Notes under the pieces: model-generated | Databases searched by the model: none | What the model was told of the DNA's origin: nothing | The model's input: only the letters and a program-made list of their open reading frames with translations | Assembly: GCA_964530135.1 (NCBI GenBank) | Contig: CAZGXN010000005.1 | Coordinates: 2,269 to 66,268, forward strand | Direction of reading: 5' to 3' | Origin: an uncultured Bdellovibrionales bacterium | GTDB lineage: Bacteria; Patescibacteriota; Minisyncoccia; Moranbacterales; UBA1568 | Length of the DNA stretch: 64,000 bases | Part shown: piece after piece, positions 1-64,000 of the stretch | How the letters are laid out: each line of letters opens with the position of its first letter | Numbering within the stretch: the first letter of the stretch is position 1 | Position numbers and translations under genes: made by a program

Positions 1-1
1 T

Positions 2-1057
2 ACCCGGATCTATCCCCATCCAAACTCCGATCTCTTCGCACTCGCCAAAGAACAAACGAATGAGACCAGTGTCGTTCTCTACGACCGAAACACTCAGTCC
101 GGCCAAGAAGTATTTTCCCGAAGTGGAACAGCCTTTGACTTTGACACCGCCGAAAACTTCGAATGGTCCCCAAATGGTAAAAAAATCCTCATTCCTCTCA
201 TTGAAGACGGAAAGCACACTTACTACATCGTAACCGTCGCGGATGGAACTACCGAAAAGCTCTCCGACATCGTTCCAGGACTGACACCGACCAATGCCCG
301 TTGGAATGCGACAGGTGATGAAGAACTCATCTTCTTAGCGCAGTCCGGACTCTACCGATTCGATACGATACGCGCGCGGATCCCCATCCTGCTCGCTGAA
401 AACATTCAGGCATATGAGGTAACTGATGACTACATCTATACTGTGGATCAGGTATCGAGAACCATCTCACGATTTCGAAATATGAGCAGCGGAGAAAATC
501 GAACCGAAGTAGCAGTACTGCCCGAGGCTGAACTTGGAACAGATGCTTCTATCCTCGATGTATACGACGATGAACGAATCGCTCTCCTCGAAAAGGGTGG
601 GCAGAAACGCCTCTTCATCTATAATCAGACTCCCGAAAAAAATTATGGTCTCCAAGAAATTGCCACCGGGGTTGAACACTTTCAATTCTCAAACGATGGC
701 AAAAAGTTACTCTTCGCAAGTACCAATGAAATTGGTGTCTACTTCACCCGTACCTGGGATGTCCAACCCCGACGAATGGAAGATGAGACAATGCAGGTAG
801 CCCGATTTTCCGACCCCATCGCCAATATCGCCTGGAGTGAAGACTATGAGCATATTCTCTTTACGCATGGCACGACACTAAAAATCATGGAACTCGACGG
901 CCGGAGCGGTCGAATCAGCAATGATATAAAATCGTTTACTAAAATGCCGATCCAGATCGTGCCCGTCTTCGCTGAGAACCAACTCTATATCGTCGTCCCG
1001 GGCGAAGACATCCAGTCAATCGTCTTCCCCGAACCCCAGGGCCTCTTTGGGCAGTAG
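2..1057 (+). CDS. TolB-like periplasmic beta-propeller protein (PD40-type repeats), 5'-partial at window edge
   Basis: Frame is open from window start to the stop at 1057. Repeated WSPNGKKILIP / FSNDGKKLLFAS PD40-like motifs. The track ORF start at 443 is internal. Confidence 0.45.
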   Translation, partial: TRIYPHPNSDLFALAKEQTNETSVVLYDRNTQSGQEVFSRSGTAFDFDTAENFEWSPNGKKILIPLIEDGKHTYYIVTVADGTTEKLSDIVPGLTPTNARWNATGDEELIFLAQSGLYRFDTIRARIPILLAENIQAYEVTDDYIYTVDQVSRTISRFRNMSSGENRTEVAVLPEAELGTDASILDVYDDERIALLEKGGQKRLFIYNQTPEKNYGLQEIATGVEHFQFSNDGKKLLFASTNEIGVYFTRTWDVQPRRMEDETMQVARFSDPIANIAWSEDYEHILFTHGTTLKIMELDGRSGRISNDIKSFTKMPIQIVPVFAENQLYIVVPGEDIQSIVFPEPQGLFGQ

Positions 1058-1658
1058 TGGTGGTAGTCCCTCATCTTGTATCTTCACCATCTCCCATTAT
1101 TTATCCATGTGTGTGAGACTACTCAAAAATAAAAAGGTTATCTTTCTCGACGGAGACGGGACGCTATGGTATCCCAAGAAAACTAGGCGTCATATTGCTC
1201 CTCACTGGATATATAAAGATACAACTATTGGAGATGCATTTCTCAAACACATCATTCTCATTCCTTCTGTCTTGCAGACCCTCAAAATTTTAAAGCAGCG
1301 CGGCTACATTCTCATACTCATTTCTACTCACCCTCATACCAAGAAAGTTGCTGATGTCTTACTGAAGAACAAGGTGTACCACTTCAGACTCGAAAATCTC
1401 CTCGACGCATTCTATACATCGCGAGACTATCCCGAAGGAAAGGGTGAAAGAATGGCTGATATCTTAAAGAAACGAAATATTCCGAAATCCCGAGCCCTCA
1501 TGATTGGAGATAGTTACGCGTATGACTACATGTCCGCAAAAAAAGTTGGTATCGATTGTTTTCTGATAAATTCCGAGTATCTGAAGCCCGAGGGACGGCG
1601 TGTAAAGAGGCTAATTACTGATGTGAAAGATGTGCTTCCAATTCTCTCGGAGAAATAA
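1047..1658 (+). CDS. HAD-superfamily (IIIA-like) phosphatase
   Basis: HAD motif I FLDGDGTLW and motif IV MIGDSYAYD. The true start is probably the internal Met near 1107. Confidence 0.6.
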   Translation: MGSSGGSPSSCIFTISHYLSMCVRLLKNKKVIFLDGDGTLWYPKKTRRHIAPHWIYKDTTIGDAFLKHIILIPSVLQTLKILKQRGYILILISTHPHTKKVADVLLKNKVYHFRLENLLDAFYTSRDYPEGKGERMADILKKRNIPKSRALMIGDSYAYDYMSAKKVGIDCFLINSEYLKPEGRRVKRLITDVKDVLPILSEK

Positions 1659-1659
1659 T

Positions 1660-2193
1660 ATGTTAGGAAATCTACCATTCCGAAAATTTCTCGATAACAT
1701 CGTTTCAGAAGAGCGCGCTGAAAACTGGTGGCGGCCAGAACTCTTTGAGAAGTACACACGCCACCAGTTACCAAAAAGTTTGGTGATTCTAAAGAAGCCA
1801 CCTCAGGAAGAGAATAATTACAATTGTTTTATTTTTGCTTTTGATCTTCAAAAATATACGCCACTCCTTGGTCACAACGGCTGGGAATACTCAAAGAAAT
1901 TAGACACTGTTGTCGATGCACTGATAGAGGATACAACCCTTGAGAAGCTGCCTACTTTTCAACCAGGAGCCTTGATAGTCTATCGAACCACCGAAAGAAC
2001 AATCAGTCATGTCGGGCGAATAACCGCCGACGGAAAGGTCATATCAAAATGGTCATGGGGGCCACTCATCGAGCACGCTCTCTACGATGTCCCAGAAAGC
2101 TATGGCGATATCGTCGAGTACTATACGAATCTCACCAATGGTAAAGAGGCTATACTCAAAGATTTTTTAAAGCATCAATCTACAAAGTTATAA
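1660..2193 (+). CDS. hypothetical protein, possible Cys/His papain-like fold
   Basis: ORF with conserved-looking NCFIFAF (Cys) and ISHVGRI (His) segments. No confident family assignment. Confidence 0.3.
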   Translation: MLGNLPFRKFLDNIVSEERAENWWRPELFEKYTRHQLPKSLVILKKPPQEENNYNCFIFAFDLQKYTPLLGHNGWEYSKKLDTVVDALIEDTTLEKLPTFQPGALIVYRTTERTISHVGRITADGKVISKWSWGPLIEHALYDVPESYGDIVEYYTNLTNGKEAILKDFLKHQSTKL

Positions 2194-2216
2194 AAAACAC
2201 CCCTTTCGGGGTGCTT
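2192..2216. terminator. bidirectional rho-independent terminator hairpin (CACCCC-TTTC-GGGGTG)
   Basis: GC stem with A-run on the plus side, giving a T-run on the minus strand right after the rpsI stop region. Convergent gene ends on both sides. Confidence 0.5.
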
Positions 2217-2367
2217 GGATGTCGGTTGAATCCTACCGCTTAGCCCACTGGGGTCGCTTCGCTCCTTGAGAACGCCTCCGTTCTCAACATTCGAAGACTC
2301 ACTGCTCTCCGTCCGCGGGAAAACTCTATCCGTTTTCCCGACCCCTTTCACACCCCAACGGTCAAAA

Positions 2368-2829
2368 CTATCGTTTTGCCCATTGAGGAGCGCGACGGGC
2401 TTTCTTCAGTCCTGGCTTCTTGCGCTCGACAGAACGTGGGTCGCGTGTGAGTAATTTTTCTGCCTTCAACGCGGGACGAACGAGCGCATCATGTTCGACG
2501 AGCGCACGAGCGATGCCGAGCTTCACGGCATCAGCCTGGCCAGAGAGTCCGCCGCCTGAGACGAGAACGGAGATCTTGATCGCCTCAGTCTTACCGACAA
2601 CCTTCAGCGGAGCAATAACCGCTTCACACTGTTCAAAGGTATTGAAGTACTCGGTATATGGACGGTTGTTCACAACGATCTCGAGTGTCTCTGCTTTGGC
2701 ATCAGCATAATAACGAATCTGCGCCACTGCCGTCTTGCGACGACCGACGGCATAGACATAACGACCCGTTGCCTCAAGGGGTTTTCGAGTTGTTTCTTTC
2801 ACGGTAGTTTTTTTGGTCGTAGTCGCCAT
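2368..2829 (-). CDS. rpsI: 30S ribosomal protein S9
   Basis: C-terminal GLKKARRAPQWAKR and GGGLSGQADAVKLGIARAL signature. Confidence 0.95.
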   Translation of the reverse strand: MATTTKKTTVKETTRKPLEATGRYVYAVGRRKTAVAQIRYYADAKAETLEIVVNNRPYTEYFNTFEQCEAVIAPLKVVGKTEAIKISVLVSGGGLSGQADAVKLGIARALVEHDALVRPALKAEKLLTRDPRSVERKKPGLKKARRAPQWAKR

Positions 2830-2843
2830 AACAAGTGTAGGGG

Positions 2844-3272
2844 TTAGTGAGTCACATCAATTTTCCGATTACCGTATTCGCCATCCTTGAAAAGCCGGAG
2901 TCGGGTCAGCATCTTGGCACGCAACGAGTTCTTCGGCAACATACCATACACCGCTTGCCAAATGAGCTTGGTCGAATCTTTTTCCCGCTGGTCCTTAAAT
3001 GAAATTGATGTGATACCACCCGGATAGCCTGAGAAACGATGGTACATCTTATCCTGACGCTTGTTACCCGTTACTTCGATACCATCTGTATGAGTTACGA
3101 TAACAATATCACCCGCGTCGATATGTGGCGCATAAGTGGTCTTCCCCTTCCCTGAAAGCACTTTGGCGATCGCGGTTGCGAGGCGGCCAAGGACCTGTCC
3201 CTGCGCATCAAACAAGTGTGTCGCACGGACAACCCCTTTCCTCTCTTTTGTTCTAGTGACCGTATTCTTCAT
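2844..3272 (-). CDS. rplM: 50S ribosomal protein L13
   Basis: MKNTVTRTKERKGVVRATHLFDAQGQVLGRLAT...VTGNKRQDKMYHRFSGYPGG matches L13. Start trimmed to the internal ATG at 3272; the track ORF N-extension is not L13-like. Confidence 0.93.
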   Translation of the reverse strand: MKNTVTRTKERKGVVRATHLFDAQGQVLGRLATAIAKVLSGKGKTTYAPHIDAGDIVIVTHTDGIEVTGNKRQDKMYHRFSGYPGGITSISFKDQREKDSTKLIWQAVYGMLPKNSLRAKMLTRLRLFKDGEYGNRKIDVTH

Positions 3273-3279
3273 AAGACAT

Positions 3280-3645
3280 TTAGACAAATTCGATAACGGC
3301 CATCTCAGCACCATCCCCCTGTCGACGCTCCAACTTTGTAATTCGAGTATATCCACTCTCGCGAGTCTCAAAGCGCTTGACGAAGTCACTCGAGATCTTC
3401 ATCGTTGCTTCCAGAGAAAGTCGCTGACGAAGGAGCCGGAGCTCCGCCTGGCGCCGATCTTTGTTTGCGGCCGCACGCTTACCTTTGTTCACGAGCTGAT
3501 CAATATGATTCTTGATTTCACGCGCCTTCGCGAGGGTCGTTGTGATCTTTTCACGCATGATAAGACTCCCCATGATAGTTTTCATAAGCGCGCGACGGGG
3601 ACCCGCCTTTCGACTCAAGATTCGACCTTTATTCCGGTGCTGCAT
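3280..3645 (-). CDS. rplQ: 50S ribosomal protein L17
   Basis: MQHRNKGRILSRKAGPRRALMKTIMGSLIMREKITTTLAKAREI is L17-like. Confidence 0.93.
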   Translation of the reverse strand: MQHRNKGRILSRKAGPRRALMKTIMGSLIMREKITTTLAKAREIKNHIDQLVNKGKRAAANKDRRQAELRLLRQRLSLEATMKISSDFVKRFETRESGYTRITKLERRQGDGAEMAVIEFV

Positions 3646-3672
3646 ATCCGTGAATTACTAGCGCTAGTCCGA

Positions 3673-4455
3673 TTACTCCTTCTCCTCTTCTTGTGCTGAT
3701 TCTTTTTTCACTTTCTTGGTAGATTTCTTCTCTTTTTCTTCGGATACAGCTTCTCCCCCATCAACCAACGCTCCCTCTGCCGAGAGAACTGAGAACTGGG
3801 AAACGAGAATAGCCACCGCTTGATTAAATGCTTCAACTGGAGTCAAGGTGCCGTCTGTTACGATCTCAAGGGTAATCTTGTCGTAATCTGTCCGCTTCCC
3901 GACCCGCATGTTTTCGACTTCATAATTGACACGCTTGATCGGCGTATAGATCGCATCGATTGCAATTTCACCGATTTCACGCTCCTCTTCCTCACGAGCC
4001 TCAACAGGTATATACCCTAACCCACGGTCGATAACGATGTCCATTTCGAACTCTGCCTTCTTATCAGTGAGCGTCGCTATGACTTGATCCGGATTTACCA
4101 CCTCGACTGAGCTCGGACACTTGATAGCCGCTGCGGTGACCACTCCTTCACCCTTAGATTTGAGTGTTACAGTAACAGCCTCGTCCGAGTGTGAGCGAAA
4201 ACGAACCTGCTTCATATTGAGGATAATCTGAACAACATCCTCCATGACACCCGGGATAGTTGAAAATTCATGTGAAACGCCCTTGAGTTTGACGGAACGC
4301 GCAGCTGCGCCAGGTAGAGAAGACAAAAGAACGCGACGGAGAGCATTCCCCAAAGTTGCTCCATAGCCCGGATAGCACCCGCCAATTTCAAGCTTACCGT
4401 GATTGACACCCAGAGGGGTGTACTGTGGCTGTTGTGGTGCAGTGATGTTTTGCAT
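3673..4455 (-). CDS. rpoA: DNA-directed RNA polymerase alpha subunit, N-terminal domain only, with a Lys/Glu-rich tail
   Basis: GYGATLGNALRRVLLSSLPGAA alpha-NTD signature. Only 260 aa, ending in EEKEKKSTKKVKKESAQEEEKE rather than an alpha-CTD. Confidence 0.88.
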   Translation of the reverse strand: MQNITAPQQPQYTPLGVNHGKLEIGGCYPGYGATLGNALRRVLLSSLPGAAARSVKLKGVSHEFSTIPGVMEDVVQIILNMKQVRFRSHSDEAVTVTLKSKGEGVVTAAAIKCPSSVEVVNPDQVIATLTDKKAEFEMDIVIDRGLGYIPVEAREEEEREIGEIAIDAIYTPIKRVNYEVENMRVGKRTDYDKITLEIVTDGTLTPVEAFNQAVAILVSQFSVLSAEGALVDGGEAVSEEKEKKSTKKVKKESAQEEEKE

Positions 4456-4498
4456 ATATTATGGTGTCTGCCTGAGGCGGACAAATTACCAGTTGAAA

Positions 4499-5131
4499 TT
4501 ATTTCGAATAGTACTCAACAACCATTTGCGCGTCGACGGAAATACCCACATCTTCACGCGATGGGAGCGCGAGCATCTTACCCTCAAGTTTCTCAGCATC
4601 GAGGGCGAGCCAATGCGGCACATCGTTCTTGTTCTTCAAAATTTCCATCCGGTTCTTGATCACAGCCTTTTCCTCTTTACTCGCCTTCAGGACAATCACA
4701 TCTCCGATTTTAACTTCATACGACGAGATATTCATCCGCTTTCCATTCACTGTAAAGAACTTGTGGCTGACGAGCTGGCGGGCGGAGATACGCGACGGAG
4801 CAAAACCGAGACGGTACACGACATTATCCAATCGGCACTCGAGACGCTGCAAGAGTAGGTCTCCTGTAGCTCCTGGACGCAAACGGCTCTCCTCAAAGTG
4901 ATGCCGGAATTGCCGCTCCATCACGCCGTACAGGTGCTTTATTTTCTGCTTCATCGAAAGCTGACGACCGAATTCACTACGACCACGAGATGGATTGTGT
5001 CCATGAATACCTGGTGCATATGGCCGACGAACCATTGCACATTTTGGAGAAAGACAACGATCACCCTTCAAAAAGAGTTTTTCGCCGGCCCGCCGACAGA
5101 GTTTACATTTGGAATCGAGGTTGTTGGCCAT
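4499..5131 (-). CDS. rpsD: 30S ribosomal protein S4
   Basis: N-terminal Cys-rich segment CKLCRRAGEKLFLKGDRCLSPKC and S4 core similarity. Confidence 0.93.
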   Translation of the reverse strand: MANNLDSKCKLCRRAGEKLFLKGDRCLSPKCAMVRRPYAPGIHGHNPSRGRSEFGRQLSMKQKIKHLYGVMERQFRHHFEESRLRPGATGDLLLQRLECRLDNVVYRLGFAPSRISARQLVSHKFFTVNGKRMNISSYEVKIGDVIVLKASKEEKAVIKNRMEILKNKNDVPHWLALDAEKLEGKMLALPSREDVGISVDAQMVVEYYSK

Positions 5132-5146
5132 AACGTTGCGAGGAAG

Positions 5147-5587
5147 TTAGATACGACGAGGACGACGAGGACGACAGCCATTGTGCGGGATCGGAGTGAT
5201 ATCTTTGATGGATGTGAGATTGAAACCATTGTTTGCGAGAGCTCGAATCGAGGCCTCTCGACCCTGACCCACACCTTTCACAAATACTTCGAGATCTTGA
5301 AGTCCGTATTTCTTCACTTTTTCAGAAACCTCCGCAACAACCTGAGTCGCTGCATATGGAGTTGATTTTTTAGCACCTTTGAAACCAAGATGCCCCGAGC
5401 TCGACCAGGCCAACACGCCGCCATTCATATCTGCGAGCGTTACAATCGTATTATTATAAGTACACTGAATACTGGCGCGACCAACCTGAACCAAACGCTT
5501 TACTTTTTTGGTGCGCTTTTTGGTATCCGCCTCTTCGGCCACTGGCGCTACCACCTCTACTTCCTCGGTTGTCAGCTCTTCTGCCAT
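5147..5587 (-). CDS. rpsK: 30S ribosomal protein S11
   Basis: GRASIQCTYNNTIVTLADMNGGVLAWSSSG and later conserved S11 blocks. Confidence 0.95.
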   Translation of the reverse strand: MAEELTTEEVEVVAPVAEEADTKKRTKKVKRLVQVGRASIQCTYNNTIVTLADMNGGVLAWSSSGHLGFKGAKKSTPYAATQVVAEVSEKVKKYGLQDLEVFVKGVGQGREASIRALANNGFNLTSIKDITPIPHNGCRPRRPRRI

Positions 5588-5595
5588 AGGATTCC

Positions 5596-5985
5596 TTATG
5601 TCTTGCTATCGGATTTCTTACGACCACTGCCCATCGTCTTTCTCACATTACCACGGACCGTCCGTGTGTTTGTTTTGGTACGCTGACCACGCACTGGCAA
5701 GCTCTTGGCATGACGGATACCGCGATACGATCCGATTTCCTTGAGCCGTTTGATGTTCATCTTTACCTGATGCCGAAGTTCACCTTCAACACGGTGTCCT
5801 TTTTCGATTGTTTCGCGCAAACGGTTGGCATCTTTCTCAGAAAGGTCTTTTGTCCGGATATCCCGATCAATGTTCAAAGACTCGAGGATCTTGCGGCTCG
5901 CTGGACGGCCGATGCCATAGATATAGGTCAACGCGATTTCGACGCGCTTGTTATCAGGCAAGTTGATACTGGCAATACGGAGCAT
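5596..5985 (-). CDS. rpsM: 30S ribosomal protein S13
   Basis: [26 protein letters not shown] typical S13 N-terminus. Confidence 0.95.
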
Positions 5986-5991
5986 AGGCTT

Positions 5992-6105
5992 TTATCCTTG
6001 ACGCTGTTTGTGCTTGGGGGTCTTGCAAATCACATGGACGACGCGATGGCGACGCACAATTTTGCAGTGAGCACAGATCTTTTTTACGGAAGCGCGGACT
6101 TTCAT
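5992..6105 (-). CDS. rpmJ: 50S ribosomal protein L36 (37 aa, not in ORF track)
   Basis: Manual translation of the minus strand gives [37 protein letters not shown], an L36 zinc-ribbon signature, in the expected infA-rpmJ-rpsM position. Confidence 0.85.
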
Positions 6106-6113
6106 AGCTTATT

Positions 6114-6338
6114 TTAGACTTTCAAACGCTGAACGATTCGTCCTTTGGTTAAGTCGTAGGGACTCATATCGACGATCACCCGATCTCCCGGAAGCAAACG
6201 GATATAATGCACCCGCATCTTTCCAGAAATGTGAGCCAACACCTCATGTCCATTGTCAAGACGGACTTTGAAGGTAGTGCTTGGAAGAGACTCGATCACC
6301 TCTCCCTCGAAACGAATAAGTTCTTTGTTATTTCCCAT
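6114..6338 (-). CDS. infA: translation initiation factor IF-1
   Basis: [39 protein letters not shown]1-like IF-1 sequence. Start trimmed to MGNNKE. Confidence 0.9.
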
Positions 6339-6581
6339 ATATTGCACCGGCTCTGGCGAGAGAATACTTTGCCAAAACAAAAAGAGAGTCATGCGTATAA
6401 TTCGTGCGTTCCTCAGTCTTGCATCGCGCCAGTATACCCTCTCTCACGAGATCCGTATGCACTTTTCAAATGTGCTCACAGTGTACTGGAAAGCCGAAAT
6501 GTTGTCAACAAACCGAATACTTGACTCCATCAAGACAATTCTGGGAGTCATTTTTATTGTCAGAAAATTCCTATTTTTGGC

Positions 6582-7298
6582 TTATTTACCATACCGCCGC
6601 TCCCGACCTTGATACTCTTCGATTGCGCGACGAAACCCTGCTGCATCAAAGTCCGGAAAGTCACAATTCGGAAAATAGAGTTGAGCATCTTTGGTCTCCC
6701 ACATCATAAACCCAGCGGACAAATGCGGATCATCTCCGGTTCGGATGAGAAGGTCCACTGACGGAATATCCGCTGTCGACAAATGACGCTTGATCACTTT
6801 CTCCGTTACCATACCTGGAGCAAGCCCTTCTCCTGCAATCCGTCGGACCGCCTGGAGCATATCATCATCCCCACTATAGGCGAGAAAAAAATTCAGAAAG
6901 TATTGATCGTGTTCGCGAGTGGCTTCGATCCCTTGTTTCAAAATAGTTTTCAAACTATCAGGAAATTGCTCTTCCCATCGACCGATACAGCGAATCCGCA
7001 CCCTATCTCGAAACACATCTTGATCTGCCATGAGCTTTTCAAAATAAGTCGCATAAATTCGAAGGAGTTCTTGTTTCTCTCGCAGAGGTCTCCGAACGAG
7101 ATTTTCTATCGATGAGCCCCAAAAAGAGAGTTCTTGAATTCCCATCCGTCGCGCCTCACGCACAATCTCTTCAAATCGCTCAGCTCCGGCCTGATGCCCC
7201 TCCCATGGCTCCTGGCCATGTTCCTTCGCCCAACGGCGATTGCCGTCCGGAATGATCGCCACATGACGGGGAAGAAATTTTTGGTTGAGTTCGGTCAT
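6582..7298 (-). CDS. uppS: undecaprenyl diphosphate synthase (cis-prenyltransferase)
   Basis: HVAIIPDGNRRWAKEHG signature. Start trimmed to MTELNQ so it does not overlap the upstream gene. Confidence 0.9.
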   Translation of the reverse strand: MTELNQKFLPRHVAIIPDGNRRWAKEHGQEPWEGHQAGAERFEEIVREARRMGIQELSFWGSSIENLVRRPLREKQELLRIYATYFEKLMADQDVFRDRVRIRCIGRWEEQFPDSLKTILKQGIEATREHDQYFLNFFLAYSGDDDMLQAVRRIAGEGLAPGMVTEKVIKRHLSTADIPSVDLLIRTGDDPHLSAGFMMWETKDAQLYFPNCDFPDFDAAGFRRAIEEYQGRERRYGK

Positions 7299-7314
7299 AC
7301 AAAGAATTCTGGCA

Positions 7315-8400
7315 TCAATATTCGCGTTTGGCCATATAGTCAGCCACTCCCTCGAGAAAAGCGCGGGATTCGGGATGAATAGGGATTTGCATTTCATTCA
7401 AGGCCTGTTTGCCTTCCTCAATGTAGCGGAGGGCTAGATCCTTGGCTGCCTGCAATGACCCTGTTTCACGGAGAATTTCACGGAAACGGTTGATATCTGT
7501 GTGGGTGAGATGCATACCTCGCTTGAGGAGTTGATCAAGCTCTTTTTTAATGGTTCGATCAGCATGCTCAAAGACATATGCAACCAAAAGTGTAATCTTG
7601 CCCTCACGAATATCAGAACCGATTGGTTTCCCGATACGCTCCTCATCTCCGTAGATACCCAAGATATCATCCTGGATTTGGAAGGCGATACCCAGCGGAA
7701 GCGCATAACGAGACATCTCCGTTGCAAGTTCTGGTGTACCACCCGCGAGCAAGCTTCCAAGATGCAGTGGCCCTTCAACGGTATATCGCGCTGTTTTCTT
7801 CTCGTACATCGAGAGAATTTCCTCACTTGTGGCTTCGCCCTTGTATTCGATATAGATATCGCGGGCCTGCCCCACAACAGTATGAGAAACTATTTTCTGC
7901 ATCCGAGATAAGGCGGCGTAAACATTTTTTTCAGGGAAACCGGACTGAAAAATAATATCGTTGCCAAGTGCAAAGACCATATCCCCAACAATAAGTGCAA
8001 TGGAGTCACCAAAGTGATCGGCATTCGAGAGAAACAGATACTTCCGTCCCCAGGCCCGATAGCGTTCATGCAGCGTCGGTTCGCCATGACGGAGAGTATC
8101 CCGATCGATAATGTCGTCATGTATGAGGAGAAACATATGGATAAGCTCCACCGCCACGGCTGTGCTCATCAGTCGCTCTCGGTCGGTGCCGCCCGCTGCC
8201 AAGTAACCATAATACATAAACGCCGGCCGGAGGCGTTTTCCACCAGCCAGAGTCATTGCCTTCACATGTTTCAGCGCATCATAGACAAGTGCGTCTTCCC
8301 GCTTTGCTTCTTCGAGAGCATCGTCAAAATACGCTGCGATTTTTGGGTCAATCTGCGCTTTGAAGGCTTGTAATGTGGCCGGAATATCCATGTGCTTCAT
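7315..8400 (-). CDS. trans-polyprenyl diphosphate synthase (IspA/IspB family)
   Basis: FARM motif LLIHDDIIDRD and SARM motif FQIQDDILG. Chain-length specificity is not determinable from sequence. Confidence 0.85.
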   Translation of the reverse strand: MKHMDIPATLQAFKAQIDPKIAAYFDDALEEAKREDALVYDALKHVKAMTLAGGKRLRPAFMYYGYLAAGGTDRERLMSTAVAVELIHMFLLIHDDIIDRDTLRHGEPTLHERYRAWGRKYLFLSNADHFGDSIALIVGDMVFALGNDIIFQSGFPEKNVYAALSRMQKIVSHTVVGQARDIYIEYKGEATSEEILSMYEKKTARYTVEGPLHLGSLLAGGTPELATEMSRYALPLGIAFQIQDDILGIYGDEERIGKPIGSDIREGKITLLVAYVFEHADRTIKKELDQLLKRGMHLTHTDINRFREILRETGSLQAAKDLALRYIEEGKQALNEMQIPIHPESRAFLEGVADYMAKREY

Positions 8401-8546
8401 TAGGAAACATGCTCGTAATTGTAATACCAATTCAGTCTGGTTTCAAGTATCACCATCCGGTCGGAGTGTATACCGGTGCATTTTGCGAAAAGCGTTCTTC
8501 ATGATGCCTGAAACACTCATGATACATGGTATCACCAGTCATTCCA

Positions 8547-9278
8547 TTATTTTTCCGGAAACACAAAGTAATCACGATAGCGCTCATAAAGAGCAAGTGT
8601 CGCGACGAGATCACGGGCATTGTATCGGGCGATCTCCTTAAACTTTCCCTCCTTGAAAAGTCCGCGCACATCGTCTCCGGTCACGCCCTGCGCCTTGGGA
8701 CTCTCGATACCGAACGCACGAGTCCAGAGATGCAAACTCCCCTTGCGACGCAATGCACCATAAAACGACAGTTGATCGAGCAGATCGATATGCTTTGCGT
8801 TCCATGGTTGATAGTTCAGATATCGATTGGCCAGCAAATTTTTTGATGGCTTCACGCCCTGGATAGCCGAACGTACCACAAGAAAGGGCACATCAAACTG
8901 GCGACCATTGAAGGTAACGAAGGTATCATACTTGGTCGCGATGTCCCAAAATTTCTCGAGCATCGCTTTTTCTGAGAGTGCCTCAAATTTGCAGTTCTCC
9001 TCCTCGAAATCCGTATCGCTCGCATCCGCCGGTTGGTAGTAGACGGCCGACTTCTGCCGCTCCGCATCGAGAACCCCGATAGCGACGATCTGTCCGGTCA
9101 AGGGCGAAAACCCGAGACCATCCTCCAGATCCTTCAACGCCGTCTGATATTCGTCCTCACTACCACTCTCCCGCTTGATCCAACGGGTCAACGACTCCTT
9201 GGTCGTCTCATCAAGCGCCGAGAAATCCTCGCCGACTGTCTCGATATCAAAAATAAGTGTGGGCATATGTATCGCCAA
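8547..9278 (-). CDS. predicted 3'-5' exonuclease, RNase H-like, related to the PolB exonuclease domain (YprB-like)
   Basis: Exo I motif LIFDIETVG and a downstream FNGRQFDVPFL block typical of the PolB-exo-like family. Confidence 0.55.
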   Translation of the reverse strand: MAIHMPTLIFDIETVGEDFSALDETTKESLTRWIKRESGSEDEYQTALKDLEDGLGFSPLTGQIVAIGVLDAERQKSAVYYQPADASDTDFEEENCKFEALSEKAMLEKFWDIATKYDTFVTFNGRQFDVPFLVVRSAIQGVKPSKNLLANRYLNYQPWNAKHIDLLDQLSFYGALRRKGSLHLWTRAFGIESPKAQGVTGDDVRGLFKEGKFKEIARYNARDLVATLALYERYRDYFVFPEK

Positions 9279-9346
9279 AGAAGTTTCATACCGCCTTCGC
9301 TTGAAGCCTCACGCCAGCCCGTTCAATTCTCTTAGAATATCACAAA

Positions 9347-9381
9347 ACGAAAGGACCCCAGAAAAATGTAGGGTCCTTTGG
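9347..9381 (-). terminator. hairpin (AAAGGACCC / GGGTCCTTT) followed on the minus strand by a T-rich tract
   Basis: 9-bp GC-containing stem. Downstream minus-strand sequence is TTTCGTTTTGTG. Lies between tRNA-Glu and the exonuclease gene start. Confidence 0.4.
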
Positions 9382-9387
9382 TCTGGC

Positions 9388-9405
9388 AGTAGCCCCAAGG
9401 GGAAT
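9388..9405. repeat. 18-bp direct repeat of the tRNA-Glu 3' end (AGTAGCCCCAAGGGGAAT); second copy at 9582-9599
   Basis: Exact 18-bp match to the acceptor/T-arm end of tRNA-Glu, about 195 bp downstream of the tRNA 3' end. Confidence 0.5.
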
Positions 9406-9583
9406 TCCGCCTCGCTGTCTGCTGACAGCTTCGTTGCCCTGGGCAGCGCTGAATGTTCACTCGCCCACATTCATCGACACTCGCTTATCTCGCCTTCGCT
9501 CGATGCTCGCACCTGCCCGTTCGACTCCCCTTGGTATAAAAAAGAAAAAACCCACACAAACATGAAGGTTTATTCTTTGCTAG

Positions 9584-9655
9584 TAGCCCCAAGGGGAATC
9601 GAACCCCTGTTTCTTGGATGAGAACCAAGTGTCCTAGCCGCTAGACGATGGGGCC
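9584..9655 (-). tRNA. tRNA-Glu (anticodon CTC), no encoded CCA
   Basis: Hand-folded cloverleaf: acceptor GGCCCCA/TGGGGCT, D-arm GTCTAGCGGCTAGGAC, anticodon loop TTCTCAT, T-arm AGGGGTTCGATTCCCCT. Confidence 0.8.
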
Positions 9656-9730
9656 ATACTACGCTAAAGCTTCGTAATGGCAGGCCGTCTTTCGTCCGTT
9701 GAAACGGACTACGGAACGGCAGAGCCATTC

Positions 9731-9991
9731 CTACTTTTTATACTTCGTGATCTGTACTAACCGCTTGTACGCAAACGCTTTTCCTGAACCTGTCTTCAAA
9801 TACTTCTCGAAGTCTTTTGCCAAGCGCTCCTCTTCGAAAGCTGAGTAATAGACCAGCCTCCAGGGTATGAATGGTTTTGTTGCCTTCGACTTTTCTCCAT
9901 TATGCTCCACCAAACGTTTCCGTAAATCTTTTGTAAATCCATAGTAGAAATCTTTAGATTTCGGACTGTACAAAATATATACGTAATACAT
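9731..9991 (-). CDS. GIY-YIG nuclease superfamily protein (small standalone)
   Basis: MYYVYILYSPKSKDFYYGFTKDLRKRLVEHN is the GIY-YIG motif region. The track ORF N-extension was trimmed. Confidence 0.7.
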   Translation of the reverse strand: MYYVYILYSPKSKDFYYGFTKDLRKRLVEHNGEKSKATKPFIPWRLVYYSAFEEERLAKDFEKYLKTGSGKAFAYKRLVQITKYKK

Positions 9992-10170
9992 AGCCTGGCG
10001 AAGCAGTTCTGAAGCCTTGGCGAAAGACTGCAGGAGCGGCAGGAATCCTCTTCCTCCGTCGCTCGCGGTCGCGAGTGCGACAACGCTCGCTTCCTCCTCC
10101 AGAGCCTGGGTCAACTGAAAAGCCAAGCAGTTGGCTTTTCATCTGTACCCTCCGATTCCACATCACTCTT

Positions 10171-10213
10171 GCAAAGAAATCCCGCCCCGCTTCAGCGGGA
10201 CGCTATTTCTTTG
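10171..10213 (-). terminator. long hairpin (GCAAAGAAAT...ATTTCTTTGC with inner CCCGC-TTCA-GCGGG) immediately 3' of tRNA-Trp
   Basis: 10-bp outer plus 5-bp inner inverted repeat. No clear U-tract, so it may be a processing or terminator structure. Confidence 0.35.
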
Positions 10214-10284
10214 CAGGGGCGGCAGGAATCGGACCCGCGCTAAAGGTTTTGGAGACCTTTGTACTACCATTATACGACGCCCCT
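10214..10284 (-). tRNA. tRNA-Trp (anticodon CCA)
   Basis: Hand fold: acceptor AGGGGCG/CGCCCCT, anticodon stem AAGGT/ACCTT with loop CTCCAAA, T-loop TCCGATT. Sits in the canonical position after rpmG. Confidence 0.72.
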
Positions 10285-10338
10285 CTCTGCGCAACACAAG
10301 TGTTACACCAGTAAGTATACACGCTCGGACAACATCGA

Positions 10339-10479
10339 TTATTTCGACTCGTTGTGTACGGTATTCTTACGACAAAAGCGGCAATACTTCGAAAGTGAAA
10401 GTTTCTCCTTCACCTTCTTCTTATTACGCGAAGTTTCACGAGAAACGCGTTGACATTCGCTGCATTTCAATTTAGCCAT
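10339..10479 (-). CDS. rpmG: 50S ribosomal protein L33 (46 aa, not in ORF track)
   Basis: Manual translation gives MAKLKCSECQRVSRETSRNKKKVKEKLSLSKYCRFCRKNTVHNESK, an L33 zinc-ribbon with CxxC...CxxC. Confidence 0.85.
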   Translation of the reverse strand: MAKLKCSECQRVSRETSRNKKKVKEKLSLSKYCRFCRKNTVHNESK

Positions 10480-10603
10480 GTTTTCCTTGATCTTGCCCAT
10501 AGGTGTGACGCGGTTACTTCAAAATAATGGTTGCACTGTACGCGAAAAAACTGTCTTCGTCAATCTCCTTAAAAATTTTCTCTTTTCTTTCACCCCTCCC
10601 TTG

Positions 10604-10676
10604 AGCCGTTGACCGGATTTGAACCGGTGACCTACGCCTTACCATGGCGTTGCTCTACCAACTGAGCTACAACGGC
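10604..10676 (-). tRNA. tRNA-Thr (anticodon GGT)
   Basis: GCCGTTGTAGCTCAGTTGGTAGAGCAACGCCATGGTAAGGCGTAGGTCACCGGTTCAAATCCGGTCAACGGCT. Canonical cloverleaf with anticodon loop ATGGTAA. Confidence 0.8.
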
Positions 10677-10815
10677 TTTTTGAGTATATCAACGGATTCC
10701 GTTACGAATATTTTCCTGATATCTGATTACCCAGTAAAAAAGGAATATTCAGAGAGACTCCTCACTCCCCTCATAAAATCAAACCAATACTCCGAAAGTA
10801 TCATCTTGATTTTTG

Positions 10816-10898
10816 TGGGTAGGGAGGGATTCGAACCCCCGAAGCCCGAAGGCGACAGATTTACAGTCTGTTGTGATAGACCACTCCACCACCTACCC
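10816..10898 (-). tRNA. tRNA-Tyr (anticodon GTA) with long variable arm
   Basis: GGGTAGGTGGTGGAGTGGTC...ACAGACTGTAAATCTGT...GGGGGTTCGAATCCCTCCCTACCCA. Long extra arm as in bacterial tRNA-Tyr. Confidence 0.8.
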
Positions 10899-10952
10899 GC
10901 TGAAACAAATTGTTGTCAATTGTTACCACACACGGTCTCTCATTCTCCAGTG

Positions 10953-11025
10953 AGCCTGAGGTCGGGCTTGAACCGACGACCCACGGTTTACAAAACCGTT
11001 GCTCTACCAACTGAGCTACTCAGGC
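10953..11025 (-). tRNA. tRNA-Thr (anticodon TGT)
   Basis: GCCTGAGTAGCTCAGTTGGTAGAGCAACGGTTTTGTAAACCGTGGGTCGTCGGTTCAAGCCCGACCTCAGGCT. Confidence 0.8.
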
Positions 11026-11228
11026 CAAATTGTCTACCGCAGAGCCTGGCTCTTCTCGCTCCCAAACAAAACCCTCCCCACTCAGGGAAACTACTCTTCT
11101 AGCTTGAGTCTGCTGTACTCGTGCACATCTTTCAGACAGCCTTCCTAGCTTAGCCAAAAATTCACGATTCATCAACTCGCACACCCCTCCGCACAAAAAT
11201 ATGTGGTAGAGGCTATCCCACTATACAT

Positions 11229-12029
11229 TCAACCACGAGACCGCTCCTTTTGGACGAGCAAACGCTCCAATCGCCGAACTTTCTCCTTGACCTCACGGTT
11301 CAGAGGCGAGAGCTTGATGACTTGACGATAGCAGGCCTTGGCATCCGAAAGATTACTCTGCTCCATATAGAAATCTCCCAACTCTTCGTATGCAGGCGCA
11401 TCTTTTGGATTGCGAGCAATTCGATCAATGAGCTCTTCTTCGGAGAGACGGCGTGCTCCAGCAGACGGAGATTGACGACGACGGAACACTGGCGTCCCAC
11501 CATCGTCTTTTAACCGGAGCGAGTCACTCAATCTTTTTCTCACTTCACGGATTCGGACAGTCTTTTCATTGGCTGGAGAGGTGGCTGATTCGGACGGATG
11601 ATGCTGGACAACCTCTCTGTCTGTATGTGCAGCAATCGGCAGCACAGCCTCAGTTGGTGCCAAAGTCCCCGTTTCGTCTTTGCCATGCCGCCGTTGCCAA
11701 CGATCCCAAAATCGGCTTTTTTCAGCGGCTGCCGAAGCTGCCTCATGTGCCTGACGCATCTTCTCACGTCGCTCACGGAGCGCTCCTGAGAACCGGTTAA
11801 AGCGATTATGAATCTTGAGCGAGAGAAGATTGAGACGCTTCGTTAATTTTTCGAGTACCCGAATACCGGTTTCTTCTTTGATAAAGAGGATGCGCCGAGG
11901 TGGCGGAACGAGTTCGCCATCTGCCATTCTCCCAAGCACGGCTGGGTCTGTGGATTTCTTAGAAAGAAACCAGAACAAGAGCGCGAGGCTCAGAATAAAT
12001 ATGAGGGGTGGGATAACGAGATACCACAT
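11229..12029 (-). CDS. membrane-anchored protein with a C-terminal TPR-like repeat
   Basis: N-terminal TM segment IPPLIFILSLALLFWFL. C-terminal DAPAYEELGDFYMEQSNLSDAKACYRQVIKLSP looks TPR-like. Confidence 0.45.
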   Translation of the reverse strand: MWYLVIPPLIFILSLALLFWFLSKKSTDPAVLGRMADGELVPPPRRILFIKEETGIRVLEKLTKRLNLLSLKIHNRFNRFSGALRERREKMRQAHEAASAAAEKSRFWDRWQRRHGKDETGTLAPTEAVLPIAAHTDREVVQHHPSESATSPANEKTVRIREVRKRLSDSLRLKDDGGTPVFRRRQSPSAGARRLSEEELIDRIARNPKDAPAYEELGDFYMEQSNLSDAKACYRQVIKLSPLNREVKEKVRRLERLLVQKERSRG

Positions 12030-12062
12030 GATCGTAAGAGCATTGGCCTGCGTGAGCAGGGG

Positions 12063-12647
12063 TTAGATTTCAAACCGAGTGAAGCTACCAACCTGGATAT
12101 TCTCTCCGATACGATGAATGTTCTCCGTAATAAGCGCCTGCACCGTCTTGGTCGGGTCTTTCACAAACGGCTGCGTGAGCAATGCCAGTTCCTCACGAAA
12201 CTTCTTCTCTTTACCAGCGACAATTTTCTGAGCGATATCCACCGGCTTCCCCTCGTTTCTTGCTTGCTCCTCCCAAATCCGGCGTTCATTTTCCACTAAT
12301 TCAGCCGGGACATCCTCCGGCCGGATATATCGCGGTGCCATAGCCGTGATGTGCAAGGCGAGATCATGGGCCAAAGCCCGAAACTCATCATTCCGACTGA
12401 CAAAATCCGTCTCTGAGAGAAGTGTCAGGAGTGTACCCACTCGATTGTTTGCATGGATATACGAGACGATAATCCCTTCACTCGCCGTCCGATCAGTCTT
12501 CTTCAGCGCTTTGACTTCGCCACGCTTCTTGAGGATCTCAATCGCCCGAGTTTCATCACCCTGTGCTTCATCCAAGGCTTTTTTAACTTCAACAATCCCA
12601 CCGCCAGTCTTGGCGCGTAATGCTTTCACTTGTTCCATGCTGCTCAT
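12063..12647 (-). CDS. tsf: elongation factor Ts (short form)
   Basis: MSSMEQVKALRAKTGGGIVEVKKALDEAQGDETRAIEILKKRG is the EF-Ts UBA-like N-terminus. Sits downstream of rpsB. Confidence 0.9.
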   Translation of the reverse strand: MSSMEQVKALRAKTGGGIVEVKKALDEAQGDETRAIEILKKRGEVKALKKTDRTASEGIIVSYIHANNRVGTLLTLLSETDFVSRNDEFRALAHDLALHITAMAPRYIRPEDVPAELVENERRIWEEQARNEGKPVDIAQKIVAGKEKKFREELALLTQPFVKDPTKTVQALITENIHRIGENIQVGSFTRFEI

Positions 12648-12691
12648 AAGGCGTTTTTTTTATTCTAGAAGAAAACAAGGAAATCCGAAAA

Positions 12692-13534
12692 TTAAGCTTT
12701 CTGTTCCACCGGCATCACCGGTTTCACCGTCCCACTCGCCGCTTTCTCAGAGGCCGCTGCAGCCTTCTGTGCGATCCCTCGTTCTACTGCCCGTCCAAGG
12801 AGGCCGAGAAGGAGACGAAGTGAAGAAAGCGCGTCATCATTTCCTGGAATCGGATAGTCAATCGCACTCGGATTGGCATTGGTATCAACAAGAGCAACCA
12901 GCGGGACACCCAGGTGCTCAGCCTCCTTGATGACCAGACCAGCTTCTTTCGCATCCGCAATAACGATTGCACCCGGAAGCTCTTGCATATTTCGAAGACC
13001 GCCAACTTTATGCTCTAATTTTTCGAGCTCTTCACTCTTGCGCTGTTGTTCAAATTTGGTGTATTTCTTGAATTCACCTGCTTCCACCTGCACCTCACTC
13101 TCAACGAGATACTTCGCTCGCCCGCGAATCTGGGAAAAATTTGTCAGCGTCCCGCCAAGCCAGCGATCAATGACATAGGGCATGCCGAGGCGTTGGGCGA
13201 GAGACTTTACGGCATCATGTGTCTGTTTCTTGACACCGACAAAAAGCACTGGTTTACCACTCTTGGCAACACTCGTGAGAAACTCTGAGGCCTGGTCAAG
13301 ACACTCCTTTGTCTTTTCCAAATTCAAAATATTGATATTCTTCCGCGTGGTAAAAATGTATTTTTCCATGCGCGGATGACGCCGGCTCTTGATATGGCCA
13401 AAATGCACTCCTGCCTTGAGCAATGACTCGAGAGAATCATCAATTCGGCTGAAATCAAACCCTGCGAAATACTCCGCTGCACCCTCGACCATGGGGGATG
13501 CTTCGGCCTGAGGAACCACTCTTTCTTCTGACAT
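12692..13534 (-). CDS. rpsB: 30S ribosomal protein S2
   Basis: LLKAGVHFGHIKSRRHPRMEKYIF S2 signature, with a C-terminal extension. Confidence 0.95.
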   Translation of the reverse strand: MSEERVVPQAEASPMVEGAAEYFAGFDFSRIDDSLESLLKAGVHFGHIKSRRHPRMEKYIFTTRKNINILNLEKTKECLDQASEFLTSVAKSGKPVLFVGVKKQTHDAVKSLAQRLGMPYVIDRWLGGTLTNFSQIRGRAKYLVESEVQVEAGEFKKYTKFEQQRKSEELEKLEHKVGGLRNMQELPGAIVIADAKEAGLVIKEAEHLGVPLVALVDTNANPSAIDYPIPGNDDALSSLRLLLGLLGRAVERGIAQKAAAASEKAASGTVKPVMPVEQKA

Positions 13535-13829
13535 ACTGCTTTATCCTTAAATTATTTACCTCTATCCTCAGGAATGACTCGCCCGAGATTCTTCTCGCAT
13601 GCCCACCGCTTGCCTGATGTCTGGAAAAAGTCCAGTAAAGAGCAAGAGTAAGCCGAGCGAGAAAAACAGGATGGGGCGCTCTGACGGATATGTGTGATCT
13701 GTACACTCGCCTCGATTTCCCAATCAGAGGCGGTAACAAAGCGCTCCTAGAATACGCGAGTGCATGAGACTTGTCAATTTCGGGGCAGCATGGTAGACTC
13801 GTCTATACATATTTCACTGTACGATCACT

Positions 13830-14183
13830 ATGAAAACTGATATTCACCCAACCTACTACAGTAAGGTCCCCGTCACCTGTGTCTGTGGCGCGGCGTTTAC
13901 CACCGGCTCAACCGTTGAGGCGATCCATACAGAAATTTGCTCACAATGCCATCCGTTTTACACTGGCAAAAAGAAATTCGTCGATGCTGGTGGCCGAGTT
14001 GATCGCTTCAAGAAGCTCGCTGAGCGTGCCGAAAAGACCAAAGCAACGAAAACAGCTGTTGCCGCAAAACGGGCAAAAAAAGTAGCCGCTGAAGAAAAGG
14101 CTATGGCTAAAGCTGAAAAAGAGACTCAGGCGGCCGAAGCTGTCCGTGTCGCAAAAATTGAAAAGGCTAAAAAGTCCGCTTAG
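13830..14183 (+). CDS. rpmE: 50S ribosomal protein L31 with Lys/Ala-rich C-terminal extension
   Basis: [27 protein letters not shown]...[11 protein letters not shown] is the L31 core (~70 aa), followed by a ~45-aa AKKAAK-type tail. Confidence 0.9.
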
Positions 14184-14196
14184 CTCGTGTATGCTC

Positions 14197-14227
14197 AAAA
14201 ACAACCTTGTTCCGGTTGTTTTTTGTT
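14197..14227 (+). terminator. rho-independent terminator after rpmE (AAAAACAACC-loop-GGTTGTTTTT TGTTT)
   Basis: 10-bp inverted repeat followed by a T-rich tract. Confidence 0.5.
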
Positions 14228-14449
14228 TGCGAGGGAACCAGAAAGGGGTTAGGCTACACAGAGCAGTTCCCCTAAAAATGAATGTCCAGTCTGACTAGTG
14301 AATTTACATCATATCCATCAGTATCTCCTGCCTCAGCCGATGAAGCAGTCGGACTGAGAGATGGGTGAATTCGGAACACATCCCTCAACGAACGAATGGA
14401 CAATCAGTCTTGAGTTCAATCATAATATAGGCTTATATAAGCCACAAAT

Positions 14450-15538
14450 ATGAAGGATTTGATAGCGAAAATTGAAGCTGAAGTGAAACAGGTTGAGGCG
14501 GAATTGTCATCCTCAGCTGTTTTGAACGCGCCCGAAAAACTGATGACTTTGGGCCGACGTAAAGCTGAGCTTGAAGCAATCATGGAACACATCAACCGGC
14601 TCAAGAGAATCGAGAAAAGCCTCCGTGAAAACGCCGAAATTACGCAGACGGAATCCGATGCGGAACTTAAAGCCATGGCCCTTGAGGAAAATATTACTTT
14701 GGCCGCAGAAAAAGATACCCTTGAAACTGAGTTGAAACGCCTCCTCCTGCCAAAGGATAAGAATGATACTAAAGATATCATCGTCGAAATCCGCGCGGGC
14801 GCAGGTGGTGATGAAGCGAGCCTTTTCGCGGCCGAGCTCTTCCGTATGTACGCCCGATACGCCGAGACGATGGGCTGGCAGACGACACTCCTCGACAGTC
14901 ATGCGAGCGAAGTGGGCGGCTACAAAGAAGTTACCTTCGAGGTCAACCGCGGGCGGAGTGAGACTTCGGTATATCAGAAATTCAAGTATGAGTCCGGCGT
15001 CCACCGTGTCCAACGCATCCCCGAAACAGAAAAGATGGGCCGCGTCCATACTTCGACCGTAACCGTCGCCGTTCTCCCTCAGGTCGACGATATCGAGATC
15101 GTCGTCCGGCCGGAGGATCTCCGCATCGATACCTTTTGTTCGTCTGGTCCCGGCGGCCAGTCGGTCAATACCACCTACTCAGCCGTACGCATCACTCACC
15201 TCCCGACCAATCTCGTCGTCTCCTGCCAAGACGAAAAATCCCAGATCAAAAACCGTGAAAAAGCCATGAAAGTTCTCCGCGCCCGTCTTTGGGAACAAGA
15301 AGAAGAACGGCAGCGCAAAGAACAGGGTGATGCGCGCAAGGATCAGATCGGCACTGGCGACCGGAGCGAAAAGATTCGCACCTACAATTTCCCCCAGGAC
15401 CGCATCACCGACCACCGCATTAAGGAGAGCTGGAGCAATATCCCTGGCATCCTCGCCGGCGGCCTCGGACCCATCCTCGACTTGCTCGAGACTGAGGATA
15501 TGCGCCTCAAGCTCGAAGCCGAAGGGAGGAAAGTGTAA
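14450..15538 (+). CDS. prfA: peptide chain release factor 1
   Basis: GGQ motif ([10 protein letters not shown]) and PET tripeptide (PxT, RF1-type) in [17 protein letters not shown]. Confidence 0.93.
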
Positions 15539-15569
15539 AAAAAAATCAATTGTTCATCTAAAAATGATT

Positions 15570-15601
15570 CAAGGCAGCTCGCGTAATACGCAAACTGCCT
15601 T
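15570..15601. terminator. hairpin CAAGGCAG...CTGCCTTG between convergent prfA and the membrane-protein gene
   Basis: 8-bp inverted repeat with A-run before and GA-rich after. Candidate bidirectional terminator. Confidence 0.4.
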
Positions 15602-15661
15602 GAGAAACACCGACGCAGAGGGTTAGTCCGCCCCACACTTCTTGTTGCCCAATGAATGGAA

Positions 15662-16063
15662 TTAATCGAAGAATTCCCAAATGTTGTCGGCCGGCTTGTT
15701 CCAGCCAATAACCTTAAAGAAGGGCACCGTGAGTAGGAGCAACATGGGGATGAAGCCAATGAAGAGTATGAGGAGCATCACGCCACTGACGAGAGTGAAG
15801 ATGAAGTACCCCAATCGGCCAGACTCCACAGCGGCGGAGTAATACACACTCACCATGTTCCAGCTAGTGGACGGGAGCATAAGGAGCGCCCACACCCCAG
15901 CGAACAACGTAGTGCCGAGTACCACTGCGATGGAACTACGGAGTAACAGGAAGAGGACGCGTTTAATCATGACATTCTCCGGGTGAAACCGCTGAGCGGC
16001 AATGTTGAAGAAATTGGGAACGAACAACGGCATTATAGTAGCATAAAATTTAAATTTAGTCAA
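15662..16063 (-). CDS. small multi-pass membrane protein, hypothetical
   Basis: Three or four hydrophobic helices. No recognisable family. Confidence 0.35.
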   Translation of the reverse strand: MTKFKFYATIMPLFVPNFFNIAAQRFHPENVMIKRVLFLLLRSSIAVVLGTTLFAGVWALLMLPSTSWNMVSVYYSAAVESGRLGYFIFTLVSGVMLLILFIGFIPMLLLLTVPFFKVIGWNKPADNIWEFFD

Positions 16064-16095
16064 TAGAGAGAAAGGGTTTTAAATAAGCCACCAAT

Positions 16096-16989
16096 ATGAT
16101 GCCGGATTTGACCATCACTGAAGCTCTCAATCTCTCCCCCACTCTCCCACGACTCGATCGGGAGGTTTTGCTTTCCCATGTGATCGGGCAGGATCGGGTC
16201 TTTCTCATGGCGCACGGCGAAACCGAATTGACGCCAGCCCAATTGAAACGCTATCGAACCTTGCTCACACGCGCGACGAAGCACGAACCGATTGCATATA
16301 TCGTCGGCGAAAAAGAATTCTATGGCCGAAAATTTTTTGTTGGACCAGGCGTGCTCATTCCTCGTCCCGAGACCGAACTCCTCGTTGAGAGCACAAGAAA
16401 AAAGATTTTAACCGCTGCATACAAGAAAAAAAAGATTGCAATCGTTGATGTCGGCACCGGTAGCAGCGCGATCATCACGAGTATTTTTCTTTCGCTGAAT
16501 TCAGCGTGGCAAAAGAATATTTCCTGGTTCGCGGTCGACAGCGAAGCTGCCGCGCTTCGCTACGCCCGAAAAAATGCGCGACATCACCATGTGGACAAGG
16601 TTCGATTCATAGAGAGTGATCTCCTCACCAAACTCTCCAAGAGACTTTCCCGCTACGATGAAGTCTTCGCGATTGCCAACCTACCCTATCTTTCGCACGC
16701 TCTGTACCAAACCACCGCGCCAAATGTACAGCACTACGAACCGAAAAATGCCCTCGTTAGTGGCGAAGATGGCCTAGACCACTATCGCCGGCTCCTGGAA
16801 GAACTCCGAACACTTAGCCAGGCCGGCGTAAAAGTCAATTTTTCCTTTGAAGTAAGCCCTGAACAAGCTAGAAAGTTACCCTCCCTCTTCAAGGATATAT
16901 ATACTCTCTCCACACTCGAAATCCTACCCGATCTCGCCCAAAAGATGCGCGTCGTGATGGGCACTCTCGACCCGAAACAGACGGCTTGA
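16096..16989 (+). CDS. prmC: release-factor glutamine N5-methyltransferase (PrmC/HemK family)
   Basis: SAM-binding VDVGTGSSAI and NLPY (NPPY-type) motif. Sits next to prfA. Confidence 0.8.
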   Translation: MMPDLTITEALNLSPTLPRLDREVLLSHVIGQDRVFLMAHGETELTPAQLKRYRTLLTRATKHEPIAYIVGEKEFYGRKFFVGPGVLIPRPETELLVESTRKKILTAAYKKKKIAIVDVGTGSSAIITSIFLSLNSAWQKNISWFAVDSEAAALRYARKNARHHHVDKVRFIESDLLTKLSKRLSRYDEVFAIANLPYLSHALYQTTAPNVQHYEPKNALVSGEDGLDHYRRLLEELRTLSQAGVKVNFSFEVSPEQARKLPSLFKDIYTLSTLEILPDLAQKMRVVMGTLDPKQTA

Positions 16990-17043
16990 ATGAAAAACAA
17001 AACCCCCGCTTTAGCGGGGATTCTGTAAGAATACGCGAACTAA

Positions 17044-17136
17044 TTAGGCGCGACGCTTCGCGGACTTCTTAGCGGCCTTCTTCTTGGTCACCTTCTTTGC
17101 TACTTTCTTCTTCTTGGCTACTTTCTTTTTTGCCAT
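17044..17136 (-). CDS. 30-aa lysine-rich micro-protein (MAKKKVAKKKKVAKKVTKKKAAKKSAKRRA)
   Basis: Not in the ORF track (<60 aa). ATG preceded at 8 nt by GGAAGGAGGTGA, a near-perfect Shine-Dalgarno. Confidence 0.4.
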   Translation of the reverse strand: MAKKKVAKKKKVAKKVTKKKAAKKSAKRRA

Positions 17137-17213
17137 ATCAGGTCACCTCCTTCCAAAATTTTGTTTTCGCTTCCGTATGTTTACGGTTACGATGTTATTT
17201 TTCTTATTTGTTT

Positions 17214-17254
17214 GTGAAACAATTTTGTTTCACGCCCGTGTGAAGTTTCTCACA
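17214..17254. promoter_or_regulatory. two adjacent palindromes: GTGAAACAA-TT-TTGTTTCAC, and a CRP/FNR-type TGTGA-N6-TCACA (17239-17254)
   Basis: Perfect 9-bp inverted repeat, then an exact match to the CRP/FNR-family half-site arrangement. Both lie in a 680-bp ORF-free AT-rich region. Confidence 0.4.
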
Positions 17255-17683
17255 CGCTTATAGTATACTCCGTTCAAAAATTTTGCATAGAGTATTTGTC
17301 AAGAGTGTTACATCAATTTTTCATTCTCTCATCTCGTTCACAAAAAAATAGCGTGTACAGATTGAAGAATGCATAGCGCGTACTCAAAAATAAATACTTG
17401 CTTTCACTTTAATTATTTCTCCGGAGAGTACACTCATCACTCATAGAAACTATATAAAATTTTTCTTTTTCATTTCACTGAGAAAAATTCCGGATGTTTT
17501 CAACCCTCAACAACGCTGTGCGATAAAGAGTCAAGCAGATACCAACTGATTATCAATATAAACACCGTGAACAGAAACTTCCTTCTCGCTTCTCTCTCGT
17601 GCACGCCATTTCCCCTTGATAATGCTCAACAAATAGGTAATTTTCAGGCTTCATTAAGCTGAAAAGTGCTCTGTTTGTCTAGG

Positions 17684-17712
17684 TTGACACTCAACTTTTT
17701 CGACCGTACTAT
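17684..17712 (+). promoter_or_regulatory. near-consensus sigma70 promoter TTGACA-17-TACTAT followed by a structured ~100-nt leader
   Basis: Exact -35 hexamer with 17-nt spacer. The leader contains hairpin GTCCTTTT-CAGCCG-AAAAGGAC before the RBS of the 17821 ORF. Confidence 0.5.
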
Positions 17713-17820
17713 GAGGGAGGAAACGGGCGAATGAGGTCCTTTTCAGCCGAAAAGGACTCCCGTTGGGGCTTCAACGCAAGCAGCACATTCACAAGATAAT
17801 CTGTAAAGCTAGGAAGAGAG

Positions 17821-18411
17821 GTGACTCTTATGGATGAAAACATGAATTTGAACGACGAAGAGCGTGTCACTGATCAAGCGAAGGCTTGGCTTCAGGAAAA
17901 CCTGCGTGTTATTGTAAGCTTCTTCATTGTCGCCGCGATTGCGCTCGGGATTTACTCCTATTCGCAACGCGCCGATGAGACTGTTGATACTTCCGATACT
18001 CTCACTGCAAGCGAATCCAAAACAGCGGATTTGAACAAGGCAGCGGATGGAAAGGAAACGAATGATCAGTCAAAGGTTACAACCGAATCGAAAGAACTCA
18101 GCCAGGAAACCGAAGGATCGTTTATCGAAAGTGCCGCGAAAGGCGAAGGAACTACTCATCTCGCCCGCCGGGCCCTTATGAACTATCTCGAAAAAACTCC
18201 CGACTCATCACTCTCGGGTGAACACAAGGTCTATATCGAAGATTATCTTCGGAAACAACTCCGAGAACGTGGCCCAATTACAGTCGGCCACTCCGCGGAA
18301 TTTTCCAAGGATCTGATCCGTCAAGCTATCACTCAGTCAAAGCAGTTGAACGAAAAGCAGCTCAAGAATCTCAAGCAGTACTCGAATCGCGTCGCTGCCT
18401 ACCGATCGTAA
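17821..18411 (+). CDS. hypothetical single-pass membrane protein with acidic/Ser-Thr-rich extracytoplasmic region
   Basis: TM segment VIVSFFIVAAIALGIYSY. SD-like GAGAGGTG upstream. Confidence 0.45.
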   Translation: MTLMDENMNLNDEERVTDQAKAWLQENLRVIVSFFIVAAIALGIYSYSQRADETVDTSDTLTASESKTADLNKAADGKETNDQSKVTTESKELSQETEGSFIESAAKGEGTTHLARRALMNYLEKTPDSSLSGEHKVYIEDYLRKQLRERGPITVGHSAEFSKDLIRQAITQSKQLNEKQLKNLKQYSNRVAAYRS

Positions 18412-18455
18412 GCATCGCGCCACAGCTTTCCCTGTCCTTTATCTGCAATTGCACC

Positions 18456-18478
18456 AAAACCCCGGACCCCGGGGTTTT
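18456..18478. terminator. bidirectional rho-independent terminator AAAACCCCGG-ACC-CCGGGGTTTT
   Basis: Perfect GC stem flanked by A-run and T-run, between convergent genes. Confidence 0.6.
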
Positions 18479-18484
18479 GGCTTT

Positions 18485-19006
18485 TCAAAGACTTATATAT
18501 GAAAAAGGGCGCCAGTACCAAACACGATCACCCGGCGAGAGCGCCTTCGCCTCACCGGCATTGAGCTCCAGTACCTGGTCAACCGGTGCCGGTGGGGTAA
18601 CAATTTTCGGATTATCTGGCTGGATACCTCGCTCGATAAACACAATCCGACCTCGATAGAGGAACACCATATCCAATGGAAAGCGCATGCCCTTCATCCA
18701 AAACCCATAAGGATACGGCTGGTCAAAAAGAAAAAGCATACCTGTTTTTGCTGGCAGATCATCTCGTTCGCCAAGACCGCGCGTACGCAGTGGTTCGGTA
18801 TTCGCAATCTCGAGTGTCCACACTTGACCAGATGCAATTGCATGTGTCGGAAAGACCAGCTCATTTGGATCAAAGGCGCGTGGAAAATGTGATGAGATTA
18901 CAATAAAGATACCCAGACACAAAAAGATAAAGGTGCCCGCCACAATAACAGTCGGGGTGCTACGACCAAATAAAGACTGTCTCAAGCGAACAGAGGAACA
19001 AGTCAT
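18485..19006 (-). CDS. DUF192-family protein (COG1430-like)
   Basis: N-terminal TM plus MRFPLDMVFL and GRIVFIE blocks typical of DUF192. Confidence 0.55.
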   Translation of the reverse strand: MTCSSVRLRQSLFGRSTPTVIVAGTFIFLCLGIFIVISSHFPRAFDPNELVFPTHAIASGQVWTLEIANTEPLRTRGLGERDDLPAKTGMLFLFDQPYPYGFWMKGMRFPLDMVFLYRGRIVFIERGIQPDNPKIVTPPAPVDQVLELNAGEAKALSPGDRVWYWRPFSYISL

Positions 19007-19064
19007 AAATACTTTTTATCCCGATTACTTTCGGTGAAGATTCGCGCTGATGTGATACAGTGTA

Positions 19065-20099
19065 TCATAGTAACTTTTCCTTCCGTTGAACTCGAAGCCG
19101 CACTGGCAATAACAATGGAAGGATCGCCAACAGACTCCCCGCAACCATGAACACCCAGGCCTTACTTCCACCCTCAAGAAATAATGCAAGTAACCCCATA
19201 AACCCCGTTACCATGAGATAGGCACAGGCTACCGAGACTGGCCGCCATCCCTGAGCAAGAAGAAAGTGATGAAAATGCTCATGGTCAGGGAGAAAAGGAG
19301 AATGTCCAGAGAGAATCCGACGAATGAGTACAAACAGCGCATCAAAAACCGGAAGAGCGAGTACTAAAAGGAGCGTCGCGACCTTCATCCCAGCGTACAG
19401 TGCTAGTACCGCGAGCGAAAATCCGAAGAAATACGCCCCTCCGGTCCCCGCGAGGATACGCGCTGGATACCAGTTGAAGAAGGTGAGACTGAGTGAAAGA
19501 CCGAATAAGACTACTGCCAAAATAGCCACTGTCGGCTGATTGACCTCAGGCCGAAGAGCCAGCAGGAACAGTGTTCCGAAAGAAAGTGCCGCGATACCTG
19601 GCATAAGTCCATCGGTCCCATCAGCCCAATTTATAGCATTCATGATCAGCATCACCCAAGCCAACACCCCAAAAAATCCAAGAGACAGAGGAAAATGCAC
19701 GCCCGAGCGATTCAAGTACGCACCAAAGTCTAAATGCATACCCGACGAATACACAAGTAAACCAAGCAACACCTGAAAAGAGAGATGCCATGGCCATCGA
19801 ACATGTCCGAGATCATCCGCCACGGAAAAGAGAATGATTGCGAAAGACCCAATTCCGAGAGCGATAAATGAGGGATTCCATTCAAGACGACTATCACCAA
19901 GCAAGAAAATAAGAAATATGCCTCCGAGGAAGGCTCCGCCCAATCGGTAGAATTTCGGTATCAATTGTTCCCGACCCGCCTCACGCCGTTCAAAAGGTTT
20001 CTGGAAAAATGACCAGTGGATAACAATCCACAGAGTCACTGTCGAGACAATCAACGCCCCGGCCCAAGACATAAGGTAGAAGAATGGCCCATGCTCCAT
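19065..20099 (-). CDS. polyprenyl-phosphate N-acetylhexosamine-1-phosphate transferase (WecA/MraY family)
   Basis: Multi-pass membrane protein with the NAINWADGTDGL motif. Confidence 0.75.
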   Translation of the reverse strand: MEHGPFFYLMSWAGALIVSTVTLWIVIHWSFFQKPFERREAGREQLIPKFYRLGGAFLGGIFLIFLLGDSRLEWNPSFIALGIGSFAIILFSVADDLGHVRWPWHLSFQVLLGLLVYSSGMHLDFGAYLNRSGVHFPLSLGFFGVLAWVMLIMNAINWADGTDGLMPGIAALSFGTLFLLALRPEVNQPTVAILAVVLFGLSLSLTFFNWYPARILAGTGGAYFFGFSLAVLALYAGMKVATLLLVLALPVFDALFVLIRRILSGHSPFLPDHEHFHHFLLAQGWRPVSVACAYLMVTGFMGLLALFLEGGSKAWVFMVAGSLLAILPLLLPVRLRVQRKEKLL

Positions 20100-20111
20100 A
20101 TCAACCCGATA

Positions 20112-20480
20112 CTATGAATTGATCATGACAATCGCTGCGGTAGCTACCACACCCGAAAAAACAATGAGAAGCGCCCCGTACAGTAGGATAATAGCTGGCA
20201 GCAACACTTGTCGATGAGCCAGAATCCTCGCCAGCAAACAGTCACTCCCGAAAAGTACCAAACAGACACCTGGAATCAAATATACCTGCCACCAAGCACC
20301 GAGAATATCCACTCCAAAAAAAGCACTATAGCGGAGAATGAACACATCCGAAGAGGGTTGAATAAAAAAAGCACTCACCCCAATCAATATCCCATGTAGT
20401 ATCAGGCCCGTCCAAAGAATCCGACTCCAGGATCGGTCAAACAAGGTGCGGAGAGACTGTTTGGTTGAGGCATCCATCAT
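20112..20480 (-). CDS. hypothetical membrane protein
   Basis: Four predicted TM helices. No family recognised. Confidence 0.35.
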   Translation of the reverse strand: MMDASTKQSLRTLFDRSWSRILWTGLILHGILIGVSAFFIQPSSDVFILRYSAFFGVDILGAWWQVYLIPGVCLVLFGSDCLLARILAHRQVLLPAIILLYGALLIVFSGVVATAAIVMINS

Positions 20481-21574
20481 ACAGCTGGGGGCAATTCTGC
20501 TTGAGACACATCCACCGGTTCATCCTCGGGAGCAGCGAGACGAGTACGCTCCATTTGATCACCGAGCCGCATCAGTCGCTTTTCAGCATCCTCATATTTT
20601 TTTCCGGTATTTGAGATATGTTTCCCCAATACTTCAAATTCTTCATTGAACTTTCCAAATTCTCGTCCGAGTCGTTCTAATTGGACAAACATTTCCCTGG
20701 CTCGCTTCTCGATTTGCAGACCCTGGAGCCCAAACATGATTGTCTTCAGGTATGCATAGAAGGAGTTTGGTGAGACTGGAATCACGCGTTTTTTATTGAA
20801 ATATTCATACAGTCCCTGATGATCATCATCTTTGATAATGATTTCATAGTAGACATTCTCCGCTGGAATATACATCAGTGCCCAGTCAAGCGTCCCCTCA
20901 CTCGGGAGAATATACTTTGCCGCGATCGCGTCAACATGCTTCTTTACATCAGCGATAAATTGCCGGCGCGCTGCCGCCCGATCTTTCTCACCCTCGAGAG
21001 AGATGACGCGCTTAAAATTCTCAAGAGGAAATTTCGAATCAACACTGATGCTGCCTCCGCGAAGTGTAATCAGTGCATCAACTGTCTCACCGGTTTTAAA
21101 CGTATGCTGGAGCGCATAACAATCAGCCGGCAACATCTGAGACAGGATATCTCCGAGCATCGCCTCACCGAAGCCACCCCGAATCTTTGGCGCCTTGAGA
21201 ATATCCTGAAGAGACGCAACATCCTTTGTAACTTCCAGGATCTGTTCATTTGTTTTTCCCATCTCCGTGAGGCGTTCCCGAACATCGAGAAATTGTCGGC
21301 CTGCATCATTCAAGCGCTTGTCCAGGCGTTCCGTGTTGTCATGAAGACGCGTATCAAGCGTTGACTGCATATTGTGAAATTGCTGGGAGAGCGTCGCAGA
21401 AAACTGATGCATATCCTGACGCATCCCCTGTCCGAGATCTCGAACCTCCTGTTCGAGAATCGCCCGTTTCTCATCCAACAACCGAAAACGTGCCCGAAAA
21501 AGCGTTACCGCCCAAACCATCACCCCTCCAACCAAGAGTGCGGCAACGATAGTAATGAGGGTGGCAAGCTCCAT
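20477..21574 (-). CDS. rmuC: DNA recombination protein RmuC
   Basis: N-terminal TM plus coiled-coil, then RGGFGEAMLGDILSQMLP...GETVDALITLRGG...VDSKFPLENF RmuC core. Confidence 0.8.
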   Translation of the reverse strand: MELATLITIVAALLVGGVMVWAVTLFRARFRLLDEKRAILEQEVRDLGQGMRQDMHQFSATLSQQFHNMQSTLDTRLHDNTERLDKRLNDAGRQFLDVRERLTEMGKTNEQILEVTKDVASLQDILKAPKIRGGFGEAMLGDILSQMLPADCYALQHTFKTGETVDALITLRGGSISVDSKFPLENFKRVISLEGEKDRAAARRQFIADVKKHVDAIAAKYILPSEGTLDWALMYIPAENVYYEIIIKDDDHQGLYEYFNKKRVIPVSPNSFYAYLKTIMFGLQGLQIEKRAREMFVQLERLGREFGKFNEEFEVLGKHISNTGKKYEDAEKRLMRLGDQMERTRLAAPEDEPVDVSQAELPPAV

Positions 21575-21576
21575 GT

Positions 21577-22179
21577 CTATTTTCGGATACCTGCGACAAA
21601 ACGCTTAAGCTCGGGGACCTTGTTGACGACTTCCTCATACGGCCCCTCGAGGAATTCGATAAAGAAGCGGTCGAGCATATTCAAACGATAACGCAGCTCT
21701 TCACTGTTCATAAGGACAAATCGAATTTCTTTCCCCACCTCTGCTTCAAGAAAAGTAATTGCCTGTCGAAGCTTGGCTCGATTAATATTGTTCACCACGA
21801 GCACCATATCCACTTTTGATTTTGGATAGTTGAGAAACAGTCCGCTAATCAAGATAAGCTTTACTTCACCGACTATCTTAAGCTTCCGAAAGACTTGAGA
21901 CTGCGCATTCACATTCAGCTTCGAGACGAGCGTTTTCATCTCGAGATAAAAAGGAAAGTCCATATTACTCACATAGAGTTTCTTCCCCTGACGAGACTTC
22001 TCCGTAACAAACTTCATCTTTGCGAGACGCTTTACCTCGCGCAGAACATCGTTTCGCGAGAGAAGTGTCTTCTCAACAATATCGGCAATCGAAAATTCGG
22101 CTTCAGGATTCATCGTAAAAAAACGGATGAGACGGGCTCTCGGGCGGGATCCAAAGAGCGCTTCAAAGAGCGCAACAGA
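21577..22179 (-). CDS. putative winged-helix DNA-binding protein
   Basis: FSIADIVEKTLLSRNDVLREVKRLAKMKFV resembles a wHTH recognition region. Weak. Confidence 0.35.
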   Translation of the reverse strand, partial: SVALFEALFGSRPRARLIRFFTMNPEAEFSIADIVEKTLLSRNDVLREVKRLAKMKFVTEKSRQGKKLYVSNMDFPFYLEMKTLVSKLNVNAQSQVFRKLKIVGEVKLILISGLFLNYPKSKVDMVLVVNNINRAKLRQAITFLEAEVGKEIRFVLMNSEELRYRLNMLDRFFIEFLEGPYEEVVNKVPELKRFVAGIRK

Positions 22180-22333
22180 CATAAGGAGAATACAGTCTTT
22201 ACACAAGTTAGAGACAACAGCCTCAGTATACGAATGCTCATAGAAAAAGTCAACGCGTATTTTTTATCCTTTGAGGCTTGATTAAGGGACAAAAAGCCAC
22301 TTTCACTTCAAAAATTGTGCTATACTATAGGGT

Positions 22334-24802
22334 ATGCGTCCACGCACCGACAATCGGTCCGGAAAAACCTCTCCGGCCCCGCTCGAGAAACACTTTAGAG
22401 AAATCGTCGTGGGAAGCGGTCGGTCCCAAGAACCGTACATCATCGCCTTTCACTACGCGAGTGACAATGTCTCAAGCTCTCCTCTGGGGACGCTTTTCGG
22501 CTTTTTCGAAGTCGAGATTCATGACCAAGATGCCGCCTACATCGTGAATTTCCTTGCCTCCGTCGCAAAAAAAGAATACTTTGCCAACCCCCGCCGCAGC
22601 GCTATTGAGAGCTTTGAGACCACTCTACACAAGATCAATGTTGCCCTCGCTGAAATTGTCAAACACGGCAATATCTCCTGGCTGGGCCACCTCCATGGAG
22701 CGCTCGGGATAACGACTCAGGACACACTCCATTTTTCGGTTACCGGTGAGGGAGAAATATACCTCGCGCGTGAAGATGACCTCCATTCCATCAGTACTGG
22801 TCTTGCTGAAAATGAAGGCGAACCCCACCCCCTCAAAACCTTTACCGAAGTCGCGAGCGGAAAGCTCTATGATGGTGATCTCGTATTCACCCTTTCCCCC
22901 TCGGTCTGGTCACTCTTTTCTCCTGATGACCTCCGCCGAAGCCTGAACCGTCTCGGGCCAGCAGGTTTTGAACAGTTTCTCCGAACCGCACTCGTCAATG
23001 AGCTTTCCACAGCGGCCATCACGCTGATTACTTGCATGGCTCCCGTCGAATTGAAAAAGTCTGCGTCCCTTCCGCCCAAACCCGCCGCCAATCTTACGAA
23101 TGTTTGGAGCGACACACCCTTCCTCGCTGCCCGACAATCAAAGACTGGAGCGACCAAAACAAAAAATGTAGCCGAAACCAAGGATGAAAGCAATGATCCA
23201 ATTCGTCAGACCGCAGGACATATCTATATTCAAGCCTCACCCGATGAAGCCTTTGAAACGACTGACAACCCCTGGAGAGAACGGTGGGAAATGTTCTCGC
23301 ACGGGTTTGAAGAACAGGTACGCTCCTGGAACACTGCTCTCCGAAAGTCCAGCCGGCGCATCGGTAAAGAAAGCGCACTCGCCTTCGCCTTCCTCAGTAC
23401 CTGGACCGGACAGGTCGGTCGGACACTGAATCGTCGCATCCGGAATCTCAAACGCACCTGGAATGATAGGCGTCAGAAAAAGGCGCAAGAAAAAGAACAG
23501 GCAGCGCTCCTGAAGGTGACTGAGAAAATGCCACAAGTAAGACCTGCGGCAGAGCCAAGAGAGGAGACGATCCCTTCCGTCGCTTCTACGATCGCACATT
23601 CTGATCCAACCCCACCTCCGCGCGAGGAAACAAATACTTTCCCACCGTCATCTGAACGCGTCCGGCGGTTTTTCCAACGCGAATCGCGCCAGGAAGTAAC
23701 TTTTGGTACTGAAGCTAAACAACTGTTGGCTCAATGGAATGAGCGAATCATGCAGCTTAAATCTTCCATACTTCCTACCTTAGAACAGACTCGTCGTCAA
23801 TTAAAACATCTAACACTCTGGACAGAGCGATACCCTGCTGCCCTGCCCAGCCGCTTCCGAGAGTTTTGGGATGCCCGCTCTCCGAAAGAGCGGTGGCTGT
23901 GCATCGGCCTGGTTGTGGCTCTCATCATCGGGACACTCGCCTCTCTGAACTGGTCGGACAAAAAAGTATCGCCTGTGGAAACCATCGTAACCTCGCCCGT
24001 CCCAGAGTCCTCCGCGCCTGTCTTTCCGCCAGCGAACGAACCCAAGGCCACACTCCTCTCGACAAACCGATCTATCCTCTCGCTCGCGGACGGCATGCGC
24101 GCGATCGCTTTCGCCTCGGTCAACAACCTCCCATTCCTCGTGACTGATCGGGGTATCGTGAATCTCGCCACGCAGGAATCCATTGCTACCCCAGAACCGA
24201 TTCGTCTTGCAACAGCGATGGACGATTTGGATTTACTCTTCCTCCTTGGGACTTCCAATCGACTGTACAATTACAGTGTCACAACCAAAAAATTCAGTGA
24301 AAACACTCTCCCCCTTCCGGCCGGAACAAACATAGACGCCCTCGGCGCCTACCTCACCTATCTCTACACTCTCGATCAAGGGGCAGGCACTCTGCACCGT
24401 TTCCCGCGAGCTGAGGGCGGTTTCGACACACCTACTCGCTGGCTGAAAGAAACGGTGGCCCTCACCGAGGGTGGCAATATGGCCGTCTTTGAAAATGTCG
24501 CTCTCACCCTCCAGAACAAAGAACCCGCCCTTTACAGCCGCGGCATCCGAAGCACCGGCACTTTCGCTGGCACGACTACTTTGGTCACGACTGATGCTCT
24601 CACTTTTGACCAGAAGACTGGTGATCTCCTCGTTCTCGATCGAGCTCAGAAACGCATCATCCGCTGGTCAAATACTGGCACGCTCCTCGCCCAATACTAT
24701 CAAGAGTCATGGGGCACCGCTGAAACCTTCACGCTCTCACCCGACGGCACTGAACTCCTTGTCTCCGACCAAACTTCCGTCACTGCCTGGCCGATTCAGT
24801 AA
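22334..24802 (+). CDS. large (822 aa) hypothetical protein with cytoplasmic N-domain, central TM helix and C-terminal extracytoplasmic domain
   Basis: Long ORF with TM helix WLCIGLVVALIIGTLASL near residue 515. Basic/Pro-rich linker. No family confidently recognised. Confidence 0.45.
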   Translation: MRPRTDNRSGKTSPAPLEKHFREIVVGSGRSQEPYIIAFHYASDNVSSSPLGTLFGFFEVEIHDQDAAYIVNFLASVAKKEYFANPRRSAIESFETTLHKINVALAEIVKHGNISWLGHLHGALGITTQDTLHFSVTGEGEIYLAREDDLHSISTGLAENEGEPHPLKTFTEVASGKLYDGDLVFTLSPSVWSLFSPDDLRRSLNRLGPAGFEQFLRTALVNELSTAAITLITCMAPVELKKSASLPPKPAANLTNVWSDTPFLAARQSKTGATKTKNVAETKDESNDPIRQTAGHIYIQASPDEAFETTDNPWRERWEMFSHGFEEQVRSWNTALRKSSRRIGKESALAFAFLSTWTGQVGRTLNRRIRNLKRTWNDRRQKKAQEKEQAALLKVTEKMPQVRPAAEPREETIPSVASTIAHSDPTPPPREETNTFPPSSERVRRFFQRESRQEVTFGTEAKQLLAQWNERIMQLKSSILPTLEQTRRQLKHLTLWTERYPAALPSRFREFWDARSPKERWLCIGLVVALIIGTLASLNWSDKKVSPVETIVTSPVPESSAPVFPPANEPKATLLSTNRSILSLADGMRAIAFASVNNLPFLVTDRGIVNLATQESIATPEPIRLATAMDDLDLLFLLGTSNRLYNYSVTTKKFSENTLPLPAGTNIDALGAYLTYLYTLDQGAGTLHRFPRAEGGFDTPTRWLKETVALTEGGNMAVFENVALTLQNKEPALYSRGIRSTGTFAGTTTLVTTDALTFDQKTGDLLVLDRAQKRIIRWSNTGTLLAQYYQESWGTAETFTLSPDGTELLVSDQTSVTAWPIQ

Positions 24803-25000
24803 TGTACACAAAATTAAAAGCCCTGGAGATCCGTTAGATCATCAACAGGACTTGTTACCTCTTGCGAGGCATACTTGAGCAGCTCATTGGCCACTTGCAT
24901 CATTCAATTCACAACAAAAAAAACTACAATCTTTCAAGAGGATAATTGGAGCAAACAGACACAAAATTTCTCTTACAACGGTTGAAAACTGCTTTTTAGC

Positions 25001-25588
25001 TCATCTCTTTTTAAGTGAGACAGAGGGATACCCCATGAGACAGGCGGAACGAAACTCTCGTCCCATGTCATTCCAAGGATTGCTGATCAGGATATATCCG
25101 AATTTCCAGCGTGCTTCACCGGAATACTCTGTAGTAATCTGACCAGTATCAGGATCTTCGTCGATCCAGGAATCTTCTTCGAGAGAGAGACAGACAATGT
25201 AGCGCCGCCCACCTTTCCCTTTCACGACAGTTCCGGGGAAGTCGATGTAGCTGATGCCAAAACGCCGGTGAAGCGCCATGAGAACACTCTTTTGGACTCG
25301 ACCCCGACTCTTCATGAGAGAGTAATCTTGCCACAGCGCCTGACCGACAGCCGCGTCGAGCAGGATATATCCCTCTTCTTCGAGGCAATGGATCTTGCAA
25401 GCCATGCTCGCACTCCAGTACGGCGGCTGTTCCGGAAAGATGACACTTCCGAAGTCTACCTTCCGTAACATAAGAGAGCGACGATCTTGGGATTCGATGA
25501 CCAAGTCACCTCCGCTGCTGAAATACAGCGAATGAGGGTCGAAGGGCGTTGCCCGATTGATGGGCAGGAAACGCGAGAATCGTATCAT
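25001..25588 (-). CDS. hypothetical protein (195 aa), last gene of the ATPase operon
   Basis: ORF with no recognisable motifs. Co-directional with the upstream cluster. Confidence 0.4.
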   Translation of the reverse strand: MIRFSRFLPINRATPFDPHSLYFSSGGDLVIESQDRRSLMLRKVDFGSVIFPEQPPYWSASMACKIHCLEEEGYILLDAAVGQALWQDYSLMKSRGRVQKSVLMALHRRFGISYIDFPGTVVKGKGGRRYIVCLSLEEDSWIDEDPDTGQITTEYSGEARWKFGYILISNPWNDMGREFRSACLMGYPSVSLKKR

Positions 25589-25757
25589 GTGATGCTCCGA
25601 TTGTGAAAGAAATCCCTATCTGGCCGGGACCGGACGCCGTTTCAAGGTTTAATTTGAAACATTCTATTATACACTTTTTTATGATCTTTGTCTAGGGTCA
25701 AAAGAAACGAAGAAAAAGGCTCTAGAAGAATTCCTTTTGGTTCAAATTTTGGCAAGG

Positions 25758-25830
25758 ATTAAACTCGGGCACCTTCAGTAAGCTGGATACGGGACATGAT
25801 TTCCTGATTCACGATGCGGGTATCGCGACA
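25758..25830 (-). pseudogene. remnant copy of the 3' end of the 831-aa ATPase gene (encodes RDTRIVNQEIMSRIQLTEGARV*)
   Basis: About 62 bp with ~80% identity to 26377-26438. The in-frame translation matches the ATPase C-terminus RDARIVNQEIMSRIQLIEGAVVK. In-frame stops lie immediately upstream of the remnant. Confidence 0.55.
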
Positions 25831-25885
25831 GTTACTATTTTCACAGTACTCTACCATCCCACGATCTCTTTGGGATTACTTCCGT

Positions 25886-26323
25886 TTAGAGCTGATCGAT
25901 CGCATTTCTCAATTCAGCTACGAGAGACTGTAACTCTCCATCTGACATGACAGCACGAACACCATTTGCATGATCCAAATCACCCAGCCGGACATTCGGA
26001 ATGAAGTGATAGTGGAGGTGTTCGACGCTTTTCGGCCCGGCCGTGCCTTCCCGAACCATGAGCGTAAAGTTTTCATACCCGAGATACCGGAGGAGACGGG
26101 AACTCTTTTGGGCGAGATCCTGAATGTCTTCGTATTCTTCTGGACTGAGGTGGAGGAAGGATTTCCGGTGTTCTTTCGGAATAATCAGCAAATGGTGCTT
26201 GTGATACGGAGCGAGCGCATAGGTGACATAGGCGGTCTTATTTTCGATGAGCCGCCGGTCATCCGAAGCACAGAATGGGCAAGAACCAAGCGGGAGCGCA
26301 TCAATATAGTCAGTATATTTCAT
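25886..26323 (-). CDS. HIT-family (histidine triad) hydrolase
   Basis: HLHYHFIP histidine-triad motif plus N-terminal CPFC zinc-binding motif. Confidence 0.8.
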   Translation of the reverse strand: MKYTDYIDALPLGSCPFCASDDRRLIENKTAYVTYALAPYHKHHLLIIPKEHRKSFLHLSPEEYEDIQDLAQKSSRLLRYLGYENFTLMVREGTAGPKSVEHLHYHFIPNVRLGDLDHANGVRAVMSDGELQSLVAELRNAIDQL

Positions 26324-26363
26324 AGAGAGATTGGTTACTCATTACCCTGTCGCCCAGGCGCTC

Positions 26364-28859
26364 TTACTTCACAACTGCACCTTCAATAAGTTGAATGCGA
26401 GACATAATTTCCTGATTCACGATACGGGCATCACGACCATAGCGCAGCCGTGAGAGCTCTTTGAGAGCGTTCGCAACTTCCTGATCACCCGTTGTTGGTG
26501 GATAGGTCTTCAGGTTAAATGGCTTGGTTAATTCATTGTTTATGAGGAGTCGAGCAAAAGCCTGATAATTATCCACATTGACGATATCGTGCGCCGTGAA
26601 AACTGGAGCAAACTGTTTCTCGAGAAATTCAGCATCCTCGGGGCCAACCCGAAATGCGATGAGTGAACCAACATTTCCGAAGACCGCCTTTGATATTTCT
26701 TCTTTTAATTGTCCGATAAATTGATGCGCGAGGACAAGAACCAGCCGATATTTGCGTGCTTCCGAGAGAATCTGGGCAATCGAGGTCGTCGTAACATTTT
26801 GGAACTCATCCAGGTAAAGATAGAAATCTCGACGTTCTGCCTCTGGCTGATCAACTCGTGAGAGCGCAGCCATGAGAATCTTCCCAACCACTACCATGCC
26901 CAAAAGTCGCGCGTTGATTTCACCGATTTTCCCTTTCGATAGATTTATAAGAACGATTTTCCCCTGGTCCATCAGTTCACGAAAATTCAACGCACTTTCC
27001 TGCTGAGCGATGATGGGACGCATCATATCATTCGAAATGAAAGTCGTCAGTTTTGAGGTAATGTACGGCACCATATTAGCGAGCGCAGCTTCACCGCCAG
27101 CCTTCTCTGCTTCTTTCAGCCAGAAGTCGCGAACAATTGGATTTGTACAGTGCGCCAACTTATACCGACGGAATTCTTCGTCAGCCAACACTTTGGGGAT
27201 CTCCATAAGTGTCGAGCCACTTTCAGGATGCTCCATGATGAGGAGCATGGCGTTACGCATGTATTGCTCAAACATCGGACCACCTGTTGATTTCATATCA
27301 TACAACTGGTCAAAAATACCGATCATTTCATTAATAACAAAGGTCTTTTGCTCGGGGTGCTGGGGATCATATTCCAGCATATTGATACCGATCGGACGAG
27401 CGATATCGGCCGGATCAAACACGATAACATCCTCAGCCCGTTCTTTCGGAATAGCCGTCAAGATATCTTCAATCGCATCACCATGCGGATCGATAAAACA
27501 GAATCCTTTACCCGATCGCGCATCTTGCTTCGCCATCTCCTGTAAATAGTTGGATTTGCCGACACCCGTCTGCCCGACAACATACATATGCCGACGGCGA
27601 TCATTGTCCGTAATACGAATCTCTGTCTGTGTATTTCGGTAGTCATTATAACCGAGAAGAATCCCTTCTTTTGGAATATTGATAGGTGGTGGAGCAGCCC
27701 CTGCTTTCAGCCACTTGATCTTGGGAGTCTCTGTCGTCGAGATAGGGAAATGAAAGAAACTCGCCACTTCGTCCGGTGTGAGAATCATCGCAGCATCCGG
27801 ATCGAAGTTTCGAAAGATATAATGATAAGCAGCTCGCTTCAAAGCAGTACGTTTTTTCACTCGAAAACTATTCACTTCCGGATTTTCAAACTGAGTAAAA
27901 GAGTTCTCCATATGACTCAGAATACTTTCCGCTCGCGCTTTCGTAGCCGCCGAGGCGAGCAATCGAATATTGACCGAAAAAGCCACCTGACTCGCCTTCG
28001 CATCGATTGTCTTCACCAGCTCTTGTTCCTCTGGTGTAAGGACGACCGTTTTCTTTTCCGTGAGTGTCTGTGATTTTGTGTCCTGCTGCAATAAAATCCG
28101 TCCGACACCCTGCAATGTCGATTTTCCAACCAATGATGCAAATGTCTCAGGATGCGCATCTTTTAGACGCTTTCCGGCTTGCATATGCTGGGCGATATGG
28201 CGACTTCCTTGGCGCCAACCAGCCGGCGCAGGAGAGAGGATGATCTGGATCGCCGCTCCTTCCGTCACCGTTTCAAGTTTGGAAAGCGCATTGGATATCT
28301 CATTGAGTGGATCAACGGGGAGATTCTTGTACGTCTTTAGTGGCAATGCATGGCTCGCTGAAAGCTCTAAAATCGATACAGCAGTTTCTCCGGCCGGAGA
28401 AAAAATAGTGTAGTCTGATACCTTTTCAATTGCTGCATGAGGGAAAAAGCTATGGATCTGTTTCTCTACACTCTCACGATAGTGCTTGGGTACCGACAAA
28501 TAAAAGAAAATTTCCTCACTCGAAGAGGGATTGGCAATTTCAAAAATGATATGTGGTGGGTCGAAAAATAAGTGCTTCCACCATGGGAAATGGCGCTTGA
28601 GTGAAGCAAGTGATATCAGCAACTGTTCCATCGCCCGAATTTCCTCACGCCATTCATCGGGGCTATGCGTGGCGCCCTCCGCCGCCTTTTTTTTGCCAAC
28701 TTGGACTATCTCAAGGTCAAGATTGAGCGACTGTGAGACTTCAAAACGCAATAATAAAAACGCTTTCACTAACAGAAAAATACCAGAAACAAGTGCCAAT
28801 GCACCCGAGAGGTAAGCAAGCGGAAGAAGAATCACATTCAAATCAAATTCGGAAGGCAT
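26364..28859 (-). CDS. membrane-anchored P-loop ATPase of the HerA/FtsK/VirB4-VirD4 (type IV secretion / DNA translocase) clade
   Basis: N-terminal TM helix, ~400-aa N-domain, Walker A YVVGQTGVGKSNYL, Walker B FYLYLDEFQNV, then LVLVLAHQF. Architecture resembles VirB4/TraG-like conjugative ATPases. Confidence 0.65.
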   Translation of the reverse strand: MPSEFDLNVILLPLAYLSGALALVSGIFLLVKAFLLLRFEVSQSLNLDLEIVQVGKKKAAEGATHSPDEWREEIRAMEQLLISLASLKRHFPWWKHLFFDPPHIIFEIANPSSSEEIFFYLSVPKHYRESVEKQIHSFFPHAAIEKVSDYTIFSPAGETAVSILELSASHALPLKTYKNLPVDPLNEISNALSKLETVTEGAAIQIILSPAPAGWRQGSRHIAQHMQAGKRLKDAHPETFASLVGKSTLQGVGRILLQQDTKSQTLTEKKTVVLTPEEQELVKTIDAKASQVAFSVNIRLLASAATKARAESILSHMENSFTQFENPEVNSFRVKKRTALKRAAYHYIFRNFDPDAAMILTPDEVASFFHFPISTTETPKIKWLKAGAAPPPINIPKEGILLGYNDYRNTQTEIRITDNDRRRHMYVVGQTGVGKSNYLQEMAKQDARSGKGFCFIDPHGDAIEDILTAIPKERAEDVIVFDPADIARPIGINMLEYDPQHPEQKTFVINEMIGIFDQLYDMKSTGGPMFEQYMRNAMLLIMEHPESGSTLMEIPKVLADEEFRRYKLAHCTNPIVRDFWLKEAEKAGGEAALANMVPYITSKLTTFISNDMMRPIIAQQESALNFRELMDQGKIVLINLSKGKIGEINARLLGMVVVGKILMAALSRVDQPEAERRDFYLYLDEFQNVTTTSIAQILSEARKYRLVLVLAHQFIGQLKEEISKAVFGNVGSLIAFRVGPEDAEFLEKQFAPVFTAHDIVNVDNYQAFARLLINNELTKPFNLKTYPPTTGDQEVANALKELSRLRYGRDARIVNQEIMSRIQLIEGAVVK

Positions 28860-28883
28860 GTGTATCTGTCTGTTTGTTTGGTT

Positions 28884-29303
28884 CTACTTTCCTTCACTCT
28901 GGATAAGTCCTTTAGCCTTCAGGGCTTCATAGAGTGTGTCCGCAAGCTGATCATGCATCGTATCAAGGACATAGAGATCATTTAGCTTTCTTGCCACATC
29001 GACTGCATGTGCCACTCCTTTGAGTTGAGCAAGTTCCACCAATTGATTCACCTGACTCGTCGCATCCAAGGCCTGTCCCACTTGGCGAACATCAGCCTGG
29101 ACATCTGCTGCCACCGGCACAGACTGAGAGCTCACACTCGACTGAGCGAGGATGGCAGCATACCTTTCCTCGGCCTTTTCGGATAACTGCTCAGCCCCAT
29201 CTTCAAAAGGCTGTCTCACCTTGCCCCCATTCGTCTCTGGTGAAAGGACCACCTCAGTTGGTGTAGTCGCGGCTTCTTTTTTTCGAGAAAAGAATTCCCA
29301 CAT
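28884..29303 (-). CDS. hypothetical acidic protein (139 aa)
   Basis: ORF in the operon, no motifs. Confidence 0.4.
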   Translation of the reverse strand: MWEFFSRKKEAATTPTEVVLSPETNGGKVRQPFEDGAEQLSEKAEERYAAILAQSSVSSQSVPVAADVQADVRQVGQALDATSQVNQLVELAQLKGVAHAVDVARKLNDLYVLDTMHDQLADTLYEALKAKGLIQSEGK

Positions 29304-29308
29304 ATGTC

Positions 29309-29614
29309 TTAGACGGTAACCGCCTTCACATCTTTCTTAAATTGATCCACGATATGCTCGACAAAGGCTTGGTAATGCGGAATGCGCGTCTCGAGAAATT
29401 CTCCCACAGCACTTTCAGTGGGTTCAGACTCAATCAGGGCTTCATAGTCCGTCAAGCCTTGTTCACCAAGCTTTTCCATCGTCTCCATAAATATGCGCTT
29501 CAGAAGGGCTTCCAACATTTTCCCCAAAAGCTCTTGCCGCTTTGGTTCAGACAGACCGGACAACTCCAGTGATTCGGCAAGCTCGGCTTCAATTTTTGAG
29601 TAATCGATATCCAT
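29309..29614 (-). CDS. hypothetical small acidic helical protein (101 aa)
   Basis: ORF in the operon, no motifs. Confidence 0.4.
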   Translation of the reverse strand: MDIDYSKIEAELAESLELSGLSEPKRQELLGKMLEALLKRIFMETMEKLGEQGLTDYEALIESEPTESAVGEFLETRIPHYQAFVEHIVDQFKKDVKAVTV

Positions 29615-29627
29615 ACATGTATTGTAT

Positions 29628-32603
29628 TTAGTCTAACATACGAAAACCTGGAATCTTTTTTCCTTGATGTCCCGCGAGTGCGATCATCCGGATCACATAC
29701 TCTTGAATAGATTCGCCAGATCGAGCCCGAGCGAGCTCGACACCCAAGGCTTTAGCTGAGGCCTTTGAAAATTTTGCCACTTCCTGCATTTGCGAATAAT
29801 GCAGAGGATTCTTCGCCTGGTCATAGCTGAAAAATGGATTCTTTTCGAGAATAGCCCGGTCCGTAAGCACGGTATCGACTTTCAGCTTCACAAATTCCGG
29901 ATGCAGTACTGGATCATAGCGCATATCGGGGATATCCCCTCCTGCTACATCATTCGTTTGAAACAGTTCAATTGAGAGTTTTTTAAAATTTCGAAAAATT
30001 GTTTCCTGATTTTCCTGAGGCAAGCTCTCGATATACTTCACTGTATTGCCATACGGATTGAGGAGCTCCTCAGTAGGGCTAAGTGTAAACATACCTCTAA
30101 TCTCTGCCTTCTCAGAGGGAGAAACAACCGCTGGAATATGGTCGAGTTTCATTGTCCCACGCTCCGGAACACTCTCCCCTCCCAGTGTGCGAAGCGACGC
30201 ATCTGGTGCAGACACACCCGATACAGTGGGGAGTTCAATCGGAACCGTTCCCCGGGCCGTATCAACCATTTGCGTTACCTCCTCGGAAGAGAGAAGGGTG
30301 CCGATATCCAGTTTGGCTCCAGCCTGAATAAGATGCGGGCTGAATTTCCCATTGGTATCCAGGGTGAAGCCCGCTGCTCGAGCCAACTCCGGACTTGATT
30401 CAAGCTTGGTCTGCAGTTTCAGTTCAACCAGTTTTGCAAAGCGTGCTGCAGAACGATCATCCATACCCGCCGCATCTTTAGCTGCTTTCTCAGCCAGCTT
30501 CCAGATACTATCTCCGCGTTTTACCTCATAAGGATCGAGGAGGTGCTTGGTCATCGCAGTACTGGACTCGATCGATGGTGTAATGGGCGCAGTATCTTTT
30601 GGTATTTCGGGCATACTGGAGTGTTCAACACCCTCTCCTGGTAGTACGAGCGTTTCTGAGCCCTTTGGTATTTCTCCAACAGACGAAGTTTCTAGGATTG
30701 CTGGTCCACCCAATCGAACATCCCCGCTCTCAGTGGGCACTCCGGTGGATCCCACAATAGCCTGCGTCTCGTTCGTGCTCCCAGTGATATGTTCATTCAT
30801 GAAATGTGCCACCGCGCCAGAACCAAACACGACGCCAGCCATAATAGCCCCCGACTTTCGATAGAGATTTCCTCGACGGCGAGCACCTTCACCCGAGCGC
30901 GCGCGGAGTGAGGCTTCTTTCAGATATGTTTCCAGGGCCGAAAAATCAACGGTCTTTTTTTCTCCAAGCTTGACAGCAAGCTCATCCGCTTCCAGCGCAT
31001 CAAAAGCAGCCTCATGCTTTGTTTCCACCTGATTACGCTTTCTTTCCCGCAGTTTTTGGGCGACAAAATCTGCTCCACCCTCAAGGGTTACTGCTACCCC
31101 CGCCCCCGCTGCCAATCGCTTCAACGCGATCAGTCCGACAGTGGCTGTCCCAATGCCACCCGTGGCCAGACCGAGTCCGACAGCACCCGCCCCAGCGAGG
31201 CTTGCTCCAAGAAGGTATTTACCCGCCTTTCCTTTAGCGAGTTTATTATATCCAGCACCTAATTTCTCGATACCCAAAATAGCGGTCTCACCGAACACGA
31301 CTGTTCCACCGATCATGAGCTTCACACGGGCTTTCCACACCTCTCCAGATGTTGCCCCACTTTCGGAAGTGAGATTCGGTGCTGTCTCGTTCCAAAGAGT
31401 TCTCATTTTCTCAAGCAGTGGCTGATTCAGCTTGGTGAGGCGCATCTCCTGACGCGTTGCATAGATTCGCTCAGCTTCATCAAATTCGAATTCGCGGATC
31501 AGCGCGGCCAGAGCTGGACGCAACTCTGAGATACGCAGTCCCGAATGTTTCAACTTTTCAATCTCCGCCGATTGCAATGCTCTGACCTTCTCGTCATACC
31601 AGGCCCGATACTTTTCTACCTCCCTATCATCACCGTCCTTATGCGACAGTTTTCGAAAAATCCGTGTGAGATTCTTCCACGCACTCATTTGCGATTCCTC
31701 GACCGCGATAAAGGCTGTCCGTTCGCTTGCAACTTCTTCCCGAAGTTTCGCAATTTGCGCATCCATGTCGGCAGCCGTGATCTCGTTCTCCGGTATCTGG
31801 ACGCCGCTCATCTCGATGAGCCGGACCGTCTCACGGGGCGACTGTTCATTGGCCGGCACTTTCGGACTACCCGCCTCGGCTTCTGGCTCGACAGTTTCCT
31901 TCGGACCAGCAGCTTCTCCTGATGGAGTATCTTTTGTTTCTTGACGAACTTCCGTGCCCGCATCCGAATCAGGAACGCCAGAGCCGCTGCCTTCTGCAAT
32001 GACCCAACCCTCGGCCTGGCCACGCTTCAGAATCTCTGTCCGAGAAATACTCGCAATCGCTGGGTCGCCCTCCTTTGTGATCCGGTAGCCGTTCGGTTTC
32101 TTGGTTATTTCATAGACTAACCCATCCGGATCCTGGTAACGGATTGCCTTGCCCTGCCCGAGACGTGGAAGTGTAAATTTGAACGGCGCCGCTTCAGCCG
32201 AAGACATTTCCTCTGTCGGCCTTGTATCCGGCGTTACTCGAGCCGGGGTTGAGAGTGCTGATTGATCACTCTGCGACAACCCATCAAACGATTGACTCAA
32301 CTCCTTGGCACGCCGAGCATTGTATTTGGTAAACGGAGTCAGAAGATTTCCAGGCGCCACCTGAGTGTCAAGGCTAGCCATATAAGCATCGATTTCGGCC
32401 TGCGATGAACCTTCTGCTTCAGTCGATATGCGAGTCGAGGTGATGGTTGGTTCAGACTGCAACGCATTGGGAGCAACCGTCGTCTCAATATATTTCGGTT
32501 GATCTTTAGCCAACTCTTCCTCCATGAAAGCACGCGCAATCGCATCAAGATCCGGTGGAACTTCCATCCGCCCTTTATCCAAGTTCACTTTTTTTCTCAC
32601 CAT
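29628..32603 (-). CDS. large (991 aa) protein with glycine-zipper membrane segments and a LysM-like peptidoglycan-binding motif
   Basis: Gly/Ala-rich hydrophobic stretch GASLAGAGAVGLGLATGGIGTATVGLIAL. YEVKRGDSIWKLAEKAAKDAAG matches the LysM consensus YxVkxGDtLwxIA. Confidence 0.5.
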   Translation of the reverse strand: MVRKKVNLDKGRMEVPPDLDAIARAFMEEELAKDQPKYIETTVAPNALQSEPTITSTRISTEAEGSSQAEIDAYMASLDTQVAPGNLLTPFTKYNARRAKELSQSFDGLSQSDQSALSTPARVTPDTRPTEEMSSAEAAPFKFTLPRLGQGKAIRYQDPDGLVYEITKKPNGYRITKEGDPAIASISRTEILKRGQAEGWVIAEGSGSGVPDSDAGTEVRQETKDTPSGEAAGPKETVEPEAEAGSPKVPANEQSPRETVRLIEMSGVQIPENEITAADMDAQIAKLREEVASERTAFIAVEESQMSAWKNLTRIFRKLSHKDGDDREVEKYRAWYDEKVRALQSAEIEKLKHSGLRISELRPALAALIREFEFDEAERIYATRQEMRLTKLNQPLLEKMRTLWNETAPNLTSESGATSGEVWKARVKLMIGGTVVFGETAILGIEKLGAGYNKLAKGKAGKYLLGASLAGAGAVGLGLATGGIGTATVGLIALKRLAAGAGVAVTLEGGADFVAQKLRERKRNQVETKHEAAFDALEADELAVKLGEKKTVDFSALETYLKEASLRARSGEGARRRGNLYRKSGAIMAGVVFGSGAVAHFMNEHITGSTNETQAIVGSTGVPTESGDVRLGGPAILETSSVGEIPKGSETLVLPGEGVEHSSMPEIPKDTAPITPSIESSTAMTKHLLDPYEVKRGDSIWKLAEKAAKDAAGMDDRSAARFAKLVELKLQTKLESSPELARAAGFTLDTNGKFSPHLIQAGAKLDIGTLLSSEEVTQMVDTARGTVPIELPTVSGVSAPDASLRTLGGESVPERGTMKLDHIPAVVSPSEKAEIRGMFTLSPTEELLNPYGNTVKYIESLPQENQETIFRNFKKLSIELFQTNDVAGGDIPDMRYDPVLHPEFVKLKVDTVLTDRAILEKNPFFSYDQAKNPLHYSQMQEVAKFSKASAKALGVELARARSGESIQEYVIRMIALAGHQGKKIPGFRMLD

Positions 32604-32610
32604 ACACTCA

Positions 32611-34353
32611 TTATGTGATAACTGTCTCCTTTTGCAAGTCAGCCAGTATGGCTGTGATATCGGCTGGACTGAGATTGACCGGCACGATGAGTTTGATGAC
32701 CGCGGGGAGGTAAAGATTCAGCTGTTCCATAATCTTTTTCCGGCGATCGATATCACTCGCCCCAGCGCGTTTCAAACGTTCATTGAGACCCGCCACAAAT
32801 CGATCCTTGCGATCAAACAACTCTCTCCGCACACGCTGCTGTTCAACCGGATCCAAACGCTCCCATTCCGTTCTCAAAAGAGCACCACTTTCATCTCGTT
32901 CCAACACTTTTCCATCCAAATTGAGAATAGTCGCGACCTGCTCGGCCCGAGTATACTGGTCGGTGCGAAGCTGTCTCCGAAAAAGATCTATCGTATCATA
33001 TACGCCAAACCCCACTGCGCCATTCTCCAATAGGTATCGCGTACTCACTCTCCCCTTATTGATTTCGGTAACTGTAATACGCTGAATGCGCTCTGGATCC
33101 CCTGCCGCAGCCTGTCTTTCCCATATATCACCTGGTTTTGGTTCATACTCGGACATCTCTTGTTCTGGAGCCACTTCTCTCCTGCCACCCGCACTCAAAG
33201 ATATATCCCCGTCGCCCGTCCGATGCCCTTTTTTTTTCGCTTGTGCTCGCGCTCTCACTCGCGATTCTTTCTCTGAAACAATCTGTAAAGTTTCTTTTTC
33301 CCGTTCGGCTAAAATCCGGGCGCCAACGGTTAAGAGTTCCTGATAATCAAAAAATAGTGCTGTGAGGAAACCAGCCGCGCGATCATCCAGCTCACCCACT
33401 TCCGTAACTTGTTTTTTAATCTTTTCCAGTCGTGCCTCAATTGCAGCGCTCCGCCCTGTCAGTGCCAAAACCTGTTTGTACATATTCCCTAACCCGCGCG
33501 CTCGAAGATCAGCCTTGAAACGCGCCTCATCCTTGAACCCACGAAGGGCCTGATCCATTTCTTTCCAGCGCCTCAGTTGATCCCCCACCGTTGCAATTTT
33601 TTCCAGTGGCTTTTCTCGCATCTGTCGCCATACCATCCGCCAATCGTCTTGAGAAGCATTGCTTGGGCCCTGATCCGATATGATCCTGTCATCGAGCGCC
33701 ACTGGGTCAGCTCCAGTATGCTCCGCAGTGCTCGTTGAAGGAGAAATTTCAAACAAAGCTTTTATCGTATCCGGAACTGTGATCTCACCCTGATGTTCCA
33801 AACTCTCAATTGCCTCCTTCACATCAGCGATATCGTTGGAAAATTCGGTATGTATTGCCTCAAGCTGAAGTATCTCTTCGGAAGCTTCACGACGGATATC
33901 GGAGTTTTCGAGATACGGTTCAGCGAGGTTTTTCGCTCGCATCAAACCTTTTTCGACAGCCAACATGAGGCCCTCCTCATCTTCCGCCTGGTAACCGTGT
34001 GCTTCGAGGAACGTACTGAGCTGAGTCAATACCTCAGACTGTTGGACGATATCCCTGAGGAGTTTTTCCATTATTTTTTTTGTGGGGTTTTCAAGAAGCT
34101 CCGCCGAACGGGGATTAGTGAATGTTTCGCGACTTTTGTGAATCCTCTGGCTCGGAACTGGATCTCGAGACATTTCTTGGTTTTCCGATTCTTTTGTCGG
34201 TCCCTCCTGATGCGACCATCTCGTTTTTCTCTGATCAGAAAAATGAGCATCGGGCGCAGCATCTTTTTGCTCACGCACAAACTGCGAGGACAGAGATTCC
34301 CCCGAGACATTTCTTGGTTTGGCAGCAAATGGACCCTCACTCAAAACTGACAT
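32611..34353 (-). CDS. hypothetical soluble charged protein (580 aa), first gene of the operon
   Basis: Highly charged, coiled-coil-like, no TM. No family recognised. Confidence 0.45.
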   Translation of the reverse strand: MSVLSEGPFAAKPRNVSGESLSSQFVREQKDAAPDAHFSDQRKTRWSHQEGPTKESENQEMSRDPVPSQRIHKSRETFTNPRSAELLENPTKKIMEKLLRDIVQQSEVLTQLSTFLEAHGYQAEDEEGLMLAVEKGLMRAKNLAEPYLENSDIRREASEEILQLEAIHTEFSNDIADVKEAIESLEHQGEITVPDTIKALFEISPSTSTAEHTGADPVALDDRIISDQGPSNASQDDWRMVWRQMREKPLEKIATVGDQLRRWKEMDQALRGFKDEARFKADLRARGLGNMYKQVLALTGRSAAIEARLEKIKKQVTEVGELDDRAAGFLTALFFDYQELLTVGARILAEREKETLQIVSEKESRVRARAQAKKKGHRTGDGDISLSAGGRREVAPEQEMSEYEPKPGDIWERQAAAGDPERIQRITVTEINKGRVSTRYLLENGAVGFGVYDTIDLFRRQLRTDQYTRAEQVATILNLDGKVLERDESGALLRTEWERLDPVEQQRVRRELFDRKDRFVAGLNERLKRAGASDIDRRKKIMEQLNLYLPAVIKLIVPVNLSPADITAILADLQKETVIT

Positions 34354-34440
34354 ATACTACTGAGTCTTTACATTTTTTTCCTTTTCATAGTCTCTTTGCT
34401 ATAATTTTAACAGAGCTAGACAAAAAAGAATACAAAAAAT

Positions 34441-36069
34441 ATGCTAACGCCTACCCTATCTGAAGAAAAAAAGTGGACCGCACTCGTGGCGCCTTACATC
34501 CTTTTTTCCATTCTTGTTCTCGCACTCTTTGTCCGCATCTATCATCTCGATTCACTTCCGGCTGGACTATACCCAGATGAGGCAACCAATGGCACCGATG
34601 CACTCCTTGCCAATGAGACCGGTAATTACCGACTCTTCTACACAAATAACTACGGCCGCGAAGGTCTTTTCATCAATCTCCAGGCACTCGCCATCAAATA
34701 CTTCGGGAATACTATCCCTGTCTTAAAGGCCTGGTCAGTCTTTTTTGGGACATTCGCCATTCTCGGACTCTATCTCCTCGCACGCGAGCTCTATGCACGG
34801 CGTGTGTATGCGATGACCGCTGCTTTCATGTTGGCAACCTCCTACTGGGCGATTAATTTTTCGCGCATTGGTTTTAGGGCTATCATGACGACCTTCCTCC
34901 TCACCTTTTGTTTTTACTTTTTCTTTCGTGGTTTCCGAACCAATAAACTACGTGATTTCCTAATTGCTGGCCTCTTTCTCGGCATTGGACTGCATACCTA
35001 TGTCGCATTTCGACTCGCACCACTTATTGTGATTGCTCTCCTCCCCGCTCTCTTCCTCACTTATGAGCGTTTCCTTGCGCGCTATTGGAAGCACGCCCTC
35101 GCCTTCATACTTGGTGCATGTATCACCGCTGCCCCCATGATCTATGATTTTTATATCAACCCAGATCATTTCTCTTCTCGGACCGGAGCAGTTTCAATCT
35201 TCTCCCCAGAAATTAATAAAGGAGATTTTTGGGGGACTTTCGGTAAGACTTTTGGCCTCTCGCTCGTCAAATACAATTTCTGGGGCGATCAAAACTGGCG
35301 CCATAACTACCCGCCCTACCCTATACTCGATCCAGTGTCCGGTGCGCTCTTTCTCGCCGGCTTCCTCTTTCTCATTTGGGAAACAATCAAACTTCTTGGG
35401 TTACGTCTCCGAGACAAACTCCGCGATGAGCGGCTCATTCGGAATTGGTTCCTCCTCTCAGCCTTCTTCGTAATGCTGATGCCTGAATTCCTCACTGAGG
35501 AAGGGTTGCCCCATGCACTCCGAGCGATTGGCACCCAGATGCCCGTCTACCTTATCGCCATCCTCCCTATCACCTGGATCGTCCGCCACGCACAGCGTTC
35601 ACTCGCCGGTGGACGATTTGCGCTCTATTCACTTCTCGCCTTTGGTTTGTTTTGTGGGGCAGCCTTCAATCTGACCAAATATTTTGTTTTCTTTGATCGC
35701 AATCTCAATCAGCACGGAGCGTTTAACCAAAACTTTCGGAATATGGCTGTCTATGCGATGAGCCTACCAAATGACACGCTGAAATATATTGTTACCAATG
35801 GAGGTGGACGGATGCTCGAAGATGGACTCCCCGTTTCAGCCCAACCCATCAAATTCCTCACTGCCGGAAAAATTGAAAACCTCGTATACCTGACACCGGA
35901 AACAACCGTGCGTACTCAAAACAGCGTTATTATTCTCATGAACCACGATGATGCACTCATCGGACGAATAAAAAAAATCACCCCCACTGTCCGAGTTGAA
36001 CACATTGATCTCTTCCCTGGCACTCAGAGTGGATTTACTGTGCTCCGTTTCCCTTCATCCCACCAATAG
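34441..36069 (+). CDS. GT-C membrane glycosyltransferase (ArnT/PMT-like, family 39/83)
   Basis: Multi-pass membrane protein with a DEATNG-type first-loop acidic motif (YPDEATNG). Confidence 0.7.
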   Translation: MLTPTLSEEKKWTALVAPYILFSILVLALFVRIYHLDSLPAGLYPDEATNGTDALLANETGNYRLFYTNNYGREGLFINLQALAIKYFGNTIPVLKAWSVFFGTFAILGLYLLARELYARRVYAMTAAFMLATSYWAINFSRIGFRAIMTTFLLTFCFYFFFRGFRTNKLRDFLIAGLFLGIGLHTYVAFRLAPLIVIALLPALFLTYERFLARYWKHALAFILGACITAAPMIYDFYINPDHFSSRTGAVSIFSPEINKGDFWGTFGKTFGLSLVKYNFWGDQNWRHNYPPYPILDPVSGALFLAGFLFLIWETIKLLGLRLRDKLRDERLIRNWFLLSAFFVMLMPEFLTEEGLPHALRAIGTQMPVYLIAILPITWIVRHAQRSLAGGRFALYSLLAFGLFCGAAFNLTKYFVFFDRNLNQHGAFNQNFRNMAVYAMSLPNDTLKYIVTNGGGRMLEDGLPVSAQPIKFLTAGKIENLVYLTPETTVRTQNSVIILMNHDDALIGRIKKITPTVRVEHIDLFPGTQSGFTVLRFPSSHQ

Positions 36070-36107
36070 ACATTTTTAGTTTTAACTCATCTCAACACCC
36101 CCTCTCT

Positions 36108-38051
36108 ATGGAAAATCTGAAACGCCTCGCTCCACAGTTTCTCGCGCTTATGATGGTCGCTTTTTTTGCTGTTTCGATCCTTGTTTCTTATCAGGAATCA
36201 ACGACCATGGATGAACGAGCGCATATTCCGGCCGGGTACAGCTATGTGAAGTACCAGGATATGCGTATCAATCCCGAACACCCGCCCCTCCTGAAAGACT
36301 TGGCTGGTCTCGCTCTTCTTCCTCTTGATCCAAAAATGCCGAAAAGTGATCCCCTCTGGGAAAGTGGCGACTGGCTCGATGCGGCAAAATTTCCTGAAGG
36401 GCCGGCGCGTACCTGGGGGCTTGCCCAGTGGGAATTCGGGGACAAAATCCTCCATCTGAATGGGAATGATGCCAACCTTGTTACCTTCTGGTCGCGATTC
36501 CCCTTTATCCTGGTTTCTCTTTTACTGGGGTTCTTTATTTTTCGCTGGACCAAAGAGCTTGCCGGAGCTGTTGCTGCACTCTTTGCGGCACTCCTCTATT
36601 TCTTTGATCCAAATATTATCGGCCACAGTCACTATGTAACCACTGATATTGGTATTGCTGCCTTTATCTTCTTTGCTTTTTACTACTTTGTCCGATTCCT
36701 CAAAGATCCTAGTCGGAAAAACATTCTTTGGGCAGGTATCTTTCTCGGTCTCGCTCAGCTCACAAAATTCTCGGCCGTATTACTCTTTCCTATATTCGGT
36801 ATGTTTGCGGTCCTGTATGGTCTCACGGTAACGGTTGAATCCATTCCGGGATCGTGGAAATCTCGTCTCAAAAATGCCTTTGTCTACGGACTCAAATACA
36901 TGGGCAGCGTCGTTGTTTGCTTCATAGCCATCTGGATTCTCTATTTCTTCAATACCGCTCAGATGCCTGGTGAAGTCATCGCGGAAATTGCGCGTGCCCA
37001 ATTCCCCAACGATCGAGCCATCGGTCAGATCGCAGAGACAACTATTGTTACCCTGAGTCAATTCACTCTATCAAAGCCTTTGGCTGAATATTTTCTCGGT
37101 GTCTTCATGGTATTCGCCCGAGTGGCCGGAGGAAACACTTTCTATTTTCTTGGTGAAGTATCCAAACAGGCATCCCAACTCTACTTCCCAATCGTTTTCG
37201 TTCTCAAGGAAACGCTCCCAATGCTCTTTCTCCTCATCACAACAACGCTGTACACACTCTATCGAATCGGCCAGGGACTGATGCAACGCAATGGGCAGAG
37301 CTTCCTCACACTCATCATGACATCATTCCGAGAGCGTATCACCCAATACATGATGGTTTTCTTCATCCTCTTCTATAGCTATGTCAGCATCACCGGAAAT
37401 CTCAACATAGGATACCGACACCTCTTCCCAATCCTTCCTTTCTTGTATGTGCTGGTTGCTAAAACTGTCTTTGATATCCTCAAGCGTGAGCGTGAACACC
37501 CGACCACTTACCGAACACTTCGTATTCTCCTGGCTTGCGCCACCTTTTCGATTATTGCTATTCCCATACTCTCTTATCCGAGCTATCTCTCATACTTCAA
37601 TGCTATCGGCGGCGGACATGAGCAGGGCTACCGCTATGTGACTGATTCTAACTATGACTGGGGTCAGGATCTTCGGAGATTGCGAGACTTTGTCGACAAC
37701 TACAATCAGTGTGTCGAGAGCGGCTTTTCGACCCCTTTTTGTGAGCCATTCCGAACTATGATGACTCCCAAAGATCAGCCAATCAATACTATTCGGGTTG
37801 ACTACTTTGGTGGTTCCAGTGGACAGTGGCAACTCGGAGACAAATATAAAGGGTGGCATTCCCAACTCCCACCAGAGCCAGGGTGGTATGGTCTCTCTAT
37901 CGGCTTTCTCCAAGAAAACTGGTACAAAACACTCGCACCTGGTGAACGTTCATACGATTACCTTCGCCATCGAACACCCGATTTCCGGGTCGGCGATTCT
38001 CTCTTCGTATACTATATCCACCCCGAAGAAATCTCTCCTGAAGAAAAATAA
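36108..38051 (+). CDS. GT-C membrane glycosyltransferase (PMT/ArnT-like), second tandem copy
   Basis: Multi-pass membrane protein with an early DERAHIPAGY loop motif and a large C-terminal soluble domain. Confidence 0.65.
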   Translation: MENLKRLAPQFLALMMVAFFAVSILVSYQESTTMDERAHIPAGYSYVKYQDMRINPEHPPLLKDLAGLALLPLDPKMPKSDPLWESGDWLDAAKFPEGPARTWGLAQWEFGDKILHLNGNDANLVTFWSRFPFILVSLLLGFFIFRWTKELAGAVAALFAALLYFFDPNIIGHSHYVTTDIGIAAFIFFAFYYFVRFLKDPSRKNILWAGIFLGLAQLTKFSAVLLFPIFGMFAVLYGLTVTVESIPGSWKSRLKNAFVYGLKYMGSVVVCFIAIWILYFFNTAQMPGEVIAEIARAQFPNDRAIGQIAETTIVTLSQFTLSKPLAEYFLGVFMVFARVAGGNTFYFLGEVSKQASQLYFPIVFVLKETLPMLFLLITTTLYTLYRIGQGLMQRNGQSFLTLIMTSFRERITQYMMVFFILFYSYVSITGNLNIGYRHLFPILPFLYVLVAKTVFDILKREREHPTTYRTLRILLACATFSIIAIPILSYPSYLSYFNAIGGGHEQGYRYVTDSNYDWGQDLRRLRDFVDNYNQCVESGFSTPFCEPFRTMMTPKDQPINTIRVDYFGGSSGQWQLGDKYKGWHSQLPPEPGWYGLSIGFLQENWYKTLAPGERSYDYLRHRTPDFRVGDSLFVYYIHPEEISPEEK

Positions 38052-38127
38052 ATTTCTCCAGTGAAAAAGAGTGGTGAAAAAACCACTCTTTTTTCTTTTT
38101 CAACATTCCTTCATGCTCGAAATTTTT

Positions 38128-39027
38128 TTAAGGCTGTAATACCTCTATCACCGCAGCATCAGTTTCTGTATAAAATATCCTTCCATCAATCCGCAAATCA
38201 ACCGATTGAAGCTTTGAGCGATCGGGCCGATCTTTCCCATATTCATCAAGGAAAATCCTCAGTGTTCCCAAACTCTCTTCCACCGGCCGAGTGGTTGAAA
38301 GAGACAGTTTCCAGTTTTCTCCTGTAACCATAACAATCTCTTCCGAATAACGCGAAGGAGTTGTAGCTATAAGAGAAGGTGTTCCCTGTGTGAATTTTGC
38401 AAGACGCTCTCGTGCGGCATAAAAAGTATTCACATACGGCTCAACGGGTAGAGGTTCACCCACCTCTACTGGTAATGCACTCAGATCAATGACCGAGAGT
38501 TGGGTCGATTCATATCGGATATCATCTGCAAATGGAACGGTTACCGCCCGTCCATCACGGATGCCATAACACGGCCCGCCCGAACACCAGCGCAGAAGCA
38601 CCGGCGCTTCTGTCAGACGAAGCACAATACGATCAGGAAACTTCCGCTCCACAAAAACACTCGAAACTTTCGGATAGCGCTCGAGAATCCTTGCGACAAT
38701 CCGTTCCGTCGGGACAAGAAAAAAATTCCGCTGCTTAAAAATTCCGAGCATGGTACGGGCCATCTCTTCTTCAGCGAGCGTTTGATATTCGATAGACGGA
38801 ATAACACTTTCCCCTTCTACTGTCACTGTTTGAATCATCAACGCAGGAGAAAAAAGGAGTGTCTGTCCGCTGACCAAGAGGAAGGCAGCCCAAAGCGAGG
38901 CTGTAATCCAAAACTGATTCTTTTCTTCCCCTCTCACGACATTGCGCCGAATAATTTTTCCGCGACGAGGAAGCATGGCCTTTGTAAAAAGTCGCTCCCG
39001 ACTTTGCTTTTTGCCATTCAACCACAT
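38128..39027 (-). CDS. cell division protein FtsQ/DivIB-like (POTRA domain)
   Basis: TM helix followed by IQTVTVEGESVIPSIEYQTLAEEEM POTRA-like block. Start trimmed to abut holB. Confidence 0.55.
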   Translation of the reverse strand: MWLNGKKQSRERLFTKAMLPRRGKIIRRNVVRGEEKNQFWITASLWAAFLLVSGQTLLFSPALMIQTVTVEGESVIPSIEYQTLAEEEMARTMLGIFKQRNFFLVPTERIVARILERYPKVSSVFVERKFPDRIVLRLTEAPVLLRWCSGGPCYGIRDGRAVTVPFADDIRYESTQLSVIDLSALPVEVGEPLPVEPYVNTFYAARERLAKFTQGTPSLIATTPSRYSEEIVMVTGENWKLSLSTTRPVEESLGTLRIFLDEYGKDRPDRSKLQSVDLRIDGRIFYTETDAAVIEVLQP

Positions 39028-39028
39028 A

Positions 39029-39898
39029 TCAGGCCTGTGTAAAAAGTTTTTCGAGTAAGAGACGGGGATTTCCCTCTCGAGTGGAAATTTGATCCAAAGT
39101 TTCAAGTGCAGATTCGAGAAATAGAGCAAAGGCGAGCGAGGACATCGACTGTCTACTCCATTGACGCTCCAGACCAATAATCCAGAGCTCGAGGATGCCT
39201 GGTAGCGATTCTGCCTGATCCGCCAGCCTTTCAGCGAGACTGAGACGCTCTGTCCAGGTTAAACCAGAAAGTCGAAAGAGTCCCCTGAGAAGCTCTTTAT
39301 ATTCTTCAAAGGCACTCGGATGTCTGATCGCTTCAATCACGAGACCAGGCAAACCCAGGGAAAAAAAGAAATCAGGCATTTTAGTATTCGGGAAGGAGGC
39401 ACCCAGCTCGTCGCCTGACAAGAGGTCGAAAGAAAGTGTGAAGAGGCGTGAACGAACTGTTGGAAGCAGCTTACCTGGTAAGTGGGTTACGAGAATGATC
39501 ACCGAAGAGGAATTGGGTTCTTCCAAGACTTTGAGGAGCGCATTAGCTGCTGAAACAGTCAATCGATCTGCTTCATCGATAATGAGCACACGGTGTGTTC
39601 CGATACGCGGAAAACGCGAGAGAAATACTTCAGCCTGACGAATATCTGCAACCGACAAGGCTGTGGGTTGCGACACCTCATCAATCCCATTGCCCGATTG
39701 ACGACCGATCACGAGGATATCCTCATTCGTATCCATGCCCGCTTTCTCTCCTCCCGAAAGTTTTCGGGCAAAATCATAGGCCACTCGAAACTTCCCCAAT
39801 CGCTGCGGGCCAGAAAAAAGAAAACTTTGCGGTGCCACTGAAAGAGCCACCATTCGATTGAGATGCTCTCTCACGTTCGTATGTCCCACGATATCCAT
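39029..39898 (-). CDS. holB: DNA polymerase III delta-prime subunit
   Basis: GPQRLGKFRVAYDFARKL P-loop-like, HRVLIIDEADRL, SRLFTLSF. Start trimmed to MDIVGHTNV. Confidence 0.8.
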   Translation of the reverse strand: MDIVGHTNVREHLNRMVALSVAPQSFLFSGPQRLGKFRVAYDFARKLSGGEKAGMDTNEDILVIGRQSGNGIDEVSQPTALSVADIRQAEVFLSRFPRIGTHRVLIIDEADRLTVSAANALLKVLEEPNSSSVIILVTHLPGKLLPTVRSRLFTLSFDLLSGDELGASFPNTKMPDFFFSLGLPGLVIEAIRHPSAFEEYKELLRGLFRLSGLTWTERLSLAERLADQAESLPGILELWIIGLERQWSRQSMSSLAFALFLESALETLDQISTREGNPRLLLEKLFTQA

Positions 39899-39905
39899 AC
39901 AATTA

Positions 39906-41027
39906 TCAAGATTGGAGTAGTGCCCTCTGAATACCAGAAAGAAAGTTCGTACTTCGATATTTTTTTGACCGTTCCTGAATCTGTGCTGGCTGGTAGATAT
40001 GCTCTCGTTCGAGAAAACGCCGAACTCCATCAGCAATCATCTCAGGCGTATAGCCCGTATAAAGCTCACCGGTAATCCCCGGCTCGATCAATTCAGAGGC
40101 AGCGCCGCCAACAAAAGCGATCGCTGGAACGCCACAGGAAAATGCCTCAACTATTACCATACCAAAATCCTCCTCACTCGGCTGGAGAATTGCCCGAGCT
40201 TGTTGATACAACATTGTCAGTGCTTCATCAGTAACTGCGCCAGCAAAGCGCACTGTTGGACCAGCGAGTTCCTTGAGGGATTTTTCTTCTGGTCCAACCC
40301 CAACCACCAGGAGTGGGAGTTCGAGACGATTGAAGGCCTCAATAACCGCATCAACGCGCTTCGATCGAGTGAGCCGTGAGACAACGAGGAAGTGTTTTTT
40401 GACAACTGGCATATCTGTATCGGAACGGGGCATTGGCTGCTCACAAAACAAACCAGCTGGAGGAAAAACCACCACTGCAGTGCGTCGATAATATTTTTCG
40501 ACCCGCTGGCGAGTAAATTCAGAATTGACCAAAAGAATATCGGGACGCTCGGCTGATTGCCGATCCCATACCCGAAGATAGGAGAGATAGAGACGGAGCA
40601 ATACACTGTTTCCTTTACCCACATCCCGAAGATACTGTTCTTGATTCTCCCAGACATAGCGCATCGGCGAATGGAGATAGGCAATATGTCGCGTATACAG
40701 CCGTGTTACAAGTCCCTTCATCCAAGCCCCCGACGATGAAATGACGAGATCGAAATCCCGAAGATCAATCGCTTCCACAGCGATGGCGTACAGGGGCAAG
40801 AGCCAGCGATGCCGGCGCCGGATCCAGGCAGGAAATTTCTGGAGAAATGAGGCCCGGATCTCGCGACCCGGAAAATGTGCTGCGACAAAATCTTGGTCCG
40901 CAAGCAGCGTATAGATCGGGGCGTCTGGATACGCATCGGCCAGCACCTTGAAGGTCCGCTCCGCTCCGCCCCACACGAGAAGGAAATCATGAGCTAGCGC
41001 TATTTTTTGTGGCTTATTCTCGGACAT
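39906..41027 (-). CDS. glycosyltransferase family 4
   Basis: GT4 C-terminal EX7E region EDFGMVIVEAFSCGVPAIAF. Confidence 0.8.
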   Translation of the reverse strand: MSENKPQKIALAHDFLLVWGGAERTFKVLADAYPDAPIYTLLADQDFVAAHFPGREIRASFLQKFPAWIRRRHRWLLPLYAIAVEAIDLRDFDLVISSSGAWMKGLVTRLYTRHIAYLHSPMRYVWENQEQYLRDVGKGNSVLLRLYLSYLRVWDRQSAERPDILLVNSEFTRQRVEKYYRRTAVVVFPPAGLFCEQPMPRSDTDMPVVKKHFLVVSRLTRSKRVDAVIEAFNRLELPLLVVGVGPEEKSLKELAGPTVRFAGAVTDEALTMLYQQARAILQPSEEDFGMVIVEAFSCGVPAIAFVGGAASELIEPGITGELYTGYTPEMIADGVRRFLEREHIYQPAQIQERSKKYRSTNFLSGIQRALLQS

Positions 41028-41222
41028 ATCTGAGACTTGACTTTACAGTATTTTTACACCAAGATGTAATGTCCGAGACTCGGACTTGTGCAACGAGATT
41101 CTGGAGGTTCATATGCCCGTCGCTTTCGAAATCGCTATGACCGTGCAGTTGATCGGTTGGATAGCCGTTCATGTCATGGTCATTGCCCTGGGATTCCCCA
41201 GCTCACGGCTCTATCACTACCT

Positions 41223-42374
41223 CTACGACGGTGATGAGTTCTTCGGTGACAAGAGCAACTGAGCCACCTCCCGGGCGCACTGCGCCCAATCAAAGCGATC
41301 CGCATTCCGGGTCGCTTTCTCTATTATATCAGCCCGCTTTTCTGGATTTTGGACGAGCGCTTCCATCGCTGCTGCCAGTGCCTCGGTCGAGAGTGGATCA
41401 ACCAATATAGCCCCTTCTCCAGCAATTTCGGGTAGAGACGAAGTATCTGCTGTGATAATGGGTACGCCCGCTTGCTGTGCTTCAAGAACGGGTAAACCGA
41501 AACCTTCGTAGAGCGACGGAAAGAGGAATATATCGGCATTTTTCAATAAACTAAATTTTTCTTCCTCTGTAATATACCCGACTTCGTATATCTCATTCTT
41601 AAATTGAGAATCAAGAATCTTGATCCGTATATCCTCGTACCCATAGCCCCGCTTTCCAGCAAGAATGAGTATGTGAGGTAAACCCATTTTCTGTTTAAAC
41701 CGCTCAAACGCTTCAATCATCCGGACGATATTTTTGCGTGTTTCAAGACGGCCGATAAAGAGAAAGTATTTTGAATCTTGAAATTTGAATTGTGGACTCG
41801 AGCCAAGGCTCTGAATACGAGATTCTAAATGGTCGTTACTCACCCCCTCGTAGACAACGGTCATTTTCGTTTCCGGCACACCGTAGAGCCGTACCAGGTC
41901 GCGCTTGGTATTTTCCGACACTGCAATGACTCGTCGGGCAACTCTCACTGAATACCGGATTGACCACCGCATATAGAGCCGCTCCAAAAAGTGATAGCTT
42001 TCCGGTGAGAATTCATACTCGAGGCCATGAATGGTTACTACCGTTCGTTCTGGATGGATGAGCGGGACCGTGTGGGCAGGAATAAAAAGCACCGTAGGTG
42101 GGTGCAACAGCATCTCTAATGACAACCGCATCTGTGTCCAAAAACGCGGCGCCCACAAACCCTTCACTTGCCAGTGTGGCGGGAGCTCAAAATCAATACT
42201 TGGAATAATGCACCGAAGCTGGCCGCTCTGGAAAATAAACTTCTTTCGAACATAAAGAACCACTGTCTCATTCTGAAGAACATTCCGAAGATGCCGGATA
42301 ATCTGATAGCTGTACTCTTCTATCCCCGTCCGGCGCCGGAGGAAAGCCCGGGAAGCATCAATGCCAATGATCAT
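41223..42374 (-). CDS. glycosyltransferase family 4
   Basis: YEGFGLPVLEAQQAGVPIITAD EX7E motif. Confidence 0.8.
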   Translation of the reverse strand: MIIGIDASRAFLRRRTGIEEYSYQIIRHLRNVLQNETVVLYVRKKFIFQSGQLRCIIPSIDFELPPHWQVKGLWAPRFWTQMRLSLEMLLHPPTVLFIPAHTVPLIHPERTVVTIHGLEYEFSPESYHFLERLYMRWSIRYSVRVARRVIAVSENTKRDLVRLYGVPETKMTVVYEGVSNDHLESRIQSLGSSPQFKFQDSKYFLFIGRLETRKNIVRMIEAFERFKQKMGLPHILILAGKRGYGYEDIRIKILDSQFKNEIYEVGYITEEEKFSLLKNADIFLFPSLYEGFGLPVLEAQQAGVPIITADTSSLPEIAGEGAILVDPLSTEALAAAMEALVQNPEKRADIIEKATRNADRFDWAQCAREVAQLLLSPKNSSPS

Positions 42375-42484
42375 AGCGCCAGGACCAACAAGTGAGGCAT
42401 CGCCGCGAAACCAAACGAACAGATTCGCCGAGCGTCTTTATCCTGCATTTCTTGATGTATATTTACTGACATTGTTTTTATAGA

Positions 42485-43498
42485 CTACTTTCCGAGCATG
42501 AGACTGCGTTTGTAAGTATCGAGATTCTCCAAGACGACACCCGTCCCCTTCACAACGCAAAATGCGGGATCATCTGCTACATAACAGGGTACATTGATTG
42601 TTTTTGCAATGAGTTGATCAAGATAGCGCAGTTGCGCTGTCCCACCCGAAAGCACCATCCCTTTATCCATAATATCCGAAGCGAGTTCAGGTGGTGTCTC
42701 TTGGAGCACTTGCTTGATAACATGAATGATTTCGCGCAACTCATCTTGAATAGCTTCAGTTATCTCATTTGAAGACAGCGTGATCGTCTTTGGCAATCCG
42801 CCCATCAGATCTCGACCACGCACCTCCAGATGATCCTCCTTCACTTGCGCAATAGCTGATCCGATAGCAATCTTCACATCTTCAGCGGTTCGATCACCAA
42901 TAGCAAGACTATATTTTCGTTTTATATAATCACTGATTGCCCGATCAATTTTATTACCACCAACCCGAGCGCTATGTGATGCGACAATACCACCAAGCGA
43001 GATGATAGCGATCTCAGATGTTCCGCCACCGATGTTAATAATCATATTGCCCTGCGCCGTATGAATCGGAATGCCTGCTCCGATCGCTGCAAGTACTGGC
43101 TCCTTAACGACATATGCGGCCTTAGCGCCAGCTTTCATCGCTGCATCGATCACTGCTCGCCGCTCCGTTGAGGTAATGCCAGCCGGCACAGAAAGCACAA
43201 CTTCCGGCCGAATAAAACGCACTCGTCCCATCACCCGATTAATGAAATACTTGAGCATTGCCTCAGTTACTCGATAGTCAGCGATCGCACCATCACGCAA
43301 TGGCTGGCTTGCGACAATTGTATCCGGGGTTCGACCAAGCATCTCTTTCGCCTCATTACCAACGGCCAGGACTTTGTTTTCAAAAAGTGAAATCGCCACC
43401 ACTGATGGTTCATTGATAACCACACCCTGACCCGGAACAAACACCAAGGTATTCGCTGTCCCTAAATCGATACCAATTTTCCGGATCAGCCATTGCAT
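42485..43498 (-). CDS. mreB: rod shape-determining protein MreB
   Basis: IGIDLGTANTLVFV actin-fold N-terminus and overall MreB similarity. Confidence 0.95.
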   Translation of the reverse strand: MQWLIRKIGIDLGTANTLVFVPGQGVVINEPSVVAISLFENKVLAVGNEAKEMLGRTPDTIVASQPLRDGAIADYRVTEAMLKYFINRVMGRVRFIRPEVVLSVPAGITSTERRAVIDAAMKAGAKAAYVVKEPVLAAIGAGIPIHTAQGNMIINIGGGTSEIAIISLGGIVASHSARVGGNKIDRAISDYIKRKYSLAIGDRTAEDVKIAIGSAIAQVKEDHLEVRGRDLMGGLPKTITLSSNEITEAIQDELREIIHVIKQVLQETPPELASDIMDKGMVLSGGTAQLRYLDQLIAKTINVPCYVADDPAFCVVKGTGVVLENLDTYKRSLMLGK

Positions 43499-43510
43499 AC
43501 TACTGTATCG

Positions 43511-44773
43511 TTAGAGTGTCTCACGAATAATGTCTGCACCAATTGCTGAAAGACGCTTCTCAATCGCTTCATATCCCCGATCGACCTGATAGATATCTTC
43601 GATGATAGTCTCGCCGACTGCAGCCAGGGCAGCGATGATAAGTGAGGCACCAGCCCGCAAATCATAGCTTTTGATGACAGTACCATGAAGTGGTGTCGGG
43701 CCATGAATGAGGAGTTGATGTGGATTCAAAATCGTTAATTTTGCTCCCATTTTCTCAAGCTCAGCCGCATAATTGAAACGACCCTCAAACATGGTGTCAA
43801 AGATGAGCGTCTCACCCGCTGCCTGAGTCGCCAAGACAGCCAGCGGAGCCTGAATATCTGTGGGGATACCTGGATAAGGTCGGGTATCAATTTTCGGTAC
43901 GGCCCGAAGCGTTTCAGTCGGATGCACCGTGATAGCATCTGGGGCAACAGTAAAACTGACACCAAAATCTTTTAGTTTTTCCAAAACGATGTCGAGCGTA
44001 TCTTCGTGAGCGTGTTCGACGGTGATCTCACTGCGGGTTGCCGCACCCAGAGCGAGAAAAGTGGCTGCCTCATTATGGTCTGGCATAATCGTGTATGTCA
44101 CACCTGAAAGTACCGGCTGGCCAGTAATTGTTACTGTATGCGTGCCAAGTCCAGAAATTTTTGCACCCATTTTTTCGAGAAAATGCCCCAGATCAACGAC
44201 ATGTGGTTCAGTTGCGGCGAGTTTAATAGTCGTTTCACCTGGAAGGACCGCCGCGAGGAGCATCGCATTTTCGGTCGCCGTAACCGAAAGTTCCTTGAGT
44301 ACTACGCGACCCGCCCGCCTTCCGTGAGCATCAATAACCGATCCTCCTTCAGTAGACGCTATCTGAACGCCCAACTTTGCAAGCGCATCAATATGCGTAT
44401 CTACAGGTCGTGCGCCGATGACACACCCCCCTGGCTGACGAAATTCAAATCGATCAAATCGACCGGCCAGCGATCCGAGCAAGAGAATAGATGAGCGCAA
44501 ACGCTTTACTTTTTCATGGTCAATGTGCGCGGGGTTGAGCGTACTTGGAGTAATCGCAACCGTCCGTGGCGCGATCCACTCGACGACAGCTCCCATGCTC
44601 TCGATAATTTCCAACATCCGAAACACATCCTCGATACGAGGCATATTTTCGAGGACGGAGCGCTCGGTTGAAAGCAGTGTTGCGGCGATAATTGGGGTCG
44701 CAGCATTCTTCAAACCATAGACCGGAATCCGACCCGACAGTGTTTTTCCACCCTGAATTCGAAAGACTTCCAT
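43511..44773 (-). CDS. murA: UDP-N-acetylglucosamine 1-carboxyvinyltransferase
   Basis: MEVFRIQGGKTLSGRIPV...RFEFRQPGGCVIGARPVDTHIDAL with the active-site Cys region. Confidence 0.9.
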   Translation of the reverse strand: MEVFRIQGGKTLSGRIPVYGLKNAATPIIAATLLSTERSVLENMPRIEDVFRMLEIIESMGAVVEWIAPRTVAITPSTLNPAHIDHEKVKRLRSSILLLGSLAGRFDRFEFRQPGGCVIGARPVDTHIDALAKLGVQIASTEGGSVIDAHGRRAGRVVLKELSVTATENAMLLAAVLPGETTIKLAATEPHVVDLGHFLEKMGAKISGLGTHTVTITGQPVLSGVTYTIMPDHNEAATFLALGAATRSEITVEHAHEDTLDIVLEKLKDFGVSFTVAPDAITVHPTETLRAVPKIDTRPYPGIPTDIQAPLAVLATQAAGETLIFDTMFEGRFNYAAELEKMGAKLTILNPHQLLIHGPTPLHGTVIKSYDLRAGASLIIAALAAVGETIIEDIYQVDRGYEAIEKRLSAIGADIIRETL

Positions 44774-45188
44774 AGAACCGAGTATACCCCGAAAACCGAC
44801 CTCTTTCAACCCACACAATTCCCTGGAAAACAGGATTGTATCTCGAATATAGGCCTATCAGCAACAAAAAACCGCCTGCGCATTTTACGCGCGCGGGCGG
44901 CAATGTTGAGGTGGGCGGCGGGACCGAATTGGCGCCAGCCGCGTGGAACAGGGACACCTGTTCCAAATTGATTGAAATGCGTTGGGACGCTTTTCTTTTT
45001 GTTTTTATTACCAAACGGAGCGAGCGAAGTAATTCCGTCTGGGGAATCATTTTCGAACGCAGTGCTGGCAACATCGGGTTTTACCCGTTATTTTATTGTG
45101 TGTCTGAACAATGTAAAAAAAGAAAACGGGCATTCACCCGTTTCTTACTTCTTTTACTCTACCAGTATAGCAGATTTTCCAGTCATTG

Positions 45189-46121
45189 TCAAAGCGCGGA
45201 TGTATCACCCTTCCTAATGATATCGTAAGCAGCGAGGGCAGCAGTCACACCGAGTCCGGCCGATATATTATTTTGTTTGTAGGGTGCATCCGTCGCATCA
45301 CCCGTCGCAAAGATTCCCAGCTTGGAGGTCGTAGCTCTGCGTGTATCGAGAACGATCTCGCCACGCTCATTCAAATCAAGCACACCTTTCACGAATTCCG
45401 TATTCGGCACCATACCAATTTCGACAAAAACACCATCAAGAGCGAGCGTTTGTTTCTCGTTTGTGGCCTTGTCCAGGTACTGCAACCCCTCGACTTTTTC
45501 ATCACCGAGAATCTCCTCTGTAACACCATTGTAAATCACTCTCACCTTTGGTGAAGCGAGAATTTTCTCCTCCGTCACTTTATCCCCTTTGAGCTCTTCG
45601 CCCCGAGCGATGAGAACAATTTCACTCGCATAGGGCAGGAGATCCTCAACCGCTTCCAGCGCTGAATTGCCGCTTCCAATCACTGCAACTTTCTTCGCCT
45701 TAAAGAACGGGGCATCACACGTTGAACAATAGACCACCCCCTTGCCTTTGAACTTCTCCTCGCCTGGCACATCCAGATGACGATGTCGCCCACCCGTCGC
45801 AATGATGAGGGTTTTTGTCTCGTAGTTGCCCTTATCCGTCGTGAGACTATACCCACCAGTGGGAATCTCGGACAAACCTGTTGCCCGCTCACCCGTCCGG
45901 ATCTCGAGTCCTTCTTGGGCCCGCAAGTGCTTTTCCAATGCCTGGCCGAATTCCCAGCCCGGAATCGTTACTGTACCAATCCAGTTCTCAATCGATGCAG
46001 ACACAACTGACTGGCTCAAAAAATTCTCCGTAATAAAAAGCGTCTTCATTTGCTTCCGGGCCGCATACACACCCGCTGCCACCCCTCCGGGCCCTCCACC
46101 CACAATAATACAGTCGTACAT
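45189..46121 (-). CDS. trxB: thioredoxin-disulfide reductase
   Basis: FAD motif YDCIIVGGGPGG, redox CSTCDAPFF, NADPH motif VAVIGSGNSA. Confidence 0.88.
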   Translation of the reverse strand: MYDCIIVGGGPGGVAAGVYAARKQMKTLFITENFLSQSVVSASIENWIGTVTIPGWEFGQALEKHLRAQEGLEIRTGERATGLSEIPTGGYSLTTDKGNYETKTLIIATGGRHRHLDVPGEEKFKGKGVVYCSTCDAPFFKAKKVAVIGSGNSALEAVEDLLPYASEIVLIARGEELKGDKVTEEKILASPKVRVIYNGVTEEILGDEKVEGLQYLDKATNEKQTLALDGVFVEIGMVPNTEFVKGVLDLNERGEIVLDTRRATTSKLGIFATGDATDAPYKQNNISAGLGVTAALAAYDIIRKGDTSAL

Positions 46122-46144
46122 AAAATTACCTTTAATTGATGAAA

Positions 46145-46606
46145 TTAGATTGGCTGCCAAAAAAATACCTCATCTGTCCCATTTGGAAATGTTAGCCTAC
46201 CCGCTTCATGGAGCCCCTTCCTTCGAAACCTCTCGATCATTTCTGGCCGCTTCGTACAGGCGCTTAGAAGCATTGTCGAATATCCTTGCTCTCGTAAATC
46301 TGTAGATACTGCTTCCATCAGAGCGGCCCCCACTCTTGCGTTGCGGCGCTCTGGTATGACATAAATCCAACTCAGAAGGGGGACTCGCTCAGGCCATATT
46401 TTATCTACTCGTGAGTATCCAATAGGCATCTCCCCATCAAAAGCGAGATAGGCCCTACCCGCTTCGCACAATGTCCGATAGTGTGCTTCATCAGTAGCCA
46501 CTTGGAAACAAGTTTCGGTGTCCGTGTCGTCTAGCTCCTTCACAACCTCAATGTCTTGGACCGTGGCCTTTCTCACAATTGGGATCACAACCCTCTCTTC
46601 GGTCAT
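46145..46606 (-). CDS. GNAT-family N-acetyltransferase
   Basis: Size and the acetyl-CoA-binding-like RRNARVGAALMEAV segment. Confidence 0.5.
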   Translation of the reverse strand: MTEERVVIPIVRKATVQDIEVVKELDDTDTETCFQVATDEAHYRTLCEAGRAYLAFDGEMPIGYSRVDKIWPERVPLLSWIYVIPERRNARVGAALMEAVSTDLREQGYSTMLLSACTKRPEMIERFRRKGLHEAGRLTFPNGTDEVFFWQPI

Positions 46607-46615
46607 AAAGTAGCG

Positions 46616-46906
46616 TTACTGCATTTTAAACAGGCTCTTGAGATAGGCCTCGTCAATCTTTTTCTTCCCTTCCCACTTACAAACAAAATCATCTTTCAAG
46701 AGCTCGACACCGAGCATTGCGACCGCTTCGCGGATTGCAGAAATCTGAGCAATGATATCAAGACATTCATCGCCCTGTTCCACCATCCGACGAATCCCCC
46801 GCAGCTGCCCTTCAACACGCGCAATTCGTGCCAACACTGCCGCACGCCCCGTGTTCGATTTTTTGGTTTCAAGTTTCTTCAAATCAGCTCTCGGCTTCAT
46901 AAGCAT
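46616..46906 (-). CDS. metal-sensing transcriptional repressor, CsoR/RcnR/FrmR family
   Basis: ARVEGQLRGIRRMVEQGDECLDIIAQISAIREA with the conserved C/H/C-type ligand positions. Confidence 0.65.
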   Translation of the reverse strand: MLMKPRADLKKLETKKSNTGRAAVLARIARVEGQLRGIRRMVEQGDECLDIIAQISAIREAVAMLGVELLKDDFVCKWEGKKKIDEAYLKSLFKMQ

Positions 46907-46973
46907 TTTAAAAATATACCCTCTCGGGGTATAGTATCATCCGAGAAAGAAATGTCAATTTCCTCTTAGGCTC

Positions 46974-48389
46974 CTAGGCCGAAGCCAATCGTTTCACACC
47001 AGCACGAAACTGATCCCCCCGGTCGAACTCATTTTGGAAAAGACCAAAACTTGCTACTCCTGGAGAAAGGAGTATGACATCACCAGAACGAGCTTCATCG
47101 ACAGCAATTTGAAGCGCATCTTCCATGTTTGCAACCACCGGAAAAGTGATCCCCGATTTTCCTTGAGCGAGAGCTTCTTTTTCCATCAGTGGCAGCAGTT
47201 TTTCAGTCGCCGTTCCCTGGAAAAGAATTACTGATTTTGGTTCGGTAACAAAAATGCGAGCCAGTTCAGCATAATCGAATTTCTTATCCGCGCCACCGGC
47301 AATGAGCACCACGGGCGCATCAAATGATCGAATGCCAGCTATGGCCGCTTCGGGCATAGTCGCTGCTGTATCATTGTAGAAACGGACACCCGCGCGTTCT
47401 CCAACATACTCAAGGCGATGAGCCACTCCCTTGAAGCTCGCCAGTGCTGCCAGAATATTTTTTTCCTTTATACCCTGCTGGCGCACAGCGGCGATCGCCG
47501 CGAGAATATTGCTCCGATTATGATCACCAAGCAGTTCAACCGTCGGCCACGGAAAGAGCTCCCTTTCGCCCTCGACGGTTCGCTCCCAGACCATCCCTGA
47601 TCGGATAAATACCCCAAGGCCATCTTCCAATACTTGTTCAGAAAACCAAACAACCTGACTTGATGCTTTCAGAGCCAGAGCACGCGCGCCCGAATTATCC
47701 CGATTTACAATCAGCACATCATTTTTTTTCTGAAAACGAAAAATGATCTCTTTGTCGGCAACATACGCATCCATCGTTTTATAGTAATTCAGGTGGTCTG
47801 GATAGATATTGGTGATGACCGCAATATGTGGCGAATACTCATGCGCGATAAAAGATGAAAGCCGCCAACTCGAGAGCTCAGCCACCACGGTCGAAGTATT
47901 GCTAACTGTAGCCAATGCATCGAGAAAACCAATCTGACTCATCCCGACCCGGACGACATTTCCGCGCGCATGCTCGATTATATGAGCAATAAGAGTCGCC
48001 GTCGTTGTCTTACCCTTGGTCCCAGTCACACCAATCATCGGCTGTTTCATTAGTTGGATAAATAAGCTCGCATCCATCTCAACTGGTATTTTATGAGCAA
48101 GCGCGAGCTTGATGTACTCATTTGTCCAGGGGATCACTGGATTCTTTACAACCATGTCGACATGCGTAAAATCCTCTGCCCGATGTTGACCGAGAATGTA
48201 AGTGATGTTTTTATGCCCCTTGAGTTCCTTGAGCGTCGGGGCGAGGTCTTCCTTTGTCTTGATATCAGTTGCAATAACCTCACGCACCCCAGCCGCAAGA
48301 AGAAACTGTATCGTGGCCAAGGCACCCCGATTCAATCCAATTCCAAAAACCGTTACTCGCTTACCCTTGAACCAATCCTGTTTCAGCAT
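46974..48389 (-). CDS. murD: UDP-N-acetylmuramoylalanine--D-glutamate ligase
   Basis: GVTGTKGKTTTATLIAHI P-loop and Mur ligase domains. Start trimmed to MLKQDW. Confidence 0.88.
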   Translation of the reverse strand: MLKQDWFKGKRVTVFGIGLNRGALATIQFLLAAGVREVIATDIKTKEDLAPTLKELKGHKNITYILGQHRAEDFTHVDMVVKNPVIPWTNEYIKLALAHKIPVEMDASLFIQLMKQPMIGVTGTKGKTTTATLIAHIIEHARGNVVRVGMSQIGFLDALATVSNTSTVVAELSSWRLSSFIAHEYSPHIAVITNIYPDHLNYYKTMDAYVADKEIIFRFQKKNDVLIVNRDNSGARALALKASSQVVWFSEQVLEDGLGVFIRSGMVWERTVEGERELFPWPTVELLGDHNRSNILAAIAAVRQQGIKEKNILAALASFKGVAHRLEYVGERAGVRFYNDTAATMPEAAIAGIRSFDAPVVLIAGGADKKFDYAELARIFVTEPKSVILFQGTATEKLLPLMEKEALAQGKSGITFPVVANMEDALQIAVDEARSGDVILLSPGVASFGLFQNEFDRGDQFRAGVKRLASA

Positions 48390-48460
48390 ACTGCGAGAGA
48401 AAAAAAATAGACCTAGCGCTAAGAGAATCCAGCTCTGTCCCAAGAAAAGCCGACAGCGGG

Positions 48461-50050
48461 TTACCAAGGGAGCCAGGAATGTGGTTTACGGTAAATTTTT
48501 CCTGACCGTTTGCCAGTATACACCCCATTTTCAATAGCCAAAATACCATTTACAAAGAGTGTTTCTACACCCACCGCATACTGATACGGGGCCTCCATGG
48601 TTGCTCGATCAGCTATAGTCTCGGGATCAAAAATGACAATATCAGCAGCATAACCCACCTTGAGAAATCCGCGTTTTTCAAGTTTGAACTTTTTCGCCGG
48701 CTTGCCAGTCATTTTATGGACCGCCTCTTCCCACGAAAGTGAGCTCTGACGCCGGACATACTCAGCAAAAACCCGAGGGAATGTCCCAAAATTTCTTGGA
48801 TGCACATGATCCCCTGTTTTAGCATGCTCAAGATCATACCCTGAACCGTTCGAGCTCACAATTGAGAATGGGTGCCGAATCGCCTTCTGAACATTTTTTT
48901 CAGAAAGGTTTTCAATGGAAACGATAGCCCGCCCCTCGCTCGCAAGGAGTATGTCGATAATAACTTCTTCTGGCGGTTTCCCGTGCAGTCGCGCGATATC
49001 AGACACTTTCCGCTGGGTGAGCATTTTACCCATATTTGTCATAGAGAGAAGCATCGAGGAATAGTCTGTACTGCTCTTTTTCATCTCAGTGATAACGGCA
49101 TCCCGAACCTTCAGATCACGCAGCCGTGCAAGCATCAACTTCGCCCCATTTTCCGTGATCCATGTCGGGAGAAATGTATAGAGGACTGAACCAGTGGCTG
49201 TGTAGGGATACACATCGAAACTGATATCTAGCTGATTGAGTGCTGCTGTCTCAATAAGATTAAATGCTTCATCCATCAGCGGCCAGTTGTTCTTACCAAC
49301 TGCCTTGAGGTGGGAGATATGGAGAGGCACTTTTGATTTACGGGCTACTGTCACCGCCTCCTCCACTGCTCTCACCAGCCCCTCGCCCTCATCCCGAACA
49401 TAGGTTGCATACACTCCTTTTTCTCCATGCACAAGTTCCACGAGACGGAGAATTTCATTGATATGCGCTCCCCGAGCATGTGTGTAGAGGAGACCTGTAG
49501 AAAATCCGATGGCCCCTTCATGGAAGGCCTGTTTCAAAAGTCGCTCCATCACCTCAACTTCAGCATCATGGATAGGTCGCGTCTCATCCTTCATCGCGCC
49601 CCGACGAAGAGTCCCGTGCCCAACAAGGGTGGCAAAATTCACTGCTGGTCGGCGTTTTTCCAGTGCCGAAAAAAATTCAGCCAATGTCAACCAATTGAAA
49701 TTAATCTTACTCACATCCGTCCATTTCTGGATCGAACGGATAATGTCTGGACGGGTGAGTGGTGCAAGTGAAGATCCAGAGTTACCACCAACAATCGTCG
49801 TTATCCCCTGATACAGCAGACTCTCAAGAGCAGGATGAGCGAGCAATTCCCAGTAGGTATCCGAGTGGTTATTAATATCGATGAATCCCGGGGCAACATA
49901 TTTTCCCGTCGCATCAATGACGCGTTCAGCTACGCCACTGACATTGCCGACGGCCACAATGCGATCCTCCTGAAGAGCGATATCGCCCTGAAACATCGGC
50001 TCACCAGAGCCATCAATGAGCGTCCCATTTTTGATAAGGACATCGTACAT
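48461..50050 (-). CDS. N-acyl-D-amino-acid deacylase (D-aminoacylase) family amidohydrolase
   Basis: MYDVLIKNGTLIDGSG...APGFIDINNHSDTYW metal-binding HxH-type N-terminus. Confidence 0.7.
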   Translation of the reverse strand: MYDVLIKNGTLIDGSGEPMFQGDIALQEDRIVAVGNVSGVAERVIDATGKYVAPGFIDINNHSDTYWELLAHPALESLLYQGITTIVGGNSGSSLAPLTRPDIIRSIQKWTDVSKINFNWLTLAEFFSALEKRRPAVNFATLVGHGTLRRGAMKDETRPIHDAEVEVMERLLKQAFHEGAIGFSTGLLYTHARGAHINEILRLVELVHGEKGVYATYVRDEGEGLVRAVEEAVTVARKSKVPLHISHLKAVGKNNWPLMDEAFNLIETAALNQLDISFDVYPYTATGSVLYTFLPTWITENGAKLMLARLRDLKVRDAVITEMKKSSTDYSSMLLSMTNMGKMLTQRKVSDIARLHGKPPEEVIIDILLASEGRAIVSIENLSEKNVQKAIRHPFSIVSSNGSGYDLEHAKTGDHVHPRNFGTFPRVFAEYVRRQSSLSWEEAVHKMTGKPAKKFKLEKRGFLKVGYAADIVIFDPETIADRATMEAPYQYAVGVETLFVNGILAIENGVYTGKRSGKIYRKPHSWLPW

Positions 50051-50071
50051 AGCGTCCCGGGTGAGTTTGTT

Positions 50072-51076
50072 TTATCTGACTAAAGCCGCCGCCTCAACGA
50101 GGCGGTTCGAGTAGCCCCATTCATTATCATACCACGCGACAACTTTTACGAGATCGCCATCAACCACCCGGGTTAGCGAGAGATCGACTGTTGATGAATG
50201 GGGATTGCCAATAAAGTCCGATGAAACCAGCGGCTCATTGGTTACAGCCAAGACATGTGCAAAACGCGGATTACGACTCGCCTCAGTCAGAACGGTATTG
50301 ATTTCCTCGACCGTCGTTTTCTTTTTGAGCAAAAATGTAAAATCCGTCAATGAAACAACGATAGTTGGAACACGAAAGGAAAGTCCATCGAAGCGATCTT
50401 TCAACTCAGGCATAACCTGTGTTACCGCGATAGCTGCCCCGGTGGTCGTTGGCACGATATTGTATGCGGCCGCTCGAGCACGACGCAAGTCTTTGTGCGG
50501 GCCATCCTGTAAATTTTGATCAGCCGTATACGAATGAATGGTGCTCATCAATGCCTTATCAATACCGAAGCGCTCATGCAACACCGTCGCCACAGGTGCC
50601 AGGGAATTCGTTGTGCAGGATGCGTTGGAAATAATGGTTTCCCCTGCATAACTATCAGCATTCACACCGATCAAGAAAGTCGGGACAGCTCCGTCATCTC
50701 CCTTCGATGGGGCAGACAGGATAACTTGTTTGGCACCAGCGGTAATATGCTGGGCCGAAGCTGCCTTGTCTGTAAAACGACCCGTACACTCAAGTACCAC
50801 ATCGACGGCCAGGGTCTGCCAGGGTAGCTTGAGTGGATCTGGCTCAGAAAAAACAGGGTACTCCTTCCCGTCAACGATCAGCTTGTGATCACCCGCCACA
50901 ACCGTCTTTGCATACCGACCATAGGCCGTGTCATAAGAGAGAAGGTGGGCAAGCACACTCGCTTCGGTCAAATCATTGATAGCGACGACTTCCATATCGG
51001 CCTTTTCGAGTGCGATCTTGAAAGCTGCCCGACCAATCCTTCCAAACCCATTAATGGCAATCCGCTTCTTTTCCAT
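50072..51076 (-). CDS. gap: glyceraldehyde-3-phosphate dehydrogenase
   Basis: INGFGRIGR NAD motif and active-site ASCTTN. Confidence 0.95.
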   Translation of the reverse strand: MEKKRIAINGFGRIGRAAFKIALEKADMEVVAINDLTEASVLAHLLSYDTAYGRYAKTVVAGDHKLIVDGKEYPVFSEPDPLKLPWQTLAVDVVLECTGRFTDKAASAQHITAGAKQVILSAPSKGDDGAVPTFLIGVNADSYAGETIISNASCTTNSLAPVATVLHERFGIDKALMSTIHSYTADQNLQDGPHKDLRRARAAAYNIVPTTTGAAIAVTQVMPELKDRFDGLSFRVPTIVVSLTDFTFLLKKKTTVEEINTVLTEASRNPRFAHVLAVTNEPLVSSDFIGNPHSSTVDLSLTRVVDGDLVKVVAWYDNEWGYSNRLVEAAALVR

Positions 51077-51093
51077 AACAATAGAGTTTATAT

Positions 51094-51954
51094 TTATGCT
51101 TTACCAGTTGAACCAAACAAATCCATCTTTACCTTCACTGCTTCACGGAAGCTCTCCCGCGCCGGCATGAGAATCTTACGAATATCAACTGCTGAATTTT
51201 CTGGAAGCGTCTCTCGAAGTGTCGTAATGAAGGCTGTTTTCGTCGCAGTCTCAACATTGAAACATGCCACCCCAAGATGGATGGCCTGCGTAACGGCATC
51301 CGACTGCCAATCGGAAGCCCCATGCAGCACGAGGGGGATGTTGATACGCTCACGAATCGCTGCGAGACGATCGAAGTCCGGCTCAGCTCGCTCAGGAAAT
51401 GATCCGTGTGCATTTCCGATACCGACGGCCAAAGTATCAATACCCGTTGCTCGGACATACATCTCGGCTTGCGCTGGATTTGTCATATATTTTTCCCAGT
51501 CCATATGGGCGACATCCGCGATCTCGCCTTGATAGGGTACATTGCCCAATTCTCCCTGGACTGTCGCCCCTTTGGCATGCGCCTCCTGGACGATCGTAGT
51601 CGTCGATGACTGATTCTCCTCATACGCGACTGTCGAGGCATCCAACATAACAGATTTAAAGCCAATCGCGAGCGCCTCACGGACAACTGCCATATTGCGG
51701 CCATGGTCGAGATGAATGGAAAATGGAATATCCGGGAAATAAAAATCAGCAATATTTTTTACTAAGTGATACATGGCTTGGCCACCGCCATACTGAAAAG
51801 TCTTCTCTGTCATCTGCACGATGACCGGTGACTGCCGATCGGCAGCAGCTTCGAAAATCGCCCAGGTCGTCTCGAGATTCACTGTATTGAAAGCGCCAAC
51901 TGCATATCCCTTTGATTGAGCCTCCACCAGCATCTGTTTGGACGATATGAGCAT
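51094..51954 (-). CDS. fba: fructose-bisphosphate aldolase, class II
   Basis: GYAVGAFNTVNLE...HLDHG class II aldolase signatures. Confidence 0.88.
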   Translation of the reverse strand: MLISSKQMLVEAQSKGYAVGAFNTVNLETTWAIFEAAADRQSPVIVQMTEKTFQYGGGQAMYHLVKNIADFYFPDIPFSIHLDHGRNMAVVREALAIGFKSVMLDASTVAYEENQSSTTTIVQEAHAKGATVQGELGNVPYQGEIADVAHMDWEKYMTNPAQAEMYVRATGIDTLAVGIGNAHGSFPERAEPDFDRLAAIRERINIPLVLHGASDWQSDAVTQAIHLGVACFNVETATKTAFITTLRETLPENSAVDIRKILMPARESFREAVKVKMDLFGSTGKA

Positions 51955-51963
51955 ATCCGTATC

Positions 51964-52740
51964 TTAGGCTTGGTGTAAATAATCTTCTGCATCGAGCATC
52001 ATCTTCACGAGCTCACGCGGATACAAACTCTCTCCACCGACGAGAACTCCGGACATCTCCGCCTCCCAAGAAACTGCCGAGAGTGTAGCTGCCTTGACCG
52101 ATCCACCGTATATCACCGCAATTCGCTCAGCCAAAGCCGGATCATACAGTTCAGAAAAAAGCTTGCGGAGATAAACTTTCACCTGAAGAATATCCGCGGT
52201 GGTAGGAATCAACCCCGTCCCAATCGCCCAACGTGGCTCGTAAGCAACGATAACTCGCTCCGCCAAGAGTGGCGAAAGATCGGCAAACACTGCCCGAACG
52301 GTCCGTTCAATGACTGCCATGGTTTCATCCCGCTGACGCTCCTCTGCCGTCTCTCCAAGACAGACAACTGGTGCTATTCCTTCCTTCAAGGCCAGCCGTG
52401 TCTTCAGCGCTACGAATGTATCTGTTTCACCGCCATACATCCGCCGTTCACTGTGTCCGAGAATCACAAAACTCACACCCGCATCCCGCAACATCAGCGG
52501 GGAAATCTCTCCTGTGAAAGCCCCTTTCGTTTCCCACGCCATGTTCTGTGCAGCCAGTGAAAAGCCCGGTGGGAGATGATTGAATGCATGCAAATGAATC
52601 GCCGGCGGTGCAATGACACCGCGCGTACGAACAAATGTCTTGCCCATTGACTCACGCCGGAGCTGAGACAAATATTCATTCACCTCCTGGTGATTCAGGA
52701 GATGGAGTTTTAAATTACCAATGACATAAAAAGGTGGCAT
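51964..52740 (-). CDS. tpiA: triosephosphate isomerase
   Basis: VAYEPRWAIGTG catalytic loop and IYGGSVK. Confidence 0.9.
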   Translation of the reverse strand: MPPFYVIGNLKLHLLNHQEVNEYLSQLRRESMGKTFVRTRGVIAPPAIHLHAFNHLPPGFSLAAQNMAWETKGAFTGEISPLMLRDAGVSFVILGHSERRMYGGETDTFVALKTRLALKEGIAPVVCLGETAEERQRDETMAVIERTVRAVFADLSPLLAERVIVAYEPRWAIGTGLIPTTADILQVKVYLRKLFSELYDPALAERIAVIYGGSVKAATLSAVSWEAEMSGVLVGGESLYPRELVKMMLDAEDYLHQA

Positions 52741-52743
52741 AGG

Positions 52744-53736
52744 CTACACGCTCGCGAGCGATTCACGGAGGAAGCTGGCGGCTTTTTCTGGTGTGATGGA
52801 AGATATCTCAATCCCCGTCGAGAGTTCAAAACCCGCCCAGGTCGCTGTATGCGGAGCGATCTCAATGTGCCACTGAAAGTGTGGGTAGTCCCGCCCATCA
52901 CAGGGTGCGGTGTAAAGATAAAAATTGTAAGCGGGATCACCGAGTGCCGTATGGAGTGATTGCAACGCTTTTCGCAAAGCCTCACCACAAGCAAATTTTT
53001 CTTCATCAGTAATCCGTTCAAAATACGGATTTGATCGTTTCCCTACTACCCAGAGCTCAAAGGCGACACGAGATGCATAGGGGGCAAAAACAACAAAGTC
53101 ATCATTTTCATAGACCAGACGCTTTTTCTTCTTGCATTCATGGTCCACCATCACACTGTAGACACGCTGATGATGGCTCCGATAGAAACGCTCCGCTCCG
53201 GAGAGAATTGACTCAACATACGGTGCGACGACTGGGATCGCCATCAATTGTGAGTGTGGGTGCGGAACCGAGGCACCCGCAGCCTTGCCATGATTATGAA
53301 AAATCTGGATATAACTGACACTCGCCTTGTTCATGAGTGCGAGGTAACGATCTTGATAGGCATCAAGTATTTCGGCAACCTGCCATGTCTCCAGCTCAGC
53401 AATCGACCGTCTCGCATCACGCGTAACGATGACCTCATGGTAACCGACTGCTGACATACCAAAGTAGGGCCCCTCGGCGAGTGATTTTGGCCGGCCATTG
53501 GAGGGTGAAACAGCGGGAAACTTGTTCGGAAATACTCGAAGACTCCAGTCTCCATCCGGTCGCATATAGATGAGCGTATCCTTCTCCTGCCCACTCGCTT
53601 CTGGATTCTCAAAAATATCCGATCCTGTCACACTCTCTGCTTGAGCTGACACACCAAACTCATCCGGTCGCTTGGCGCGGGCCGTTGCGATGATCACCCA
53701 ATCACCCGTCACCAGATCCTGACGAAGCTCAGACAT
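52744..53736 (-). CDS. galT: galactose-1-phosphate uridylyltransferase (HIT superfamily)
   Basis: HPHSQLMAIPV HxHxQ motif plus Cys/His zinc region. Start uncertain. Confidence 0.78.
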   Translation of the reverse strand: MSELRQDLVTGDWVIIATARAKRPDEFGVSAQAESVTGSDIFENPEASGQEKDTLIYMRPDGDWSLRVFPNKFPAVSPSNGRPKSLAEGPYFGMSAVGYHEVIVTRDARRSIAELETWQVAEILDAYQDRYLALMNKASVSYIQIFHNHGKAAGASVPHPHSQLMAIPVVAPYVESILSGAERFYRSHHQRVYSVMVDHECKKKKRLVYENDDFVVFAPYASRVAFELWVVGKRSNPYFERITDEEKFACGEALRKALQSLHTALGDPAYNFYLYTAPCDGRDYPHFQWHIEIAPHTATWAGFELSTGIEISSITPEKAASFLRESLASV

Positions 53737-53807
53737 CGAGTGATTTTTATTTTCTTCTCCGCCAACCATGTTTGTATGTTCGTGTGTTTTCTCTTTTGTT
53801 CCATTCC

Positions 53808-54584
53808 TCACGCTGCGTCTCGGTGATTGTTACTCAATCGATACTGACCAGTTATGAGTCGCCACTTCGTTTTGAAGAGATCAATGAGTACTTGAATGAA
53901 GCCGTTTGGTCCCGTAAGACTCACTGTCGACCCAGCCTCGTTCATCCAACGCACTGGAATCTGTTTTATTCTGAAGCCCAGCTTTTCAGCGAGAATAATA
54001 AGCTCAAAGTCAAAACCGAACCGATCAACGACCATCCGGCTTGCAACAGCATCAGCGGCTTCAGCCGAAAGTACTTTAAACCCGCATTGGGTGTCGGGAT
54101 AAGCCCAGAGACCCAAGACGATGCGGATAAGCCAATTCCCTCCTTCTCCCATAATTTCACGGTGGCGGGGCTGATGAACCTGAATGAAGGCCCCTTCTAC
54201 TTTTCGTGAACCGATGATAACCGCATACCCCTCTTCAAAAAGCGGGAAACATGCATCGAGATGCGAGATAGATGTCGATCCATCAGCATCAAGAAAGACA
54301 CGATACTCACCCGTACCCGCCAACAGGGCTTGCCGCACGGCCGCACCTTTGCCGCGATTCTCAGGATTATTGATCACCCGAAGGTGCGGAATCGTCAGTG
54401 CATAATTCGCCGCAATCTCAGCTGTATTATCTGGCGATCCGTCAACCACGACAATAATTTCATAAGTAAACGATTTCCCCTTCAGATAACGATCAATCTC
54501 GAGCAGATTGTGCCCAATGCGTTCCCCTTCTTTATATGCAGGAATCAAGACCGAGAGATACGGCTTCTCCATACGGACAGACAA
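53808..54584 (-). CDS. glycosyltransferase family 2, polyprenol-phosphate hexosyltransferase-like (DPM1/GtrB-like)
   Basis: LSVLIPAYKE...VVVDGSPDNT...FLDADGS GT2 DxD fold. Confidence 0.8.
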   Translation of the reverse strand: MSVRMEKPYLSVLIPAYKEGERIGHNLLEIDRYLKGKSFTYEIIVVVDGSPDNTAEIAANYALTIPHLRVINNPENRGKGAAVRQALLAGTGEYRVFLDADGSTSISHLDACFPLFEEGYAVIIGSRKVEGAFIQVHQPRHREIMGEGGNWLIRIVLGLWAYPDTQCGFKVLSAEAADAVASRMVVDRFGFDFELIILAEKLGFRIKQIPVRWMNEAGSTVSLTGPNGFIQVLIDLFKTKWRLITGQYRLSNNHRDAA

Positions 54585-54737
54585 TCAAAACTTACAGCCC
54601 CATTGTACCATATTCGGGCTGGATATATATAATAAATTGTGTCTTTCTCGAATGGAACGACCAGAAAATACCCATCAACCAAGTAGAAACGGTCATGCCG
54701 TGCCCCTTCATGGTATTCATCACGCTTCTCTTTCTTG

Positions 54738-54808
54738 TCGGGGCGTCGGGAATCGGACCCGAACTACAAGACCCCCAGCCTTGCGTACTACCACTATACT
54801 ACGCCCCG
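54738..54808 (-). tRNA. tRNA-Pro (anticodon GGG)
   Basis: Acceptor CGGGGCG/CGCCCCG, anticodon loop CTGGGGG, T-loop TCCGATT. Confidence 0.72.
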
Positions 54809-54997
54809 TAACAAAAATAGTGTACCACTGTTAGTAGATTGTCGGTACACTCCGAAGGCTCATTCCCCATCCATCTCATGTACCCGATAGAACATGCCAA
54901 AACAGGATGAGCCTATCAAAATTCAGGCAAAATGAAAAGGCGTCCTTGTAGGGAGCGCCTTAGCTGTGCCGCAGTGCGGCAATACATCGATTGGCCG

Positions 54998-55201
54998 TTA
55001 GGCCGGCGGTCGTCGGATACCCAAGATACCGTGTTCCCGCAAATTTTTGGGTGTATCAGCAATATTGGGATTGCCAGTGCACCACGGATCATCATCCATA
55101 TCGGCATCAGCATCGGAACGGTGCACCACCGGATGATTCGTTGAAGCCACGGGTTGCGTGTGGTCTAGGCCACTGAGGTCGCCGCCTTCTGCATTATTCA
55201 T
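54998..55201 (-). CDS. possible small acidic protein (67 aa)
   Basis: ATG preceded by CAGGAGAAAG SD-like sequence. Composition is otherwise unremarkable and it may be spurious. Confidence 0.2.
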   Translation of the reverse strand: MNNAEGGDLSGLDHTQPVASTNHPVVHRSDADADMDDDPWCTGNPNIADTPKNLREHGILGIRRPPA

Positions 55202-55261
55202 CTGCTTTCTCCTGATTTACGGGGGGAATACTCCCCGAGCGATTGTTGGCGAAATGAAAAA

Positions 55262-55768
55262 TCAAAGATCACAGCCTGAGGCAATCCGGATTTGGGCCGG
55301 CGTAATCCTCAGGGACAGGTTCTTCACAAAAACCCGTCGAACATCTTCTGGCGGCCGGCAATTCCGGGATTCCACCGAGAGACAGCAAGCCTTGCTGGAA
55401 AAAACCAAGTGGCAATTCGTCTGCTGAGCATGCGGACAGATCATCCTCGCACCATATGAATGAGTGCTCGACTGAACCGGTCGGATACCACCCGGAGATG
55501 GGTGGGTTGCCAACTGATTCGGCGCCAAAGACGCAACGGGCGCATCATTCACAGAAAGTTCTGGGAGATTATCCATATTTCTGATACTCCTCTCAATTGT
55601 TGAAGAACTGTTGAAGAATGTTTCTGCGCCGGGTAACGCTTTAAAAAAACGAAACCCGAACACTGCCGGGCTGGTGTCTGCGATGAATTGTATTTTTGTA
55701 TTGACAAACCGTACCCGGCCGGAATGAAGTTTTTTTATCAGACTTCCTTCTCGCTTCACTCTGGCCAT
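55262..55768 (-). CDS. doubtful hypothetical ORF downstream of the 37-bp palindrome
   Basis: Open frame with unusual Ser/Arg/Pro-rich composition. Could be non-coding. Confidence 0.2.
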   Translation of the reverse strand: MARVKREGSLIKKLHSGRVRFVNTKIQFIADTSPAVFGFRFFKALPGAETFFNSSSTIERSIRNMDNLPELSVNDAPVASLAPNQLATHPSPGGIRPVQSSTHSYGARMICPHAQQTNCHLVFSSKACCLSVESRNCRPPEDVRRVFVKNLSLRITPAQIRIASGCDL

Positions 55769-55788
55769 GCACTGTTCGATGTCAATAT

Positions 55789-55825
55789 GATATAACACTT
55801 GACAAAAATTGTCAAGTGTTATATC
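55789..55825. promoter_or_regulatory. 37-bp perfect palindrome GATATAACACTTGACAA-AAA-TTGTCAAGTGTTATATC containing TTGACA on both strands
   Basis: 17-bp perfect inverted arms verified base by base. Lies 25 bp 3' of the ndk stop and overlaps a candidate TTGACA-17-TATCAT promoter for the minus-strand downstream region. Confidence 0.6.
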
Positions 55826-55849
55826 GCAACTTCTTTGATGTGTACGCCC

Positions 55850-56455
55850 CTACTCAAGAATCCCGTCAAGATTCACATCATACAGAATTTGTTCCTGAAC
55901 AAGGCGATACTTCAAGATGTCCGATTTTTCAAACCAGATTGGAATCTCTCGTTCAGCCTCCTCAGGACTATCTGAACAGTGCACCAGATTGCGAACCGCC
56001 CGATTATCGATAGACGAGAGTGCATATGAATCAACGGTCAGATCGCCGCGAATCGTACCCACATCCGAGGTTGTCGGTTCAGTCCCACCCACAAGTTTTT
56101 TCACAATTGCGACTGCTTGATTGCCCTCAACGACAAAGGCAAGTACTGGACCAGATGTAAAGAAATCGACATTTGCCTGAATGATATCTTTACCATATTC
56201 AATTGGCTCCTTTTCAATGGGAAGATTTTGGGCCTGACGATCATCGACAACCCGATGACCTTTTTTCAGAAACCACTCCTCATCTTTATTATAATGCTTC
56301 CAACACTGTTCGGCCCGCGGCACAACCAGACGCATTGCAACAAACTTGAGGCCCGTATTTTCAATCCGACTAATAATAGTCCCCATCAGTGAGCGCTGGA
56401 TAGCATCGGGTTTCAGAATAACCAGCGAACATTCTTTCTTTGGATGCAAAGCCAT
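55850..56455 (-). CDS. ndk: nucleoside diphosphate kinase (long form with insertion)
   Basis: LVILKPDAIQRSLMGTIISRIENTGLKFVAMRLV and active-site NLVHCSD. An ~60-aa insertion relative to canonical 140-aa NDK. Confidence 0.85.
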   Translation of the reverse strand: MALHPKKECSLVILKPDAIQRSLMGTIISRIENTGLKFVAMRLVVPRAEQCWKHYNKDEEWFLKKGHRVVDDRQAQNLPIEKEPIEYGKDIIQANVDFFTSGPVLAFVVEGNQAVAIVKKLVGGTEPTTSDVGTIRGDLTVDSYALSSIDNRAVRNLVHCSDSPEEAEREIPIWFEKSDILKYRLVQEQILYDVNLDGILE

Positions 56456-56621
56456 AACTTCCTTACAATAAAATAAAGTGACTGATTTTCGAATGCATTA
56501 TGACACGAAAATTTCCGCGAAACAATACATCGTAACTTTCCCCATGTCGGAAACAGTATACAGACTCAATCTCACTTTGGCAAGGTTCGGCAATACCAGC
56601 TCAATCTTTTTGTCCGCAAGC

Positions 56622-57512
56622 TCACTCTACACGATGGCATTGATTTGTCTGAGTGCTACAGCGATACATGATGTCGCCGACCATATCCGTTCGGACAATA
56701 GCTACCCCATGAGACCGGAGCCGTTCCAAAACAGTGGCATGCGGATGACCATAGCTATTCTTCCCGACCGAGATGACAGCTTCTTTGGGTTGAATCAGAT
56801 TGAGCAATCCCTCGCTGGTTGAATACCGCGATCCATGATGTGCGACTTTCAATACATCAACGGTTTCGAGATCTGGAATAAATTGCTCCTCATCCGGCAG
56901 ATCGCCAGTGAGGAGAGCGCTCGTTTCACCAAAATCAAAACGACTGACTATACTTCCCTCATTGGTCTCAGAAATATCCGCCGGAAGCAACGTATCTGGA
57001 AAGATGATGGAAAGCTGACCACCCCGTGGAAGTGTGATTGATGTCCCCCGAAGTGCCGGTAGGAGACGGGCTGCCTCAGGAACGAGCCCCGAATAAAACA
57101 TCTGAGCGGAGGCTGTTTTGGCTCGTGCGCCCGTGTCAAATACAGTCTTCACCTGATAACGCTCGAGTAAAGCTGATAACCCGCCGATATGATCAGCATC
57201 TGGATGTGTTGGGATGAGAACTTCGATGGTCCGATCATAAAATGGTATGTATCGCCCCAGTCGAGAGAGAAGCTGACGACCATCTCGCCCACCATCAATA
57301 ACGATCTGGTTCATCCCCTGACTGATAAGTATGGCATCCCCTTGCCCCACTGAGAGGAATATCACGCGCGTCTCACTGGCATTCACATGGATAGCATACA
57401 GCCACACGCCACACGCTATCACGAGTGCACCGAGCAATCCAGCAAAAACAGTTTTAGTGATCCACCCCCAGTACATAGCGTTGGCGTAATTGTTCGAACC
57501 CAAACACCGCAA
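56622..57512 (-). CDS. comEC: ComEC/Rec2-type metallo-beta-lactamase domain protein (C-terminal module of ComEC as a separate ORF)
   Basis: SVGQGDAILI...THPDADHIGGL...VAHHGSRYS MBL motifs, with its own N-terminal TM. Confidence 0.75.
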   Translation of the reverse strand: MRCLGSNNYANAMYWGWITKTVFAGLLGALVIACGVWLYAIHVNASETRVIFLSVGQGDAILISQGMNQIVIDGGRDGRQLLSRLGRYIPFYDRTIEVLIPTHPDADHIGGLSALLERYQVKTVFDTGARAKTASAQMFYSGLVPEAARLLPALRGTSITLPRGGQLSIIFPDTLLPADISETNEGSIVSRFDFGETSALLTGDLPDEEQFIPDLETVDVLKVAHHGSRYSTSEGLLNLIQPKEAVISVGKNSYGHPHATVLERLRSHGVAIVRTDMVGDIMYRCSTQTNQCHRVE

Positions 57513-58956
57513 TTCCTAAGCCGATATACCAGAGTACGGCAAACATTGTGCCCGTGTCGAGCCCTGACAGGCTGGCCCCAGGCAAAATCGCCAATCCCTC
57601 AGTGAGACGAATGATCATGGTCAACGGAAGCCAACTGAGCAGTCCACACAAAAATCCCAGGCTAGGGAAAATAGCTACGAGAGCAAGCATAGCAATACCG
57701 ACAAACATCGCGACCGGTACGAGCGGGAGGATCAGGGCGTTTGCCAATGGCGCGATGATCGAGAATGTACCAAAATTCGAGGTAAGTACCGGTAGCGTAA
57801 AGAGTTCAATAATCAGTGTTGTAAGGAACAGTGCTGATACCGCACCATACCAATGCCGAAAAAAATCAAAGGTTTCATATGCACGGACAAAAACCAACAA
57901 TGCTGCTGTCGCCAGGAAAGAGAGTTGAAATCCGACATCATATCGGATAAGGAGTGGATTCAGAACGAGCATGAGAACCCCCGCGATGAGAAGGCCATTC
58001 CATGAAGCAGCCGGCCGGCCGGCGAAATAGGCGCCGAAAGCCAGCCATGCCATGAATGCGGCGCGCAACGATGCTGCTGATCCATCGATGATGAGAAGGA
58101 AGCCTGCAAGTCCAATAATGGCCAGCCCGACAGCCCAGCGCCGCCACAGTCCCAGGATAAGCGCGAGGATAACAATCCCTTCAGCCACCACGCTCATATT
58201 GTAGCCTGACACGGCAACGATATGCGACAATCCGGCTCGAGCGAAGGCATTTTTCATTTCAGGTGTGAGCCTATCACTGCCACCGATCAGGAGCCCTGTC
58301 AGCAAGCCCGCCTCTGGTTCAGGAAGAAGGCGTATAATCGCCTCACGAAATCCTGACTGAATGCCCGCCAATTGCTGGCGAAAACTATACCCTCCGCTTG
58401 AGAGCCAAACGGATTGTCCTCCCCACTCACAGGTGTAGCCTATATCTCGGCTCGCGAGCAGCAAACGATAATCAAAGCCTGGCTCAAAATTCTTTGGCCG
58501 TGTGAGTGCACACCGAAAGTCCAACCTTTCACCAGCTACCCTATCAAAATCGACCGGAGCGCGATAGAGAATATCCCCGCCGTGCCAATCCCCTACCGGC
58601 CGTAGTGTTACTGGACGATACAAACCCCGTATCTCACCACGCTCAATAATTTCTACCGGACCAGAAAAATCTACTGTCTCAGGAAGCGTTTGCCAGTGTA
58701 TCAATTCGCGAGTATACAAAAATATTCCGCTCCATACGGTTAATAGTATCGCTACAGTACCGGTGGCATTGGCCCACTTCCGATCTATGCTGATATACGC
58801 GATACCCAATGCTGAAAACAGAAGCGCCAAAACACGGGCGTCCTCACCCATCCAAGCCGCTATCCCCATGCCCGCCAGGAAACCAATAGCTGCCCGGGTT
58901 ATCAATAGTGATATATCCATCTGTACACTGTTTTTCGGCTCACTCATACAACACAT
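57454..58956 (-). CDS. comEC: ComEC/Rec2 membrane channel domain (DUF4131 + Competence domain)
   Basis: Polytopic membrane protein with ARAGLSHIVAVSGYNMSV Competence-domain signature. Overlaps the MBL ORF by about 59 bp in another frame. Confidence 0.8.
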   Translation of the reverse strand: MCCMSEPKNSVQMDISLLITRAAIGFLAGMGIAAWMGEDARVLALLFSALGIAYISIDRKWANATGTVAILLTVWSGIFLYTRELIHWQTLPETVDFSGPVEIIERGEIRGLYRPVTLRPVGDWHGGDILYRAPVDFDRVAGERLDFRCALTRPKNFEPGFDYRLLLASRDIGYTCEWGGQSVWLSSGGYSFRQQLAGIQSGFREAIIRLLPEPEAGLLTGLLIGGSDRLTPEMKNAFARAGLSHIVAVSGYNMSVVAEGIVILALILGLWRRWAVGLAIIGLAGFLLIIDGSAASLRAAFMAWLAFGAYFAGRPAASWNGLLIAGVLMLVLNPLLIRYDVGFQLSFLATAALLVFVRAYETFDFFRHWYGAVSALFLTTLIIELFTLPVLTSNFGTFSIIAPLANALILPLVPVAMFVGIAMLALVAIFPSLGFLCGLLSWLPLTMIIRLTEGLAILPGASLSGLDTGTMFAVLWYIGLGIAVFGFEQLRQRYVLGVDH

Positions 58957-59149
58957 TTAAAATGTCTGCACTCTAGCCTCCTCTCTTTTTTAATTCTTGC
59001 ACACAGAAAATGAGCCTTTAGCTCCTCGCTATCTGAAAATATGTCGCCGGATTTATCCGTAATACGCTTTTCCCCGATGTGCCAAAAAACTATCCACAAC
59101 CGTGTTAGCCATATTATTTTTGCGCTATTTCCCTCAGATCTATAGCGGT

Positions 59150-59599
59150 TTAATCAAATTTTTCCAAGGCCCGACGGAAACCGCGGGCGCTGCCAAATGA
59201 TTGATAGACACTCGCGAAACGGATATATGCTACCTCATCGACATCCTTCAGTTTATCCAAAACAATCGTTCCGATATCACGGCTCGCAATCTGATTCTTC
59301 TTTGCTTTCTCCGCGATCGTATATTCAATAGCCCCGAGTAACTTTTCCAGTCGGTCTTCAGGCATGGGCCGCTTCTCGAAGGCTTTGCGCAATCCGGTCT
59401 CTATTTTTTTCCGATCATAGGGCTGGTGTTGACCATCCTTCTTCACCACTGAGACACGGAAAAGCTCGGCTTGTTCGTATGTCGAAAACCGCGCCTGGCA
59501 TGACAGACATTCACGCCGACGACGGACAACCCGGCCTTCCAAAGTTTCCCGCGAATCGGTCACTTTCGATTCTGGATGATTGCAGAATGGACAGCGCAT
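59150..59599 (-). CDS. nrdR: transcriptional repressor NrdR
   Basis: MRCPFCNHPESKVTDSR...CLSC zinc ribbon plus ATP-cone. Confidence 0.9.
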   Translation of the reverse strand: MRCPFCNHPESKVTDSRETLEGRVVRRRRECLSCQARFSTYEQAELFRVSVVKKDGQHQPYDRKKIETGLRKAFEKRPMPEDRLEKLLGAIEYTIAEKAKKNQIASRDIGTIVLDKLKDVDEVAYIRFASVYQSFGSARGFRRALEKFD

Positions 59600-59681
59600 A
59601 AAACAGAAAACAACCTGTTCCTCACTCTAGCAAATTGGTACCAAAAGAAAAAGCGCCCTCCTGATGGGGCGCTGTAACTCT

Positions 59682-60950
59682 TTATTTCTTCATCTTGCGG
59701 CGGATGAAGGCCGGGATCTCCAGATCCTCTTCCTCGACAATATCCTTGGACTCCTGGCGAAGACTGAAATTTTTCGGCTGAATTTTTTCTTCGATAATAA
59801 GCGGGGTGGGTTCGATCCGGCGCGAGGTGAATGTCATCAATTCGTCTGTCGACTCTTCAACCGGCGGCTCCTGCGGCTCTTCCCGACGATAGACTTGGCT
59901 CTGATGCTGTGTTTGCGTCAGCTGGCCAATGGTCGGACTGGCCTTGGCTCGGCTCACCAAACCAATTGGCATCTCCTGGATCTTGCCCGAATCAAAACCC
60001 GTTGCTACAACAGTAATTTGGATATCGCCCTTTCGGATCTGTTCGTCTACAACCGCTCCAAAGATAACTTTTGCGTTCGGATCGATATTTTCCGTAATGA
60101 TATTCGCTGCCTCATTGATCTCGAGCATACCGACATCAGTCGAACCCGAAATATTAAAGAGTACGCCCTTGGCCCCGTCGATAGAAAGTTCAAGGAGTGG
60201 TGAATTGATGGCTGCCCGAGCCGCTTCCACGGCGCGGTTCTCACCGCTGGCGATACCGATACCCATGAGTGCTGAACCTGAGTCCTGCATAATCGCGCGC
60301 ACATCAGCAAAGTCGACATTGACAATACCAGGGCGCGTAATGAGGTCCGAGATACCCTGCACACCCTGCCGCAGCACATCGTCAACAATTCGGAACGCCG
60401 AGATAAGAGTCGTTTTACGGTCGATAATCGAGAGAAGCTTGTCGTTCGGAATCGTAATAAGTGTGTCGACGCGATCCTTCAAATTATTCAGTGCCTCATC
60501 AGCAATCGCCCGTCGCTGCGATCCTTCAAAAGCGAAGGGGCGAGTAACAACACCTACGGTGAGCGCGCCGAGTTCCTTTGCCGTTTCAGCGACGATCGGA
60601 GCAGCACCTGAACCCGTTCCACCACCGAGTCCACAGGTTACAAACACCATATCCGCACCCTTCAACACCTCTTGAATCTCATCACGGTTTTCTTCCGCAG
60701 CCTGACGACCAATTTCTGGATTCATGCCAGCACCAAGCCCCTTGGTGAGATTCTTTCCGATATGGATCTTTTCCTGAGCGCGGCTGTGATGCAATGCTTG
60801 AGCATCCGTGTTGATGGCAACGAACTCGACGCCCTTGATTTTGGCATCAATCATTCGTGAAATAGCATTACCACCAGAACCACCGACACCGACCACTTTG
60901 ATTTTAGCAAATGTCTCGATATCAGGTTTGATCTCTGCCATACGGCTCAT
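59682..60950 (-). CDS. ftsZ: cell division protein FtsZ
   Basis: GGGTGSG tubulin signature in [17 protein letters not shown]. Confidence 0.95.
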
Positions 60951-61070
60951 CTATACAATCGTCGAATTATGACATCCAGCAAACGCCTCAGGCTGACACA
61001 GCACACCCAGAGCGGTATCGCTTGATGAACCACTCTATCATGAGGAAAGTAACCGTGTCAAGAACGAGTT

Positions 61071-62339
61071 TTAGGGCAGAAATCGACGGAAAAGTCCCTT
61101 TGCCTTACCAGCGATAGACCCCCAATCTCCAGGTAATGTATCCAAAAAATTAGCCCGACCACCAAATGAAAAACGCTCATGCCTATTTCCCTCTTCGAGC
61201 GAGAGGAGGAGCAGGCCAACGACAGTTGCAGAAGCTGGTCCATCGATATGATCAAGAATACCGCCTAAAGGTTTCGGATAGCCGATTTGTGCTGGAAGAC
61301 GGAGGTGTCGCTTGGCGAGCTCAACCGCTCCTGGCATCAAAACTCCACCACCTGTGAGAACGACACCTGCCGGCAGGAGAGCTTCGCGATTGATCGCCTT
61401 CAATTCAAGATTCACATGATGAAAAATTTCTTCCATTCGAGCTTCGATGATCTCGGCGACATGATGCCGCGAGATTTCATCATTCTCCTGCGAATCAAAT
61501 TGACTCAGATCAATCGCCTCTTTCTTACCAACCTCAGAAGGAATCGCATGTCCATACTGAACCTTTACAGCTTCAGCCACATCAATCGAGGTACGCAATC
61601 CGATAGCGATGTCATTCGTCACATGACTTCCCCCGACAGGGAGGACAGCGAGATGGAGGAGATCGCCATCCTCAAAAACTGCCAGGGATGTCGTATTGGC
61701 ACCAATGTTAACCAACACAACTCCGAGCTCTTTTTGTTTAGGGGTCAAAATTGCCTCGGCCGAAGCGAGTGGCTCAGCGATAAAATGATGGACTGAAATA
61801 CCCGCAAGCTCCAGACTACGAATCAGATTCTTCAAATGATTGCTCCCCGTCCCAATCACCAGAGAAGAAAGTTCAAGCCGGACCCCACGGAGCCCGATTG
61901 GATCCTTGATGCCCCCCTGGTCGTCAAGCCGATAGTGCTGTGGAACAACATGCAGGATTTCCTTGTTCGGGGCCAAAATGGCTCGCGCCTGGGTTTCTTC
62001 GACTATCCGAACGAGATCATCCTCGGTTACCTCACCATCCGCCTTGCCGACTGCAATAACACCGATGGCCGATTGGGAAAAGAGATCTGATCCGGAAACT
62101 GAACATGCCGCAACATCAACCGTTGCGCCGGCCATGCGCTCGGCAGCTTCCAGTGCTGCATTGATAGATTTCGCCACTTCCTCTGGCTGGACGACCAGAC
62201 CTCGCCGAATACCGACTGAGGGGACAGCGCCAACCCCAACCACTTTCAGTGGTCCGTCATCGCGCGGTAATTCAGCAATAACGGCTCGGACGGTCGCCGA
62301 TCCGATATCAAGGCCAAGGGTATAATGTGATTTCGCCAT
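61071..62339 (-). CDS. ftsA: cell division protein FtsA
   Basis: LGLDIGSATVRAVIAE actin-fold start and FtsA core. Start trimmed to MAKSHY. Confidence 0.88.
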   Translation of the reverse strand: MAKSHYTLGLDIGSATVRAVIAELPRDDGPLKVVGVGAVPSVGIRRGLVVQPEEVAKSINAALEAAERMAGATVDVAACSVSGSDLFSQSAIGVIAVGKADGEVTEDDLVRIVEETQARAILAPNKEILHVVPQHYRLDDQGGIKDPIGLRGVRLELSSLVIGTGSNHLKNLIRSLELAGISVHHFIAEPLASAEAILTPKQKELGVVLVNIGANTTSLAVFEDGDLLHLAVLPVGGSHVTNDIAIGLRTSIDVAEAVKVQYGHAIPSEVGKKEAIDLSQFDSQENDEISRHHVAEIIEARMEEIFHHVNLELKAINREALLPAGVVLTGGGVLMPGAVELAKRHLRLPAQIGYPKPLGGILDHIDGPASATVVGLLLLSLEEGNRHERFSFGGRANFLDTLPGDWGSIAGKAKGLFRRFLP

Positions 62340-62433
62340 AGGGAGTACGGAGCGCCAAAAGATAGGAGCGAAGGATGCCCGCTCATGCGCCTTATTATAC
62401 CGCAAGAGAAACATGCCTGCCACTCAAGGCGGA

Positions 62434-62781
62434 CTAGAAGATGAAAGGAAGAAAAATCAATGCTCCAATAATCGCCGCACCAATCGCTACAATAAGCACT
62501 GATCCGGCGACCAAGTCCTTGATCACTTTCACATACGGATGAACTCGTGGCTTCGTCATATCGAGCATACGCTCAAATGAAGTATTCACAAGTTCCAATG
62601 AAAGAACCATGACCGTGATGAGGGTAAGCACTGCTCGCTCACTAGACGAAAGCGGAAAATACCAAGCGAAAAATGCTGTTACCAAGGCGACAGCAAGCTC
62701 AATGTGAAAATTACGCTCCTCTCGAAGCGCATACGCAATACCAGAAAATGCGTGACGGAAACTTCGGAAAAACCCATGCAT
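62434..62781 (-). CDS. dgkA: diacylglycerol/undecaprenol kinase (DgkA family)
   Basis: Three-TM 115-aa protein with NFHIELAVA and SLELVNTSFE motifs. Confidence 0.8.
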   Translation of the reverse strand: MHGFFRSFRHAFSGIAYALREERNFHIELAVALVTAFFAWYFPLSSSERAVLTLITVMVLSLELVNTSFERMLDMTKPRVHPYVKVIKDLVAGSVLIVAIGAAIIGALIFLPFIF

Positions 62782-62786
62782 ACGCC

Positions 62787-63275
62787 TTATTTTTTTTCCT
62801 CTTTTCTCATGTGCTCAAGCGGAGCGAGTATCTCAGTAACGGCATCCTGAATCGCAAACATCTGCGCTTCGTGATTAAAACCGACCAAGTGGAGCACACC
62901 ATGCGAGAATACATATGTAAACTCACGTTTCCATGATACACCATCCTCCACAGCCGAACGAGCAATGAAAGCTGGCGACAAGACAATCTGACCAAGGTCG
63001 ATCGCTCCCGACTTTGGCACAGAACGGAGCGCCGACAGTCCCTCGAAACGGCCAAAGGAGAGAATATCGGTCGGCTTCGCCTGCTTCCGATACATGCCAT
63101 TCAGTTTCGTGATCTCAGCATCTGACACGCAGGCGACATCGATGACGACTGTACGGTCGGCTCCAAAAACATGTGGGAACGAACGCGTGAGCGTTTCACG
63201 GATTACGCTTCGCAGAAAGAAAAGAGAAAGCCCGTGTAGGGCCTCCTCTCCCCGGATGGTCATCCGGATTCGCAT
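62787..63275 (-). CDS. ybeY: rRNA maturation endoribonuclease YbeY
   Basis: HGVLHLVGFNHE zinc-binding H3xH5xH motif. Confidence 0.85.
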   Translation of the reverse strand: MRIRMTIRGEEALHGLSLFFLRSVIRETLTRSFPHVFGADRTVVIDVACVSDAEITKLNGMYRKQAKPTDILSFGRFEGLSALRSVPKSGAIDLGQIVLSPAFIARSAVEDGVSWKREFTYVFSHGVLHLVGFNHEAQMFAIQDAVTEILAPLEHMRKEEKK

Positions 63276-63276
63276 A

Positions 63277-63729
63277 CTAATTCAGTTTCGCTAGAACAAT
63301 TTCACGAACCATACTGCCATCTGCGGCACCGCCAGTTTCCTTCATGACTGCGCCCATGACGCGACCTATGTCCTTGCTGGTGACTTCAGGCATCGTGGCC
63401 ACAACCCGATCGACGATCTCCGCAACTGCTTCGCGGGAAAGCTGTTCCGGAAGATAACCTTCGATCAGGGCGAGCTCAGCAGCTTCCTTCTCCGCGAGAT
63501 CCTCGCGACCCGCCGCACGATACTGCTCGATCGAATCTTTACGCTGTTTCACAAGCCGCTTCACAACATCCTGGACTTCACTATCGACGAATGCTGTAAC
63601 GGGCTTCCGCGCCTCAATGGCGGCGTTCTTCAGCGCGCTCTGAAGGAAGCGCAGCGTGTCGCGCTTCATGGTTTCCCCCGCCTTCATGGCGGCCTTCAGT
63701 TCATCGCCGATCTGAGTGATAAGAGACAT
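63277..63729 (-). CDS. GatB/YqeY domain protein
   Basis: LKAAMKAGETMKRDTLRFLQSALKNAAIEARK typical of the YqeY family. Confidence 0.72.
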   Translation of the reverse strand: MSLITQIGDELKAAMKAGETMKRDTLRFLQSALKNAAIEARKPVTAFVDSEVQDVVKRLVKQRKDSIEQYRAAGREDLAEKEAAELALIEGYLPEQLSREAVAEIVDRVVATMPEVTSKDIGRVMGAVMKETGGAADGSMVREIVLAKLN

Positions 63730-63879
63730 AGGTGTGTTTTTACAGAGGCTTTGAAGATTTGGATGGGCCACGCGAAACTTCCGAGCAGTGAGCGAAGCGT
63801 ATCAGAGGCATACGTTGAGCGAAGAGCACAGGAAGTGACAGAGTGGACCGCCAAATCTAAAAAGCTTAGCGAATCTTCT

Positions 63880-64000
63880 TCTTGATGTCACGGAGTGCAT
63901 CATCATCAAACTTCCCGAGTTTCTTCAGGCGATTGATTTCTTTACGGATTTTCACTTTGTAGAGAGCTTCATTCCGTCGCTTCGGACGGCTTTTTTCTTC
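63880..64000 (-). CDS. 3' end of an unidentified basic protein (…RRNEALYKVKIRKEINRLKKLGKFDDDALRDIKKKIR), 5'-truncated by window edge
   Basis: Open reading frame running off the window. No family recognised. Confidence 0.25.

Follow-up and report, generated by a model that had tools for sequence, protein, structure and literature searches.

The open reading frame at 29628..32603 on the minus strand of the window (the whole 64,000-nucleotide stretch of DNA analysed here) is a genuine gene of a conserved family, and it probably encodes a fast-evolving, multi-domain envelope protein specific to the Moranbacteria. It is the second gene of a tight five-gene cluster which ends with an ATPase of the type IV coupling protein (T4CP) kind. 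The reading that we favour, with a little less than even confidence, is that the protein is a membrane- and wall-spanning partner (a scaffold, stator or conduit) of this orphan ATPase. A role as a component of the machine is more likely than one as cargo.

The reading frame runs from an ATG start to a stop codon at 29628-29630 and encodes 991 residues. A public gene call with a 100% identical protein starts at Met13, giving 979 residues. A plus-strand reading of the same interval was ruled out, the translation being riddled with stops. The peptides quoted from this frame in an earlier note on this DNA were all found on the minus strand: GASLAGAGAVGLGLATGGIGTATVGLIAL is residues 465-493, AIMAGVVFGSGAVAHF residues 585-600 and YEVKRGDSIWKLAEKAAKDAAG residues 692-713. 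There are 19 close homologues, with identities of 43-55%, and a profile search with the family matches approximately 147 cluster representatives, all annotated as "hypothetical". Every named match is from Candidatus Moranbacteria/Moraniibacteriota, and a genome scan with the family alignment returned loci of Moranbacteria type only, so that the homologues are restricted to a CPR (episymbiont-type) lineage, as the earlier note had proposed to look for. The core helices and the Gly-rich region described below were detected in 120-130 of 158 proteins.

Searches with the whole protein gave little. Pfam, NCBIfam and PHROGs returned a sub-threshold LysM and a YneA (LysM-type) trace and nothing else, a sequence-profile search of the PDB with the whole family gave LytE as its sole match (E 0.68), and a Foldseek search of the PDB with the full-length model found generic helical bundles only (best E 0.27). 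Paralogy with the upstream 580-residue protein or the convergent 822-residue protein was ruled out (hhalign probability 4% and 0.1%, respectively). The earlier note had described most of the protein as long, low-complexity and acidic. This holds for the net charge of -17 and for several disordered stretches, but not for the conserved, confidently modelled domains at residues 140-202, 277-410, 680-790 and 839-991.

Table 1 Features of the locus and of the 991-residue protein (positions in the window)
Feature	Position	Strand	Basis
822-residue convergent protein, strong TM 519-541, no known domain	22334..24802	plus	Pfam; conserved in related loci
831-residue membrane-anchored P-loop ATPase (DUF8128 + DUF87 + TrwB_AAD_bind + TraG-D_C)	26364..28859	minus	Pfam, NCBIfam, TM
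139-residue acidic protein, no known domain, conserved position	28884..29303	minus	Pfam; related loci
DUF5663 protein, 101 residues, acidic	29309..29614	minus	PF18908, E 1.8e-6
All-α C-terminal domain, residues 839-991	29631..30089	minus	Conservation; pLDDT mostly >90
LysM-like domain with two insertions, residues 686-790	30234..30548	minus	Pfam; AF2 pLDDT 91-96
S/T/P/E-rich, K/R-poor disordered linker, residues 603-685	30549..30797	minus	Composition, pLDDT
Third charge-free segment, residues 583-602	30798..30857	minus	Conservation, hydrophobicity
K/R-rich, highly charged helical segment, residues 507-582	30858..31085	minus	AF2; basic fractions
Gly/Ala-rich charge-free region, residues 462-506	31086..31220	minus	Conservation in 93 relatives; hydrophobicity
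Long-helix (coiled-coil-like) domain, residues 276-415	31359..31778	minus	Invariant columns; AF2 helices
Small four-strand + helix module, residues 140-202	31998..32186	minus	pLDDT, conservation, HMM matches
580-residue acidic protein (first gene of the operon), no known domain	32611..34353	minus	Pfam/NCBIfam; related loci

The cluster comprises, in order, a variable large protein, the 991-residue protein, a DUF5663 protein, a protein of about 140 residues and the ATPase, all on the same strand (Table 1). The intergenic gaps are 7, 13, 5 and 24 nt, and no terminator-like sites were found between the five genes on the minus strand. Gene order is identical in the 15 related loci that reach past the target gene (locus L010 ends within it), including loci where the target is only 25-34% identical or detectable by HMM only. 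The protein had been described as sitting next to the ATPase. Two small genes in fact lie between them, but they all belong to one co-directional unit with gaps of 5-24 nt. The upstream protein varies in length and sequence from genome to genome, and the DUF5663 gene lies directly downstream of the target in every locus. A search with the DUF5663 protein found close relatives only, and a literature search on DUF5663 and DUF8128 found no papers. The convergent 822-residue protein is a possible further component. No virB4, pilin or relaxase genes were called in the flanks of approximately 10 kb of the related loci. The genes around the locus in all genomes include two PMT/PMT_2, a POTRA_1 (FtsQ-like), a Glycos_transf_4 (MraY-like) gene and GT4 genes.

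The ATPase is a divergent member of the type IV coupling protein/HerA-FtsK kind. Its Pfam scores are above the cut-offs for TrwB_AAD_bind (35.7 bits; cut-off 20.5), TraG-D_C (25.9; 22) and T4SS-DNA_transf (20.4; 20.1), with an E-value of 6e-9 for TrwB_AAD_bind as against 0.099 for FtsK_SpoIIIE, and the closest solved structures are TrwB and DotL. It is called divergent because its TraD/VirD4-type matches in NCBIfam lie below the equivalog cut-offs. It has a strong N-terminal TM, with a best Kyte-Doolittle 19-residue window (KD19) of 2.37. The ATPase remains 71-90% identical where the 991-residue protein is 25-63% identical or undetectable, a contrast in rate that would fit a conserved motor with an exposed or adaptor partner. 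Of 5,713 VirD4-like T4CP homologues counted in Patescibacteria, only 148 are near virB4, and exaptation for other roles has been suggested for those remote from it (PMC12102498).

The 991-residue protein has no hydrophobic signal sequence at its N-terminus. Its first 460 or so residues appear to be cytoplasmic, and consist of acidic disordered stretches, a small β/α module and a long-helix domain, both of the latter being predicted to lie in the cytoplasm. The small module carries the motif FxxPRLGK..RYQ..DGxVYEI.KKPGGYRITK...GW. AF2 models it with strands at 153-186 and a helix at 188-198 (pLDDT 82-88 over 141-180 and 73-88 over 181-200). HMM matches to it occur in 31 of the 158 proteins, twice in some, and its copy number varies among relatives. 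Conservation is highest in the long-helix domain, which has 36 of the 37 invariant columns (I284...W404) and was detected in 130 of the 158 proteins. It is modelled as helices at 277-315, 323-353 and 358-412, most 10-residue blocks having a pLDDT of 72-91, with dips to 57-67 around 311-330. It is a candidate docking surface.

The Gly/Ala-rich region begins with a 32-residue charge-free stretch (462-493), followed by an invariant K494-R495, a further 11 charge-free residues (496-506) and then E507. Across 93 relatives there are no charged residues (0%) at 462-493, whereas the flanks are basic at K461 in 98% and at K494/R495 in 98-100%, and the longest uncharged run has a median of 32 residues. 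The central GG (G481-G482) lies within a ladder of small residues, A473-G477-G481-T485-G489, and a second ladder runs A497-G501-T505. Glycine is conserved in 86% of relatives at 481, 67% at 482 and 83% at 489, and G501 is also among the conserved glycines. KD19 is 1.63 here, and at least 1.6 in 83% of relatives. We read residues 462-506 as a probable membrane-embedded helical hairpin, with K461 and the invariant K494-R495 marking both of its ends as cytoplasmic. AF2 confidence is below 50 over 430-507, and the geometry of the hairpin is thus beyond the model. It is worth adding that an invariant K-R pair amid two charge-free stretches is awkward for any simple topology.

The charged segment that follows (507-582) contains RERKRN ... 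RRRGNLYRK, and would form a cytoplasmic loop leading from the hairpin to the last hydrophobic segment. AF2 places helices at 486-524, 531-545 and 555-594, with a pLDDT of 75-87 over 511-570 and 64 at 571-580. The last segment (583-602) lies between R581-K582 and E603 and has a conserved A585xxxG589xxxG593xG595; position 585 is small in 98% of the 93 relatives, and glycine is found at 589, 593 and 595 in 93%, 90% and 85%. It is a putative in-to-out transmembrane helix of marginal hydrophobicity, with a KD19 of 1.44, a value of 1.6 or above being reached in no relative. Wimley-White octanol sums are +1.45 for the first region and +0.37 for 583-602, compared with -8.7 for the TM of the ATPase. 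The model has a pLDDT below 50 for residues 588-679, and the linker at 603-685 is likely to be extracytoplasmic. K/R clusters are found before 462, at 494-495, at 516-522 and at 574-582, and an acidic, K/R-poor S/T/P linker comes after 602; this distribution of charge suggests that the N-terminus is in and the C-terminus out.

Glycine zippers reportedly follow the pattern (G,A,S)xxxGxxxG or GxxxGxxx(G,S,T), conserved and within a membrane-type helix, as Kim et al. are said to have set out in 2005. A585xxxG589xxxG593 has this pattern. The Pfam glycine-zipper families (Gly-zipper_Omp, Gly-zipper_YMGG, Gly-zipper_OmpA and Rick_17kDa_Anti) gave no match at E ≤ 1. The glycine-zipper membrane segments proposed earlier are upheld as regards spacing, which is more than chance because it is conserved in 93 relatives, in stretches that are free of charge and have basic flanks. 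Their hydrophobicity is marginal (KD19 1.63 and 1.44, against 2.37 for the ATPase), so that membrane insertion, as judged from the sequences, is likely rather than proven.

The segment beyond the linker had been said to fit the LysM consensus, and this is about half true. The β1-loop-α1 half, Y-x-V-K-x-G-D-S-I-W-K-[LI]-A, fits positions 1-15 of the Pfam LysM profile (PF01476, 43 positions) and the LysM repeats in LytE from B. subtilis. The second half, ...PELARAAGF...HLIQAGAKLDIG, can be aligned with α2-β2 only after two insertions are removed, namely a helix of about 23 residues between α1 and α2 and a loop of about 8 residues between α2 and β2, both of which distinguish the domain from LysM. 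In the AF2 model the order is β-α-(insert)-α-(insert)-β: β1 692-693, α1 700-709, inserted helix 716-736, α2 738-743, inserted pseudo-EF-hand-like loop 747-758 and β2 764-765, with an extra helix at 773-784. The whole protein scores 14.1 bits against PF01476 (residues 692-706), below the gathering score of 20.9; a C-terminal fragment scores 17.1 and a 91-residue excerpt 21.4, coverage still being positions 1-15 only, and a full-length match at the gathering score was not reached by the native sequence. Of 31 relatives, just 9 give a match at E ≤ 1. When 713-735 and 748-755 were deleted in silico, at splice points chosen by eye from three trials, the alignment extended over positions 1-42 at 25.8 bits. 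The same splice scored 21.2 bits in the family consensus and 15.4 in a distant member, and ten controls with shuffled or reversed tails scored 17.6-18.9 bits over positions 1-16 only. The GD[ST] motif is gone in distant relatives, for example YTVTTADGKKGLWGIL, and Foldseek of the C-terminal model (pLDDT >90) against the PDB found no LysM structure. Residues 686-790 are thus best modelled as a degenerate, non-canonical LysM-like domain that two insertions interrupt, and are a candidate wall binder. The insertions adjoin what we take to be the site where LysM binds sugar. An EF-hand at 746-758 was ruled out: similarity to calmodulin and centrin (E 0.006-0.8) aligns T747...L758, and the canonical Asp1 and Glu12 are absent, position 1 being Thr and position 12 Leu.

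The C-terminal all-α domain is new and matches nothing known. Its signature is NPLHxSQM...GES..Y..R, with N932-P933-L934-H935-x-x-Q938-M939, G954, E964, Y969 and R972 near-invariant and a conserved C-terminal PGFRM, and it was detected in 100 of the 158 proteins. No Pfam family matched residues 839-991, and when the confident model of the C-terminal part (mean pLDDT 84.7) was compared by Foldseek with PDB and viral structures, nothing fell below E 0.07. Stand-alone proteins with this domain were considered and rejected, the short C-terminal-only proteins looking like contig-end fragments. The C-terminal 390 or so residues, comprising the spacer, the LysM-like domain and the all-α domain, are predicted to lie beyond the membrane.

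Besides LysM, two groups of known systems resemble the locus. T4CPs have accessory and adaptor partners in the membrane (DotL-DotM-DotN-IcmSW; TraD with TraM), and here the gene is encoded with a membrane-anchored TrwB/VirD4-like ATPase and small acidic proteins. The wall-spanning subunits of monoderm T4SS, such as PrgK/TraG-type VirB1 proteins with LysM, likewise resemble a protein whose predicted layout combines a large cytoplasmic portion with membrane segments and a LysM-like ectodomain directed at the wall. However, the protein resembles no known T4SS subunit in sequence or fold, VirB1, B3, B6, B8, B10, PrgK, TcpH and ConG having no match in Pfam, NCBIfam, PHROGs or the PDB profile search; it has no hydrolase domain; and the Moranbacteria ATPase, unlike T4CP systems, has a DUF8128 N-terminal region. 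The other group is the zipper proteins (VacA, the colicin/pyocin hairpin, Tde1 and tape measure proteins), with which it shares ladders of the (G/A/S)xxxGxxxG type, conserved in helices that lack charge and are weakly hydrophobic, and the layout of a putative hairpin of about 32 residues with a central GG and long flanking helices. Many tape measure proteins carry a wall-directed module, and they too are large and helical. It differs from these families in that it matches no colicin, tape-measure or Pfam glycine-zipper profile and is encoded at a single, syntenic chromosomal locus, outside any phage or toxin-immunity context. A phage tape measure protein was ruled out, there being no PHROG at E ≤ 0.1 and the flanks being syntenic housekeeping and envelope genes.

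The main rival to a structural role, which we consider unlikely, is that the protein is itself cargo: a membrane-inserting effector of the ATPase, soluble in the producer, whose hairpin enters the target (host) membrane after the manner of colicin/pyocin pore domains, the T6SS effector Tde1 or phage tape measure proteins. Effector cargo can also be co-operonic with secretion ATPases. The marginal hydrophobicity, short of a classical TM, the long amphipathic helices flanking the zipper hairpin, the fast evolution relative to the ATPase and a lineage thought to be host-dependent would all suit this, as would the best Foldseek matches, none of them significant, to the Bcl-2-family protein MCL-1 (E 0.27, probability 0.51) and the α-pore-forming toxins AhlB/SmhB (E 2-4). 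There is also precedent, in that glycine zippers drive the membrane translocation of Tde1 and are common to tape measure proteins (PMC10240207). Yet the helix domain before the hairpin is the most conserved part, which is odd for a fast-evolving effector; the basic residues are placed as the positive-inside rule predicts for resident membrane proteins, in which the protein differs from membrane-inserting zipper proteins; the gene keeps to one place in a long-syntenic chromosomal locus amid housekeeping genes; and no toxin or enzymatic domain or immunity-like gene was recognised in Pfam or NCBIfam, nor any PHROG or tape-measure match. Of the two roles proposed earlier, substrate/effector or conduit component, the conserved operon position and the positive-inside charge pattern thus favour the conduit or scaffold.

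A scaffold need not be linked to translocation. The protein could serve envelope biogenesis or division, perhaps as a wall organiser with the PMT-type glycosyltransferases and the FtsQ-like gene, the ATPase acting like FtsK/HerA. The envelope genes around the locus in all genomes agree with this, S/T/P-rich external linkers would suit O-glycosylation, and the order coiled coil, TM, wall-binding-like ectodomain resembles many wall-associated scaffolds. We nevertheless regard it as decidedly unlikely, given that transcription of the PMT genes is divergent while the ATPase unit of five genes is tight, that the ATPase fits coupling-protein families far better than FtsK, and that Pfam, NCBIfam and the PDB profile search showed no similarity to known divisome or elongasome proteins. 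It is less probable still that the features are superficial, the Gly/Ala segments being flexible or buried in a coiled-coil protein that is soluble and cytoplasmic, and the LysM resemblance a chance or vestigial one without wall binding. Strict hydrophobicity cut-offs are indeed not reached in the query, the native LysM match is partial and sub-threshold, GD[ST] is lost in distant relatives and Foldseek offers no LysM structure. Against this, the three charge-free stretches, invariant basic flanks and conserved glycines in 93 relatives are unlike a linker, and contradict the idea, raised in the earlier note, that the Gly-rich region might be merely a disordered one; the Gly-rich segments are more hydrophobic in more divergent relatives; and the spliced LysM aligns over its full length where all ten controls with shuffled or reversed tails fail, with an AF2 order that agrees with β-α-α-β.

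On the favoured reading, that of a membrane- and wall-spanning partner of the ATPase, the proteins would oligomerise via their glycine zippers. The hairpin would be buried in the membrane, the charged helix would lead back to it, and the AxxxGxxxGxG segment would take the chain outward. The conserved cytoplasmic helices may dock the ATPase, the two small acidic proteins or both, and the ectodomain may touch the wall or something beyond. A bolder proposal, distinctly improbable as a whole, is that the five genes encode an undescribed, VirB4-independent envelope translocation machine of Moranbacteria. The 991-residue protein would be its zipper-oligomerised channel, with a charged ring of the invariant K494-R495 facing the lumen above a hexameric, coupling-protein-like motor, and with split-LysM and NPLHxSQM ectodomains that would anchor it in the wall or reach the host surface, moving DNA or protein between episymbiont and host.

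Patescibacteria have thousands of coupling-protein-like ATPases away from T4SS genes, of obscure role (PMC12102498). The Moranbacteria locus assigns fixed partners to such orphan ATPases in one large lineage, namely DUF5663, the protein of about 140 residues, the 991-residue membrane protein and the variable upstream protein, and gives the 991-residue protein a concrete, testable topology model. Should the protein be no more than a scaffold peculiar to this lineage, the gain is just an improved annotation of a "hypothetical protein". If it is a membrane- and wall-spanning part, it would constitute a new accessory family with two new domains, the split LysM-like domain and the NPLHxSQM α-domain.

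The ORF of 991 codons described in the earlier note is present, and its strand is minus; the plus-strand reading of the same interval is ruled out, the frame being full of stops. The three peptides quoted from it were all found, at residues 465-493, 585-600 and 692-713. The start is ambiguous. The public call for the identical protein begins at Met13, giving 979 aa. The longer form has 12 more residues, which resemble the N-terminal extensions conserved in six homologues, and the long start is therefore plausible. A strong Shine-Dalgarno sequence at the canonical distance is absent from both candidate ATGs, and the N-terminus shows no hydrophobic signal sequence.

The gene is the second of five co-directional genes, which encode in order a 580-aa acidic protein, the 991-aa protein, a DUF5663 protein (101 aa), a 139-aa protein and an 831-aa ATPase. 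They are separated by gaps of 7, 13, 5 and 24 nt, and no terminator-like site was found between them on the minus strand. The ATPase matches TrwB_AAD_bind, DUF87, TraG-D_C and T4SS-DNA_transf in Pfam as well as TraD/VirD4-type NCBIfam models, and carries DUF8128 in precomputed annotations. Its closest solved relatives are TrwB and DotL, and it has at least 4,987 homologues at E<=1e-10. It also matches PHROG phrog_5156, of unknown function (E 9e-90, residues 102-821), and close relatives of the ATPase therefore occur in phage or prophage collections.

A word-indexed search returned 19 homologues of the 991-aa protein (43-55% identity), those with names all being "hypothetical protein" of Candidatus Moraniibacteriota. 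A profile of the homologues, run against 1.84 billion cluster representatives, matched 147 proteins (117 below 1e-10, 54 below 1e-30), and the distant members bearing names (about 20% identity) are again Moranbacteria. Scanning the species genomes of GTDB yielded nine loci, every one of Moranbacteria type, some of them in MAGs titled "Bdellovibrionales". Judged by sequence, this is a real and lineage-restricted family, and the protein belongs to no described one. Third-party MAGs titled "uncultured Bdellovibrionales" (loci L008, L010, L011 and L012) contain the Moranbacteria-type locus; the ATPase is 80-90% identical in the three loci that reach it, L010 stopping inside the gene for the 991-aa protein. 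Their taxonomic labels are probably wrong.

Five sub-profiles were mapped onto all 158 collected proteins, as listed in the table.

Features of the 991-aa protein and its surroundings, with the number of proteins matched by each sub-profile
Feature	Residues	Window position (strand)	Sub-profile matches or remark
991-aa ORF		29628..32603 (-)	
Ambiguous start		32567-32603 (-)	
Small N-terminal module	140-202	31998-32186 (-)	31/158, sometimes repeated
Long-helix domain	276-415		130/158
Gly-rich region	420-605		120/158
LysM-like region	685-790		58/158
Beta	692-693		predicted model, element 1
Alpha	700-709		predicted model, element 2
Long helix	716-736		predicted model, element 3
Short helix	738-743		predicted model, element 4
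Loop with two bridges	between the 738-743 helix and the 764-765 beta		predicted model, element 5
Pseudo-EF-hand-like loop	746-758	30330-30368 (-)	inside the LysM-like domain
Beta	764-765		predicted model, element 6
C-terminal domain	835-991		100/158
ATPase		26364-28859 (-)	
Convergent 822-aa protein		22334-24802 (+)	
PMT/PMT_2-type gene		34441-36069 (+)	
PMT/PMT_2-type gene		36108-38051 (+)	

Among close homologues there are 37 invariant columns, 36 of which fall within residues 284-404, the other being G449. The small N-terminal module, confidently modelled as about 60 residues with four strands and a helix and a (E/K)GW end, is present once here, whereas some homologues (P0014, P0015, P0018, P0020) have at least two copies. 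The N-terminal regions of these homologues show other insertable modules, for example GLSVGEVWS..., and the 580-aa protein encoded upstream contains a motif of similar kind.

The Gly-rich region was aligned over 93 relatives. None of these has a charged residue at any of the 32 consecutive positions 462-493, which are preceded by K461 (98% basic) and followed by K494-R495 (98% and 100% basic). At the centre, G481-G482 are 86% and 67% Gly, and small residues spaced i, i+4 form a ladder at 473-477-481-485-489. A charge-free stretch of 11 residues follows (496-506), ending at E507 (88% acidic). A third starts at 583, with R581-K582 before it (about 90% basic) and E603 after it, and contains A585xxxG589xxxG593xG595 (98% small; 93, 90 and 85% Gly). 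This conserved pattern is unlike that of a disordered linker, a reading that it contradicts, and the glycine-zipper description proposed from the sequence alone therefore holds. Hydrophobicity is the reservation: the best 19-residue Kyte-Doolittle window is 1.63 for the first region (at least 1.6 in 83% of relatives) and 1.44 for the last segment (never as high as 1.6 in relatives), with Wimley-White octanol sums of +1.45 and +0.37; the strong N-terminal TM of the ATPase gives, for comparison, 2.37 and -8.7. AlphaFold2 pLDDT is below 50 over residues 430-507, and the segments are more hydrophobic in more divergent relatives. Membrane embedding is likely.

According to the positive-inside rule, basic residues tend to mark the cytoplasmic side. 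Basic clusters lie before 462 and at 494-495, 516-522 and 574-582, and the protein after residue 602 has an acidic, K/R-poor, S/T/P-rich stretch. On this basis, the N-terminal 460 or so residues and the 507-582 helix would be cytoplasmic, residues 462-506 would form a hairpin entering and leaving on that side, and segment 583-602 would cross outward, placing the last 390 or so residues outside. This simple model does not explain the invariant K-R pair between the first two charge-free stretches, which could lie at the interface or line an oligomeric pore.

The LysM motif proposed in the earlier note was borne out for its beta1-alpha1 half but not as a full Pfam match: over the whole protein LysM scores 14.1 bits, below the gathering score of 20.9, and covers only profile positions 1-15 of 43. 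A LysM match of any kind at E<=1 is found in 9 of 31 relatives. Against PDB sequences, the family profile matches LytE, at its three LysM repeats (E 1.5e-4), and SafA (E 0.52), again confined to the beta1-alpha1 part. The C-terminal model (31 sequences) has a mean pLDDT of 84.7, and 91-96 over residues 690-779. Its order of elements would be the LysM beta-alpha-alpha-beta if 716-736 and 748-755 are insertions. When both were deleted in silico, the spliced query scored 25.8 bits (positions 1-42), the family consensus 21.2 (1-40) and a distant member 15.4 (2-41); ten controls with shuffled or reversed tails gave 17.6-18.9 bits over positions 1-16 only. Support for the insertion reading is moderate, because the positions of the splices were a choice by eye among three trials. 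Distant relatives have lost the GD[ST] signature, for example to YTVTTADGKKGLWGIL. On balance, the region is LysM-derived or LysM-like, not a canonical LysM, and its wall binding is putative. Within it lies the loop FTLDTNGKFSPHL. Calmodulin and centrin match the second insertion (E 0.006-0.8); an EF-hand was rejected, as the key Asp1 and Glu12 are absent, Thr and Leu occupying positions 1 and 12.

Residues 839-991 are confidently modelled as all-alpha, with N932-P933-L934-H935, Q938-M939, G954, E964, Y969 and R972 near-invariant. They match nothing in Pfam, PDB sequences, PDB folds or viral folds, and appear to form an undescribed domain. Apart from this one apparently new domain, the parts of the protein are of known kinds (coiled coil, glycine zipper, LysM-like), and it is their arrangement that is new.

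The five-gene order recurs in related loci long enough to show it. On one side of it lie two divergent PMT/PMT_2 genes, and on the other a convergent TM protein of about 800 aa plus RmuC. Compared across loci with the proteins of the window, the ATPase is far more conserved (71-90% identity) than its partners: DUF5663 38-77%, the 139-aa protein 37-62%, and the 991-aa protein 25-63% or undetectable. In loci L015 and L016, from more distant genomes, the gene upstream of DUF5663 (4437-9182, 1581 aa; 6860-9157, 765 aa) is recognised solely by the HMM of the Gly-rich region (E 5e-11 and 3e-9). Fusion or fission of genes is suggested by the length of 1581 aa, close to the 580 + 991 aa of the window. 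One MAG (SSEF01, Bin_68_2) has two complete copies on different contigs (L006, L007), from the 580-aa gene through the convergent 822-aa gene, with the 991-aa protein 49% and 51% identical to ours; either the bin mixes strains or the locus is truly duplicated. Where flanks extend far enough, the PMT pair (GT-C, protein O-mannosyltransferase-like) keeps its position at 49-85% identity; speculatively, the predicted external S/T/P/E-rich linkers (603-685, 792-830) would be plausible O-glycosylation substrates. The convergent 822-aa protein, which has a single strong TM (519-541) but matches no known domain, likewise stays beside the ATPase at 32-61% identity and may belong to the system as another component. 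Within the flanks of about 10 kb, no gene for virB4, a pilin or a relaxase was called. Of 5,713 VirD4-like coupling-protein homologues in Patescibacteria, only 148 are near virB4, and exaptation was raised in the same survey (PMC12102498).

On the basis of these observations, the best-supported reading, which we favour tentatively, is that the protein resides in the membrane as the partner of the orphan coupling-protein-like ATPase. Its conserved cytoplasmic helix domain would serve for docking, the glycine-zipper region for oligomerisation and possibly as a conduit, and the ectodomain would reach into or beyond the wall. The marginal hydrophobicity of the segments, the fast evolution of the protein and the glycine-zipper precedents of Tde1 and tape measure proteins (PMC10240207) would also suit a translocated, membrane-inserting effector, but this is unlikely, given a charge pattern that follows the positive-inside rule, an N-terminal core that is conserved and a chromosomal synteny that is fixed. 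An envelope or division scaffold with no link to translocation is more doubtful again, and a soluble protein whose motifs are superficial is very improbable. We infer both function and topology, and the organisms are uncultured. With this operon, the orphan coupling-protein-like ATPases of the CPR acquire a defined set of partners.

Follow-up and report, generated by a model that had tools for sequence, protein, structure and literature searches.

A perfect 37-bp palindrome lies immediately downstream of ndk in a chromosomal stretch of a Candidatus Moranbacteria (Patescibacteria/CPR) genome. We interpret it, with moderate confidence, as a composite of promoter and stem-loop placed where ndk meets a small-protein operon, which would also act on transcripts reading through from ndk. 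The stretch of DNA analysed, 64 kb in its whole length, is called the window below. The minus strand of the palindrome would supply a TTGACA -35 box, a 17-nt spacer and the start of a TATCAT -10 box, and transcription from this sigma-70-type promoter is predicted to start near 55780 and to proceed through a terminator-containing leader into two small genes, termed here ORF A and ORF B. At the 3' end of ndk read-through RNA the palindrome would fold as a 17-bp hairpin, at the place where relatives carry the intrinsic terminator of ndk. This hairpin may stop or attenuate the ndk transcripts or protect their 3' ends, and may thus insulate the regulated unit downstream.

The assignment of the host is based on homologues of its nucleoside diphosphate kinase, which bear the name Candidatus Moranbacteria or Moraniibacteriota. 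The local genes all lie on the minus strand, in the order nrdR, comEC, a gene for an MBL-fold protein, ndk, the palindrome, a stretch of ~900 nt, tRNA-Pro, a GT2 glycosyltransferase gene, galT and tpiA (Table 1), and the palindrome begins 24 nt past the ndk stop codon. Concerning the kinase itself, the Pfam NDK domain matches the 201-aa protein in two stretches, which indicates that, compared with the canonical enzyme of about 140 aa, it contains an insertion; this insertion is kept across the Moranbacteria homologues.

Table 1. Coordinates of the features at the ndk locus and at related loci. Positions carrying a locus number (L) refer to that locus, all others to the window.
Feature	Position	Strand	Remarks
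ndk (nucleoside diphosphate kinase, 201 aa)	55850..56455	-	PF00334, E 2.4e-36
Palindrome, 17-bp arms	55789..55825		minus-strand stem-loop holds the -35 box and all of the spacer and enters the -10 box
Palindrome 5' arm upstream of the -35 box (gene-sense strand)			GATATAACAC
-35 hexamer TTGACA	55810..55815	-	predicted sigma-70-type promoter; TTGAC invariant in the 5 palindromic loci
-10 hexamer TATCAT	55787..55792	-	17 nt from the -35 box
Structured 5' leader	55643..55777	-	homologous in L013, L010/L011 and L018
Leader P1 hairpin	55717-55766	-	
Leader segment CCGGGTACGG	55709-55718	-	can pair with the 3' arm of the leader terminator
Leader terminator-like hairpin and T-run	55643-55672	-	
ORF A, 104 aa	55262..55576	-	six conserved cysteines; RBS GAGAGGAG 10 nt upstream of ATG
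ORF B, 67 aa	54998..55201	-	AGGAG RBS; motif R.G.DD...NPN[IM]ADTP..L.EHG
GC-rich hairpin and T-run AAGGCGCTCCCTACAAGGACGCCTTTTCATTTT	54929..54961	-	likely end of the ORF A-ORF B transcript; tRNA-Pro next
tRNA-Pro	54737-54808	-	
Hairpin of L013			AACAACACTTGACA-TTATG-TGTCAAGTGTTGT, then ATCAT
Hairpin of L021/L122			CAACACTTGAC-TTTCCG-GTCAGGTGTTG, then TATTAT
Hairpin of L127/L128			arms as in L021, loop TTTTTG
Hairpin of L033			CCACCCTTGACA-TTTTA-TGTTAAGGGTGG, then TATGAT
ORF A homologue	L013 3376-3720		
ORF A homologue	L127 3301-3651		
ORF B-type gene	L015 3303-3515		
ORF B-type gene	L016 3242-3517		
ORF B-type gene	L006 3823-4053		
ORF B-type gene	L022 3274-3492		
ORF B-type gene	L017 3318-3512		

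The palindrome reads GATATAACACTTGACAA-AAA-TTGTCAAGTGTTATATC, with two arms of 17 nt each that are 100% complementary around a 3-nt centre. It is the longest short-loop perfect inverted repeat of the window, in which the next longest arms measure 12 nt and belong to ordinary terminators flanked by an A-run and a T-run, while the longest arm expected by chance was 11 nt in 30 dinucleotide-preserving shuffles. The stem is AT-rich, with G-C pairs at 5 of its 17-18 positions, and TTGACA occurs on both strands (plus, 55799-55804; minus, 55815-55810). Folding is strongly favourable as DNA and as RNA on both strands; the RNA fold reaches -22.9 kcal/mol with a z of about -5.6. An earlier note, made from the sequence of the window, had described perfect 17-bp arms around AAA, a length rare by chance, an AT-rich stem and TTGACA in both orientations, and all four descriptions agree with these results. 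It had also suggested a search for additional half-sites, and within the window the only exact matches to TATAACACTTGACAA are the two arms themselves. When up to 3 mismatches were allowed across the 64 kb, 3 further matches appeared, all isolated and none palindromic, so that the pattern of a dispersed repeat (REP, MITE) is not seen there. A REP-like or generic repeat element, which the note had considered, is excluded because the window holds a single copy.

On the minus strand, TTGACA-17-TATCAT agrees with the consensus at 11 of 12 positions and is the top promoter-like site between 54500 and 56700. Relatives present a -35/-10 pair at the same place, ahead of a leader and small ORFs. In L010, L011 and L018 the aligned position upstream of the homologous leader carries TTGACT-17-CATAAT, the CATAAT of L010 and L018 being aligned with the -10 box of the window. 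In the loci with a palindrome, the equivalents directly after the 3' arm are TATCAT (L013), TATTAT (L021, L127) and TATGAT (L033). The predicted minus-strand promoter is therefore well supported by comparison with relatives, and the earlier note was right to regard it as plausible. Among the 19 best promoter-like sites of the window, a strong hairpin is found at this site alone, and a promoter inside a hairpin is thus not a general habit of the genome.

Regarding termination, the palindrome is not a textbook intrinsic terminator, since its stem is AT-rich and no U-tract follows it in the window or in L013, while the canonical terminators of the window have GC-containing stems flanked by A- and T-runs. 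The minus-strand sequence continuing past the stem is ATATTGACATCG. No U-tract was found directly 3' of the window stem on the transcribed strand, and a terminator scan flags only the plus strand, where no gene ends. The hairpins of the window and of L013 continue with AUAUUGACAU or AUCAUACUGG, which argues against a terminator role, as does a proper terminator-like site ~115 nt further on, in the leader, which could end ndk transcripts anyway. In L021, L127 and L033, the hairpin together with its T-rich -10 region passes a simple, loose terminator criterion.

A comparison set of more than 100 ndk loci was collected. In most close relatives a GC-rich hairpin with a T-run lies 9-47 nt past ndk and is followed by a separate promoter, a structured leader and small ORFs. 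Four other lineages (L013, L021/L122, L127/L128 and L033) carry a promoter-embedding hairpin 3' of ndk at the same position as in the window. In all five cases the hairpin starts 21-37 nt past the ndk stop, TTGAC lies in the 5' arm and the 3' arm ends at the -10 box. As RNA in context these hairpins reach about -23 to -28 kcal/mol, with z between -3 and -6. A separate GC-rich hairpin with a T-run within 130 nt of the ndk stop was found in none of the 5 palindromic loci as against 29 of the 36 other close loci (Fisher 0.001, not corrected for phylogeny).

Other arrangements of ndk terminators and promoters were observed within the first ~90 nt past ndk in L029, L036, L037, L051 and L053. There, a promoter follows the ndk stop directly, and a hairpin with a T-run (e.g. 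AGTGGTT....CCACTTTTTT) begins about 6 nt past TATAAT, so that the ndk terminator and the predicted start site of the following unit overlap. Moreover, the canonical ndk terminators of L014 (offset 24-42 past ndk) and L042 (offset 26-43) carry TTGACA in the loop, and in L042 the T-tract of the terminator appears to double as the -35 box of the next promoter (TTGTTT-17-TATAAT).

Aligned to one another, the five hairpins have 90.4% of their cells paired, as compared to 32-45% when the partner is slid. Both partners have changed in five pairs, and pairing is complete (100%) at the inner 13 pairs, a covariation signal drawn from five sequences that represent about three or four independent lineages. 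In L033, pairing is kept with three positions changed on both arms. The internal deviations are all G·T wobbles on the ndk-sense strand, which correspond to A·C mismatches on the other strand; examples are GTCAGG in L021 and L127 and TGTTAA in L033. Loop sequences differ between the loci, and L021 and L127 also show a 1-nt difference in loop length, the arms being spaced 6 nt apart in these two loci and 7 nt apart in most palindromic loci. The arm sequence AACACTTGAC/GTCAAGTGTT is identical at 19-20 of 20 positions in the window, L013, L021 and L127, against an identity of only about 72-74% in the flanking coding DNA; in the same relatives, the sequences of the ordinary ndk terminator stems differ freely. 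The conservation of the arms thus appears to exceed what pairing alone requires. Taken together, the palindrome is real and under selection.

The surroundings of the palindrome are highly variable. By tblastn, it is present in exactly the loci that encode ORF A, across two leader types, and the loci that have the first leader type but no ORF A (L010 and L018) possess an ordinary promoter. After the gene for one and the same NDK protein (P0047), L122 has the palindromic cassette, whereas L119-L121 have a GC-rich terminator with another promoter and other ORFs. The 89% DNA similarity of L122 and L119 breaks off precisely at the ndk stop codon (L119 3106, L122 2503). These comparisons suggest that the interval from ndk to the following housekeeping gene is a hypervariable hot spot of cassette swapping.

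Between the predicted promoter and ORF A there is a leader of ~200 nt, the first 135 nt of which are conserved in L013, L010/L011 and L018 with a mean column identity of 77%. An upstream segment, CCGGG[C/T]ACG, is complementary to the 3' arm of the leader terminator, giving a layout that looks like an attenuator or a riboswitch. The leaders of L021 and L127 have no detectable homology to that of the window. A covariance model of the leader (R1), run on 91 sources, matched its four training sequences only. Rfam at gathering thresholds yielded nothing besides tRNA-Pro in the whole window. The earlier note had suggested that an ncRNA might be encoded downstream of the palindrome and that Rfam models be run there; a scan of 54700-55900 with E up to 10 returned none besides tRNA-Pro, the only hit to pass, the rest being eukaryotic microRNA or lncRNA models with E of at least 0.39.

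The same note had found no convincing protein gene in 54840-55768, a view that is not upheld, as this region contains two small genes that have Shine-Dalgarno sites and are conserved in relatives. Its broader idea that something unrecognised downstream is under the control of the palindrome proved sound in that a conserved structured leader and these two genes were found there. ORF A belongs to a family with the motif C.H..TGC..F....CC.AV....C.PP..[IV]R...IRIA.GC. An exhaustive search returned 9 relatives (P0123-P0131, P0124 being the protein of L013), which puts the detectable family at about ten members in 1.8 billion representative proteins. Homologues are encoded in L013, L021/L122 and L127/L128, and the proteins are 30-42% identical across lineages. 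Public gene calls of 168 or 178 aa for ORF A are over-extended into the leader, and the extension is not conserved in L013. The ORF B motif is shared by the first small ORF past ndk in L006, L015, L016, L017 and L022. Genes for this type of protein, of about 65 aa, usually occupy the first position past ndk in Moranbacteria. When ORF A and ORF B served as queries in word-indexed homologue searches, near-identical copies alone were returned, and neither protein has a Pfam or a PDB match (for the ORF A family, by profile searches). AlphaFold models of ORF A had a pLDDT of 42 for the sequence alone and 51 with a 10-sequence alignment, too poor for a fold search.

Some repressor operators have dyad symmetry and overlap core promoters, for example those of the TetR/QacR type and the autoregulatory operators of toxin-antitoxin systems. 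A dimeric protein, possibly ORF A regulating itself, might bind AACACTTGACA-N5-TGTCAAGTGTT and block RNA polymerase, the potential to form a hairpin being incidental. Because of the arm conservation, the co-occurrence with ORF A and the lack of a U-tract in the window and L013, we regard this as a serious rival, albeit one that we can advance only tentatively. The dyad covers the -35 box, the spacer and the -10 box, the centres of its half-site cores, CTTGACA and TGTCAAG, lie 12 bp from each other, and it precedes a small two-gene operon, as in the known cases. The 19-20 of 20 arm identity holds despite the divergence of the coding DNA and the non-homologous leaders of L021 and L127. In addition, the palindrome follows the ORF A loci exactly, with an ordinary promoter in L010 and L018, and no other promoter-like site of the window has such a hairpin. 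However, no Pfam or PDB match marks ORF A or ORF B as a regulator or DNA-binding protein, the AlphaFold models being of low confidence, the 64 kb contain no second copy of the site, and common descent of the cassette is another explanation of why the palindrome and ORF A occur together. Furthermore, an operator fits poorly with the 1-bp difference in spacing in L021 and L127, with symmetry deviations that are all G·T and on one strand, and with the L033 arms, which differ at three positions on both sides and still pair. The stem-loop in the ndk-sense RNA, as in the composite reading, is favoured by these same compensatory changes, by the G·U-only deviations and the 1-nt change in spacing, and by the lack of a separate ndk terminator. 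The more specific proposal that the dyad is an autoregulatory operator and ORF A an undescribed small family of DNA-binding proteins, repressing its own hypervariable cassette that also bears an undescribed terminator/antiterminator leader, seems to us doubtful.

The remaining explanations carry less weight. The promoter and stem-loop could serve mainly as a site of homology or recognition for the exchange of small-ORF cassettes, as proposed for the phage elements discussed below, for which such shuffling has been described (PMC2839356). The hypervariability past ndk, the two unrelated cassettes that follow P0047 and the end of the L122/L119 similarity at the ndk stop are consistent with this, but each locus has a single copy with none at the other cassette boundary, no recombinase is encoded nearby and most cassettes have no palindrome, making a recombination site unlikely as the main role. 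It is very improbable that the element is a supercoiling-sensing DNA cruciform, in which the AT-rich palindrome would be extruded from negatively supercoiled DNA and hide the promoter. The perfect 17-bp arms, the 3-nt AT centre and the favourable folding of both strands in the window would suit such a structure, but the opposite strand would carry A·C mismatches in L021, L127 and L033, and the two-strand symmetry that a cruciform needs is therefore not what is conserved. Finally, we give hardly any credence to a plain promoter with a functionless palindromic shape, or to a bidirectional promoter. TTGACA on both strands would agree with the latter, a possibility raised in the earlier note, but the plus-strand -10 box would be TATCGC, relatives have no conserved -10 box on that side and no plus-strand gene follows, while a plain promoter is difficult to reconcile with arms far longer than expected by chance and with pairing maintained through compensatory changes in other lineages.

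Several known sites were also considered and rejected. The NrdR box has the form ACAC-N8-GTGT, as compared to ACAC-N17-GTGT here, and it was discarded on spacing although nrdR lies upstream in synteny. MerR-type promoters have a spacer of 19-20 nt and were set aside given the 17 nt found here. CIRCE/HrcA and LexA boxes, Xer/dif sites and integron attC sites were rejected on spacing or sequence.

A scan of metagenomes with the pattern AACACTTGACN{6,7}GTCARGTGTT matched 27 contigs. Hairpins containing TTGAC and followed by a -10 box recur in them between co-directional genes of unrelated contigs, without being homologues of the window site. Since the 27 contigs are heterogeneous and none is a Moranbacteria ndk locus, their hairpins are best regarded as convergent, and the idea that they form a regulon was rejected. 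In L101, for example, the match is a bidirectional terminator between the convergent genes dnaB and trpS, while L116 has hairpin-promoters between tandem paralogues at 794-820, 1833-1859, 2878-2904 and 4158-4184. A group of low-GC contigs (about 35%; L092, L093, L095, L102-L104, L106, L108, L109, L113, L115 and L116) carries tandem paralogous genes for repeat proteins with IPKGFNPTVGG repeats and no Pfam match. In this group one and the same cassette, at least 85 bp long, lies between the genes of each pair; it is composed of an A-run, AACACTTGAC-N7-GTCAAGTGTT, a T-run and TATATT 17 nt from TTGACA, and by this composition appears to be a repeated terminator-promoter unit. In L097 (about 1408-1472) and in L100, three direct repeats ACTTGACTCATGA stand immediately upstream of the palindrome AACACTTGACTCATGAGTCAAGTGTT, an arrangement that resembles iterons or multiple operators.

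With respect to described systems, the closest appear to be the PeSL (promoter-early stem-loop) cassettes of the T4-type phages RB49 and phi1 (Arbiol et al., 2010; PMC2839356), judging from shared anatomy and genomic setting. PeSLs occur in about 100 similar copies per phage genome, usually have GGGG...CCCC stems and lie directly before a Shine-Dalgarno site, and both their terminator and their promoter activities have been shown with lacZ reporters (PMC2839356). In both cases an upstream stop codon is followed by sigma-70-type -35 and -10 boxes, with a stem-loop between or overlapping them, and then by an orphan ORF; the stems contain G·T pairs, and the regions are hyperplastic and swap orphan-gene cassettes. 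At the window site, the promoter boxes likewise lie between a stop codon and an ORF, the stem-loop overlaps them and the orphan ORFs are in a hypervariable region. Unlike PeSLs, the palindrome resides in a cellular CPR chromosome, is known from sequence alone, has one copy in 64 kb rather than many flanking cassettes throughout a genome, includes the -35 box itself in an AT-rich stem and is followed by a leader of ~200 nt. It resembles an intrinsic terminator in having a stable stem-loop 24 nt past a stop codon, where relatives have canonical terminators, but the stem is not G+C-rich, and in the window the -10 region UAUCAUAUU stands where the U-tract would be. It differs from repressor operators, whose overlap of a dyad with the core promoter it shares, in the lack of a recognised regulator, the variable spacing, the strand-asymmetric wobbles and the compensatory L033 arms. 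Coupled or overlapping bacterial promoters and terminators, in which termination and initiation share one short stretch of DNA as they may do here, are the subject of a recent preprint (bioRxiv 10.64898/2026.08.19.745784). The palindrome itself thus calls for no new mechanism.

Both small-protein families, as well as the attenuator-like leader, are new and open to testing. As regards annotation, both small genes and the leader have been missed or mis-called, the public call being an over-extended ORF of 168 aa. Should the autoregulatory reading be true, the arms would be conserved because the ORF A protein reads them, and the cassette together with its promoter and stem-loop might be the unit swapped between CPR genomes. 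If, as we prefer, the palindrome is a composite of promoter and stem-loop, CPR/Patescibacteria chromosomes would share with T4-type phages a space-saving layout in which a promoter sits inside a stem-loop at the preceding stop codon, and this layout would be used where cassettes of orphan small proteins are exchanged. This matters for the prediction of transcription units in organisms for which hardly any transcript maps exist.
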